Below are positions 1 to 64,000 of a DNA stretch of 64,000 bases, piece after piece. A program made the translations under genes and the position numbers. Numbering within the stretch: the first letter of the stretch is position 1; the number at the start of each line of letters is the position of its first letter. Source of the DNA: Macrostomum lignano (lineage: Eukaryota); the NCBI GenBank assembly GCA_002269645.1, contig NIVC01002323.1, positions 1 through 64,000 on the forward strand. The letters are read 5' to 3'. The notes beneath the pieces are model-generated. The model was not told where the DNA came from. It searched no databases and saw only the letters and a list, made by a program, of their open reading frames with translations.

Positions 1-182
1 ATTTTTATGTATACTGTTTTGTTTATTTTTATCATTTAAAATGAGGACAACTTTAAATTCGATATTTTTACTCAAAATCTAACTAACATACTGACAGCAG
101 AAATATCAAGATTTCACTATATTTTTTTCTAAATTAAGGAAATATGACGCAACCATACTAAAATACTCGTAAACGATTTCAG

Positions 183-1977
183 ATACAACGGGCGACCGGA
201 GTCGCTAAATGAGGGCGGCGGTCCAGCCGTTGCAGATGTCTGTCTTATCGGCAAAGGCGTCACCTTTGATTCCGGCGGTATTAGTATTAAACCGTCGGCT
301 AACATGGCCGATATGCGCGGTGATATGGGCGGAGCGGCGGTCGCTTTTAGCTCATTTTTAGCGCCTGCCAACTCGGCCTGCCGCTCAGACTGTCTGTGCG
401 TGGCCGCTGTGCGAGAACATGCCCGACGGCGCCGCGTAAAGCTGGCGACGTTATCGACCTGGCTGGAGGTCGCGTTACCTGTCGAGTTGATAACACTGAT
501 GCCGAGGGTGAGAGCCTTGTCTTTTGGTTTGAGTGGCCAACCTAGGAGATATATTTGATTCACATTGGCATAAAGTTCCAATTCACATTGTGAGAAACTT
601 TCATTCACATTAGGAGAAAACTGCCATTCACATTGGGAGAAAACTCCCATTCACATTGGGTGAAAACTCCCATTCACATTGGGAGAAAACTCCCATTCAC
701 ATTGGGAGAAAACTCCCATTCACATTGGGAAAAAACTCCCATTCACATTGGGTGAAAACTCCCATTCACATTGGGAGAAAACTTCCATTCACATTGGGTG
801 AAAACTCCCATTCACATTGGGTGAAAACTCCCATTCACATTGGGAGAAAACTCCCATTCACATGCGCTTACACCTGCACTGCAATAACAGGCCGCCTAAT
901 CCTCGCCGACGCGCTGCACTTCGCAGCGAACAGCGGCGCCCAGCCGCCTCGCCTAATCGTAGACCTCGCCACCCTGACTGGCGCCATCGCCGTCGCCCTT
1001 GGCGGCCAACGAGCCGGCCTATTTGCCAATCGGTCCGCACGCCTCACTGGCTTTGAACGGCGACTGCTAGATAGCGGATTTAATAGGGGCGACCCGCTGC
1101 ACCAGATGCCCACTGACAGGCGGTATCGGCCGCTGTGCAGGATAGATCTGGTGAGCCTCTGGCTTTGAGTGGGAATCCAGATTTGACATGGATTGCGGAC
1201 TGAGCGGAGCGGATTAGGGATAGGGTAGAGAGAGAAAGTGGGAATTAGTAGGGCAGAGAGGGGAAAGCGGGGATTGGAGGGTAAGAGAGGGGAGAGCAGG
1301 GATTGGAGGGTAAGAGAGGGGAGAGCGGGGATTGGAGGGTAAGAGAGGGGAGAGCGGGGATTGGAGGGTAAGAGAGGGGAGAGCGGGGATTGGAGGGTAA
1401 GAGAGGGGAGAGCGGGGATTGGAGGGTAAGAGAGGGGAAAGGACATTAGAGAGGGCAGACAGGGGAAACGGGGATTAGAGAAGGGAATGCGGGGGATTAG
1501 AGGAGACATAGAAAGGAAAGCGGGGATTAGAGAGGGTAAGAGAAGGGAAAGCGGGGATTAGAGAGGGCAGAGAGGGGAAGCGGGGATTGGAGAGGGCAGA
1601 GAGGGGAAAGCGCGGGGATTAGAGAGGACGTAGAGGGAATTTGAGAAACATGCAGCTGAGTCAGTGGGCGTGGAAAGTGAACCCAATTTCCAGGTGTCCA
1701 GTCCGCGAAATGCCCACCCCCAAAACCCGCAGGCCTGGCCGACCTCTCTAACATCGGCACCCCGGATCGCATGGCTGGCGCCTGCACCGCCGCCGCGTTT
1801 CTGTCGCATTTTGTACCGCCGTCGATTCCTTGGATGCACATCGACATGGCCGGAGTGATGGACAGCGACGGCGGCGGCGGCAGCGGCGGCGGTAAGAAAA
1901 TGAGCGGACGTCCCACCAGAGCCGTGGTTGACTTTCTGCGCTCTCTGACCATTGAAGGATTCCCTGCTGGGAAGTGA
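183..1977 (+). CDS. M17 cytosol/leucyl aminopeptidase, 3' exons (183-507, 891-1150, 1733-1977); frameshifted, so either a pseudogene or assembly error; 5' exons lie outside the window
   Basis: Frame 241-303 reads [20 protein letters not shown] followed by [12 protein letters not shown]. Also present: PLCENMPDG (404-430), GDVI...VDNTDAEG|RLILADAL split by a GT-AG intron (508-890), [16 protein letters not shown], and ADLSN...[10 protein letters not shown]...WMHIDMAG. These are the canonical M17 metal-binding motifs. Four -1 shifts fall within 360-445 and one near 1148. Confidence 0.93.
558..862. repeat. 23-bp minisatellite (CATTCACATTGGGAGAAAACTCC) in aminopeptidase intron
   Basis: About 12 tandem copies, degenerate at the left edge. 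Confidence 0.95.
1225..1635. repeat. 30-bp purine-rich minisatellite (GAGAGCGGGGATTGGAGGGTAAGAGAGGGG) in aminopeptidase intron
   Basis: Near-exact copies at 1290-1440, degenerate flanks. Confidence 0.9.
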
Positions 1978-2014
1978 CAGACATTGCGGATATAGACTTT
2001 GTTTTGATGCCTTT

Positions 2015-2615
2015 GATCCTGCTGTACTTTTGAAGACCCTGTTGTACATCCGAATATCCTGTTGTACACCTGAACATACTTTTGTACATCTGAATACCCT
2101 GTTGTACACCTGAACATACTTTTGTACATCTGAATACCCTGTTGTACATCTGAAGATCCTGTTGTACATCCGAATATCCTGTTGTACATCTGAAGATACT
2201 GTTGTACATCTGAAGATCCTGTTGTACATTTGAATATTCTGTTGTACATCTGAAGATACTGTTGTACATCTGAAGATCCTGTTGTACATCTGAAGATCCT
2301 GTTGTACATCTGAATATCCTGTTGTACACCTGAATATCCTGTTGTACATCTGAAGATCCTGTTGTACATCCGAATATCCTGTTGTACATCTGAAGATACT
2401 GTTGTACATCTGAAGATCCTGTTGTACATCTGAATATTCTGTTGTACATCTGAATATTCTGTGTACATCTGAATATCCTGTGTACATCTGAATATCCTGT
2501 TGTACATCTGAAGATCATGTTGTACACCTGAATATCCTGTTGTACATCTGAATATCGTGTTGTACATCTGAAGATCATGTATAACTTAAGGTTCTGTTGT
2601 ACTGTACATCTGAAG
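2015..2615. repeat. 20-bp minisatellite (GTTGTACATCTGAAGATCCT)
   Basis: Three units per 60-nt line, about 28 copies. Confidence 0.95.
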
Positions 2616-3059
2616 AATCTGTTGTTCACCTATTCTTCTTTTTTCTCTAAATTAGGCTCTAACTAGTTGAATAAGCTCGTATTTATAAAATATATAAAGT
2701 AGCTGCAAAAAGATAAAAGTTACTTTATCTAATTATAGACTTTTATCTTCAAACGCGTATTTATATTTTTCAACTGGATTATTTCTAGCAGTAATGAATG
2801 ATGCTACTGTCAGTAGGGTAAAAGTAAAACGCTGCCTTTATGCATTATGAAATACACGTTAGACAGAAAAAGATCAGCATCAGCATTGTCGGGCTTCGGT
2901 TTTACTGAAGCATGCATTTCCACTCTCAGCAAGTTTTTTGTGGAAGCAAAAATTTCTGGCCAACTGTTTGGTCTTAATAATTTTTTTCTTGGCTTGTCTT
3001 CTAATGGAGGGAAGCCGCAAAAATCTCAGAATTCCGGTCATAACTGGATCTAAAATTTA

Positions 3060-4128
3060 TAATCTTGTCTCTTTCCCTGTGTCTAATTTAATCTGTACTC
3101 CTTGTTTCTAATCTCTCCCATGTAGATCTATTCCCAGTGTCTAATCTCTCCCTGTGAATCTATTCCCAGTTTCTAATCTCCCCCTGTCGATCTATTCCCA
3201 GTATCTAATCTCTCCCTGGTAATCTATTTCCGTTTTCAGTGTCTAATCTCTCCTTGTCGATCTATTCCCAGTGTCTAATCTCTCCCTTGTCGATCTATTC
3301 CTAGTGTCTAATCTCTCCCTTGTCGATCTATTCCTAGTGTCTAATCTCTCCCTTGTCGATCTATTCCTAGTGTCTAATCTCTCCCTTGTCGATCTATTCC
3401 CAGTGTCTAATCTCTCCCTTGTCGACCTATTCCTAGTGTCTAATCTCTCCCTTGTCGATCTATTCCCAGTGTCTAATCTCTCCCTTGTCGATCTATTCCC
3501 AGTGTCTAATCTCTCCCTTGTCGATCTATTCCTAGTGTCTAATCTCTCCCTTGTCGATCTATTCCCAGTGTCTAATCTCTCCCTTGTCGACCTATTCCTA
3601 GTGTCTAATCTCTCCCTTGTCGATCTATTCCTAGTGTCTAAATCTCTCCCTTGTAGATCTATTCTCAGTGTCTAATCTCTCCCTTGTCGATCTATTCCTA
3701 GTGTCTAATCTCTCCCTTGTCGATCTATTCCCAGTGTCTAATCTCTCCCTGGGAATCTATTTCCGTTTTCAGTGTCTAATCTCTCCCTTGTCGATCTATT
3801 CCTAGTGTCTAATCTCCCCTTGTCGATCTATTCACAGTGTCTAATCTCTCCCTTGTGATCTATTCCCAGTGTCTAATCTCTCCCTGGGAATATTCCTAGT
3901 GTCTAATCTCTCCCTGGTAATCTATTCCTAGTGTCTAATCTCTCCCTTGTGATCTAAATCCAGTGTCTAATCTCTCCCTTGTCGATCTATTCCTAGTGTC
4001 TAATCTTCTCCTTGTAGATCTATTCCCAATGTCTAATCTCTCCCTTGTCGATCCATTCCTAGTGTCTAATCTTCTCCTTGTAGATCTATTCCCAATGTCT
4101 AATCTCCCCTGTGAATCTATTCCTAGTG
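3060..4128. repeat. 33-bp minisatellite (GTGTCTAATCTCTCCCTTGTCGATCTATTCCTA)
   Basis: About 30 tandem copies; explains the SNLSLVDLFLV ORFs. Confidence 0.95.
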
Positions 4129-5459
4129 TCCCAATATTTATTATATTTATTTATACTGTAATTTTCTCTATCGGCAACTCATGCAGCAGAGAATTAAGTT
4201 AATACCGTCTCACCTGCACCAGTTAATCCATCAATTTCTCTCTCAATAGAAAGCTCTATATTAATACGAAAGATTAAAATGAGAGCTCAGTCTACTGCAG
4301 CCTTGTGTCGGAAGTTGGAAGGCTTGCGGTTATCCGGAAGTCGCAAAAAATCTACCTTTCTGAAGGAATATAAGTCTGTCACGAAAACATATAGTTGATT
4401 GAAGAATAAGTTCTTGGATGCGGAAACCTTTATAATATCATTTCTGAGAAAATTGTATAACAATTCCAAGGGCCTGTAGTTTGAAGCACGCACGCTGACA
4501 ATAAGTTTCCGTCTTATCTCCTACCGTGGATCTATCCGTGGATCCCTACGTTCTCGCGGAGATGGACTGGAATCCAAAATTTCAGAAGTGAAAAAATTAC
4601 AATAAGATTTTGGATCTAGTGGGAGCTAAGATTCTAATCTAGATATTAAGCGGTCCATGGTGACTCGCAGAATTTAGAGGAAGTAGCAAGTCTGTTTCTA
4701 GTCCAGTAATTTGAGAGGTCCATGGCGATTGGTGACTCGCACCATTTTAAGTACATGTAATTCACTAGCTAGCCTTCCAGTCCAGGTGTTCTTCTGAGGT
4801 CCATGGTCACTCGTAAGATTTAAGATTTAGAGACTGAAGTCTGTTTCCATTCCAGGCAGCGTTCCGAGGTCCATGATGACTCGCTACTTGAAGAAAAGTT
4901 TGAATAATCTACTTTCAGTCCAGTACCTATACTCCCTGCAGTCCAGTTCTATCCAGAAGTCCTCGGTGTATCCCTTTTTTCTGTGGCAGCATATTCCATT
5001 CTCAATTTATCAGCAACCCGGCGACTTTGAGCTAAGGCAGGTATAAATATAAGAGGCCAGAAAGGCCGTGAATGTGGGAACACCAATAGAGGACGCTATT
5101 TTATAAGAATTCCATAGCAGGAAGTGACATGGCATGGCTATATTTACAGTCGTGTTTGACTGCACGCGGTTTGAATTTCAAAAGAATTAAAAAATTACAC
5201 CGAAATAAAGCTGAGAGGGCAGACGGGAGGGAGCGAGGTACAGAAGCAATCGCCTCATTCATTTTCTCAAGGGAGCTGGTAGCTGTCTGGATATGGAGTG
5301 TTTTCTGGCTGACGTGACCTTCCTGCGATCCCTCAACTCGTCTCACCCGACTACTCAAGTGTCAGATTCAGGGGGATATATACGAGGGTCGTTGACGTCA
5401 CGGAAAGCATTGAAGGTCGGAAAATCCTTTCAAAGCAGATATGCCGAAGTGAAGGACAA

Positions 5460-5770
5460 CCGAGATGGGAAATGATGTGGAACAGAGATGGGGAAATTAT
5501 GGGAAACTGAAATGGGGAAGTGATGGGAACAGAGATGGGGAAAATGGTAACAGAGAATGGGAAGTGATGGGAACATAAATGGGGAAAAGAGATGGGGAAG
5601 TAATAGGAAACAGAGATAGGGAAGTGGAAGTGATAGGAACAGTGATGGGGAAATGATGAGAATAGACATGGAAAAATGATGGGAACAAAGATGGGGAAAT
5701 GATGGAGAACAGGAGGGGGAATATATCGGTAAAGGAGGAGCCAAAAGACAGGGCGATGGACGTGATGGGA
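5460..5770. repeat. Degenerate GATGGG(A/G)AA-rich repeat
   Basis: Recurrent GATGGGAA / GATGGGGAAA units. Confidence 0.75.
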
Positions 5771-6214
5771 AAAATTGGAAAAATTGCCCCTAAGTTTCTT
5801 GTTAGTTAATCATTTATGTGAAGGAAATGGAGTGTGAGCCGGGGACCAGTTTCGGGGCATATTAATATCGATTAGCCTCGTTCAGCAGGTGAATGAAACG
5901 GCCTTCAGAAACAGCTTGCGCATAACAGCTTCACAGGTTTTTCAATACTCTCCATTATTCTTGGACTTGGCTTTAAAGCTAAGGTCCGCAATCGGGCATG
6001 AGGAGGAAAATCCAGCATCTAATTAGGATCCGTGAAGCAGAGCTCATAGACTTTACTCAATAGTAAAGCTTCCTGATTCCTTTTTGCTTTATTAAAATCC
6101 GATTGCTTGCTTGCAATTTGCTTCGGCGAAAGTTAATTAAAGGAAGCAATTAATTAGAATCAAAAAACTAGCTGACGAATAGAAGCGAAAATATATATCT
6201 GTTGTGCTTTCTTA

Positions 6215-6600
6215 CTCTTGTGTTTTCTCTTGTTTATCTCGCTTTTTCTCATGTGTTTATCTCGCTTTTTCTCTTGTGTTTATCTCACCTTTTCTCTTGT
6301 GTTTATCTCCCCTTTTCTCTTGTGTTTCATCTCGCATTTTCTCATGTGTTTATCTCGCCTTTTCTCATGTGTTTATCTCGTCTTTTCTCATGTGTTTATC
6401 TCGCCTTTTCTCATGTGTTTATCTCGTCTTTTCTCATGTGTTTATCTCGCATTTTCTCATGTGTTTATCTCGCCTTTTCTCATGTGTTTATCTCGTCTTT
6501 TCTCATGTGTTTATCTCACCCTTGTTCTTGTGGTTATTTCCCCTGTTTATAGCACTCTTATTTTCGTGTTGTGTTTATCTTATTCTCTCCCTCTTGTGTT
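6215..6600. repeat. 23-bp minisatellite (TTTTCTCATGTGTTTATCTCGCC)
   Basis: About 15 tandem copies. Confidence 0.92.
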
Positions 6601-7092
6601 TATCCCACCATAAATTAAAAAGCTGTGAAAATCATTCTAAACACAGATTATGCCTGTGAGCTGCAGCTTTCAAGTAACAATTTTGTTGGCCTGCCCAGAG
6701 ACTTATAAAGTCCAGCGCTGCATGATCAGTCCGCAGTGATTGCGGGGCTGTCTGAACCACAATTTATTGGCAACAAATTTGAAATGCTTGCTTCAACATA
6801 CTAGAAGCTATTCACTTCTCCTCTGCTCTCCTCTTCATCAATCCAGCATCACTCATATTTTCCTAATGAGGTGCTGAGCATTGGTTGACTCTATATATCT
6901 ACATCTAGCTCGTAAAAAAACATTTTTGCACTTTTTGCGGCCGCTTTTTTCCGCTCATAATAATGCTTCTGTTTGACTGAGTTTTATGTGCATTTGGGCC
7001 GCCAGCTATTAATAATTAAAAATATTCCATATAATAATTATAGTATATTGGCAACGTTTGCATGCTGTTCAATTTCTGAACCAAGTGGGAAA

Positions 7093-7925
7093 AGAGAGAG
7101 AGTCAGGCAGAATTTGGGGAGAGAGTCAGGCAGAATTTGGGGAGAGAGTCAGGCAGAATTTGGGGAGAGAGTCAGGCAGAATTTGGGGAGAGAGTCAGGC
7201 AGAATTTGGGGAGAGAGTCAGGCAGAATTTGGGGAGAGAGTCAGGCAGAATTTATGGAGAGAGTCAGGCAGAATTTGGGGAGAGAGTCAGGCAGAATTTG
7301 GGAGAGAGTCAGGCAGAATTTGGGGAGAGAGTCAGGCAGAATTTGAGGAGAGAGTCAGGCAGAATCTGGGAGAGATTCAGGTAGAATTTTGGAGAGAGAA
7401 GACAGACACAGGGAGGGGGAGAGTCAGATAGACACGAGAAGAGAGTCAGACAGACACGAGGAGAGAGTCAGACCTGCAGACACAGGGAGGGGGAGAGTCA
7501 GACAGACACGAGAAGAGGGTCAGACAGAGACGAGAAGAGAGTCAGACAGACACGAGGAGAGAGTCAGACAGACACGAGGAGAGAGTCAGACAGACAGAGG
7601 AGAGAGTCAGACAGACAGGAGGAGAGAGTCAGACAGACACGAGGAGAGAGTCAGACAGACACGAGGAGAGAGTCAGAGGAGAGAGTCAGACAGACACGAG
7701 GAGAGAGTCAGACAGACACGAGGAGAGTCAGACAGACACGAGGAGAGAGTCAGACAGACAGGAGGAGAGAGTCAGACAGACACGAGGAGAGAGTCAGACA
7801 GACACGAGGAGAGTCAGACAGACACGAGGAGAGAGTCAGACAGACACGAGGAGAGAGTCAGACAGACAGGAGGAGAGAGTCAGACAGACACGAGGAGAGT
7901 CAGACAGACACGAGGGGAGAGTCGG
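7093..7925. repeat. Two adjacent minisatellites sharing a GAGAGAGTCAG head: 23-mer GAGAGAGTCAGGCAGAATTTGGG (7093-7390) and ~22-mer GAGAGAGTCAGACAGACACGAG (7395-7925)
   Basis: Directly visible tandem units. Confidence 0.93.
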
Positions 7926-8433
7926 ACAGAAAAAGGAAACTCAGGCAAAGGGCGGACATTCTCCGCCCAAAGCAATTTCAAGAGAATAAAAAAGAGTTAA
8001 TTGATTTGTTAATCTTTTAAATTTTCAGTTTCAGCTAAAATTTCTTTAGTCATTGTATACCTTTGTCTGCTTCATGTGTTCGTCTGCGCGAGAGAAGAGA
8101 GAAACAGGAGATGAAGAGGCGACGCAGAGAGGCTGCTCGGCGCCTTCATCACTGGAAGTGATCAATAAAAATATTGATTGGGTGAAAGGCGTGCGACAGG
8201 CCCTGGGTGGCGAAGTCAGTCAGTCAGCTTCACCTCCTGCCTCTCTCTGCCACTTGCTTCTCTTCTCGGGCTGAGCACAGTGCATTGGCTGATGTTATGA
8301 ATTTGCGCTTTATTGCTAATTTCCACTCAAAGCACTGCTCTCGTATAGTCTAGTCTGATTTGAACTGCTCAGTTTAATGCATTTACATGAGCATGTAGAC
8401 GGATTGAACTCTTACATTGACTGTGCACTTTTA

Positions 8434-8920
<487 letters not shown>

Positions 8921-9599
8921 CAGTCCATCTACTTAAGCAAGTATTTATATGAAGTAGGCCCACGCTGGAAAGCCTGATGCAGTGCTCAGTAGAGCAATAC
9001 TTCTTTCAACCCTGTCCCTCAGCCTGCCAAATCCCAACTCCCATTTCAATCCTGAGCCGCGGCGGCCGGCCTATCCTCCCTCATTCCCGCCGCTCGCGAA
9101 AGTCTGTCTCCATGTCGATTAGAGTTTTTCCGCTTTCGACCCCGGAGAGATTGGAGACTGGGTTTGGAAGCGGAATTGAAGGGCGGAGCGGTTTAAATTA
9201 AAAGCAACCGCAGTGAAGAGAAAAGGCCTTCTTGGGTTGCCTTCTTTTCTTCCCTTTTCGCCCTTTCCAACTCTTTCGGTTGGCAAGCTTCCATGCAGTT
9301 CCAGAACCAAGTGAAATCCGGCTAGAGAAGTGTCGACCGTTTCTCTAAGCTGGTCAACTTGAGATGGCGAAGAAGTTTCTTTTCGGTTGCAAGCAAGCAG
9401 TAAGAAAGCAAATATGCGCTGCAAACATTTCTGGTCTAGTCGTGTGTGCAGAGCTGAGGCCTGTAGCTGTCTCGTTCGCGTTGCGTTTCTTCGTTTAGAA
9501 ATGAAGCTTAACTAATCTTGCTTTCTATCTGGAGCCTCTGTCTCTAAATCTCCATCTAGATGTCTCTCTCTCACCCGGCATCACCTGCATGCATCTCAC

Positions 9600-10470
9600 T
9601 CCCCTTAAATCTCTCCCCTTCATCTCTCCCTTTCATCCCTCCCCTTCATCCATCCCCTTCATCTCTCCCCTTCATCTCTCCCTTGATCTCTGCCCTTCAT
9701 CCATCCCCTTCATCCATCCCCTTCATCCATCCCCTTCATCCATCCCTTCATCTCTCCCTTTCATCCCTCCCCTTCATCCATCCCCTTCATCTCTTCCTTC
9801 ATCTCTCCCCTTTATTTCTCCCTTTCATCCCTCCCCTTCATCTCTCCCTTCATCTCTCCTCTTCATCTTTGCCCTTCATCTCTGCCTTCATCTCTCCCCT
9901 TCATCTCTGCCCTTCATCTCTCCTCTTCATCTCTGCCCTTCATCTCTCCTCTTCATCTCTACGTTTAATCTCTGCCCTTCATCTCTCCCTTTCATCTCTG
10001 CCCTTCATCTCTCCTCTTCATCTCTGCCCTTCATCTCTGCTCTTCATCTCTGCCCTTCATCTCTCCCCTTCATCTCTCCTCTTCATCTCTACGTTTAATC
10101 TCTACCCTTCATCTCTCCCTTTCATCTCTGCTCTTCATCTCTCCTCTTCATCTCTACGTTTAATCTCTGCCCTTCATCTCTCCCTTTCATCTCTGCCCTT
10201 CATCTCTCCTCTTCATCTCTGCCCTTCATCTCTCCTCTTCATCTCTGCCCTTCATCTCTGCTCTTCATCTCTGCCCTTCATCTCTCCCCTTCATCTCTCA
10301 TCTTCATCTCTACGTTTAATCTCTGCCCTTCATCTCTCCCTTTCATCTCTGCTCTTCATCTCTCCTCTTCATCTCTACGTTTAATCTCTGCCCTTCATCT
10401 CTCCCTTTCATCTCCCCCCTTCATCTCTGCCCTTCATCTCTGCCCTTCATCTCTGCCCTTTATCTCTCCC
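9600..10470. repeat. Pyrimidine-rich CTTCATCTCT(C/G)CC repeat
   Basis: 12-13-bp units with periodic TACGTTTAAT interruptions. Confidence 0.92.
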
Positions 10471-11692
10471 CTCTATCTCTCCACTCAATTCACTCGTACC
10501 TTACATCCCTTCGCCCTTAAAAATAATATTTCTGTTGTCCGAGTTTCTATCGATATATTTGCGCAAGCAAATCGTTCATCGTTAGGCCTAGGTCAAAGCT
10601 ATTCGATTCTAAATGCAGGACTAGCGCGTTTGGCCGTTTCAAGAACAGCCAACTGCATGCATGCTTCCACTTTGTCGCAATTGGAAATCAATGGAGGCCT
10701 TGATGCTTCATACTTGTCTCTTGTCCTTGAGTTGAGCACTAGGTAACTCAACTCACGCTTAGGAAGTAAGCACCTGCCGTGAGATATTATTCTTTTTTAC
10801 ATAACAAAAATAACTAACACCGTGTAAAAACGAGCTGAGAGCAAAATTTGAATGCCAATAATATGATAGCTGCTGCTACTTAGTTGGTGTATTTTCTTTT
10901 ACTTTATCGTGGATTTTGCCACAATTAACAAATAATTAAAGTCTGGTGATCCAATATTATGCCTATAAAATACTATAACAATAATAAGTGTCAACTAACT
11001 TCGAAGGTTAAATAGTGGAAGATTGGTAAACGCTACTAGAACTACCATTGTGGGTGTAATTATTTTTATCAAATAGTCAATCATTGCAGAGATAACGTTT
11101 CAGCTTAGACTGAGGTTTAAATCCAGCTGTTTCTGTAGCTTGGTTTAGCATATATAATTGATCTCATTGATAAGGCCTGTAATTGATATGCTGGCTTTGA
11201 AGTTCCATAAAATAGCCGACTTTTAATATTTGAGTAAATTTTATTCATTTTTGCCTTAATAAAACAGTTTTTACGACCTACTGGTCCTCTGCCGTTTTCT
11301 AAAATTGAATTTAAAAATCGATTAAAAGTGGCTGTCTATCTACCAACTGATTGCTAATACTGATTGTCCTTAACAGTATTTTCAAATTGGGTTACAATAT
11401 TAATAACTTGCGTATTTTTCTATTTTTGCTTAATCTGTTGCTGTATAAAGTTTGCTAATTTAAAATTTAATACGACAGGGGAGAGTTCATACATAGGGTC
11501 GAAATCGAGGTCAAATATCTGGTGACTCGTTGCTCGGTTGTTATGCTAGAACTCGTTCACACCGACACTAACTGAGTCCGAGTTGTGCTCGATCACACTG
11601 CGTAATTCAGTTTTCCAGATAGATTCCAGCTAAGTACGAGAGGTTAACACTGGACTCAAGCATTGAGTCTGACTAAATATCAAACATTCGGC

Positions 11693-13285
11693 TTAGGGTC
11701 CATCATACTCAGCGCCATCGTTAGCCTCGCCAGCGGCAGCGGCCGAGCGCTGTCGCACCTTGTGCACGCTGATGCTCGGCTTGCCGCGCTCAGCGCCAGC
11801 GATCGGCGTCAACTCACCAGTGACATCAGCGCTGCAGCCGTCGTACGCGACGCTGCTGTCGCCGCCTCCAACAGCGTTGATAGCCTGAATTGTCTCGTCG
11901 CTATCGTCGCCTGAGAGATAGATTTTCAAGAAGCAGCAGAGCAACAGGAAGTGCACCCCGGCGTCCAGGCTGAAGACCATTCCAGGAAACATGTCCACGG
12001 TGGCGGCGTAGATGGGCGTAAACAGAGCCGGCCCGATCAGGTTGGCCAGGGCTTCCGCGCAGGATAGCAGCGAGAAAGTCTGACCGATTTCCGCCTCGTC
12101 CACCAGCTTGGAGGTCATGGATTTTGTGGCAGACACAATGAACCCAGCGAAGCAGCCGAGAACGGCGCTGGCAAACAGTAGCCACGTTTTCTGAGCAAGG
12201 CTGGTGATCACCAGGCGAATGATCTTCATCAGGAGGCCCACCATGACCAGAACGGAGTCGCGAGGCTTCATAAAACGCGTCAGCAGCGGCAGGATGAGCA
12301 CAAGGTTGAGTCCCATGCAGGCGTAGTACACGGACAGATAATAGCCATAGTACTGACCTGGCCAGTTGAATGGAGCGTGCTCCACCAGCAACAAGAGCAC
12401 GTCCTGCTCTCCTTGCTTGCAAATCTGGTTGACGCACAGGGAGACGAACAAGAACACGAGCATCAGCTGCTGGGGACGTCGCTGCAGTAGGAAGCCGATG
12501 GAGTCCCGCACAGAGAGGCTCCTGGTGGCGGTGTTCACACACGGACACGCCAGCTGAAGACAGCCGGCATCGTCAGAGGACTCCACGGACTCGACTACAA
12601 GCAGTACGATGATCAGCTCGAGCACTAGGTTGACAACCAAGATGACGATCAGCATGGAGTGGACGCTGCCGAAGCTCTGGAACACTCCGGTGAACAGGGA
12701 GCCCAGAAAGATGCCGAAGAAATTCATCGCCAGGAGGCGGCCAAGAAGCTCCGTTCGATCCTCGCGGCTGCTTGTGTCGGCCACGTAGCTGCTGCAGGCC
12801 ATGGTCATGACCGTAGACTTGCCGAAGAAGCCGTACACAGTAGCACCGACCATCACCCAGACGAGAGTCGCGGCGCCTCCGACCGCGCTACCGACAGTGA
12901 AGCAGCCGACAGCGAGAACAGCGCCAAGAGGAGGCAGCATCATCGGGTACTTGCGACCCACGCGGTCGCTCCACGATCCGGCGAACAAGCAGAAGAACAC
13001 GGCCGGCAGGTTAAGCAGAATCCGGTACGCCAGCAAGTAGTTTGAGGCCTTCCGCTGCAAATCGTTCTCTTCTTTGCTGGTCATGCGACGCCGACCGATT
13101 GAGTGCCAGTCGCCTGGCTGCTGTGAGTCGCACACAGGCGGGGGAATGCCCTCTCCCAGGCACACCTGCTGGTAGATGAATATCCGAATTGACGGCTGCA
13201 GCAGACTCTCCGAGGCCTTGTAGAGAAAGAACACCAGCATCACCAGGTAGGACGAAATGCGGCGCTTAGCCGCGTCCGTCAGCAT
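11693..13285 (-). CDS. SLC46-family MFS transporter (PCFT/SLC46A3-like), intronless, ~530 aa
   Basis: Contains GSWSDRVGRKYPMMLPPLG (MFS motif A), SSYVADTSSREDR and SKLVDEAEIGQTFS, with about 12 hydrophobic segments. The likely start is the ATG at 13285 (MLTDAAKRR); the 103 upstream codons in the ORF track look non-homologous. Confidence 0.92.
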   Translation of the reverse strand: MLTDAAKRRISSYLVMLVFFLYKASESLLQPSIRIFIYQQVCLGEGIPPPVCDSQQPGDWHSIGRRRMTSKEENDLQRKASNYLLAYRILLNLPAVFFCLFAGSWSDRVGRKYPMMLPPLGAVLAVGCFTVGSAVGGAATLVWVMVGATVYGFFGKSTVMTMACSSYVADTSSREDRTELLGRLLAMNFFGIFLGSLFTGVFQSFGSVHSMLIVILVVNLVLELIIVLLVVESVESSDDAGCLQLACPCVNTATRSLSVRDSIGFLLQRRPQQLMLVFLFVSLCVNQICKQGEQDVLLLLVEHAPFNWPGQYYGYYLSVYYACMGLNLVLILPLLTRFMKPRDSVLVMVGLLMKIIRLVITSLAQKTWLLFASAVLGCFAGFIVSATKSMTSKLVDEAEIGQTFSLLSCAEALANLIGPALFTPIYAATVDMFPGMVFSLDAGVHFLLLCCFLKIYLSGDDSDETIQAINAVGGGDSSVAYDGCSADVTGELTPIAGAERGKPSISVHKVRQRSAAAAGEANDGAEYDGP

Positions 13286-14584
13286 CCTTGCTGGCCTCCT
13301 CTCGTAGACGGATCGGGGAGCGCGCGGCGCCCCGACTCGGCTTGAGACTCTACGGGGAAAGATGAAGAAGTTGTAGAAGCAGCGCGAGAGAGAGACAGAT
13401 GGAGGGGATATGCCTTTTATAGCTTTAGAGCTTGCTACACCAATGACAGATATGGCGGAGCCAGGGAGAGTCGGACGCCCGGAGATTGAGCGGCAGAAGG
13501 GCCGAAGTATAAAGAGGATAGCGAGGGAGAGCAGATGGGGGATTTGGTTAAGAAGGCTGCCAGGCTTGGGAGATGAGAGCTCAGCCAATCCCATTGTTGG
13601 CTTCTGCCTCTCAGATCTGTCAGCCCCCGATGGCAGCGAACGCTTGGCCCTTCACAGAATCATTTGAGTTGGAGGGGCTTGGTTTGAGTTTTCTTCTCAA
13701 CCCAGCAAGCTGGCAGCATCCTTGGTCGAGAGTTTCTGGGCACCCCAGTTCTAAAAAATAATATTCTTGTTTCTCCTCTCTCTCTCTCGCCTGTCCTTGC
13801 ATGTTTCTCATACATTTGTTCACATGCATACTCCCTCAGCTTTTCATCCGTGTGTCTCTTGTTTCATTGGGCCAATGTGTGTGTGTTTGGCAAATAATAG
13901 TCTTCTGTGTCTTCTTAAAATACCGAGTTAGACTCAGTTACGCAGTTACTAAAATTTTTTCAAGTACTAGAAGTAGACTTACAGGAACCGCTGATGCAGT
14001 GACGCACCGACTCCGTCCGTTTTGTCAATAGATAGTCGTCGTCGGGATTCCCTTGTGTACTTTAATTTTTTACTGGAGCCGCGCCGGCTCAAGAGATCGA
14101 TTGCAAATCGGCGCAGCGTACCGAAGTTCAGGGTTTGAATTTGAAGATCTAGTTGAGCTATATGTATTACTATAGCTCGTAAGTCTATGAAAGCTATGCG
14201 GCTATGGTATTTATAATGTTTGCGCAAGTTTATTTGCCTTTTACTTTTATTCCCCCTGAATGTCCTTCATTAATCGTTCACACAATTTATATGGACATGA
14301 AAATGACACTGACAATTTCCCATATAGCATATAGTTAGCTGAAGTTTTGGGTTCTAGTTTATTCAGGCAACAGAATATTCATTTTATCTAAAAGGACCGA
14401 TACTAATCCGACTGAACAGTAATCAGAGTGCATTTTTTAAATTTCACTTATGCTTTTGTTCTGGGATTCTCGGTGATTTTTTCCTAACTGGCTTCGAAAA
14501 GACATACTCTGTTAATTGATTGATTTGTTTTCTTTTAATCTTCAGTTTTCTATTTTGTCTATTTTCCTTTTTGAGCTCTCTGCA

Positions 14585-14900
14585 GTTGTGTCTATGGTCC
14601 ATATGGAGCTCTCAGTTGTCTAATAGTCCCTATGGAGCTCTCAGTTGTCTATGGTCCCTATGGAGCTCTCAGTTGTCTATGGTCCATAATGGAGAACCCT
14701 CAGTTGTCTATGGTCCCTAATGGAGAACCCTCAGTTGTCTATGGTCCCTAATGGAGAACCCTCAGTTGTCTATGGTTCCTAATGGAGAACCCTCAGTTGT
14801 CTATGGTCCCTAATGGAGAACCCTCAGTTGTCTATGGTCCCTAATGGAGAATCCTCAGTTGTCTATGGTGCCTCTCGAGTTCTCTTGTCAATGGTCCTAA
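14585..14900. repeat. 31-bp minisatellite (CTCAGTTGTCTATGGTCCCTAATGGAGAACC)
   Basis: About 9 copies with decayed edges. Confidence 0.9.
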
Positions 14901-16081
14901 TGGAACCCTCAGTTGTCTGACTCTATGGGAACCCAGAGTGACTATGGGAAACGTTAAGTGTCTATTGAAAACCATGAAAGTGGTCTACGGAACCTTCAGT
15001 TGTCTGTGGTAGTTCCAGTTGTCCAAAATAACCCCATTTGTTTAATTAAACTGCTAAATCGCCTATCATGGAACACAATTTAGAATTAAAGGTTTTGTAT
15101 TGGCAAGAAAGCTCTAAAGCTTGCATGTAGAAATTACCCGTACTGTACAAGTAACGTCACCATGCAAGTTGCTCTTTTATTTTCTAAAACTGTAGTTATG
15201 TGCAGTACTCCACTATGGGCCCAACGGGAATGGGGTAAAATCTGATTGGGATAAATTCAGAGGAAAATGGGATAGAGAGGAAGCAATAGGCTGGGGGATA
15301 GCCAGGCAGACAGAAGGAATTTATGCGAGTCTGCTAAAATCGCTGGTCTCGTTGCCATGAAACCAGAAGCCTGTGCAGAATCTCAAGCTGTTCCTTTCCA
15401 ATTTCTAAAACTGCTTGATCCCATGGGATGCATTTTGCCGGCGGGTTTGAGCCAAAAGGCGAGGGGATTTGGCAGAGACTGTTTGAGATAATCGAGAGCG
15501 CAATTGAGATCGGCGTTAAGGCATACATTAGAAATAAATCGAGACAGGTGCTCGAAAGAGAACTCTGAATTTTTAGCAGGATTGATGATTTCTGTTCTAT
15601 CAGCAACTTCAGCTCTCTATCATACAATATTTCGTTCCTTGTTCTGTATACTTTATGCAGCAGTGTCGGAACATTTTTCAAAGTGGTTGGGGGGGGCTAT
15701 TGGTGTAGGGCACATTGCATGTACTGTACATTTTTGTAATCTAAGAGCACCCTAACACCTGCTTTTATGGCAGTTTGTGACACTGTGACAACCAGGCCAA
15801 TATTAAATTCGGTGTTGGAAGTCGGAAAGTGCTCGAACTTTCAACTGACTCAAACATTGCGCAACTGCATGTACTGCACTAATTTATTTAGTATATCACA
15901 AATGAATGAAAATTGCAAGGGCCAGACCAATCAGTTAATTTTCTGGATCTTTTGGCTACCTCCTTCAGTTCCTACTATTGGCGCTGTCTCTTTATTCTTT
16001 TACATGTAGCTGACGGCATTTTAGTCATTTTGGTTGCAGCGCCAGCAGCGGTTTAATTGTCTTGGGATTGCGACAGACTCG

Positions 16082-16360
16082 ACAACAACAACAACAGAAT
16101 ACGCGTTCAGCGTCACAGGGCGCGCCTCAGGGCCAGGTCGCGAACGGACGCCACGCGCCGCCGGCCGAATCCGGGGCGCCGGCGTCAGCCAGCAGGCAGT
16201 CGACAAAGCGCCGAGTGTTGGGCCTGCTCCCACCGGTAGGGGGCCTGCAGCATCAGCAGCAGCACCTTCTGCACCGGCTGTGGGCAGTACGACTCGGCGC
16301 GGATGATGTGGCTTGCCAGCTCGAGTCGCCGACGACGGCGGACCACTTCAAGTATGATAT
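16082..16360 (-). mobile_element. 3' fragment of an RTE-like non-LTR retrotransposon (5'-truncated, frameshifted)
   Basis: The minus strand reads VVRRRRRLELASHIIRAESYCPQPVQKVLLLMLQAP, then after a shift TRRFVDCLLADAGAPD, then SVRDLALRRAL* (stop 16113-16115). This matches the RR-L--AGH--R ... R---D-L--D C-terminus of RTE-type ORF2. A (TTG)4 tail follows the stop. Confidence 0.72.
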
Positions 16361-17590
16361 GAATACTTCAAGCGAAAGCAATTATAGGTCTATGAAAGTC
16401 TTTTAGTAGTCTGGAGTCTTATAAGAAGTTACATGTAAGACTATGGACACTGTATTCAACGCGACCTTTGTATTATATCTCACCTAAACTGGTCCATGAT
16501 GTTACATGTAGCCAAAGGACTGTTTAGTTCTAAAGAAGAATTAATTAATTAAATTCTTCCGTTACAATCGCATCACATTTGAAGGACTCACTACAAAATC
16601 TGGGCTTTATAGTAGTTATTATACATTCAAGTGTACAAAGATAAATTCGAATGTTTCGCTTGTATGGAGGAAATTTGAGCTCAAGTTAAAAAATGCTTAG
16701 CTTCTGGTAAAGTATATATTTGTATTTTATTGTTTAACGATCTACCATAAAATGTCACCATTGTTAGTCAAATTGGTTTTGCTCACTATATTGTAATATT
16801 ACTCGAGCCTAGCAATTTCCCCCTAAATGAAAACGAGCTTCAACTTTACTTCAACTTACATTGTGCTTAATTTCAACAGTTTTTTTAATGAGCATCTTTT
16901 CGTAACGGCGAATATTATTTGAGGATTGGGCATACTACTTACAAATAGGTACGGTAGGCTGCATGGTTTTGCAAATATTGTTGTGATTGTGCAAGATTGG
17001 CCTTCGCGCTATAAAAATACATAAATGAAAAATACGTTCTCAAGCTACAGAAACTTTATTACGTCAGCTTCCACAGACAGTGTCACAGAATGCAAGCTTG
17101 TTTAAATACTAGCCTAATCAGAAGTTCTTCTTTTTAAATTTCGAAAGGGAGATTTGAAAGCTACCTTTCAACCAGTTTGTAACCAGTTGAACAACTAGGC
17201 CTATTAATAACTATCAAGCGGGCAAGCGATTTTTTAGAATCAGTCAGATTTCAGATAAGAAGTTTTAAACAATTTAGCTAATAGGTAATGAATTAGCTAG
17301 CTTGGGCTTACCTAGCTTAGATTTATAGGCTTAGCTCAGCTGATCTTGATTCTTGGATCTAAGGAAACTTTGTTGATTTTAAGCAGTTATCGAAATTGTC
17401 GATATAGGGGCCTATGCCTAACGTTATTACATTAATAAGCCCTACTGAGTACTGAAGCTGTTTTTATGATTGGCCTAGGCTTACTGGGGACATATGATTG
17501 TTAGGCCTGTCATTTTTATTATTGTGTTTTTAACAATAAGATTGGATAAGAAGTAGGCTTAGCTTAGCCTTAGGCCCTAGAATTTCAAAA

Positions 17591-20500
17591 ATGAATTTGA
17601 AGCTTCATTTTGTCCTTGTCTACTTATTCATTTCAACTGTAGCTCTTTATACTTGTCTTGCTATTGCTGGTATGTGACTTAACCGTAATTTTTTTCTACT
17701 TATTAACTTATATTATTATTTTGGATTTTTGTCTAAAATTAATTTTTTATTTAGTAAAAAGGCCTAGGCCTAATCTTAAACAGTTAAAGTTAAAAAGTTC
17801 AGTTAGTTAGGTAGGCCTAGGCCTAACTAGTATCTACTAGGCCCAGGGCCTAGCTTGATTATTTTAATTTATTTGTTGCATTAGGCCTATAAAAAACTTT
17901 ATATTATTCATTGTCATTGAAAAAACCTTAAAAAATATTTGAGTTGAGCAATTATTGTATAAAACTAGAGTCTAATGGAATAAATTACCTTTTAGTAGTT
18001 CTAGGTTTCATTTAGAGTAGGGCAATGGGTCTATCTAAAAAAAGGCTTATGCATTTTTGAATATAGGCCCATTCTAGCATTTAGACCTAGGCTAATTTAT
18101 AGGCTAATCTTTTTTATTAGCTTTAAATTAGGCTGTTTTTTATATAGGCCCTAATAAAAAGTAATTTCACAATGGGCCTTATATACAACAATATACAATA
18201 AAGAGAGCTAGAGCAAAAATAGCATAAATTTGTTCAAAGGAAAATAAAAAACTAATAGATATTTTTGCAAACAATATAACAATATCAATGCTAAGCCTAT
18301 AGTTATCTAAAACTTATTTAAAAAAACTATGCCTACTTTTAATAGGTTTTGCAAATTTTAAATTATCATACAGTTATTTTTAAAAATAGAAAATTTTTAA
18401 AGCAATATTTGATAATTTTAAGTGCCTTTTTGGAAATTATAGTCAATATATTGCCTTGGCATTCATTGGCATTGTTCCAATTATTTTTGCTAAGTATTTG
18501 TAGGCTGTAGCCATATACTATACAATGATCTTTGTTGTAGACATAGGTTTATAAAAATTAATATTTACAATGGCTATAAAGATAACTTGTATAAAACAAG
18601 TAAGGCTAATATACAATAGAAGTTTCTGTTGTATACCTTTCTTTTCACAGATTGGATTGTATCTAATTCAAATTTGCAATTGGTTATTATTAACAATTTC
18701 TAGGGTACCTTTTAAAATACTACTACTTGACATAGACCACCATTGCCATTCCTTCAACATTGCAAAAAGTAGAGTCCTAAGACCTTTGCTATAGATTGCT
18801 CTATATACAACTTCTTGGGGCCCTCTCAACCTTGTGGCAACCACTACTTAGATTGGAACTTACTTAGACTTAGGGTCATATTTTATGACCTTAGTTGACC
18901 CTAAAACTTAGGGTCATATTTTATTCCCAATCACTAGGTGCTAATAATTTTTTTCCAAATTGCATCCAAGCAGTTTAGCAGGTTGATAACATACTCAGTG
19001 TATTGAACCTAGTGTTTAGGCCAAAATACTCATAAGATCTAATAGACACTTGCTTGCTTAGACCAAGATTATCTATTATGGAGCATTGCAATGAGAGATG
19101 CCTACTTTGTCAACAATCTTGTTTATCATTTTCCAATCCTGCTCAATTGCCTATAAAATAGCAGCCATGTTTTCCTTTATGAACAATGTTATAGGTCTGC
19201 TAGACTGCTAGGCATTTTCTATAGACTCTTGGCCCTTCCTGAATGCCTAAATCTAGCACTAATGGGTTAATCCAGTATAGCAATGTCCCCATAGACCTTC
19301 AAAGCCTCACTAATGCAGGCTAACTTCTAGCCAAGTTTTACAAGAAACTTCATGTTAGTACTTCGATTTTTGGATTTCCATTGCTAAAAGTATATACTAT
19401 GATTAGAGTATAACCATGGAGATATCAATTACTTTCAAAGAACCAAAACTCGATCAAATAAAAAAATAAAATTGTTTTTAATGAAACTAGTTGCAGTTCA
19501 ATATATTTTATAGTTTAGGCATTATAACAAGGATTATTACTTTTTGAATGACCTTTGTATATTAGTATATCATAGTTTCATGGAAAACTATCATATTGGC
19601 TAGGTAAAATTCAGGTTACAAATATATATATCAAAGCTATATATAGTCAAGCTATTGTTTATTTCTTATTGATTAATATGTTTAAAGTAGAAAAAACAAT
19701 AACTTGCATGTCTAAGATAGTTATATTTCCCTTTAAGCTTATTAAATCTCAACTACTATATCCTTATGAGCTATGGTATCTTAACAACTCTCCTATTGAC
19801 TTAAGATAAACCAATAGCTTTGTACAGACACTTAAGCCTTCTTGCCTTCTGTAATAACCTTCCATAACTTTAATAAAGAAGATGGAATGATTTAAAGAAA
19901 TTTATATTACATAATTTAATTTTTAGACTCATTACCTACTTAAAAGTAGTAGAATAAAATGTTCCAACTCATAGTAACTGCAATCAATTAAATTGAGTTA
20001 TAATGAACAGATGCCTTATCTAGCTACTATACAATGTATTTGTGCTTTAACAAAGGTAACACATCAGTCAAACTGGTCTGGAATCGTCTTGTCAAAGTGA
20101 GCCTGGATTCTGATGGCCAAGTTTTGACCATAGACAGTCCATTGGGTGTGCCCAGCGACACAGCCTTCCTATTGCTGCAGGGCCACCAACTACCAAGCTT
20201 ATCCTACAATGCTAATCAACTGTTGCAATTGTCAACTCTGTTAGAGTTTAATCGGTCTGACTCTGTTACTAAGGGGCATCATATTGGCTTGGTTACTATG
20301 GAAACTAGCCTGCCACGTTGGTACGCTAGACTGGTTAATGATGAACAGCTAAATAACAGTGGTAGTACAAAACCAAGCTATGCTTGGTTACTGATTGTTG
20401 CAAAGGCCTGGGACGAACCGTTGCCAGGCGGTTGCTGTACAAATCGATCGCTGCCTTGGTCGGCCTGCAACTCAATTGGGCCAGCTGTTAATCTGTCCCG

Positions 20501-23500
20501 TCCCGCGGCTTCTTGCCCAATTTGGCAGCTTGACTTTCACCCGGCAGCTGGTCTGAAAACTAACAAGCCAAATTTGAGAATTTGTCACTCGAAGTCTCAA
20601 ACTTTGGATAGCAGCGGCCATCGGTTGAAGCGTTTTAAACTGCGCTACCGATTGTACGTAGCCGAAGTGACTCACGGCGATTGGCCAGCCGCTTTGCGAC
20701 TAATGTCCACAGCTCAGGATGCTGTAGCCTATGGCCACTTGATTGGAGTTATTAGCAATTCAGCATCTGTTAATAGCGACAATTGCTGCCGGTTCACTGT
20801 TGGCTCCAGAGATAATATTAACCTAATAGCGACTGTGGTTGCCGAGCGAGTGGACACGTCCCAGTTCAGTGCATATGCACCCGTGCTCATAACGATTAAT
20901 GAAAATAATGAAGGGTTTGCCGGTTCCGCCTGTCTTTGTTTTGGTAATTGCAATTTATTAAACTCTGTGAAATTATCTTGATAGTTCTTTTAACACTCGT
21001 AAGCGTACTGATGGAAGTCGAAAGTCACTCCTGTGTGTATCGTTAAAAATTACACTTTAAATTATAGAAATACAATCCTCACTGAACCATCAGGAAACAC
21101 CTCATAAAACAGCTGTGAGAATCGCCCTAAGCCAGCTTTGAGAGTCGCCCCTAAGCCAGCTTTGAGAGTCGCCCCTAAGCCAGCTTTGAGAGTCGCCCCT
21201 AAGCCAGCTTTGAGAGTCGCCCCTAAGCCAGCTTTGAGAGTCGCCCCTAAGCCAGCTTTGAGAGTCGTCCCTAAGCCAGCTTTGAGAGTCGTCCCTAAGC
21301 CAGCTTTGAGAGTCGCCCCTAAGCCAGCTTGAGATAGGTCCCTAACTTTGGATACAACGTGCCATCCATAATTAAACCTTTAAACCTTCAACAGATTTCG
21401 AGTGTCGAACTGTCTCAATTTTGGCTGCTCTCGTTGGCCTATTTCTTTGCACCGCTGGCTTTAGATTTTTTGCGGCTAGTAAGTAAAGCTTATTCGTCAT
21501 TTAATGTAGTCTTTGTAGTGTAGTATTTAAGTAATACTTGGATTTTCTTACTATCAGATAGATCAGGATTCGGTATAAGAATCCTCAGATTGGGGATCAG
21601 GATTCGGGATAAGAATCCTCAGATTGGAGATCAGGATTCGGGATAAGAATCCTCAGATTGGGGATCAGGATTCGGGATAAGAATCCTCAGATTGGAGATC
21701 AGGATTCGGGATAAGAATCCTCAGATTGGGGATCAGGATTCGGGATAAGAATCCTCAGATTGGAGATCAGGATTCGGGATAAGAATCCTCAGATTGGAGA
21801 TCAGGATTCGGGATAAGAATCCTCAGATTAGGGATCAGGATTCGGGATAAGAATCCTCAGATTGGAGATCAGGATTCGAGATAAGAATCCTCAGATTGGA
21901 GATCAGGATTCGAGATAAGAATCCTCAGATTGGAGATCAGGATTCGGGATAAGAATCCTCAGATTGGGGATCAGGATTCGAGATAACAGTTCTCAGATTG
22001 GGGATCAGGAATCGGGATAACAGTTCTCAGATTAAGGATCAGGATTCGGGATAACAGTTCTCAGATTAAGGATCAGGATTCTGGATAACAGTTCTCAGAT
22101 TAAGAATCAGGATTCGGGATAACAGTTCTCAGATTAAGGATCAGGATTCGGGATAACAGTTCTCAGATTAAGGATCAGGATTCGGGATAACAGTTCTCAG
22201 ATTGGGGATCAGGATTCGGGATAAGAATCCTCAGATTGGGGATCAGGATTCGGGATAAGAATCCTCAGATTGGGGATCAGGATTCGGGATAAGAATCCTC
22301 AGATTGGGGATCAGGATTCGAGATAAAAAATCCTCAGATTGGGGATCAGGATTCAGGATAACAGTCCTTAAATTGGGGATCAGGATTCAGTTAGAAGATT
22401 CTGAAGCACAATATCCCACCTCCATTGCACCAGGCGTATTCCTATGCGGTTTCATCAATGGCTCGCTGGTCTTTCTGCCCGTAACACTGAGGCAGACAGC
22501 CGCCCAGCTGTCCATGGTTGCCAGCCTGCTGCTAGGATGCCTAGCCCCTGGTCTAATATTCGGCGGCATTGCCTTGGTTATTTGGCTTCGAAAACGTTGG
22601 AATTGGATGGCCTATTTGATTTTGCACCTGCCTTGTTGCTACGCGTTAGCTAGCCTGCTTTTTGCCACTCCGTTTGGCCAGCTGTGGTGGCTCACTGGCC
22701 ACGAGGCCGCTTTTCTTGGGGCTCTTGGCGCTGCTGTGCTTCTCTGCCTGCTGCTTCTGCTGCTGTTTAGTAGCTCGGTGAGTCTTGGGGGATCTGGGAG
22801 GCTGGCCCAGCAACTGAGGCTCTGGGAGGCTGGCCCAGCAACTGACACTCTGGGAGGCTGGCCCAGCAACTGAGGATCTGGGAGGCTGGCCCAGCAACTG
22901 AGGATCTGAGAGGCTGGCCCAGCAACAGGATCTGGGAGGCTGGCCCAGAAACTGAGGATCTGGGAGGCTGGCCCGGCAAATGAGGATCTGGGAGGCTGGG
23001 CCAGCAACTGAAGGTCTGGGAGGCTGGCCCAGCAACTGAGGATCTGAGAGGCTGGCCCAGCAGCTGACACTCTGGGAGGCTCGCCCAGCAACAGGGGATC
23101 TGGGAGGCTGGCACAGCAACTGACAATCTGGGAGGCTGGCCCAGCAACTGAGGATCTGGGGGGCTGGTAGCCCAGCAACTAAGGATCTGGGATGCTGGCC
23201 CAGCAATGGAGGATCTGGGACTGGGAGGCTGGCCCAGCAACTGAGGATCTGGGAGGCTGCCCCAGCAGCTGACAATCTGGGAGGCTGGTCCAGTAACTGA
23301 GGATATGGGAGGCTGGCCCAGCAACTGAGGATCTGGGAGGATGGCCCAGCAACTGGGGAGCTGAAAGGCTGGCCCAGAAACTAAAGAACTGGCTCTGGCT
23401 TTGTCTATGGCCAAAACTGAGGGATCCGAATTCGCACTCAATTTGCCAACAGAAATTAAGCTAGAACAGGACCTCGCCTTTGCCTGAGTCTCTCACATCC

Positions 23501-25044
23501 TTGAACCGTTTTAGGGCGCCATTTTCTCCCTGTCATTTGTTGGCGCATTCATGCTGACGGCCGGCCTAACAGCCAATCTTCCCGTGTCGTCGATTTTTCC
23601 CTACTTGTTCCTGGATTTGTTCCGCCGGACGGCTACGGAAAACTACAACGGGGCGCTGTTGTATTACGAGTTTCGCAGAGTGGCTGGTTAGTTAAAATAG
23701 CTGTTTCTTTTACATAAACTGCTTAAGCTTATACGGATGGGAGATTTTTGGGATGCTCCGCCTTTTATGATTCTTGATCTATCTCCCCACCTAGGATTCC
23801 TACCTTTCGGGATTCCCACCTCTTGGGATTCCCCACCTCTTCGGATTCCCCACTGAAGAGGAATTCCCCAGATTCCCCACCTCTTCGGATTCCCCACCTC
23901 TTCGAATTCCCCACCTCTTCGGATTCCCCACCTTTCTGGATTCCCCACCTCTTCGGATTCCCCACCTCTTCGAATTCCCCACCTCTTCGGATTCCCCACC
24001 TCTTCGAATTCCCCACCTTTCTGGATTCCCCACCTCTTCGGATTCCCCACCTCTTCGAATTCTCAACCTTTCCGGATTACCCACCTCTTCGGATTCCCAC
24101 CTTTTCGAATTCCCCACCTTTCCGGATTCCCACCTCTTCGGATTCCCCACCTTTCCGGATTCCCACCTCTTCGAATTCCCCACCTTTCTGGATTCCCCAC
24201 CTCTTCGAATTCTCAACCTTTCCGGATTACCCACCTCTTCGGATTCCCACCTTTTCGAATTCCCCACCTTTCCGGATTCCCACCTCTTCGGATTCCCCAC
24301 CTTTCCGGATTCCCACCTCTTCGGATTCCCCATCTCTTCGGATTCTACATCTCTTCGGATTCCCCACCTCTTCGGATTCTCCACCTTTCCGGATTCCCAT
24401 CTCTTACAATTCCCTACCTTTTGTGATTCCTACCTATTTCCTAGGTAGGATTTCTTACCTATTCGGATTCTCTACCTATTTGACTTTCCAACCTCTTCGG
24501 ATCCCCGCCTCTTTGGATTCCCCACCTTTTGAGATTCCTCACCTCCTCGGGTACCCCAGCCCTAGAATTATTCCTCTGTCAATGATGATAAAAGAGAAAT
24601 TTAGACATTAGTTAAATGTTGAAGTTCTAGAATCCCATATTTAGTTAACAGAATCTCTGGTGTTAGGATAAGGGAGACAGTAAAGCTTAGTTGTTAATGC
24701 GTGCTACTAAAGTAGCTAAATAATGAATCGTGAGTAAAAAAATATCCGCAGACCTGGCAGCTCTGATTGGTTGGCCAATTGTCACCGCAGTCTGCTGTCT
24801 ACTACAGTATCGCTGCAATCGTAAGCTAGGCCTGGACCCCGGTAGTAGAGGCAATATCGAACCAGGATTCGAACCGACTCTGCCGTTGCCGCCTCCGCCG
24901 CCAACCTCATCATTGGCTGCTGCTGCTGGTGCTGGTGACGGTGATGAGCGGCGTACCCAACAGAGGCTGTTAAATGTGTCTTTTATCGGCGATGGTGTCT
25001 TCAGGGACGGTGCTGGCGACAGAGCACCCCTAATCAGACAGTAG
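17591..25044 (+). CDS. TM7SF3: Transmembrane 7 superfamily member 3; exons 17591-17669, 20011-20943, 21395-21478, 22434-22777, 23515-23686, 24752-25044 (634 aa)
   Basis: Signal-peptide exon MNLKLHFVLVYLFISTVALYTCLAIA ends at a GTATGT donor. All splice phases are compatible and the total of 1905 nt is 635 codons. Motifs match TM7SF3 as I recall it: TAFLLLQGH, EPLPGGC, LDFHPA, LRYRLY, SAYAPV, LVGLFLCTAGFRFF, LLFATPFG, DLAALIGW...LQYR and a terminal RAPLI. Confidence 0.9.
18700..19559 (-). mobile_element. Decayed mariner (Hsmar2/irritans-like) transposon, 5' part, in TM7SF3 intron 1
   Basis: From the ATG at 19381 the minus strand reads MEIQK(I)EV..TNMKFLVKLG*K..ISEALKVYGDIA, then IVDKVGISH, DNLGLSK and FQSK*WLPQG*EGPKK...AKV. 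These align with the NIKFMVKLGWK...ALRKVYGD and QSKQWLPRGGSGPVK segments of Hsmar2-type transposase. A TIR-like TA|CAAAGGTCATTCAAAAAGT ends at 19557-19559. I did not find the other TIR. Confidence 0.82.
21118..21332. repeat. 24-bp minisatellite (CCTAAGCCAGCTTTGAGAGTCGCC), TM7SF3 intron 2
   Basis: About 9 near-perfect copies. Confidence 0.96.
21565..22392. repeat. 34-bp minisatellite (GATCAGGATTCGGGATAAGAATCCTCAGATTGGG), TM7SF3 intron 3
   Basis: About 24 copies, with an internal block of the AACAGTTCTC variant at about 21985-22200. Confidence 0.96.
22792..23385. repeat. 28-bp minisatellite (CTGGGAGGCTGGCCCAGCAACTGAGGAT), TM7SF3 intron 4
   Basis: About 21 copies, starting about 15 bp after the donor site. 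Confidence 0.95.
23790..24545. repeat. 17-18-bp minisatellite (TTCGGATTCCCCACCTC), TM7SF3 intron 5
   Basis: About 40 degenerate copies. Confidence 0.93.
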
Positions 25045-25422
25045 TCTGATCTGATCTGATCTGATCTGCTTACCTGTATATTCAATCTGACTGCTTTGTC
25101 TATCTAATAGAGTTTTTTTTAGATCTCATATTTTTCTTATGCATATTTTATTTTGTTTATTGGTTTTTATTAAAAAACGTTTTTATGCAGATTTATTTTG
25201 TGTTATTCTTCTGCTTTCTAAAATATTCTCTATTTTTTTCCTCCAAGTTAAAAGCTTTGTTTTGAAATTTTATTTTATTTTTAAATCGGTCACTTAAGTT
25301 TGTATTGTTAAAATGCAACGAAATATAAGATTATATATATTCTATTGCTAAAGAGAGAATCTTGATTCCTTTTCTTGTGCTCATTCACTGTACAAACATT
25401 TTTGTTGCATTGGGTCTTTAGT

Positions 25423-26830
25423 CTCAGTCCTTCAGTTGATGTCATTACAGACACTCCAGTCCTTCAGTTGCTGTCATTACAGACACACCAGTCCTTCAGC
25501 TGTCATTACAGACACTCCAGTCCTTCAGCTGTCACTACAGACACCACAGTCCTACAGCTGTCACTACAGACACCACAGTCCTTCAGCTGTCACTACAGAC
25601 ACCACAGTCCTTCAGCTGTCACTACAGACACCACAGTCCTTCAGCTGTCACTACAGACACCACAGTCCTTCAGCTGTCACTACAGACACCACAGTCCTTC
25701 AGCTGTCACTACAGACACCACAGTCCTTCAGCTGTCACTACAGACACCACAGTCCTTCAGCTGTCATTACAGACACTCCAGTCCTTCAGCTGTCACTACA
25801 GACACCACAGTCCTTCAGCTGTCACTACAGACACCACAGTCCTTCAGCTGTCACTACAGACACCACAGTCCTTCAGCTGTCATTACAGACACTCCAGTCC
25901 TTCAGCTGTTACTACAGACACCACAGTCCTTCAGCTGTTACTACAGACACCACAGTCCTTCAGCTGTCACTACAGACACCACAGTCCTTCAGCTGTCACT
26001 ACATACACACCAGTCCTTCAGCTGTCATTACAGACACACCAGTCCTTCAGCTGTCATTACAGACACTCCAGTCCTTCAGCTGTCATTACAGACACACCAG
26101 TCCTTCAGCTGTCACTACAGACACCACAGTCCTTCAGCTGTCACTACAGACACCACAGTCCTTCAGCTGTCACTACAGACACCACAGTCCTTCAGCTGTC
26201 ACTACAGACACCACAGTCCTTCAGCTGTCACTACAGACACCACAGTCCTTCAGCTGTCACTACAGACACCACAGTCCTTCAGCTGTCACTACAGACACCA
26301 CAGTCCTTCAGCTGTCACTACAGACACCACAGTCCTTCAGCTGTCACTACAGACACCACAGTCCTTCAGCTGTCACTACAGACACCACAGTCCTTCAGCT
26401 GTCACTACAGACACCACAGTCCTTCAGCTGTCACTACAGACACCACAGTCCTTCAGCTGTCACTACAGACACCACAGTCCTTCAGCTGTCACTACAGACA
26501 CCAAAGTCCTTCAGCTGTCACTACAGACACCACAGTCCTTCAGCTGTCATTACAGACACCACAGTCCTTCAGCTGTCACTACAGACACCAAAGTCCTTCA
26601 GCTGTCACTACAGACACCACAGTCCTTCAGCTGTCACTACAGACACCACAGTCCTTCAGCTGTCACTACAGACACCACAGTCCTTCAGCTGTCACTACAG
26701 ACACCACAGTCCTTCAGCTGTCACTACAGACACTCCAGTCCTTCAGCTGTCATTACAGACACTCCAGTCCTTCAGCTGTCATTACAGACACTCCAGTCCT
26801 TCAGCTGTCATTACAGACACTCCAGTCCTT
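25423..26830. repeat. 29-bp minisatellite (CAGTCCTTCAGCTGTCACTACAGACACCA)
   Basis: About 48 highly homogeneous copies; explains the 470 and 506 aa ORFs. Confidence 0.98.
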
Positions 26831-26869
26831 CGGCTTATCATCAAGTAGCTTCATGCCCCGAATCGTTGC

Positions 26870-27352
26870 ATGTCGTTCCACCAGCAGCCCAGTAGCGGTC
26901 GCTCAGGCGTGGTGCTATTCTCAACCAGCCTGTCCACCGTGCGGGCCACCTACTCTGACTGTTTAGCTGTTCGGCGAATTCTTCACTGTTTGGGCGTTTC
27001 ATTCATCGAAAGAAATTTGTGCAACGACAGCGAGGCAAGATCGGTGTGCTCGGGCAGGCAGGTGCCGCTTGTATGGGTTGAGCAGGTGGGCTGGTTGGGT
27101 GGTCGACGGGAGATTGAGCAGCTCAATGAGACTGGAAGATTAAGTCTGCTTCTGTCTGGGCATATTTGTCTGCAAGATCGGCGGCTAAAATTGATGAGAA
27201 GGCATCAACAGAAGCCGTCACAGAGAGTGAACTGGCAGCATAGAAGCCCCTGGTGCAGAAAATGCAACGGAACCGGTTTTGTGCCCGTGATTGAGAATCT
27301 GTGTCGACGGTGTACTTTTTGCGAGGCCACTGGTATTGTAGACTGTTATTAA
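26870..27352 (+). CDS. Glutaredoxin domain-containing cysteine-rich (GRXCR-like) protein; possibly only the last exon
   Basis: VVLFSTSLSTVRATYSDCLAVRRIL..LGVSFIERNL, VPLVWV, LGGRREIEQLNETGRL, then CRKCNGTGFVP and CTFCEATGIVDC. This is the GRX_GRXR_like architecture. Confidence 0.85.
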   Translation: MSFHQQPSSGRSGVVLFSTSLSTVRATYSDCLAVRRILHCLGVSFIERNLCNDSEARSVCSGRQVPLVWVEQVGWLGGRREIEQLNETGRLSLLLSGHICLQDRRLKLMRRHQQKPSQRVNWQHRSPWCRKCNGTGFVPVIENLCRRCTFCEATGIVDCY

Positions 27353-27619
27353 TTGTCGACTTTTACAGTCGTACAGCGATAACTGATAGGATGTTTTTTT
27401 TGAATTCTTTGTTGAATTTTTTGAGTTTTTTTCTGCTTGATTGTTTTGCATTTGAACTGTTTGACTGACATCTTAATTTGATTCTACTTTTGGCAACAAA
27501 ATGCCTTCAATAAAGTTTCTGGCGTACTTAGAGCGCAGTTTTGCAGGAAAATCTTTATTAAATTGAGGTTTAACTTGTGTTTATCATTGATCGAATAACG
27601 CTTATTGTGGGAGGCGGAT

Positions 27620-27780
27620 TAAGGGCGGATAGAGGGTGGAATGAGAGGCAGATAGAGGATAGGTTGAGCGGCGGATAGAGGGTGAGTTAAGCGGCGGATA
27701 GAGGGTGGGTTGAAGGGCCGATAGAGGTTGGGTTTAGCGGCGGATAGAGGGTGGGTTGAGGGGCGGATAGAGGTTGAAAT
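27620..27780. repeat. Degenerate ~23-bp repeat (GCGGCGGATAGAGGGTGGGTT..)
   Basis: About 7 copies of GGATAGAGG. Confidence 0.75.
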
Positions 27781-28071
27781 GAGGGGCATAATGGTTAAAT
27801 AATGACTATATTTAGTAGACGTTACTACAGAACCATTACAATTTTCGGTTTGCAGTTTATAGCTGTAGTGCACACAGTCGTTAGTTATTTTTATTAAAAG
27901 CAGTGATTAAATATGATGCGTAATACTTTAACTGCAGAAAGCATATTATACTTAAAGTAGTCGAGGGATTGTCGTTTTGTATTTTTTTTCGAATTCTAAA
28001 ACTCATCGTCCAAAGGAAATCTTGGCCATTACTTGTACATTGTACATGTTGTTTAACAAATTGTCGGCTTA

Positions 28072-29229
28072 TCACTGTACTAGAATCTCAAACTCCATCA
28101 TAGAGTAGTGCGTCCCAAATGGATGTTTCCTTATTATGCCGTTTCTAGCTTGTGTGTTCAGAGCCTCAGGTGGGTTGTAGTATAAGCCGTTAGGGCTGTA
28201 CATGTAGGTAGGTGCGTAGCAATATGTAAACCACCAGCCTCCTTTGTAGTCGGAGCTGCAGTGATATGAACTTTTATCGTTGTCAGAATCTAAGGTGCTG
28301 AACATGGCTCCATTGTGCGAAACAAAATTGTCATACATGACAGGATCGCTGCCATGGAAACCGGAGACATTCAAACGGAATTTGTCGGCCTCGCTGGCCA
28401 CGGAGAAGCTGGAGTAGTCGGCCCAGAACTCCGTGCCATTCCACAGCCTCATTCGCATGCGAAGTGCTCGACCAGACGGCCAGGTCAGAGAGTGCACAGC
28501 TCGCAGACCTGCAGTTGTCAAGCAGAGCTCAATGCTGAGCAGCTCACAGCCACAGGAGGCCAGCGCTATCAAAAAGTGCATCAATACCGTCATGACCGCA
28601 CTGCACTGCACTCACCGAGCCAGTGGTTCGTGTGGGCTCCCTCTCCGAAGCCGGCTGCGTACTCGGTCCAGTTGCGATAGAAGTCTGTCGAGTTGTCCAC
28701 CCGACGCTGGATGCTGATCCAGCAGTCGCTGAGTGACGTCACAAACACCTGCAGTGAGGCATTGAGAGCTGCGGTCAGGCAAGTGCTGTCAGTTACCTGG
28801 CTGTCAGGTGAGTCAGTGCACGCTTGCTACTCACCCTGATGCAGCACGGAGACTGGTGAGTGTGAGGCGTCAGTCTGCGACACACAGCGCCACTTCGGTT
28901 TGCTGGAATGCAAATGAGCTCAGCTGGGTGAGCAGCTTCATCAGGTTTAAGGCATCGAGCATGCAGCCAGGACTCACTCACCCACGATGCACTGGGGCTG
29001 CTGAGCACCGTCTCGAGGGATGAAGACCAGCAGCTGGTGAGCGAGCAGGTGCTTGGCAGCCTGTGCAGCGCACTGCAGCACATCGCTGGCTTGGTTGATG
29101 GAGGAGACGAAGAAGTGGCGGACTCGACCGCCCGACCAGCTGCTGCTGTGCACCTCGAAGAGCTCAGCTCTGTTTTTAGCTACCGCAACTGGGATCATCA
29201 CGGGTTAGAAACAGCTTTGTAATGATCAT
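28072..29229 (-). CDS. Fibrinogen-related domain protein A (FReD/ficolin-like); exons 29229-28982, 28923-28835, 28748-28616, 28508-28072; one +1 indel in the signal peptide
   Basis: FBG domain motifs WISIQRRVDNSTDFYRNWTEYAAGFG..HWLG|LRAVH, FRLNVSGF, HNGAMFSTLDSDND and C..YKGGWWF..C...PNGLY. Splice phases are consistent. The signal peptide MIITKLFLTVMIPVAVA is restored by removing one base from the run at 29202-29204. Confidence 0.9.
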
Positions 29230-29974
29230 TCTCACGTTTAGTTGGTAATCAAAATTGTGCGTATAATAATATACGAATTCTGCTAAGCTGCTGCTGGCTG
29301 CATGAAACTGTTTATATCTGTTTCGATCAGCTCCTCGGATGCTTTCATTTTGAAAGGTCTAGTATAGTAGTTAGTATTGAAGAGAAAAAATAGCCATTTG
29401 GCTGCAGTTCGTCATCGATCGGCACGCAATGGGACGTAAAGTGTTGTCTCAGTAACAATTGTCAATAACTCTTTACTTTCTTTGCTTGAGGTCCTATGTT
29501 GGAGAAACGCATTCTGCTTTCATGCTTGCAGCTCTCGTGGTACCGGAGCGTGGCAAGGAAAATTCTCCCGATAGACCTCACTTTTGTTTTCTCATAAGTC
29601 TGACAATTGCAAGGTGACTTCATCCCAGACGCCGTGGCGTGGCGGGCATTCGCTGCACGACCTGACGCTTGTCGCTCATGGCACTGTGTTGATGAAATAC
29701 AAAAAATATTCTTGGCAACATGGCCGCTACTTGCTTCATGCCTATAGAATCTTACACTCGTCAGGTGACGAATTTCTTTTGTTTTACGGTATTGATGCAC
29801 GGCATTGAGGAAACCCTTGACTTGAATTGATCGACAATTGAAATACAGTTGTCCTAATGCCCCCAGCTCGGGGTAAGTCCGATGCTGGCCGCAAGCATTT
29901 CCCGTTGGGCCCCTAAGCCTTTACAGTTTTGTATTGCAAACGACTACAGCTCAAGTCGATGCGGTGTGTACCTT

Positions 29975-30240
29975 TTCTCTCCTTCTCTCCTCTCCTCTCC
30001 TCTCCTCTCCTCTCCTCTCCTCCTCTACTCTCTTCTTCTTTCCTCTTCTCCTTTCGTCTCCTCTCCTCTCCTCCTCTCCCCTCCTCTCCTCTCCCCTCCT
30101 CTCCTCTCATCTCCTCTCCCCTCCTCTCCTCTCATCTCCTCTCCCCTCCTCTCCTCTCCCCTCCTCTCCTCTCCCCTCCTCTCCCCTCTTCTCCTCTCCT
30201 CTTCTCTCCTCTCCTCTCCTCTCCTCTCCTCTCATCTCCT
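29975..30240. repeat. (CCTCT)n pentanucleotide repeat
   Basis: Direct observation. Confidence 0.95.
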
Positions 30241-30489
30241 GTGCTTCGTGCTTCGTTCTAAATGGCCATATACTTCGTATGATCGAGCTCTATATATTGC
30301 TGAACGGAAAGTTAACTTTCCCAGCTCATTTACAAACAGTAATTTTCACGCATCTAAAAACCTAGGCCGACTAAAGTAGGTAAATAAACGGGAAACTGTG
30401 TTTCTTGGAAAATCTTTCTTGAAGTCTCGATGTAGGAAAAAAATCTACGCATTTAATTTTAGTTTAACATACATAAGGGATGAATTTTT

Positions 30490-30818
30490 ATCGAAATCAG
30501 ACCGATTTCCTGCTTTCAATATGATACTTACTTGGTAATAAAAATAATAATATTGTTGTACCTGCTGTGCTTCTCCGGCTGTCTGGCACAGTGATTTGGG
30601 CTCTCCGTCTTCTCAACCGGAAGCCTTCTCGTAGCTCTTAGTAGCGTAGGTAGTGCTGCCACCAGGACCTTTCTGATTTCTGATCGAATGGTGCAAGTTC
30701 GAAGAAAATCGGTTGAGTCGTTTTTTTCTGAAATCGATCGCATACCTACCGACCATTTTTATTATATTGGCCGTCGCTTGCGGGGTCCCCGGGCAGAGTG
30801 CGCCAGGCACTATTTTTA
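30490..30818 (+). mobile_element. Possible non-autonomous Helitron/Helentron-type (HINE-like) element
   Basis: TGCAAGTTCGAAGAAAATCGGTTGAGTCGTTT..CATTTTTATTATA segment, an 8-bp inverted repeat (30501-30508 and 30706-30713), and a terminal hairpin AGTGC-GCCAG-GCACT followed by a T-run. Confidence 0.3.
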
Positions 30819-32079
30819 GAAACATGAGTCACTCCTTTCCTTAGAGAAAGGAACTGGGCCTCAGGCACGTGATTTCCCTCGTAAACATATACAAATGAGT
30901 GCAGTAAACATCGTTGTCAGTACTCTTAAACTGGACTTCAGCTTTAGGACTTCGCGAACTTCATGACTTGCTCACCAGCCACCAGCACGACCTCAGGACG
31001 ATAATAAAAGAAGAGAAAAGAAGAGATGCCACAATGCCAGTGGCTGTTCGCAGGGGCTTCTTGTCGTAACGCCCTGGGCAACATTGTTCCACAGTTAACG
31101 GTTACTAAAGAGTCAATTCTGCCCATTCCGCTGACTCCTGAGTGGTAGTTAATTAGTTAATGTTGTAGTTAATCTCTAAAACTTACGAGTCAGGCTCTAA
31201 CAAAGTACCTGCACCTGGAGTAGATTTTAAAGGTTAGATATTGTCAAATTAGGTGCCTGTGGCTCGAAAGCTTTAGTAGTCCAGAGAATTATCGAATAGA
31301 ACTAATGCTATTCTGTATAGTGATTGCATGAAAGCAAGAGAAAAGTCAAGTTTTTAGGTGTATTCTGAGATTGTAAAAAAGCTTGTCAACTTTGCACAGG
31401 TTAAGCAAAATCTATACATTTTTACTTAATCTATGCTCAGAGAGGTTGAAGGTACTAGAACAAGACTGGACTCAGCTATTCCGATTGCCTTAGCTTATCG
31501 TATTTGTGCGGTTGAAAAAAAGATCAGTTGAAAAAAAAGAGTTGCGTAAAACGGCTCAGTTAAAACAATTGCAGATGCACTTTAAACTTGACGCTGGTTC
31601 ATTCCCTTATCTAATATCTAATTCTAACTTTTTGCTGGCTAAAAGTGGACCATAATATATTGGCTTCCAGGTAAATATTTTCGACAGCCAGAGGTGGCTG
31701 GCGCAAGCGTAAAAAGCCGCAATTATCTCAATTAGATGCACCACCCTTATCTCTAAGAAGCCGGTTTTCCAGAACCGGTCCCTTGATTGCGCATGCAGTC
31801 AGCGAACCAAGTTTTCAACCTTTTTTAGCTCAATTCTTTCGTTGGGCCGATTTCCTCAGCTAGGGTTTCTTTCTTACTTGGTTTTGCTAAGTTGAAAAAT
31901 GGTTAAAACAGGCGCGCACTTTAAAAAGGTTTAAAGCATTTTAAAAGAGCAATGAACTTTTAGCAATTAGTTCAATGTCATATCGCCAAACAATTACAAT
32001 TACAACTTACCAGCAGGTGTTTTTGGGAATAGGCCCGGGGTCACTGATTTAAAAAGAGTAGTCACTAACACGGTCACAA

Positions 32080-34140
32080 ATTGGAACAGGGGTCGTTAAT
32101 TGAAATAGGGGTTATTAAATGAAACAGGGGACATTGCATGGAACAGGGGTCATTGCATTGAAAAGGGGTCATTGCATGGAACAGGGGTAATTTCATGGAA
32201 TCGGGGTCACAAATTGAAACAGGGGTCATTACTTGGATTGAAACAGGGGTCACAAATTGAAACAGGGGTCATTACTTGGATTGAAACAGGGGTCACAAAT
32301 TGAAACAGGGGTCATTACTTGGATTGAAACAGGGGTCACAAATTGAAACAGGGGTCATTACTTGGATTGAAACAGGGGTCATTACTTGGATTGAAACAGG
32401 GGTCATTACTTGGATTGAAACAGGGGCCATTACTTGGATTGAAACAGGGGTCACAAATTGAAACAGGGGTCATTACTTGGATTGAAACAGGGGTCATTAC
32501 TTGGATTGAAACAGGGGTCATTACTTGGATTGAAACAGGGGTCATTACTTGGATTGAAACAGGGGTCACTAATTGAAACAGGGGTCGTTAATTGAAACAA
32601 GAGTCATTACATGAAACAGGAGTCATCGCATGGAACAGGGGTCATTGCATGGAACAGGGGTCATTGCATGGAACAGGGGTCATTGCATGGAACAGGGGTC
32701 ATTGCATGGAACAGGGGTCATTACATGAAACAGGAGTCATCGCATGGAACAGGGGTCATTGCATGGAACAGGGGTCATTGCATTGAAAAGGGGTCATTGC
32801 ATGGAACAGGGGTAATTTCATGGAATCGGGGTCACAAATTGAAACAGGGGTCATTACTTGGATTGAAACAGGGGTCACAAATTGAAACAGGGGTCATTAC
32901 TTGGATTGAAACAGGGGTCACAAATTGAAACAGGGGTCATTACTTGGATTGAAACAGGGGTCACAAATTGAAACAGGGGTCATTACTTGGATTGAAACAG
33001 GGGTCATTACTTGGATTGAAACAGGGGTCATTACTTGGATTGAAACAGGGGCCATTACTTGGATTGAAACAGGGGTCATTACTTGGATTGAAACAGGGGC
33101 CATTACTTGGATTGAAACAGGGGTCATTACTTGGATTGAAACAGGGGTCATTACTTGGATTGAAACAGGGGTCATTACTTGGATTGAAACAGGGGTCACA
33201 AATTGAAACAGGGGTCATTACTTGGATTGAAACAGGGGTCATTACTTGGATTGAAACAGGGGTCATTACTTGGATTGAAACAGGGGTCACTAATTGAAAC
33301 AAGAGTCATTACATGAAACAGGAGTCATCGCATGGAACAGGGGTCATTGCATGGAACAGGAGTCATTGCATGAAACAGGAGTCATCGCATGGAACAGGGG
33401 TCATTGCATGGAACAGGGGTCATTGCATGGAACAGGGGTCATTACATGAAACAGGAGTCATCGCATGGAACAGGGGTCATTGCATGAAACAGGAGTCATC
33501 GCATGGAACAGGGGTCATTGCATGAAACAGGAGTCATTGCATGGAACAGGGGTCATTGCATGAAACAGGAGTCATCGCATGAAACAGGGGTCATTGCATG
33601 AAACAGGAGTCATTGCATGGAACAGGGGTCATTGCATGAAACAGGAGTCATCGCATGGAACAGGGGTCATTGCATGAAACAGGAGTCATCGCATGGAACA
33701 GGGGTCATTGCATGAAACAGGAGTCATCGCATGGAACAGGGGTCATTGCATGGAACAGGAGTCATCGCATGGAACAGGGGTCATTGCATGAAACAGGAGT
33801 CATCGCATGGAACAGGGGTCATTGCATGGAACAGGGGTCATTGCATGGAACAGGGGTCATTGCATGGAACAGGGGTCATTGCATGGAACAGGGGTCATTA
33901 CATGAAACAGGAGTCATCGCATGGAACAGGGGTCATTGCATGGAACAGGGGTCATTGCATGGAACAGGGGTCATTGCATGGAACAGGGGTCATTGCATGG
34001 AACAGGGGTCATTGCATGGAACAGGGGTCATTGCATGGAACAGGGGTCATTACTTGGAACAGCGGTCATTACTGGGATTGGAACAGGGGTCATTACTGGG
34101 ATTGGAACAGAGGTCATTACTTGGAACAGGGGTCACTTAC
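32080..34140. repeat. Complex satellite of 19- and 24-bp units sharing an AACAGGGGTCA core, with higher-order structure
   Basis: Units are GAAACAGGGGTCATTACTTGGATT, GAAACAGGGGTCACAAATT and CATGGAACAGGGGTCATTG; rare marker variants recur at 625-702 bp. Confidence 0.95.
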
Positions 34141-34320
34141 CGAATGAACCTGAACAATATTCACACCCTGACTTAATATTAATTTTAAACTTCGTTCCGT
34201 TCAACTTCGGTGTGGCCAAGTCGCGCAGGAAACTACACGTAGAAAGCACGACTCAACATAGTGACATTCGATAAGAAACTGAGCAAACTGCGACTGAGCT
34301 GCCCTCGAAAGGCCCACTTG

Positions 34321-34330
34321 TGTATATAAG
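34321..34330 (+). promoter_or_regulatory. Candidate TATA box upstream of the SLC22 gene
   Basis: TATATAAG about 105 bp upstream of the ATG at 34430. Confidence 0.3.
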
Positions 34331-34429
34331 CGGATTTAGCACGGTTAACTTTCTATTCTACTACCAAAATTCGATCTCCTGAGAGCGTGAGCATTTTAGA
34401 CCCCCCCCTGATTATCTTTACCGAGCAGC

Positions 34430-37057
34430 ATGGTGCAGCCAAACGAGGACCCAGCGGAGTCCACCGTCAACAAAAAATTGCTTTTAGAAGAAGAGGCAAA
34501 GAAAACGGAAGAGACTGGATCTAGTCAGGATGCCAATTCGTTGCCCAAGGATTCGAAGGAAGAAGGTGAACAGTGATTTGGTAAATACTATTTTTAGTTT
34601 CGGTGCCTCAACCTGATTCTTATGAAGGTTTGAACAGAATTTTAATCTTTATACCCATGAATGTATAATAAACTTATTCAATGAATAAGTATTAGACACT
34701 GACAGCCCCATGAAGACCCTGTGAAGACACTGACAACCCTATGAAGACACTGACAACCCTATGAAGACACTGACAACTCAATAAAGACACTGACAACCCT
34801 ATGAAGACACTGACAACTCAATAAAGACACTGACAACCCTGTGAAGACACTGACAACCCTATGAAGACACTGACAGCCCTATGAAGACACTGACAACCCT
34901 ATGAAGACACTGACAACCCTATGAAGACACTGACAACTCAATAAAGACACTGACAACCCTGTGAAGACACTGACAACCCTATGAAGACACTGACAACCCT
35001 ATGAAGACACTGACAACCCTGCGAAGATACAGAGAACCCTGTAAAAACACTGACAACCCTATGAGGACACTGAAAACTCTATAAAGACACTGACAGTTCT
35101 ATAGAGACACTGACAACCCTGTGAAGACACTGACAACCCTGTGAAGACACTGACAACCCAGTGAAGACACTGACAACCCTGTGAAGACACTGACAACCCT
35201 GTGAAGACACTGACAACTCAATAAAGACACTGACAACCCTGTGAAGACACTGACTGCCCTATGAAGGCTAACAACTCAATAAAAATAATTCACTGACATC
35301 ATTATAGAGGCACTTACATGTACAACCCTCATAGAAAGAGTTAAAGCCAGAAGCAATTAAACTAACTTTCATCACCTGTAATTACCGCAGACTCCGACAC
35401 CAGCAACCACAAGTTGCAACTCGAAGATCTACTCGACAAAGTCTGCGGTCCTGGCCGGTTCACCTGCCTACTTCTCGTTATCGGCTTCATTAACAACATC
35501 TGCCCGGGCGCGGTGTCCCTCGGCCACGCGCTGTTTCTGTACACGCCCAAGTTTCTGTGCGACGTCAACGCCACACTGGCTGGCCTGGCCTCACCTTCGA
35601 ATCTCCATGGCAACAGTAACGATTGCGACTTAACAGTCAGCGAAGACCAATGCAGCCTGACGCTTAGCAACTGTACCGCTTCGAATCTGCTGGGTCAGTT
35701 CGCCTGCACCGCTTGGAGCTTTGACTCTACTCACCTGGCTGTCACGGTGGTGACTCGGTTCATGCTGGTCTGCGACCGGGCTCCCCTGTCTCGCCTGCCC
35801 GCCACGCTGTACTTTGTCGGCTTCCTGATCGGCAGCACGAGCTACGGCCTGTTCAGCGACAAGATCGGCCGTCGGCTGGCCCTGCTGATTGCCACCCTGC
35901 ACCTCAGCCTGTTCGCCTTCGTGTTGGCCGTCGTGCCGACCTTCCCGCTCCTGCTGGCTGCCGAGGTGCTGGCCGGCGCGGGCACCGCCGGGGTCATCAC
36001 CGTGTCCTGCGCGCTGCTAGTCGAGCTGACGCCGAGGCGCCTTCGATCTCAGCTGCTGTTCAACGGGTCGCACGGCTGGTGCATGGGGATCCTCACGATC
36101 GGCCTGGCCGCCTGGTTCATGCCGGACTATCGACACCAGCTCGCCGCCGCCGGCTGCATCGGCCTGCTTGGCGCTATCCTGTCTCCGTTTCTGGGCGAGT
36201 CGCCTCGCTGGCTGCTGGCCACCGACCGGCACCGCCAGGCCGGCCGGGCGCTGATTCGGATTGCCGGTTTGAATCGACGCAGCGCGCCGAACGTCGAGCT
36301 GCTGCAGGGTCTGACGCCGCCAAAGACGGCAGCTACCGCCGAGTCCACCGGCATTTCTCAGCTATTCCGTAGGCCAGGACTCAGGCGCCTCACCCTGCTC
36401 AACTGGGCGCAGTTCTTCTCCATCGCCATGTGCTACTACGGAGTCGGCCTGAGCATCGGCAGCCTAGGCGGCAGCGTGGTGCTCAGCTGCATCCTCATGG
36501 CGCTGGTCGAGCCGCCCTCCCGGTTCCTGGGCGGCTTCCTGTGCACCCGCTTCGGCCGCAGGCCGGTGCTCGGCGTCTGCTTTGCCTGCATCGGCGCCGC
36601 CATCATCGCGTGCAGCCTCATCATCCAGCAGCCGGGCCTCGCCGCGGTGCGCACCGCCTGCGCCATCTTCGGCACCTTCTGGAGCTGCCTGGCCTTCACC
36701 ACCGTGTGGCTGTACGCCAACGAGGCATTCCCGACCCCGGTGAGAGCGCTGGGCGCCGGCAGCGGCTCCACTCTGGCTCGAGTTGGCGCCTTGCTCAGCA
36801 CTCTGGTTGCTATGCTGGACTCTTATTGGCCGCCGGCTCCGTTTGCCGTGTTTGGCAGCGTTGCTATGGCTACTCTGCTCGTTGTCTACCTGCTGCCGGA
36901 GACGGGGGGCATGGTGGATCTGCCGGCCACCATGGACGAGGGCGACAGGCTGGGAAGGCTCATTGGCACCGGATCTGGGAGCGGGAAGGCTGCCAAGAGT
37001 AGGGAGGTTGTGATGAAGCTGCCCGATGATGCTCAAGGCGTTCGGGAGGCTGTGTGA
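34430..37057 (+). CDS. SLC22 organic cation/anion transporter; exons 34430-34565 and 35391-37057 (600 aa)
   Basis: Motifs LEDLLDKVCGPGRF, TVVTRFMLVCDR, SDKIGRR, LGESPRWLL, RFGRRPVL and YANEAFPTPVRALG, and LLPET. A phase-1 intron (34566-35390) joins an acidic N-terminal exon to the long ORF. Confidence 0.92.
34695..35265. repeat. 20-bp minisatellite (GAAGACACTGACAACCCTAT), SLC22 intron
   Basis: About 28 copies. Confidence 0.95.
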
Positions 37058-37094
37058 GAAGATTTGAGGGCGTCTCGGGTTGAAAAGCTTTCTC

Positions 37095-37730
37095 AGACAG
37101 ATAGATCAGACTGGGGTTGGTGTCTCGGACAGATGGATCAGACTGGGGTTGGTGTCTCGGACAGAAGGAATCAGTCTGGGGTTGCTGTCTCGGAAAGATG
37201 GATCAGACTCGATTTGTGTCTCTGACAGATAGATCAGACTGGGATTTGTGTCTCTGACAGATAGATCAGACTGGGTTTGGTGTCTCGGACAGATGGATCA
37301 GACTGGGGTTGGTGTCTCGGACAGATGGATCAGACTGGGGTTGGTGTCTCGGACAGATGGATCAGACTGGAGTTGGTGTCTCGGACAGATGGATCAGACT
37401 GGGGTTGGTGTCTCGGACAGATATATCAGACTGGGGTTGGTGTCTCGGACAGATAGATTAGAGGGGGGTTGCTGTCTCGGACAGATAGATCAGACTGAGG
37501 TTGGTGTCTCGGACAGATAGATCAGACTGGGGTTGGTGTCTCGGACAGATAGATTAGAGGGAGGTTGGTGTCTCGGACAGATAGATCAGACTGGGGTTGG
37601 TGTCTCGGACAGATAGATTAGACTGGGGTTGGTGTCTCGGACAGTTAGATAGCTGATGTCTCGGACAGTTAGATAGCTGGTGTCTCGGACAGTTAGATAG
37701 CTGGTGTCTCGGACAGATAGATCAGAGAGA
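37095..37730. repeat. 32-bp minisatellite (TGTCTCGGACAGATGGATCAGACTGGGGTTGG)
   Basis: About 19 copies, ending in shorter variants. Confidence 0.95.
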
Positions 37731-38419
37731 GGGTTGGCTACAGCAGTAAAGATTGTTTCTTTTCTATTTTAAATATTTGCACAAACTTTTATTACCATTT
37801 TTCGGTTTATTCTTTATTTGCGAGAACCGCGAGAATATTTTTTTTTTGATTTCGAATTCATTATAAAATTTGTTAAAATTGCTGTAAAAATTAGTCAACA
37901 ATTTTTATATTTTTAATTGCTTTTCTGCTCTACTGTCACGCTTTGTTATATTAGTAGTATGTTGTGGGCATTTTGCTATTTCGTCAAAATGACAAAATGC
38001 ACGGCAACGGCAAGAAGATAAGAAATAAAAATTAATTGTTTTGCTTGACTCTGTAAAGCATAGAAAAACTATTCTGTCCCAGAATGTGCTGTATATGCTG
38101 TCTTCAGTTGCAAATCAACAACACAGTATTCTAATAAAAAACTACTAATTGAAATTATATTGAACGTCACGAAAATACAAAACCGAAAAACAAAATATGC
38201 AAGCTTTGTCGGCTGAAAAAATATGCAATCTCTTCAAGGGAAACTCAACCTAAAATTATCGTGGATTTCTGTGAGAGAGAAAACTCTCGATTCCCCCTCA
38301 TTTTAGAATTTCCTTAGCCATCGGGGTTCCCACATGTTACGATTCTTCGTACAGTTACAAGAATTTAACCAGGTTCCCCATTGTTATAACTCGTTTCAGT
38401 CATCGGCGTTCCTCCATTT

Positions 38420-39110
38420 TTTGGGATTCCCCTCAGTCATTAGGATTCACTTGTCATTAGAATTCCCCTTAGTCATTGGGATTCCCCTTAGTCATTTGGA
38501 TTCTCCACATTCATTGGGATTCCCCTCAGTCATATCGATTCCCCTCAGTCATTAGGATTCCCCGCAGTCATTAGGATTTCCCTCAATCATTGGGATTCCC
38601 CTTAGTCATTCAGATTCCCCTCAGTCATCTAGATTCCCCTCAGTCAATAGGATTCCCCTCAGTCATTAGGATTAGCTTCAATCATTGGGATTCCCCAGTC
38701 ATTAGGATTCCCACAGTCATTAGGATTCACGTCAGTCATTAAGATTAACTTCAATAATTAAGATTCCCCTCAGTCAGCTGGATACCTCTCAAAAGTTGGG
38801 ATTCCTCACAGTCATTGTCATTCCCTTCAATCATTGAGATTCCCCTCAGTCATTTGGATGCTCCACATTCATTGGGATTCCCCTCAGTCATTTGGATGCT
38901 CCACATTCATTGGGATTCCCCTCAGTCATTTGGATGCTTCACATTCATTGGGATTCCCCTCAGTCATTTGGATGCTCCACATTCATTGGGATTCCCCTCA
39001 GTCATTTGGATGCTCCACATTCATTGGGATTCCCCTCAGTCATTTGGATGCTTCACATTCATTGGGATTCCCCTCAGTCATTTGGATACTCCACATTCAT
39101 TTGGATTCCC
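38420..39110. repeat. GATTCCCCTCAGTCAT repeat grading into a 38-bp unit (GATTCCCCTCAGTCATTTGGATGCTCCACATTCATTGG)
   Basis: Short degenerate units at 38420-38830; 7 clean 38-mers at 38836-39105. Confidence 0.9.
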
Positions 39111-39189
39111 CATTTTTTCATTTCAAGATTCTCGTTAATCATTTTGATTTCAGTATTTGGGATCCCCTTCAATCTGGCAATCCTGCCAA

Positions 39190-44210
<5,021 letters not shown>

Positions 44211-44340
44211 GCTGTCCTCAGTTGACCCCTGGGCAACGGGTTGAAGTGACTCTCATTCAGACTGAGATGGGATCCAGAGTAATTAAATCGAATTAGAGCA
44301 TAATGGCACTCTGAATAGGAGTAAAAGGCGTGAAGACTAC

Positions 44341-45140
44341 AGCTGAGATTAGATATCACGATGAGATTCAAGCTCAGATTAGATATCACGATAAGATTCA
44401 AACTGAGATTAGATATCACGATGAGATTCAAGCTGAGATTAGATATCCCGACGAGATTCAAACTAGACTAGATATCACAATGAGATTTAAACTAGATTAG
44501 ATATCACGATGAGATTCAAGCTCAGATTAGATATCACGATAAGATTCAAACTGAGATTAGATATCACGATGAGATTCAAGCTGAGATTAGATATCCCGAC
44601 GAGATTCAAACTAGACTAGATATCACAATGAGATTTAAACTAGATTAGATATCACGATGAGATTCAAGCTCAGATTAGATATCACGATGAGATTCAAGCT
44701 CAGATTAGATATCACAATGAGATTTAAACTAGATTAGATATCACAATGAGATTCAAGCTGAGATTAGATATCACGATGAGATTCAAACTAGACTAGATAT
44801 CACGATGAGATTCAAGCTCAGATTAGATATCACGATGAGATTCAAGCTCAGATTAGATATCACGATGAGACTCAAGCTGAGATTAGATATAGGTTTCAAG
44901 CTGAGATTAGATACCACTATGAGATTCAAACTAGATTACATATCACGATGGGATTCAAGCTGAGATTAGATATCACGATGAGATTTAAGCTGAGATTAGA
45001 TATCATGATGATATTCAAGTTTAAATTAGATATCACGATGAGATTTAAGCTGAGATTAGATAGCACTATGAGATTCAAACTCCACGATGAGATTCAAACT
45101 AGATTACATATCACGATGGGATTCAAGCTGAGATTAGATT
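44341..45140. repeat. 30-bp minisatellite (GAGATTAGATATCACGATGAGATTCAAGCT)
   Basis: About 26 copies. Confidence 0.95.
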
Positions 45141-45550
45141 AAAACAGTGCAAAAGACACTTGCCAGGTAAAAAAATAGTTTATGCTTCAAGGCCTCAGCA
45201 GCGCTGCCAGCTAAAGTCAATCTCGCTGATTGACAGGGCTGTTCCAAAGAATAGAAAATTCTAATCCCACAGGAGATGGGAATTGCTAAAACCTAATCAA
45301 GTATAGCAATAGGAGACTGTCGCCAGACCTAACAGGACCTGCGGTAACAGGACCAGAGGACGGCCTTTGATTAGTTTGTCTTCGATAAGAGCAGGTCGCT
45401 ATAAGCGTTGGATTCTGGCCAAAAAACCGCGGTTTTCCAGCTCTTCACACGGCTGCCTAAATCAACTAAAGCATCGGATTGCTCACGGACCAATGATTTG
45501 CTGCCAGCCACACCCGACCTCCATGCATCCCGGATTGGGTGCCAGGCAGG

Positions 45551-48500
45551 CAGTCAGTCAGTCAGTCAGTCAGTCAGTCAGTCAGTCAGTCAGTCACCCA
45601 CTCACTCAAGTCAGTCAGTCAGTCAGTCACCCACTCACTCAAGTCAGTCAGTCAGTCAGTCAGTCAGTCAGTCAGTCAGTCAGTCACCCACTCACTCAAG
45701 TCAGTCAGTCAGTCAGTCAGTCAGTCAGTCAGTCAGTCAGTCAGTCAGTCAGTCAGTCAGTCACCCACTCACTCAAGTCAGTCAGTCAGTCAGTCAGTCA
45801 GTCAGTCAGTCAGTCAGTCAGTCAGTCACCCACTCACTCAAGTCAGTCAGTCAGTCAGTCAGTCAGTCAGTCAGTCAGTCAGTCAGTCAGTCAGTCAGTC
45901 AGTCAGTCAGTCAGTCAGTCAGTCAGTCAGTCAGTCAGTCAGTCAGTCAGTCAGTCAGTCAGTCAGTCAGTCAGTCAGTCAGTCAGTCAGTCAGTCAGTC
46001 AGTCAGTCAGTCAGTCAGTCAGTCAGTCAGTCAGTCAGTCAGTCAGTCAGTCAGTCAGTCAGTCAGTCAGTCAGTCAGTCAGTCAGTCAGTCAGTCAGTC
46101 AGTCAGTCAGTCAGTCAGTCAGTCACCCACTCACTCAAGTCAGTCAGTCAGTCAGTCAGTCAGTCAGTCAGTCAGTCAGTCAGTCACCCACTCACTCAAG
46201 TCAGTCAGTCAGTCAGTCAGTCAGTCAGTCAGTCAGTCAGTCAGTCAGTCAGTCAGTCAGTCAGTCAGTCAGTCAGTCAGTCAGTCAGTCAGTCAGTCAG
46301 TCAGTCAGTCAGTCAGTCAGTCAGTCAGTCAGTCAGTCAGTCAGTCAGTCAGTCAGTCAGTCAGTCACCCACTCACTCAAGTCAGTCAGTCAGTCAGTCA
46401 GTCAGTCAGTCAGTCAGTCAGTCAGTCAGTCACCCACTCACTCAAGTCAGTCAGTCAGTCAGTCAGTCAGTCAGTCAGTCAGTCAGTCAGTCAGTCAGTC
46501 AGTCACCCACTCACTCAAGTCAGTCAGTCAGTCAGTCAGTCAGTCAGTCAGTCAGTCAGTCAGTCAGTCACCCACTCACTCAAGTCAGTCAGTCAGTCAG
46601 TCAGTCAGTCAGTCAGTCAGTCAGTCAGTCAGTCAGTCAGTCAGTCAGTCAGTCAGTCAGTCACCCACTCACTCAAGTCAGTCAGTCAGTCAGTCAGTCA
46701 GTCAGTCAGTCAGTCAGTCAGTCAGTCAGTCAGTCAGTCAGTCAGTCAGTCAGTCAGTCAGTCAGTCAGTCAGTCAGTCAGTCAGTCAGTCAGTCAGTCA
46801 GTCAGTCAGTCAGTCAGTCAGTCAGTCAGTCAGTCAGTCAGTCACCCACTCACTCAAGTCAGTCAGTCAGTCAGTCAGTCAGTCAGTCAGTCAGTCAGTC
46901 AGTCAGTCAGTCAGTCAGTCAGTCAGTCAGTCAGTCAGTCAGTCAGTCAGTCAGTCAGTCAGTCACCCACTCACTCAAGTCAGTCAGTCAGTCAGTCAGT
47001 CAGTCAGTCAGTCAGTCAGTCACCCACTCACTCAAGTCAGTCAGTCAGTCAGTCAGTCAGTCAGTCAGTCAGTCAGTCAGTCAGTCAGTCAGTCAGTCAC
47101 CCACTCACTCAAGTCAGTCAGTCAGTCAGTCAGTCAGTCAGTCAGTCAGTCAGTCAGTCAGTCACCCACTCACTCAAGTCAGTCAGTCAGTCAGTCAGTC
47201 AGTCAGTCAGTCAGTCAGTCAGTCAGTCAGTCAGTCAGTCAGTCAGTCAGTCAGTCAGTCAGTCAGTCAGTCAGTCAGTCAGTCAGTCAGTCAGTCAGTC
47301 AGTCAGTCAGTCAGTCAGTCAGTCAGTCAGTCAGTCAGTCAGTCAGTCAGTCAGTCAGTCAGTCAGTCAGTCAGTCAGTCAGTCAGTCAGTCAGTCAGTC
47401 AGTCAGTCAGTCAGTCAGTCAGTCAGTCAGTCAGTCAGTCAGTCAGTCAGTCAGTCAGTCAGTCAGTCAGTCAGTCAGTCAGTCAGTCAGTCAGTCACCC
47501 ACTCACTCAAGTCAGTCAGTCAGTCAGTCAGTCAGTCAGTCAGTCAGTCAGTCAGTCACCCACCCACTCACTCAAGTCAGTCAGTCAGTCAGTCAGTCAG
47601 TCAGTCAGTCAGTCAGTCAGTCAGTCAGTCAGTCAGTCAGTCAGTCAGTCAGTCAGTCAGTCAGTCAGTCAGTCAGTCAGTCAGTCAGTCAGTCAGTCAG
47701 TCAGTCAGTCAGTCAGTCAGTCAGTCAGTCAGTCAGTCAGTCAGTCACCCACTCACTCAAGTCAGTCAGTCAGTCAGTCAGTCAGTCAGTCAGTCAGTCA
47801 GTCAGTCAGTCAGTCAGTCAGTCAGTCAGTCAGTCAGTCAGTCAGTCAGTCAGTCAGTCAGTCAGTCAGTCAGTCAGTCACCCACTCACTCAAGTCAGTC
47901 AGTCAGTCAGTCAGTCAGTCAGTCAGTCAGTCAGTCAGTCAGTCACCCACTCACTCAAGTCAGTCAGTCAGTCAGTCAGTCAGTCAGTCAGTCAGTCAGT
48001 CAGTCAGTCAGTCAGTCAGTCAGTCAGTCAGTCAGTCAGTCAGTCAGTCAGTCAGTCAGTCAGTCAGTCAGTCAGTCAGTCAGTCAGTCAGTCAGTCAGT
48101 CAGTCAGTCAGTCAGTCAGTCAGTCAGTCAGTCAGTCAGTCAGTCAGTCAGTCAGTCAGTCAGTCAGTCAGTCAGTCACCCACTCACTCAAGTCAGTCAG
48201 TCAGTCAGTCAGTCAGTCAGTCAGTCAGTCAGTCAGTCAGTCACCCACTCACTCAAGTCAGTCAGTCAGTCAGTCAGTCAGTCAGTCAGTCAGTCAGTCA
48301 CCCACTCACTCAAGTCAGTCAGTCAGTCAGTCAGTCAGTCAGTCAGTCAGTCATTCAGTCAGTCAGTCAGTCAGTCACCCACCCACTCACTCAAGTCAGT
48401 CAGTCAGTCAGTCAGTCAGTCAGTCAGTCAGTCAGTCAGTCAGTCAGTCAGTCAGTCAGTCAGTCAGTCACCCACTCACTCAAGTCAGTCAGTCAGTCAG

Positions 48501-50453
48501 TCAGTCAGTCAGTCAGTCAGTCAGTCAGTCAGTCAGTCAGTCAGTCAGTCAGTCAGTCAGTCAGTCAGTCAGTCAGTCAGTCAGTCAGTCAGTCAGTCAG
48601 TCAGTCAGTCAGTCAGTCAGTCAGTCAGTCAGTCAGTCAGTCAGTCAGTCACCCACTCACTCAAGTCAGTCAGTCAGTCAGTCAGTCAGTCAGTCAGTCA
48701 GTCAGTCAGTCAGTCAGTCAGTCAGTCAGTCAGTCAGTCAGTCAGTCAGTCAGTCAGTCAGTCAGTCAGTCACCCACTCACTCAAGTCAGTCAGTCAGTC
48801 AGTCAGTCAGTCAGTCAGTCAGTCAGTCACCCACTCACTCAAGTCAGTCAGTCAGTCAGTCAGTCAGTCAGTCAGTCAGTCAGTCAGTCAGTCAGTCAGT
48901 CAGTCACCCACTCACTCAAGTCAGTCAGTCAGTCAGTCAGTCAGTCAGTCAGTCAGTCAGTCAGTCAGTCAGTCACCCACTCACTCAAGTCAGTCAGTCA
49001 GTCAGTCAGTCAGTCAGTCAGTCAGTCAGTCACCCACTCACTCAAGTCAGTCAGTCAGTCAGTCAGTCAGTCAGTCAGTCAGTCAGTCAGTCAGTCAGTC
49101 AGTCAGTCAGTCAGTCAGTCAGTCAGTCAGTCAGTCAGTCAGTCAGTCAGTCAGTCAGTCAGTCACCCACTCACTCAAGTCAGTCAGTCAGTCAGTCAGT
49201 CAGTCAGTCAGTCAGTCAGTCAGTCAGTCAGTCAGTCAGTCAGTCAGTCAGTCAGTCAGTCAGTCAGTCAGTCAGTCAGTCAGTCAGTCAGTCAGTCAGT
49301 CAGTCAGTCAGTCAGTCAGTCAGTCAGTCAGTCAGTCAGTCAGTCAGTCAGTCAGTCAGTCAGTCAGTCAGTCACCCACTCACTCAAGTCAGTCAGTCAG
49401 TCAGTCAGTCAGTCAGTCAGTCAGTCACCCACTCACTCAAGTCAGTCAGTCAGTCAGTCAGTCAGTCACCCACTCACTCAAGTCAGTCAGTCAGTCAGTC
49501 AGTCAGTCAGTCAGTCAGTCAGTCAGTCAGTCACCCACTCACTCAAGTCAGTCAGTCAGTCAGTCAGTCAGTCAGTCAGTCAGTCAGTCAGTCAGTCAGT
49601 CAGTCAGTCAGTCAGTCAGTCAGTCAGTCAGTCAGTCAGTCAGTCAGTCAGTCAGTCAGTCAGTCAGTCAGTCAGTCAGTCAGTCAGTCAGTCAGTCAGT
49701 CAGTCAGTCAGTCAGTCAGTCAGTCAGTCAGTCAGTCAGTCAGTCAGTCAGTCAGTCAGTCAGTCAGTCAGTCAGTCAGTCAGTCAGTCAGTCAGTCAGT
49801 CAGTCAGTCAGTCAGTCAGTCAGTCAGTCAGTCAGTCCCACAGTCAGTCTCAAGTCAGTCAGTCAGTCAGTCAGTCAGTCAGTCAGTCAGTCAGTCAGTC
49901 ACCCACTCACTCAAGTCAGTCAGTCAGTCAGTCAGTCAGTCAGTCAGTCAGTCAGTCAGTCAGTCAGTCAGTCAGTCAGTCAGTCAGTCAGTCAGTCAGT
50001 CAGTCAGTCAGTCAGTCAGTCAGTCAGTCAGTCAGTCAGTCAGTCAGTCAGTCAGTCAGTCAGTCAGTCAGTCAGTCAGTCACCCACTCACTCAAGTCAG
50101 TCAGTCAGTCAGTCAGTCAGTCAGTCAGTCAGTCAGTCAGTCAGTCACCCACTCACTCAAGTCAGTCAGTCAGTCAGTCAGTCAGTCAGTCAGTCAGTCA
50201 GTCAGTCAGTCAGTCAGTCAGTCAGTCAGTCAGTCAGTCAGTCAGTCACCCACTCACTCAAGTCAGTCAGTCAGTCAGTCAGTCAGTCAGTCAGTCAGTC
50301 AGTCACCCACTCACTCAAGTCAGTCAGTCAGTCAGTCAGTCAGTCAGTCAGTCAGTCAGTCACCCACTCACTCAAGTCAGTCAGTCAGTCAGTCAGTCAG
50401 TCAGTCAGTCAGTCAGTCAGTCAGTCAGTCAGTCAGTCAGTCAGTCAGTCAGT
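45551..50453. repeat. 4.9-kb (GTCA)n array punctuated by about 45 copies of CACCCACTCACTCAAG
   Basis: Direct observation; explains the three ~1700 aa SQSV ORFs. Confidence 0.99.
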
Positions 50454-50814
50454 ATTTTTTAACTGTCTCTAAAACGGTGTGGGAAACAAATTGTTAAAAA
50501 AGAAGAGTAAGAGAGAACTTAAGCGGGCCACAACACGTTCCACTGCGTGCTCTCCGCAAATCAAGTATTTGAGTAGCCTGTATTTGCTCATTTTGCATAT
50601 GCGGCATGCATGAGACTCGCTATGGACGAACTAAACTTCCTAGATTAGCTTAGCTATGCACGAAGGAAGATTAAGAGCTAAGTTCGGTAGCCGTCTGCAG
50701 AAACAGCCAGATTAAAGTGGATGAAGCTGCAGTCCCAGTTGACTCAAGAGTCTTACTACTTCGAGTATATGATGTAGCGCGGGTTGCGGAGGCGCTGAAG
50801 CCGAGAAGAGGGGT

Positions 50815-50920
50815 GTCAGAGAGGGGTGTGTGTCCGAGGGGTGTCATAAACTGACTCAGTGTGTGTCCGAGGGGTGTCATAAACTGACTCAGTGTGTGTG
50901 TCAGAGGGGTGTCATAAACT
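50815..50920. repeat. 33-bp short tandem repeat (GTGTGTCCGAGGGGTGTCATAAACTGACTCAGT), 2-3 copies
   Basis: Direct observation. Confidence 0.85.
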
Positions 50921-51024
50921 CATTCTCAAACACATCTATGTGCCAAAAATTTGTCAGAAACCGTACTGTTAAAATGTGTTGTTGTCATGGTAACGAATCT
51001 GAACAAGTGCTTTCAGACGTTGTT

Positions 51025-51535
51025 CAACCAATCAATCAATCGATCAATCAATCAATCAACCAATCAACAAATTAATCAATTAATCAAACAATCTGCCAAT
51101 CAACCAATCAACCAATCAATCAGTCAACCAACCAATCAATCAATTAATGAATCTACCAATCTACTAACCAATCAATCAACCAATCAATTAATGAATTTAC
51201 CAATCTACCAATCGATAAATCAACCAATTAATCAACTAATCAATCAATTAATCAATCAATCAATCAACCAACCAATCAATAATCAATTAATGAATTTACC
51301 AATCTACCAATCGATAAATCAACCAATTAATCAACTAATCAATCAATTAATCAATCAATCAATCAACCAACCAATCAATAATCAATCAACCAATCAATCA
51401 ACCAATCAATTAATGAATTTACCAATCTACCAATCGATAAATCAACCAATTAATCAACTAATCAATCAATTAATCAATCAATCAATCAACCAAACAATCA
51501 ATTATTCAATTAATCAATCAATCAACACATCAGCC
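51025..51535. repeat. Degenerate (CAAT)n repeat with internal ~70-bp duplications
   Basis: The block ATGAATTTACCAATCTACCAATCGATAAATCAACC occurs three times. Confidence 0.9.
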
Positions 51536-51676
51536 AATGCAGCAATAAAACAGTCAGTAAAAATCAAAAGACAGGATATCGGGCCGAGAAAATCAATCTC
51601 AAAAAGTAAAAAAGCAAAGCAACAATAGCCGATATATTTGTCTCCGAGACACCATACCACTCAAGCTGCATAGCAA

Positions 51677-54600
51677 CTATGTCTGTCCGTTGATCTGGTC
51701 CGCCTCGGCCACAGCCACCTGGACAGTGGCACAAACCGCGGTGGAACCCAACTGGTGGGACATTGCTCGCTGCAGTGAGCCAGTTCTGGGCCTGCCGGAG
51801 ACAGACCTTTGCCTGCTAAAAGCCAGGGGCTCGGCTGTGCCCGCTAAGCTGGAGCTCAGCGTGGTCGAAATCGATTGGCGATCGTCCAGTCGCTTTATTC
51901 TGCGATCGGCGTAGCAGGGAAACTTCTCGCGAAGAATTCGATCGCATACCTGCGGGAGAGGGATTGGATTTGCTGACATACCTGACATACCTGACATACC
52001 TGACATACCTGACATACCTGACATACCTGATATACTTTACATACTTGGCATACCTGGCATACCTGACATAACTGACATACCTGACATACCTGACATACTT
52101 GACATACCTGACATACTTGACATACCTGATATACCTGAAATACCTGACATACCTGACATACCTGACATACCTGACATACCTGACATACCTAACATACCTG
52201 ACATACCTGACATACCTGACATACCTGACATACCTGACATACCTGACATACCTGACATACCTGACATACCTGATATACTTTACATACCTGACATACCTGA
52301 CATACCTGACATACCTGACATACCTGACATACCTGACATACCTGACATACCTGACATACCTGACATACCTGACATACCTGACATACCTGACATACCTGAC
52401 ATACCTGACATACCTGACATACCTGACATACCTTACATACCTGACATACCTGACATACCTGACATACCTGACATACCTGACATACCTGACATACCTGACA
52501 TACCTGACATACCTGACATACCTGACATACCTGATATACTTTACATACTTGACAGTGATTAACAGACATACCTGACAGATAGGATGTGTAAAACAGTCAG
52601 ATATACGTCAGACGAGTCAAAGATGTGTCAGATAACAAGTCAGAGATGTGTCAGACAAAGATTCAGAGATGTGTCAGACAAAGAGTCAGAGATGTGTCTG
52701 ACAAGGAGTCAGAGATGTGTCAGACAAAGATTCAGAGATGTGTCAGACAAAGAGTCAGAGATGTGTCAGACAAGGAGTCAGAGATGTGTCAGACAAAGAG
52801 TCAGAGATGTGTCAGACAAGGAGTCAGAGATGTGTCAGACAAAGAGTCAGAGATGTGTCAGACAAGGAGTCAGAGATGTGTCAGACAAAGAGTCAGAGAT
52901 TTGTCAGACAAGGAGTCAGAGATGTGTCAGACAAAGAGTCAGAGATGTGTCAGACAAGGAGTCAGAGATGTGTCTGACAAGGAGTCAGACATGTGTCAGA
53001 CAAAGAGTCAGAGATGTGTCAAACAAAGAGTCAATAGATATCAATCAAAACACTGCTGAGACTCTCCGCCTCACCGTAGCGGAGGCCCTGCGGGCGCCTT
53101 CGATTTCAACCTGGGCGAACCTCGCCCAGGTGCCGGACCCATTGGTTTTGCGGTTAAGAACCGCCCGCATCAGGCGGATTCGACAGCCGGTGAACCGCGC
53201 AATTTTGCCAATGGTTGGCGCGTGATAAGCGAACATTTCCGTGACCTCGGGTGAGGTCAGCGCCAGGAACACCTGATGGGATTGCGTCTCCTTGGGCTCG
53301 TTTCCAAAGTCTGTGGGTCGGAGCGATCAGAGTTAGAGTAGATGCTCTTATGAGAAATGAGAATCTGAATGAGACAGAGTAGATACTCATATGAGAATCT
53401 CAATGAGACAGAGTAGATACTCATATGAGAATCTCAATGAGACAGGGTAGATACTCAAATGAGAATCTGAATGAGACAGAGTAGATACTCATATGCGAAT
53501 CTCAATGAGACAGAGTAGATACTCATATGAGAATCTCAATGAGACAGAGTAGATACTCATATGAGAATCTCAACGAGACAGGGTAGATACTCATATGAGA
53601 ATCTCAATGAGACAGAGTAGATACTCATATGAGAATCTCAATGAGACAGGGTTGATACTCTTATGAGAATCTCAATGAGAAAGAGTAGAGACTTTATGAG
53701 AATCTCAATGAGACATAGTAGATTCTCTTATATTCTTAACGAGAACGCCAGTGTAGATAACTACTATAAAAAGCCAAAAGCCGGATTGGGAGTGCATTCT
53801 GTACTTAATTGTGGTTCTTTAATTGGAATTGGAATGGCCAGATTAATATCCGCACTAACTTCTTGAACGGCGAAGTTTCCGCAGCCTCTGGTACTTGGTC
53901 ATGCCCAGAGCGAGATAGCGGCTCTTGAGCAGGGCGCTCACGCCGCTGCTCCGTCCGTCAGATGCCGTTGTCAGATCGTCATTGCCGACTGTGGTGCTGC
54001 CGTCTGGCGGATTCCAGAACTCCAACAGCGAGTTCTCGCCTGATTCGACAGTCGAGTCCGCCGTTTCCTGGATTCGAACTCGGGCTGCAGACTTACCGTG
54101 CTGCGGTTCGCCTTCACCTGAGGCCGATTTGGTTGAATAAAGTTTCCGAACACTTTTGAGCGATTTTTGTTCCGACTGCGGCTTCGCTGTCTCTTGCAGT
54201 GGAGCCAGTTTCAATGATGACAATTTTTTAGCGATTTTAACTGGAACTTTCTGATCGAACTTCGGTCGTGGGAGCTGCTTTGAAGAAATCTTGATCGTGG
54301 ACTTTTGTATTGCCTGAGTCAGCTGGCCCTCTACCTTGCCTGGAAGTCCCATGCTCAACTGTCTGTTCTCCGTTTTAACAAGCGTAGCGAGCTGCTTGTT
54401 GTCGGTCTTCTCCGTGTGGCCCGTTTGAGGCATGACGCTGCGTGCCGATCCGTATGCCATTTTGCTGCTGTGGTCCAAGTACTTGGAGACATCTTGGAAC
54501 TGCTTTGCTCGATCGGCTTTGTCTCCTGTGAAAGATTGGAAGTATTTTACTGGTGCTGCAAGCTCAGCTGCAGGCTGCTTGACGTCCTTCATCACCGATG

Positions 54601-55162
54601 CTGGTGCAAACCCAGCTGCTGCAGGCTGGTTGACGTCCTTCACCGGTGCTGGTGCAGACTCAGCGGCTGCAGGCTGATTGACGTCCTTGACCGGTGCTGG
54701 TGCAGACCCAGCTGCTGCAGGCTGGTTGACGTCCTTCACCGGTGCTGGTGCAGACCCAGCTGCTGCAGGCTGGTTGACGTCCTTCACCGGTGCTGGTGCA
54801 GACTCAGCTGCTGCAGGCTGGTTGACGTCCTTCACCGGTGCCCCCACTGTCGGAATGCACATTTCTTCAACCGTTTCGGATGTACAAGAGCCACTATAAT
54901 AATCTTCCTCGTCATCATACTCGTCGTTTTGACCGAAATTCTGTTGCAGCAACAGGCCGCCTAAGGATTCGAACTCCGTGTGCACAAAGCGTTCAGGTGC
55001 GTCCGAAGATTCCGCAGAGACAACGGAAGCAGCGTTGGTATTAATAAGGGAGGCTGCTGGGCAGGCCATGTGCTGCTGGATTTCCAATTGATGTCGCTGT
55101 CGGCCAAACTTGAGGCCTTTGCTCCGCCTCGCAGTGCAGTGCAGCGGCCTCTTCCGTGGCAT
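51677..55162 (-). CDS. Uncharacterised ~603-aa protein with an N-terminal disordered/repeat region and a C-terminal degenerate KH-like domain; exons 55162-53860, 53310-53075, 51949-51677
   Basis: Splice phases are compatible (A|AC, ACG|GTA) and the total is 1812 nt. The spliced product reads QVFLALTSPEVTEMFAYHAPTIGKIARFTGCRIRL...FAQVEIEGARRASATVCDRILREKFP, which has the KH-type 'I...TG.RI.L...V.I.G' pattern but no GxxG loop. The 3' end is uncertain. Confidence 0.7.
51973..52575. repeat. 9-bp repeat (ACATACCTG)n in KH-like gene intron
   Basis: About 60 copies. Confidence 0.97.
52620..53035. repeat. 23-bp minisatellite (GTCAGACAAAGAGTCAGAGATGT) in KH-like gene intron
   Basis: About 18 copies. 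Confidence 0.95.
53350..53720. repeat. 34-bp minisatellite (GAGACAGAGTAGATACTCATATGAGAATCTCAAT) in KH-like gene intron
   Basis: About 10 copies. Confidence 0.95.
54575..54840 (-). repeat. Coding 48-bp repeat encoding APAPVKDVNQPAAA(E/G)S, about 5 copies
   Basis: In frame within the 55162-53860 exon. Confidence 0.9.
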
Positions 55163-55604
55163 AGTACTTGAGGCCGAGGCCTATTTACATTGCCGTGTCA
55201 AACTGAAACTATTTATAATACGAAGGGACATATTACAATGAATAATTAATAGAAAGCACTCGGGGTTAATAGATCAGGAGACTGACTAATGCCGGTTTGA
55301 ACCATAGACAGATAAAATAAAAAATGACAAATTAATTTACAAGGACCACTTCTTAAATACCGCGTCGTATTCACAGGCATAAATGATAAATGTGTTACTA
55401 ACTATACTAACTAACTAACTATATAGTCCACAAACTATTAAATTTTGTGAAAAATTAGAGCTTCTGCTCTTTTCTCAGTAGTTAATCTGTACAGGATCAT
55501 AATAATTTAATGTGGTAGCTAAAATCCCCTTCCTTTCTGTGGGGTTGAGCATTGCAAGCATTAACTCGGTGTACACACGTGAACGCAAGACGAACGAAAA
55601 TCAG

Positions 55605-55745
55605 CCTGGGGGGCAGGCCCAATCTGGCTCAGCCAATGAGAGACCAGTAAGGAGAGAGATCAAAGTCAGACGGCCTAGTCCTAGGGGGCAAGCCCAATCT
55701 ATCTCAGCCAATTAGAGAGCATTAAGGAGAGAGAGATCAAAGTCA
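55605..55745. promoter_or_regulatory. Tandemly duplicated ~75-bp module, each copy with two CCAAT boxes, about 450 bp upstream of the KH-like gene
   Basis: CCAAT at 55619, 55633, 55694 and 55708; AGCCAATGAG matches the NF-Y consensus. Confidence 0.5.
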
Positions 55746-56814
55746 CAAGCGGGCAAGAGGAAGCCAAAAGGCTGATGCGCCAACTATTATCCCTCTTGCA
55801 CACTCCTATGCACACACGCACCCTGAAATTGTTTTTTTAAGTTTTACGAGTGCTACACTATACAGTTTTTTAAACTCGTTTTTGTTTTGAGTTTGTCTGT
55901 AGTCAGTAAAACAGTATGAAGATGCTAATTTTATGGGTCTACTAAAACTTTAAATATATTGTAAAATTTAAAGGTCACAATTTTTTTACTATTATTATAG
56001 GCAAAAACACTAACTTTGCTACTGAAAAAGAGTAGATGAGCGCATTTTATGAAAATAGCAGGTATAGCCATCATAGTTATTCTAGTAGCTTGTAGTTTAT
56101 ACTAAATTATTATTATTACTACTATTAACGACACTTAAAGTAGTATGCTGCTTATTTCAACAGCTTCCTAAAAGACATCATTAATATATTAAGATAAGTA
56201 GCTACATTCTGTACCTCTCAGATGTACTCTCTTTCTTTAATACAATGCTTCATCTCTCACCCCCTCTCTCTCTCTCTCTCTCTCTAGTCTCTCCCCACCC
56301 TCCCCCAAAAAGCTCCTCGCACATTGTCGTTGTCATGGTAGCTTGAAACTGCACTCACGCCCAACCCAATAGACTGTACGCTCTGTACCTTGGGGCATTC
56401 CAACTCTGTCCCCCACTGTAGCCTGTCCAGTTTGAGTCTCACAGTTGTTCTCAGTAGCTAGAGTGCTTCACCTGCCTCTCTCCTGCTTTTTGTTGAGTCA
56501 GCCATACTCTTAAAACTTGTTGGTTTGGCCAGTACAGCTGTAAGCCTCCTTTGTCAAATGCTCTTAAATTCCTAGAGACACGGTGCGAATTATAAAAAGG
56601 ACTGCTTTGGGGAAATATTTCTTTGACGATGACGCCTCCATGGAAATTGTGAGTCATTTTTTAAGTCTAAATTTTTGTAGTGCAATAGGGTATTGGAGCC
56701 CATTATATAAATGTTGGAAGCTTTTAGTTTTTTTAGCAATAAAATTCCTAATATTTCACCCTCTGGAATTTCAAATTGCAAATGGAGCTCCTGCAGCACC
56801 AGTTGCTTTAGCAG

Positions 56815-56985
56815 CAGGGGCGCCAGCACCAGGGGCTTTAGCACCAGGGGTGCCAGCACCAGGGGCGCCAGCACCAGGGGCGCCAGCACCAGTGGCGCCA
56901 GCACCAGGGGATTTAGCATCAGGGGCTTTAGCAACAGTTGCTTTAGCAGCAGGGGCTTTAGCACCAGGGGATTTAGCAACATGGA
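56815..56985. repeat. 15-bp repeat (GCACCAGGGG[CGCCA/CTTTA]) inside an Ala/Pro/Gly-rich ORF (56583-57026 +)
   Basis: About 10 units; coding status unclear. Confidence 0.8.
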
Positions 56986-57528
56986 AACCAATCTATAACA
57001 TCCTCTCGCTGACAGCTGGGTTCTAACCGTGTATCTGCCATCCATTTGTGCAGCTATTTAGTTAGCTCCCTATCTGAAGCTAGAAACATGCGCGAAGCAG
57101 AATTCACACAAAGCAGATAGCCAGATAAATATTTTAGTCAAATACCCAAGCTGCCTGTTGCAGAGTCATATGCGCATGTCAACTTGATACAGTATATATT
57201 TTGAATCCAATAAAAAGTCGCTTTTTGGAGAAGAAAAGTCACAAACTTGCTTTGGACAGAACATTTTTAGCACCGGGGGTTGGGCCGACAGTCCAAAGGT
57301 GACTGATAAAGACGCGGTTCGCATTGCCAGGCAAGCAACTCATGCAGTATCTGTTTAGAATATCGCTTGCTACACAACAGCCCTCAACTCCTTCTGCAGG
57401 CCCCCTGGCGGCTGGCTATCCATAAGCAGTCCCGATCTCTGACCAATCGAGCTGCTTCAATGCACTGCGCTTGGCGCAGACTGCGCCGGGCAAGAAACAC
57501 GCTCTACATATCAGCGCACAGGAGCGGC

Positions 57529-60049
57529 ATGGGCCGCTTGCAGATTGCACTGGTCCTAGCAGCCATGGGAGCGATTCTGTGTCTCTATCTGCTGTCTCTG
57601 TCCGTCACCACCATGGTGGGCAGTCTGGTGCCGCCAGGTTTCTACGCGACAGCGGCCAGGTTTCCTGGCGGCTGCGGTGACGAATGGCCGCCGCCGAAGC
57701 ACATCGATCCGGAGGTGTTCCAGACTATTGAACAGGTGCGTGATCCGGCTTGATGGACTACTGAGTGTGTCTGTGCATGATGGTGGACACACTACTGATT
57801 GTGTCTGACCGTGATGATGGACACACTACTGATTGTGTCTGACCGTGATGATGGACACACTACTGATTGTGTCTGACCGTGATGATGGACACACTACTGA
57901 TTGTGTCTGACCATGATGATGGACACACTACTGATTGTGTCTGACCATGATGATGGACACACTACTGATTGACTACCAATGTGTTTGCCATGCAGGTAAT
58001 CAGCGACAAAGGCTTCAAAGTGAAAAGCTACAATGTCACAACAGCTGACGGTTACATTCTGGGAGTTCAACGAATCATGCCAGCCATTCAACGGCATCCA
58101 ACTCCGGTTCTGCTGGTGCACGGCCTGCTGGACAGCGGCTTCACCTGGGTGTCCAACCTGGCCAACCAATCGCTGGCCTACAGACTCAGCGAGGCCGGCT
58201 ACGACGTCTGGCTTGGCAACGTGCGCGGCAACACCTACAGCAAGGCGCACGTGCGCTTAAGTCCACACCAGCTGGAGTTCTGGAAGTTCTCCTGGGACCA
58301 GATGGCGGAGTTCGATCTGCCAGCAATGATTGATGCGGTTATTGGGGAGACTGGAGCTAAACAGGTTTATTATGTTGGCCATTCTCAGGGAACAGAGATT
58401 GCTCTGGCAGGTAAGAAATCACCGGGACGAATCTGTACCATATTCACACAGTCCTCTTCAACCATCTTCACACAGTCTTCTCCCACCATCTTCACACAGT
58501 CTTCTTCAAGCCATCTTCACACAGTTCTCTTCAACCATCTTCACACAGTCTTCTGCCACCATTTTCACACAGTATTCTCCCACCATCTTCACATAGTCTT
58601 CTTCAAGCCATCTTCACACAGTCCTCTTCAACCATCTTCACACAGTCTTCTGCCACCATTTTCACACAGTATTCTCCCACCATCTTCACATAGTCTTCTT
58701 CAAGCCATCTTCACACAGTCCTCTTCAACCATCTTCACACAGTCTTCTCCCACCATCTTCACACAGTCTTCTCCCACCATCTTCACACAGTCTTCTCCAC
58801 CATCTTCACACAGTCTTCTTCAAGCCATCTTCACACAGTCCTCTTCAACCATCTTCACACAGTCCTCTTCAACCATCTTCACACAGTCTTCTTCAAGCCA
58901 TCTTCACACAGTCCTCTTCAACCATCTTCACACAGTCTTCTTCAAGCCATCTTCACACAGTCCTCTTCAACCATCTTCACACAGTCCTCTTCAACCATCT
59001 TCACACAGTCCTCTTCAACCATCTTCACACAGTCCTCTTCAACCATCTTCACACAGTCTTCTTCAAGCCATCTTCACACAGTCCTCTTCAACCATCTTCA
59101 CACAGTCCTCTTCAACCATCTTCACACAGTCCTCTTCAACCATCTTCACACAGTCCTCTTCAACCATCTTCACACAGTCCTCTTCAACCATCTTCACACA
59201 GTCCTCTTCAACCATCTTCACATAGCCTTCTACAAACCATGCATCGTCACACAGTCTTCTTCAAACATCTTCACACAGTCCTCTTCAACCATCTTCACAC
59301 AGTCTTCTCCCACCATTTTCACACAGTCTTCTCCCACCATCTTCACACAGTCAAACTCAAAAACTGTCCCGCCCTCAGCCTGGAGTCAGAACCGCACCCT
59401 CAACTCGCTGGTGAGAGCGGCCGCTCTGCTCGCCCCAGTTGCCACCGTCGGCTACATCGAGAGCCCCATCCGGCTGATCGCTCCTCTGGCCACCAGCCTC
59501 GCCGATGCCATCGACTTCTTCGGTCACGGAGAATTTCTGCCAACCACCCGCCTACTGAAGTTCCTCTCCTTAGCCGTGTGCGGCGATGCTCTGTCGCCTC
59601 TGTGCAGCAATGTGATTTTCCTGCTGTGCGGATTTGACTGTCGCTACACCAACATGACCCGCCTGCCCGTGTACATCAGCCACACGCCGGCTGGCACCTC
59701 GGCCATGAATCTGGTGCACTACGCGCAGGCTGTGCAGCACAAGCGATTTCAGAAGTACGACTACGGCAAGACTGAGAATATGCGCCGGTACGGCCAGCCC
59801 ACGCCGCCTCAGTACAATCTGTACAACATCCGGGTGCCTCTGGCGGTGTACCATGGCGAGAAGGACTGGCTGGCGGATCCCACAGACTTCAGCCTGCTGC
59901 TGCCGCAGATTAAGCACACTCTGGCGCGAGACAGGAACGTGTCCGACTACAACCACCTGGACTTCGTGTGGGGATACAACGCTGCCAAAGTGCTGTACGA
60001 CGATGTTGTTAACTTTTTTAATACAGACTCGGCTAAGGATGGAGCTTGA
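57529..60049 (+). CDS. LIPA: Lysosomal acid/gastric lipase family (abhydro_lipase); exons 57529-57735, 57996-58410, 59379-60049 (430 aa)
   Basis: Motifs DPEV, VTTADGYIL, VLLVHGLL, YDVWLGNVRGNTYS, FSWDQMAEFDLPA, GHSQG (catalytic Ser), DWLADPTD (Asp) and YNHLDFVWG (His). There is a hydrophobic N-terminus, and splice phases are consistent (1293 nt). The symbol denotes the family, not proven orthology. Confidence 0.94.
57772..57970. repeat. 34-bp minisatellite (CTGATTGTGTCTGACCGTGATGATGGACACACTA), lipase intron 1
   Basis: About 6 copies, filling most of the 260-bp intron. Confidence 0.95.
58437..59350. repeat. 24/25-bp minisatellite (AACCATCTTCACACAGTCCTCTTC), lipase intron 2
   Basis: About 37 copies, filling nearly the whole intron. 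Confidence 0.96.
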
Positions 60050-60718
60050 TGAAGCTGGTCCTTTGAAGCCTTGTTGTTAGGGAGTTTACCATCTGCATGA
60101 CGGCATTAGCGAAAACCTTAAAATCCTTTTTTGCTCAAAACCACGGACATGTTCGCCTTGATTTTGCATCAGAAACTGCCTTCCCCCCTAGTCAATACTG
60201 TGTGCGATTTGATTATTCTCATAAATCATATTGTTTTTGTCGCGTTTCCATCAATAGTTAGCATATCCAGATGAGGTTTAAACTATCATATTCAAGATCG
60301 TGAATTCTAATATTCCAGAAAGGTTCAATGAAAGTTTAGAAACCTTAATTCGAGAATTCAAGGTCAGACATACTTTTGTAGGTTGTCAATTTTAATAAAA
60401 ATTTTATTTAAAAATTCCGATATTGATTGATTTGCTACAATTATTTTTCAAGAGCTAACTTACAAAGTGAAAATTAATCTTATTGCTTGTGTGGCAGTAA
60501 TTTTATTTAATAACGAGATTTAATAACATATGTCATCACCGAGTCTAAACTTCTCAGCGCGAGCGTACCTGAGCAGACACACCAATACGAAGGCCATAGA
60601 CTAAAGTTAAACATAGAGAACAAGGCTAAATGAAAATGTAAATCGATTGCTGGGACCCTGCGAGCTTTTCTTACTTGGGTGACGATCAGTCTCGATTCTC
60701 AGGCACTGACAAAAAAGC

Positions 60719-61812
60719 ATGACTGGAAGGAAACTGCCAGAACCGCCACAGCTGCAGCAGCCGAACCGACTAATCGACCAGCGACGCGAAGACGAAGAAT
60801 ACTCCACCCCACCAAGGGTTCAATACCTGATAGAAAAGTACAATCGGTTGGGTTTCCTGGCGCAGCAGCAGCAGCAGTTGCGGCAGCGACAATCGCCGTC
60901 AGTCACTGACTTGAACGTCGGCCAAAGTACTTCCAAACTTGCGGCTCCAAGACGGTTCGGATCTGCCGCGGCCATCGCCATCGGGGCAACCACTAGCAGC
61001 TCCGAGTTCAACAAGACTGAACATTCCATGCGATCTCCAGTGAAAGCTGCAACACCAGCGTCAACGCCAATAACTGTTAAACGTCGATCCAGCATCAAGG
61101 ACGGACTGATAAAAATTGGCAGAAGAATTAGCACAGCTTTGCGACCTGGAGAGACTACTAACAACAGTAGCAACAGAGAGGCTGCAGCTTCACCAAGCAG
61201 ATCGGACAGAAAAAAGTCCATGCCTAATGAGAGCACCAGCCCCGGTGCTGCAACCGAATCAACCTATCGCCAGGGCGTTGCCGGGTGAGATTGATGGGGC
61301 TTGAGACTGTACATCGGCGATGACGCACAGGTTGGGTAGCGAATGGCGTTAGCGGTAAACGCGCGCGACTTGCACCCATGATGGCCAACTCTCAAGGCAC
61401 AGAGTGTGTACATGCCTGACGATAAGAGAGTCGGGGCCAATGTACACCCTGTGTGAGTGTGTGTACACTATCGGCGCTCAAGAATCAGCAGAATGGGCAG
61501 AATTACCTCAGCGTTGTTTGCTTCCCTAAGAGGCGTTTCCGGAGCCACGGCGCCCACAATTTAGCTCGCATGAGGACTTTAGACTTCATCTATCTATCCG
61601 ATGCAATTGGAACGCAGCACAAATTCTTTACCAAGTTGACTTGATTCAATCCTTTTTTCAGAAGTCCGACTGCACTCAAGCCGACACCAGCCCCAAGGCT
61701 GCAGCAGCATCAGGAGTCCGCGGCGACTTTAGCCGCCGCAGCTGCCGCCGCCGCCTCGGCCCGAGCGATGACATCGGATAAGACGCCACTGAGACGACGC
61801 ACGATGGTGTGA
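60719..61812 (+). CDS. Uncharacterised low-complexity protein; exons 60719-61284 and 61662-61812 (238 aa)
   Basis: A 189-codon ORF ends at GG|GTGAG. A phase-2 acceptor (CCTTTTTTCAG) continues it in frame to SPTALKP...RRRTMV*. No recognisable domain. Confidence 0.6.
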
Positions 61813-62683
61813 GATTGAAACTGATCTTGCGGAATCAAAGTATCCAGAGCTGAATCTGAACTTTTAATTCTACACTCGTAAAAAACACATTCGCGAACAT
61901 TTGGCTTAGCAAGCCAAGAGTATATTATTTAATGACGAGATTCCTGATAGGCAAAAGTAAGTAGATATGCTCCTCTTGACTACTTATAATAGACCTCTAA
62001 TTTTACAAGATTTTATAATAACAATTTAACGATTCTTAGTGCTCATTAAATAATCATCTTTCTTGTATCTTTTATTTGCTGTTGAAGTGAAAAGCGTCTG
62101 AAGAGAAAGAAGTCTTTAAACAAATACTAGCTGTCATGGGGTTTTTCAATTCTCGCAATTATAAGGCAAATGGATATGATGAAGAAAAAAAACTTGACAA
62201 CTGAGAGGCAAGAACATAAAGTACAGGGCGCCAGTCAAAATTGCAAATGAAAAAGAGATATTTGAAAGCAGGGGTTGATAAAAAATGATAAATACATAAA
62301 AAAGGGGACCATGCAGGTACATGTATAAAAACTGCTACTCTAGTAATAAAAGAACAGGTGGCAGCTATTATCGACAGCGTCCGATTGCTAACAGTAAGAC
62401 AGGAAGACCAAAATAATAAATGGTAGAAACAAGACGTTATGAGCCAGCAGTGTCAACATGGCGCATTACTGAAAAAAATTCCTGCCAAAAGTAGAGGGCC
62501 AAGGGCTGCAGACCAATCACAAGGATGTTAGCAGAACACGCAGCGAATGGCAGCAAATTCTGATAAAACGGGACTCCATCCAGCAAGCTCCGAAGAGCTG
62601 CAGAACTCCAAGGACTTCGAGCGTAGACTGCAGCTGCAGCACAAAATCGCGCCATTCAGCTACACGGTTTTAACTTCCCAACA

Positions 62684-63822
62684 ATGAATCAACTGCTGGC
62701 ATTCCTAACAGTTGCCTTGACAACAACTTCTGCTGCTGTCATCCTAAATGAGGTGCACAGCAGCAGCTGGTCGGGCGGTCAAATCCGCCACTTCCTCGTC
62801 TCCTCCATCAACCAAGCCAGCGATGTGCTGCAGTGCGCTGCACAGGCTGCCAAGCACCTGCTCGCTCACCAGCTGCTGGTCTTCATCCCTCGAGACGGTG
62901 CTCAGCAGCCCCAGTGCATCGTGGGTGAGTGAGTCCTGGCTGCATGCTCGATGCCTTAAACCTGATGAAGCTGCTCACCCAGCTGAGCTCATTCGCATTC
63001 CAGCAAACCGAAGTGGCGCTGTGTGTCGCAGACTGACGCCTCACACTCACCAGTCTCCGTGCTGCATCAGGGTGAGTAGCAAGCGTGCACTGACTCACCT
63101 GACAGCCAGGTAACTGACAGCACTTGCCTGACCGCAGCTCTCAATGCCTCACTGCAGGTGTTTGTGACGTCACTCAGCGACTGCTGGATCAGCATCCAGC
63201 GTCGGGTGGACAACTCGACAGACTTCTATCGCAACTGGACCGAGTACGCAGCCGGCTTCGGAGAGGGAGCCCACACGAACCACTGGCTCGGTGAGTGCAG
63301 TGCAGTGCGGTCATGACGGTATTGATGCACTTTTTGATAGCGCTGGCCTCCTGTGGCTGTGAGCTGCTCAGCATTGAGCTGTGCTTGACAACTGCAGGTC
63401 TGCGAGCTGTGCACTCTCTGACCTGGCCGTCTGGTCGAGCACTTCGCATGCGAATGAGGCTGTGGAATGGCACGGAGTTCTGGGCCGACTACTCCAGCTT
63501 CTCCGTGGCCAGCGAGGCCGACGAGTTCCGGCTGAGCATCTCGGGGTTCTCCGCCAGCCACCCTGGCGTTGGAGACTGCATGGCCTTCCACAATGGCATG
63601 AAGTTCAGCACACACGACAAGGACAATCACGCATCGAGACGGAACTGCGCCAAGAAGTTCCGCGGAAGTTGGTGGTACTCTGCATGCCACAAGACGAATC
63701 TAAATGGTTTGTACTTTTATCCGCCCGCTGCTTTGCACACGGAAGAGTTCGCCGTGGGAATCAACTGGTACTTTCCATTCGGCTTCCTATATTCACTCAA
63801 AGAAATAGAGCTGCTCGTCTGA
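62684..63822 (+). CDS. Fibrinogen-related domain protein B (FReD/ficolin-like); exons 62684-62924, 62983-63071, 63158-63290, 63398-63822 (295 aa)
   Basis: Signal peptide MNQLLAFLTVALTTTSAAV, then the FBG motifs IQRRVD.S.DFYRNW.EY..GFG, HNGMKFSTHDKDN, NCAKKFRGSWWYSACHKTNLNGLY and GINW. Splice phases are consistent (888 nt). Confidence 0.93.
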
Positions 63823-64000
63823 GTGGAGTTTACTGGATTCTGGCTATCTTTTTGGAACCCGAATAGTATAGCGTTGCGTAATTTGTGCAACGGGTGCATC
63901 AAAATAAATAAATAAATAGCTCGTAAATACGAGAGTAAATAGCGAATCCAGATACGAAAATTAGCCGTACGTGCTTACAATGTCATGATTAGAAATCGAA

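What the first reader, a model, noticed from the sequence alone, without database searches (positions are those of the whole stretch)
28384..29156. Inverted fibrinogen-related gene pair sharing a 773-bp near-identical tract with divergent ends (gene conversion or module swapping)
Seen in sequence: 29156->28384 (minus) aligns without gaps to 62750->63522 (plus) with 5 mismatches (99.4%), three of them in the first ~50 bp. The tract includes all three introns. Identity stops abruptly inside exon 1 (the signal peptides are unrelated) and inside exon 4 after EAD. Beyond that the proteins are clearly paralogous but very different: YDNFVSHNGAMFSTLDSDNDKSSYHCSSDYKGGWWFTYC versus GDCMAFHNGMKFSTHDKDNHASRRNCAKKFRGSWWYSAC. 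A simple recent duplication would not give mid-exon breakpoints with old divergence on both sides. Established: the C-terminal P subdomain of FBG domains carries the Ca2+/ligand-binding site in ficolins, and snail FREPs diversify partly by gene conversion. Inference: a constant N-terminal module is being homogenised or exchanged between genes with different recognition tips, a candidate immune-diversification system. The 33.6-kb inverted repeats could also invert the intervening block containing the SLC22, KChIP, KH-like, lipase and orphan genes.
Basis: partly seen in the sequence, partly recalled or inferred. Interest (0 to 1): 0.82.

Follow-up and report, generated by a model that had tools for sequence, protein, structure and literature searches.

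The report
Flatworm lectin genes sharing a homogenised module
Two inverted fibrinogen-type lectin genes of the flatworm Macrostomum lignano share a 773-bp stretch, introns included, that is almost identical while their sugar-binding tips are anciently different. The same constant-scaffold, variable-tip pattern runs through the whole gene family, which points to gene conversion rather than recent duplication or protein-level selection.

Summary
Minus strand 29156->28384 matches plus strand 62750->63522 over 773 bp without gaps, with 5 mismatches. The tract covers the end of exon 1, exons 2 and 3, all three introns and the first 125 nt of exon 4 of two Fibrinogen_C genes.

Inside the tract there are 0 synonymous differences. 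Just 3' of it, synonymous sites are saturated (pS 0.87) and amino-acid identity is 45%.

The window is Macrostomum lignano: gene B's product equals UniProt A0A1I8G697. In that species' proteome at least six tip types carry the same 86-aa module at 97-100% identity, while their tips are only 42-76% identical. A second subfamily has equally distant tips but a module only about 72% identical, so the module is homogenised within one group. One member (P0025) is a statistically supported mosaic of two tip types.

Best explanation: region-restricted interlocus gene conversion (concerted evolution) of the A plus B subdomain scaffold, with the Ca2+/ligand-binding P subdomain escaping.

An immune role, somatic diversification and inversion of the 33.6-kb spacer are untested. 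Gene A lacks a recognisable signal peptide in this assembly. No read data could be checked.

The parts
62750..63522 (+). Near-identical tract, copy in gene B. It covers the distal part of exon 1, intron 1, exon 2, intron 2, exon 3, intron 3 and the first 125 nt of exon 4.
   Evidence: 768/773 identical to the reverse complement of 28384-29156; I1; exon map.
28384..29156 (-). Near-identical tract, copy in gene A.
62684..63822 (+). Gene B, a fibrinogen-domain-only secreted lectin-like protein of 288 aa. Exons are 62684-62924, 63004-63071, 63158-63290 and 63398-63822. An alternative intron-1 acceptor lies 21 nt upstream, at 62983.
   Evidence: Translation and GT-AG introns. Pfam PF00147, E 3.7e-50. 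The product equals M. lignano UniRef100_A0A1I8G697 (P0019) except for 7 residues (AELIRIP) from the upstream acceptor. Foldseek top hits are ficolin FBG domains, E 3e-18.
28072..29198 (-). Gene A, a paralogous fibrinogen-domain gene of 284 aa counted from the ATG at 29198. Exons are 29198-28982, 28902-28835, 28748-28616 and 28508-28072.
   Evidence: Pfam PF00147, E 4.1e-46. The closest tips are P0002/P0022, 76% identical in the variable part.
63523..63822 (+). Variable 3' part of gene B exon 4. It encodes the last B-subdomain strand, the whole P subdomain (Ca2+ motif HDKDNH, Cys pair) and the C-terminal strand.
   Evidence: Against A: 45% aa and 52% nt identity, pS 0.87, dN 0.52. Alignment to M-ficolin. 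Secondary structure.
28072..28383 (-). Variable 3' part of gene A exon 4 (P subdomain, motif LDSDND). Its composition differs from the tract: GC3 0.53 against 0.76.
   Evidence: It keeps all 15 family-invariant residues of this region.
29157..29229 (-). Gene A leader region. The first ATG (29229) opens a frame that stops after 17 codons. A 13-nt segment (29191-29203, CCGTGATGATCCC) separates it from the downstream frame and contains the in-frame ATG at 29198. Without those 13 nt the product would start MIITKLFLTVAVAKNRAELFEV, which looks like a signal peptide.
   Evidence: The anchored alignment to B's leader places a 13-nt gap there, but the score is not significant (p = 0.09 against shuffles). 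An unanchored local alignment is not significant either.
29157..62749 (.). 33,593-bp spacer between the two head-to-head genes. It holds an SLC22-like transporter (35414-37057, +), an EF-hand/KChIP-like gene (39190-39624, -), a lipase (57969-60049, +), orphan ORFs and many minisatellites.

Best explanation
Genes A and B belong to a Macrostomum lignano-specific family of secreted, fibrinogen-domain-only lectin-like proteins. Within one group of this family, a ~0.75-kb DNA module runs from just after the signal peptide to residue D189 (SEAD). It encodes the A subdomain and most of the B subdomain and includes all three introns. I propose that recurrent interlocus (ectopic) gene conversion keeps this module almost identical between loci, that is, region-restricted concerted evolution. 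The last ~300 nt of exon 4, which encode the P subdomain with the Ca2+ site and the ligand pocket, are anciently diverged and are not homogenised.

Mechanism (inferred). A break in one copy is repaired by strand invasion into the module of another copy, followed by copying without crossover. The tract ends where identity collapses, at the leader on one side and the tip on the other, because diverged heteroduplex is rejected. Selection against loss of tip diversity may also contribute. Occasional breakpoints inside the tip at conserved motifs give mosaic tips. Between inverted copies such as A and B, conversion leaves gene order intact, whereas a crossover would invert the 33.6-kb spacer.

Shown: the tract itself, saturated silent divergence beside it, the family-wide constant module with variable tips, and a mosaic member. 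Inferred: the repair mechanism, the role of selection, and a lectin or immune function.
For: (1) The tract is 773 bp with 5 mismatches. It has 0 synonymous differences in 117.7 synonymous sites and 2 differences in 272 intron nt. The adjacent 98 codons have pS 0.87 (saturated), dN 0.52 and 45% aa identity. This excludes protein-level purifying selection and a simple recent duplication.

(2) The window is M. lignano (B = A0A1I8G697). Twelve representative family proteins, falling into at least six tip types, share the 86-aa module VFVTSL..SEAD at 97-100% identity. Their tips are 42-76% identical between types.

(3) A second subfamily (P0007, P0028, P0029, P0031) has tips as distant from group 1 (48-67%) as group-1 tip types are from each other, yet its module is only 71-74% identical. 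The module is therefore not intrinsically invariant. It is homogenised within a group.

(4) UniProt gene models that read through intron 3 (ALASCGCELLSIELCLTTAG) or the tail of intron 1 (AELIRIP) give the same translation as the window in several tip types. Intron sequence is therefore shared across loci too.

(5) The three edge mismatches are variants shared with other loci. A's GGRVRHFF matches P0023 and B's GGQIRHFL matches P0016. A's KFRLNVSGFHGS just past the 3' edge is shared with types C, D', E and G. This is the patchwork expected from repeated events with different endpoints.

(6) P0025 matches P0026 at sites 90-102 and P0027 at sites 105-187, concordant at 29 of 31 informative sites (permutation p = 1.5e-4).

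(7) Tract divergence (0.65% overall; 0.28% for 62796-63522) is below the mean homeologue divergence of this neopolyploid, 2.2% genome-wide and 1.1% in CDS (PMC10733133). The last homogenisation is therefore very recent.

(8) The tract's GC3 (0.76) matches conserved genes in the window (0.74-0.81) and B's tip (0.69), but not A's tip (0.53). This suggests A received the module.
Against: - No DNA of the other family loci and no sequencing reads could be obtained. Family-level evidence is protein-level only, and it comes from gene models on a draft assembly of a neopolyploid that is known to contain collapsed or chimeric regions.
- Homology of the 5' flanks is only suggestive (p = 0.09). A non-homologous 5' breakpoint is therefore not excluded.
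- Conversion between sequences as diverged as the present flanks would be hard to start. The model needs the module to have been homogenised continuously, which is not shown.
- The donor and direction for the A-B pair are not established.
- Gene A may be a pseudogene.
Confidence: 0.8

Rival explanations
1. A one-off chimeric gene formation, that is, module swapping without ongoing homogenisation. A single recent recombination or template-switch event pasted a B-like 5' segment into an old paralogue (A), and the family pattern reflects a few such events rather than recurrent concerted evolution.
For: Only one pair can be examined at the DNA level. The 5' breakpoint sits where alignable homology ends. 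A's tip composition differs from the tract.
Against: At least six tip types and 12 or more proteins carry the same module at 97-100% identity. Edge variants are shared in different combinations. A further mosaic exists inside the tips. Many independent one-off events amount to recurrent exchange.
Confidence: 0.1
2. An assembly or polishing artefact. Two diverged paralogues were made identical over 773 bp by consensus polishing with mis-mapped reads, or by a chimeric join.
For: M. lignano assemblies are documented to contain collapsed and mosaic regions (PMC10733133). No reads could be examined. A's leader carries a 13-nt indel that could be an assembly error.
Against: Mis-mapping needs sequences that are already similar, so it cannot turn 52%-identity DNA into 99.4% identity with sharp in-frame edges. 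The two copies keep 5 differences, and 3 of these match variants seen at other loci. Gene B's product is reproduced exactly in the UniProt M. lignano proteome, and the same module recurs on at least six different tips there. The arms are separated by 33.6 kb of unique genes, unlike a fold-back read artefact.
Confidence: 0.05
3. A recent duplication followed by very strong purifying selection on the scaffold and rapid positive selection (or targeted hypermutation) on the tip.
For: The tip holds the ligand-binding P subdomain, where diversifying selection is plausible. The most variable columns cluster after the DxDxD motif and around the Cys pair.
Against: Silent sites are saturated in the tip (pS 0.87) and unchanged in the tract (0 of 118). 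The introns are 99.3% identical, the tips differ by indels, and GC3 differs. Selection on protein sequence cannot produce this. The scaffold differs by 28% between the two subfamilies, so it is not unusually constrained.
Confidence: 0.02
4. A somatic diversification system. Leaderless copies such as A would serve as donors for somatic gene conversion into expressed genes, as chicken pseudo-V genes do and as reported for snail FREP3.
For: A lacks a leader but keeps all 15 invariant tip residues. The shared module would give a homology anchor. Mosaic tips exist. Snail FREPs are reported to diversify somatically by gene conversion and point mutation (PMC7588048, PMC3313920).
Against: There are no somatic data of any kind. 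There is no high-identity anchor 3' of the tip. The mosaics seen are germline gene models. Germline concerted evolution explains everything observed.
Confidence: 0.03

Closest known systems
Region-restricted concerted evolution in immune-type multigene families, for example the CEACAM1 paralogues (PMC7042247)
   Same: Paralogues are far more alike over part of the gene than their age predicts. Gene conversion tracts include introns. Some gene parts escape homogenisation, probably through selection.
   Different: In bovine CEACAM32 the converted parts are the leader exon and introns, while the exons for the mature extracellular Ig-like domains escape. In CEACAM1, 33 and 35 the ligand-binding N domain itself is homogenised. 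Here the scaffold of a single domain is homogenised and the ligand-binding subdomain escapes, with the boundary in mid-exon.
Biomphalaria glabrata FREPs (fibrinogen-related proteins)
   Same: A multigene family with a fibrinogen domain. Gene conversion and point mutation are invoked as sources of diversity. The proteins act as lectin-type recognition molecules.
   Different: Snail FREPs carry one or two N-terminal IgSF domains, an arrangement reported only in gastropods. The flatworm proteins have no IgSF domain. In snails conversion is described as somatic and diversifying. Here the evidence is germline and the main effect is homogenisation of the scaffold.
Ficolins, tachylectin-5 and FIBCD1 (FBG-domain lectins)
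   Same: Best sequence and fold matches: M-ficolin E 1.4e-39 and Foldseek E 3e-18 with TM 0.73. The P subdomain has a Ca2+ motif and a Cys pair next to the acetyl-group binding site. The site location is my own knowledge, from Kairies 2001 and Garlatti 2007.
   Different: There is no collagen-like or coiled-coil region, so these are not ficolins. The A subdomain is atypical: VFVTSLSDCW replaces the canonical VYCDM..GGGW, and exon 2 adds extra cysteines. Binding specificity is unknown.
Human SIGLEC11 / SIGLECP16 conversion (own knowledge, Hayakawa et al. 2005; not checked here)
   Same: A lectin gene and a nearby pseudogene exchanged a 5' segment by gene conversion.
   Different: That is a single event in one pair which changed the ligand-binding domain. 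Here the conserved scaffold is shared across many loci.

Membership tests
Fibrinogen-related domain (FReD/FBG) proteins, Pfam PF00147 | Significant match to the Fibrinogen_C profile | tested here: met
   B scores E 3.7e-50 (171 bits, cut-off 22) and A scores E 4.1e-46. 68 PDB FBG chains match at E < 1e-10.
Fibrinogen-related domain (FReD/FBG) proteins, Pfam PF00147 | FBG fold | tested here: met
   The AF2 model of B gives ficolin FBG domains as top Foldseek hits (E 3e-18, TM-target 0.73). The model is only of moderate quality: mean pLDDT 62, with most of the N-terminal ~100 residues below 50.
Fibrinogen-related domain (FReD/FBG) proteins, Pfam PF00147 | P-subdomain Ca2+ motif (D-x-D-x-D) and the flanking Cys pair | tested here: met
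   A has LDSDND. All family members have C...GGWW/GSWW...C. B-type tips have H or N at the third acidic position (HDKDNH, HDKDNN), so their Ca2+ site may be altered.
Ficolins | N-terminal collagen-like region preceding the FBG domain | tested here: not met
   Pfam finds only Fibrinogen_C. Only about 25 residues lie between the leader and the start of the domain.
Gastropod FREPs | One or two IgSF domains upstream of the FBG domain | tested here: not met
   No Ig-type Pfam hit. The architecture is stated to be gastropod-specific (PMC3313920).
Gastropod FREPs | Somatic diversification of expressed sequences | not testable with these tools
   Needs amplicon or single-cell sequencing from individual animals.
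Interlocus gene conversion / concerted evolution | A tract of much higher identity than homologous flanks, extending through silent sites and introns | tested here: met
   0 of 118 synonymous sites and 2 of 272 intron sites differ in the tract, against pS 0.87 in the 3' flank. Homology of the 5' flank is only suggestive.
Interlocus gene conversion / concerted evolution | Different segments of the paralogues give incongruent relationships (mosaicism) | tested here: met
   The module is 97-100% identical while tips are 42-76% identical. The second subfamily gives the calibration. P0025 is a mosaic, p = 1.5e-4. This is protein-level evidence only.
Interlocus gene conversion / concerted evolution | Paralogues within a species are more alike than orthologues between species | not testable with these tools
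   No sequence from other Macrostomum species was reachable.

The most novel reading that the evidence does not exclude
M. lignano may keep a germline recognition repertoire built like 'constant region plus variable tip'. One fibrinogen-domain scaffold, introns included, would be kept identical across ten or more loci by region-restricted gene conversion. At least seven anciently diverged P-subdomain tips would be preserved and occasionally recombined at conserved motifs. Leaderless copies such as gene A would act as a reservoir of tips. This would be a convergent, lectin-based analogue of constant/variable receptor architecture, in a transgenesis-ready flatworm.
Probability: 0.25. Interest if true: 0.7.

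Novelty: new member of a known kind. Interest (0 to 1): 0.55.

Why it matters
Partial concerted evolution, where part of a gene is homogenised and the ligand-binding part escapes, is a recognised way for multigene recognition families to combine a conserved scaffold with diverse specificities. Clean cases with the boundary inside a single domain, and in mid-exon, appear to be uncommon (my own impression; not surveyed here).

I found no paper on fibrinogen-domain proteins of Macrostomum in the searchable library. M. lignano is inbred and transgenic-capable, and it has sister-species genomes. The decisive tests are therefore feasible: whether modules group by species and tips by type, tip binding specificities, expression on challenge, and somatic variation.

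In practice, a ~0.75-kb repeat at 99% or higher identity spread over many loci is also a hazard for assembly, read mapping and RNAi or in-situ probe specificity in this model. It is a potential substrate for inversions and rearrangements in a karyotypically unstable neopolyploid.

Tried and rejected
- DNA of other family loci. The look-up of encoding contigs for P0019 returned nothing, and a protein-pattern scan of metagenome contigs returned nothing. No GENECONV-type analysis on nucleotides was therefore possible beyond the A-B pair.
- Homology of the 5' flanks. MAFFT and a local alignment of 100 nt upstream showed no significant similarity. An alignment anchored at the ATG and the tract edge recovers a 13-nt gap and the shared FLTVA codons, but with p = 0.09. 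I kept this as suggestive only. The 13 nt can be phased as GT...AG but are far too short for an intron, so that reading is rejected.
- GC-biased gene conversion as the cause of the tract's high GC. This is weakened because conserved genes in the window have the same GC3, 0.74-0.81. I kept only the weaker inference that A's tip is compositionally different from its module.
- Purifying selection alone: rejected on silent-site and intron identity.
- A fold-back or missed-adapter palindrome artefact: rejected because the arms are 33.6 kb apart with unique genes between them and different flanks.
- A transposable-element origin of the module. tblastn with the transposase-fused model P0016 hits only the two lectin genes in the window, and the tract edges are in frame within coding sequence. 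Rejected.
- Structure model. The N-terminal ~100 residues are low confidence, so I did not use the model to define the A subdomain. No coordinates are returned, so variable positions could not be mapped in 3D.
- Literature searches for Macrostomum or flatworm FReDs found nothing specific.

Full report
**1. Observation**

The window contains one long inverted repeat that is not simple sequence. Its arms are 28341-29156 and 62750-63565, 816 nt at 98%, 33,593 nt apart. Base by base, minus 29156->28384 equals plus 62750->63522 at 768 of 773 positions without gaps. The mismatches are at 62781, 62783, 62795, 62994 and 63381. Upstream of 62750 ungapped identity is at background. Downstream of 63522 it decays to paralogue level.

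**2. Gene models**

- Gene B (plus strand) has exons 62684-62924, 63004-63071, 63158-63290 and 63398-63822. It encodes 288 aa with a normal leader, MNQLLAFLTVALTTTSAAV.
- Gene A (minus strand) has the co-linear exons 29198-28982, 28902-28835, 28748-28616 and 28508-28072, encoding 284 aa.
- Both match Pfam Fibrinogen_C, at E 4e-50 and 4e-46, and match nothing else.
- They are the only such genes in the window.
- The best solved relatives are the ficolin FBG domains (M-ficolin, E 1.4e-39). An AF2 model of B (mean pLDDT 62, good for residues 110-220) retrieves ficolin, angiopoietin-like and tenascin FBG domains at E ~1e-17 to 1e-18, with TM 0.73.
- There is no collagen-like or IgSF region. These are FBG-only FReDs, neither ficolins nor snail-type FREPs.

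The tract starts at codon 23 of B (EVHSSS, just after the leader) and ends after D189 (SEAD). In the model this point is the turn between strands 174-184 and 193-200. By alignment, 'EAD-K/E-F-R-L' corresponds to human fibrinogen gamma 'EADKYRL' (gamma R275). That lies about 14 residues before the P subdomain, gamma 287-379; the numbering is my own knowledge. The variable part is therefore the last B-subdomain strand, the whole P subdomain (Ca2+ motif, Cys pair, ligand pocket) and the C-terminal strand.

**3. Contrast in divergence**

| Region | Result |
|---|---|
| Tract, 167 coding codons | 0 synonymous differences in 117.7 synonymous sites; 3 non-synonymous, all in the first 46 bp |
| Tract, 272 intron nt | 2 differences |
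| 98 aligned codons 3' of the tract | pS 0.87 (saturated), dN 0.52, 45% aa identity, 52% nt identity, plus indels |

Protein-level purifying selection cannot keep introns and silent sites identical. A recent whole-gene duplication cannot have saturated silent sites next door. If the upstream intron-1 acceptor used by UniProt models is the real one, the mismatch at 62994 becomes a fourth non-synonymous change (R/C).

**4. Species and family**

All close homologues are Macrostomum lignano proteins. P0019 (UniRef100_A0A1I8G697) equals B from DVLQ to the end, apart from seven residues (AELIRIP) that come from an acceptor 21 nt upstream. The window is therefore M. lignano.

Reading the cluster members shows that the pattern is family-wide. 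The 86-aa stretch VFVTSL..SEAD is 97-100% identical in 12 representative proteins. These carry at least six distinct tips:

| Tip type | Members |
|---|---|
| A | window gene A, P0002 |
| B | window gene B, P0001, P0016 |
| C | P0026, P0004, P0024 |
| D | P0027, P0005, P0025 |
| E | P0023 |
| F, G | partial or frameshifted further types |

Between types the tips are only 42-76% identical.

A second subfamily (P0007, P0028, P0029, P0031) provides the calibration. Its tips are 48-67% identical to group-1 tips, the same range as between group-1 types, yet its module is only 71-74% identical. The module is therefore free to evolve, and it is held identical within a group.

Several UniProt gene models read through intron 3 (ALASCGCELLSIELCLTTAG) or the tail of intron 1. 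They give the same translation as the window in different tip types. Intron identity therefore also extends across loci.

**5. Patchwork**

- The three 5'-edge mismatches are not private. A's GGRVRHFF recurs in P0023 and B's GGQIRHFL recurs in P0016.
- Just past the 3' edge, A's KFRLNVSGFHGS is shared with types C, D', E and G. B's xFRLSISGFSAS is shared with the other B-type members and some D-type members.
- P0025 follows P0026 at informative sites 90-102 and P0027 at sites 105-187. This is concordant at 29 of 31 informative sites (permutation p = 1.5e-4).
- Endpoints therefore differ between events, and exchange also occurs inside the tip at conserved motifs.
- It follows that A and B need not be direct partners. 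A's module resembles the type-E gene's at both edges.

**6. Direction and age**

The tract's GC3 is 0.76. This equals conserved genes of the window (0.74-0.81) and is near B's tip (0.69), whereas A's tip is 0.53. The module in A therefore looks imported. This is a weak inference.

Tract divergence is 0.65% overall, and 0.28% from 62796 onward. This is below the mean homeologue divergence reported for this neopolyploid, 2.2% genome-wide and 1.1% in CDS (PMC10733133). The last homogenisation is as recent as the genome duplication or more recent.

**7. Gene A's 5' end**

From the first ATG (29229) the frame stops after 17 codons. The in-frame ATG (29198) gives MIPVAVAKNR.., with no hydrophobic core. 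Removing 13 nt (29191-29203) would give MIITKLFLTVAVAKNRAELFEV. This resembles the leaders of B and of P0006 (MQRLLALLTLCSVAVAAAVELHEV). The anchored alignment is not significant, however (p = 0.09).

A's leader is thus probably a disrupted homologue rather than 'unrelated', but this is not established. A keeps all 15 family-invariant residues of the tip, so it is not an old pseudogene.

**8. Mechanism**

The best-supported reading is recurrent interlocus gene conversion (concerted evolution), confined to the scaffold-coding module. I estimate its confidence at 0.8. In this reading tract ends are set by the collapse of identity at the leader and at the tip, and probably by selection for tip diversity.

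- Shown: the tract, the silent-site contrast, the family pattern and a mosaic.
- Inferred: the repair pathway, the role of selection, and lectin or immune function (by analogy with ficolins and snail FREPs).

Rivals:
- One-off chimera formation (0.1).
- Assembly or polishing artefact (0.05). M. lignano assemblies are error-prone. Mis-mapping cannot create this pattern from 52%-identity DNA, the copies keep locus-specific variants, and an independent protein set shows the same module.
- Selection or hypermutation (0.02), refuted by silent sites.
- A somatic system (0.03), for which there are no data.

**9. Comparison with known systems**

The closest principle is region-restricted concerted evolution with escape of some gene parts, as analysed for CEACAM paralogues (PMC7042247). 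The closest family context is snail FREPs, where gene conversion and point mutation are reported to diversify the genes. The flatworm proteins fail the FREP architecture test (no IgSF) and the ficolin test (no collagen). They are FBG-only FReDs with an atypical A subdomain.

I found no publication on Macrostomum FReDs. I rate the finding a new member of a known kind: a clean and testable case, moderately interesting (0.55).

**10. Not tested**

Reads and assembly correctness, DNA of other family loci, other Macrostomum species, expression, binding, somatic variation, and inversion of the 33.6-kb spacer. The spacer's genes are confirmed as an SLC22-like transporter, an EF-hand/KChIP-like gene and a lipase.

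Noticed in passing
window 29191-29229 (minus strand): Gene A's first ATG (29229) opens a 17-codon dead-end frame. A 13-nt segment (CCGTGATGATCCC, 29191-29203) shifts the frame and supplies the in-frame ATG at 29198. Without it the protein would start with a plausible signal peptide. This is either a disabling insertion (a young pseudogene) or an assembly indel.
   Followed up: partly
window 63628-63630 (gene B codon 225): B-type tips have His (Asn in P0001) at the third acidic position of the P-subdomain Ca2+ motif (HDKDNH instead of xDxDND). Their Ca2+ site and pocket geometry may differ from the other tip types.
   Followed up: no
window 62983-63003 (and 28903-28923 in gene A): UniProt gene models of the family use an intron-1 acceptor 21 nt upstream of mine, adding AELIRIP. 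Several models read through intron 3, and some through frameshifts. Annotation of this family in M. lignano is inconsistent, and the true splice pattern needs RNA data. The A/B mismatch at 62994 lies in these 21 nt.
   Followed up: partly
window 62684-63290; proteins P0001-P0031: The family's A subdomain is atypical. VFVTSLSDCW replaces the canonical VYCDM..GGGW, and exon 2 adds an insertion with extra cysteines. AF2 confidence is below 50 for most of residues 1-100.
   Followed up: partly
proteins P0007, P0009, P0028-P0031 (not in window): A second M. lignano FReD subfamily has its own shared module, 94-98% identical within the group and about 72% identical to the first group, with tips 86-91% identical. 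It may be a separate conversion group.
   Followed up: partly
proteins P0024 and P0016 (not in window): P0024 is a fused model of two type-C genes in tandem. P0016 fuses a B-type gene to retroelement and DDE_Tnp_4 transposase-like sequence. Other family loci therefore lie in tandem arrays or beside mobile elements. No such element lies next to gene B in this window.
   Followed up: partly
window 45543-50453: A 4.9-kb (CAGT)n microsatellite of about 1,217 copies at 94% match creates spurious ORFs of about 1,700 aa.
   Followed up: no
window 558-59352 (many sites, e.g. 3107-4130, 9599-10482, 21561-22388, 25440-26835, 32079-34135, 41003-41991): The window is crowded with minisatellite arrays (periods 13-58 nt, 0.3-2 kb each). 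(TATC)n at 8480-8919 and (TAGA)n at 43500-43854 form the other 'inverted repeats' that the repeat finder lists.
   Followed up: no
window 58437-59352: A 24-nt minisatellite (about 38 copies) sits inside the lipase gene, between its Abhydro_lipase/Abhydrolase_1 exon (57969-~58430) and a downstream exon (59411-60049). It stays open in the upstream exon's frame. Whether it is intronic or coding is unknown.
   Followed up: no
window 26870-27352 (+): A 160-aa ORF with a glutaredoxin domain (Pfam E 8e-7) and a C-terminal Cys-rich tail lies about 0.7 kb downstream of gene A's stop codon, just after the 29-nt minisatellite.
   Followed up: no
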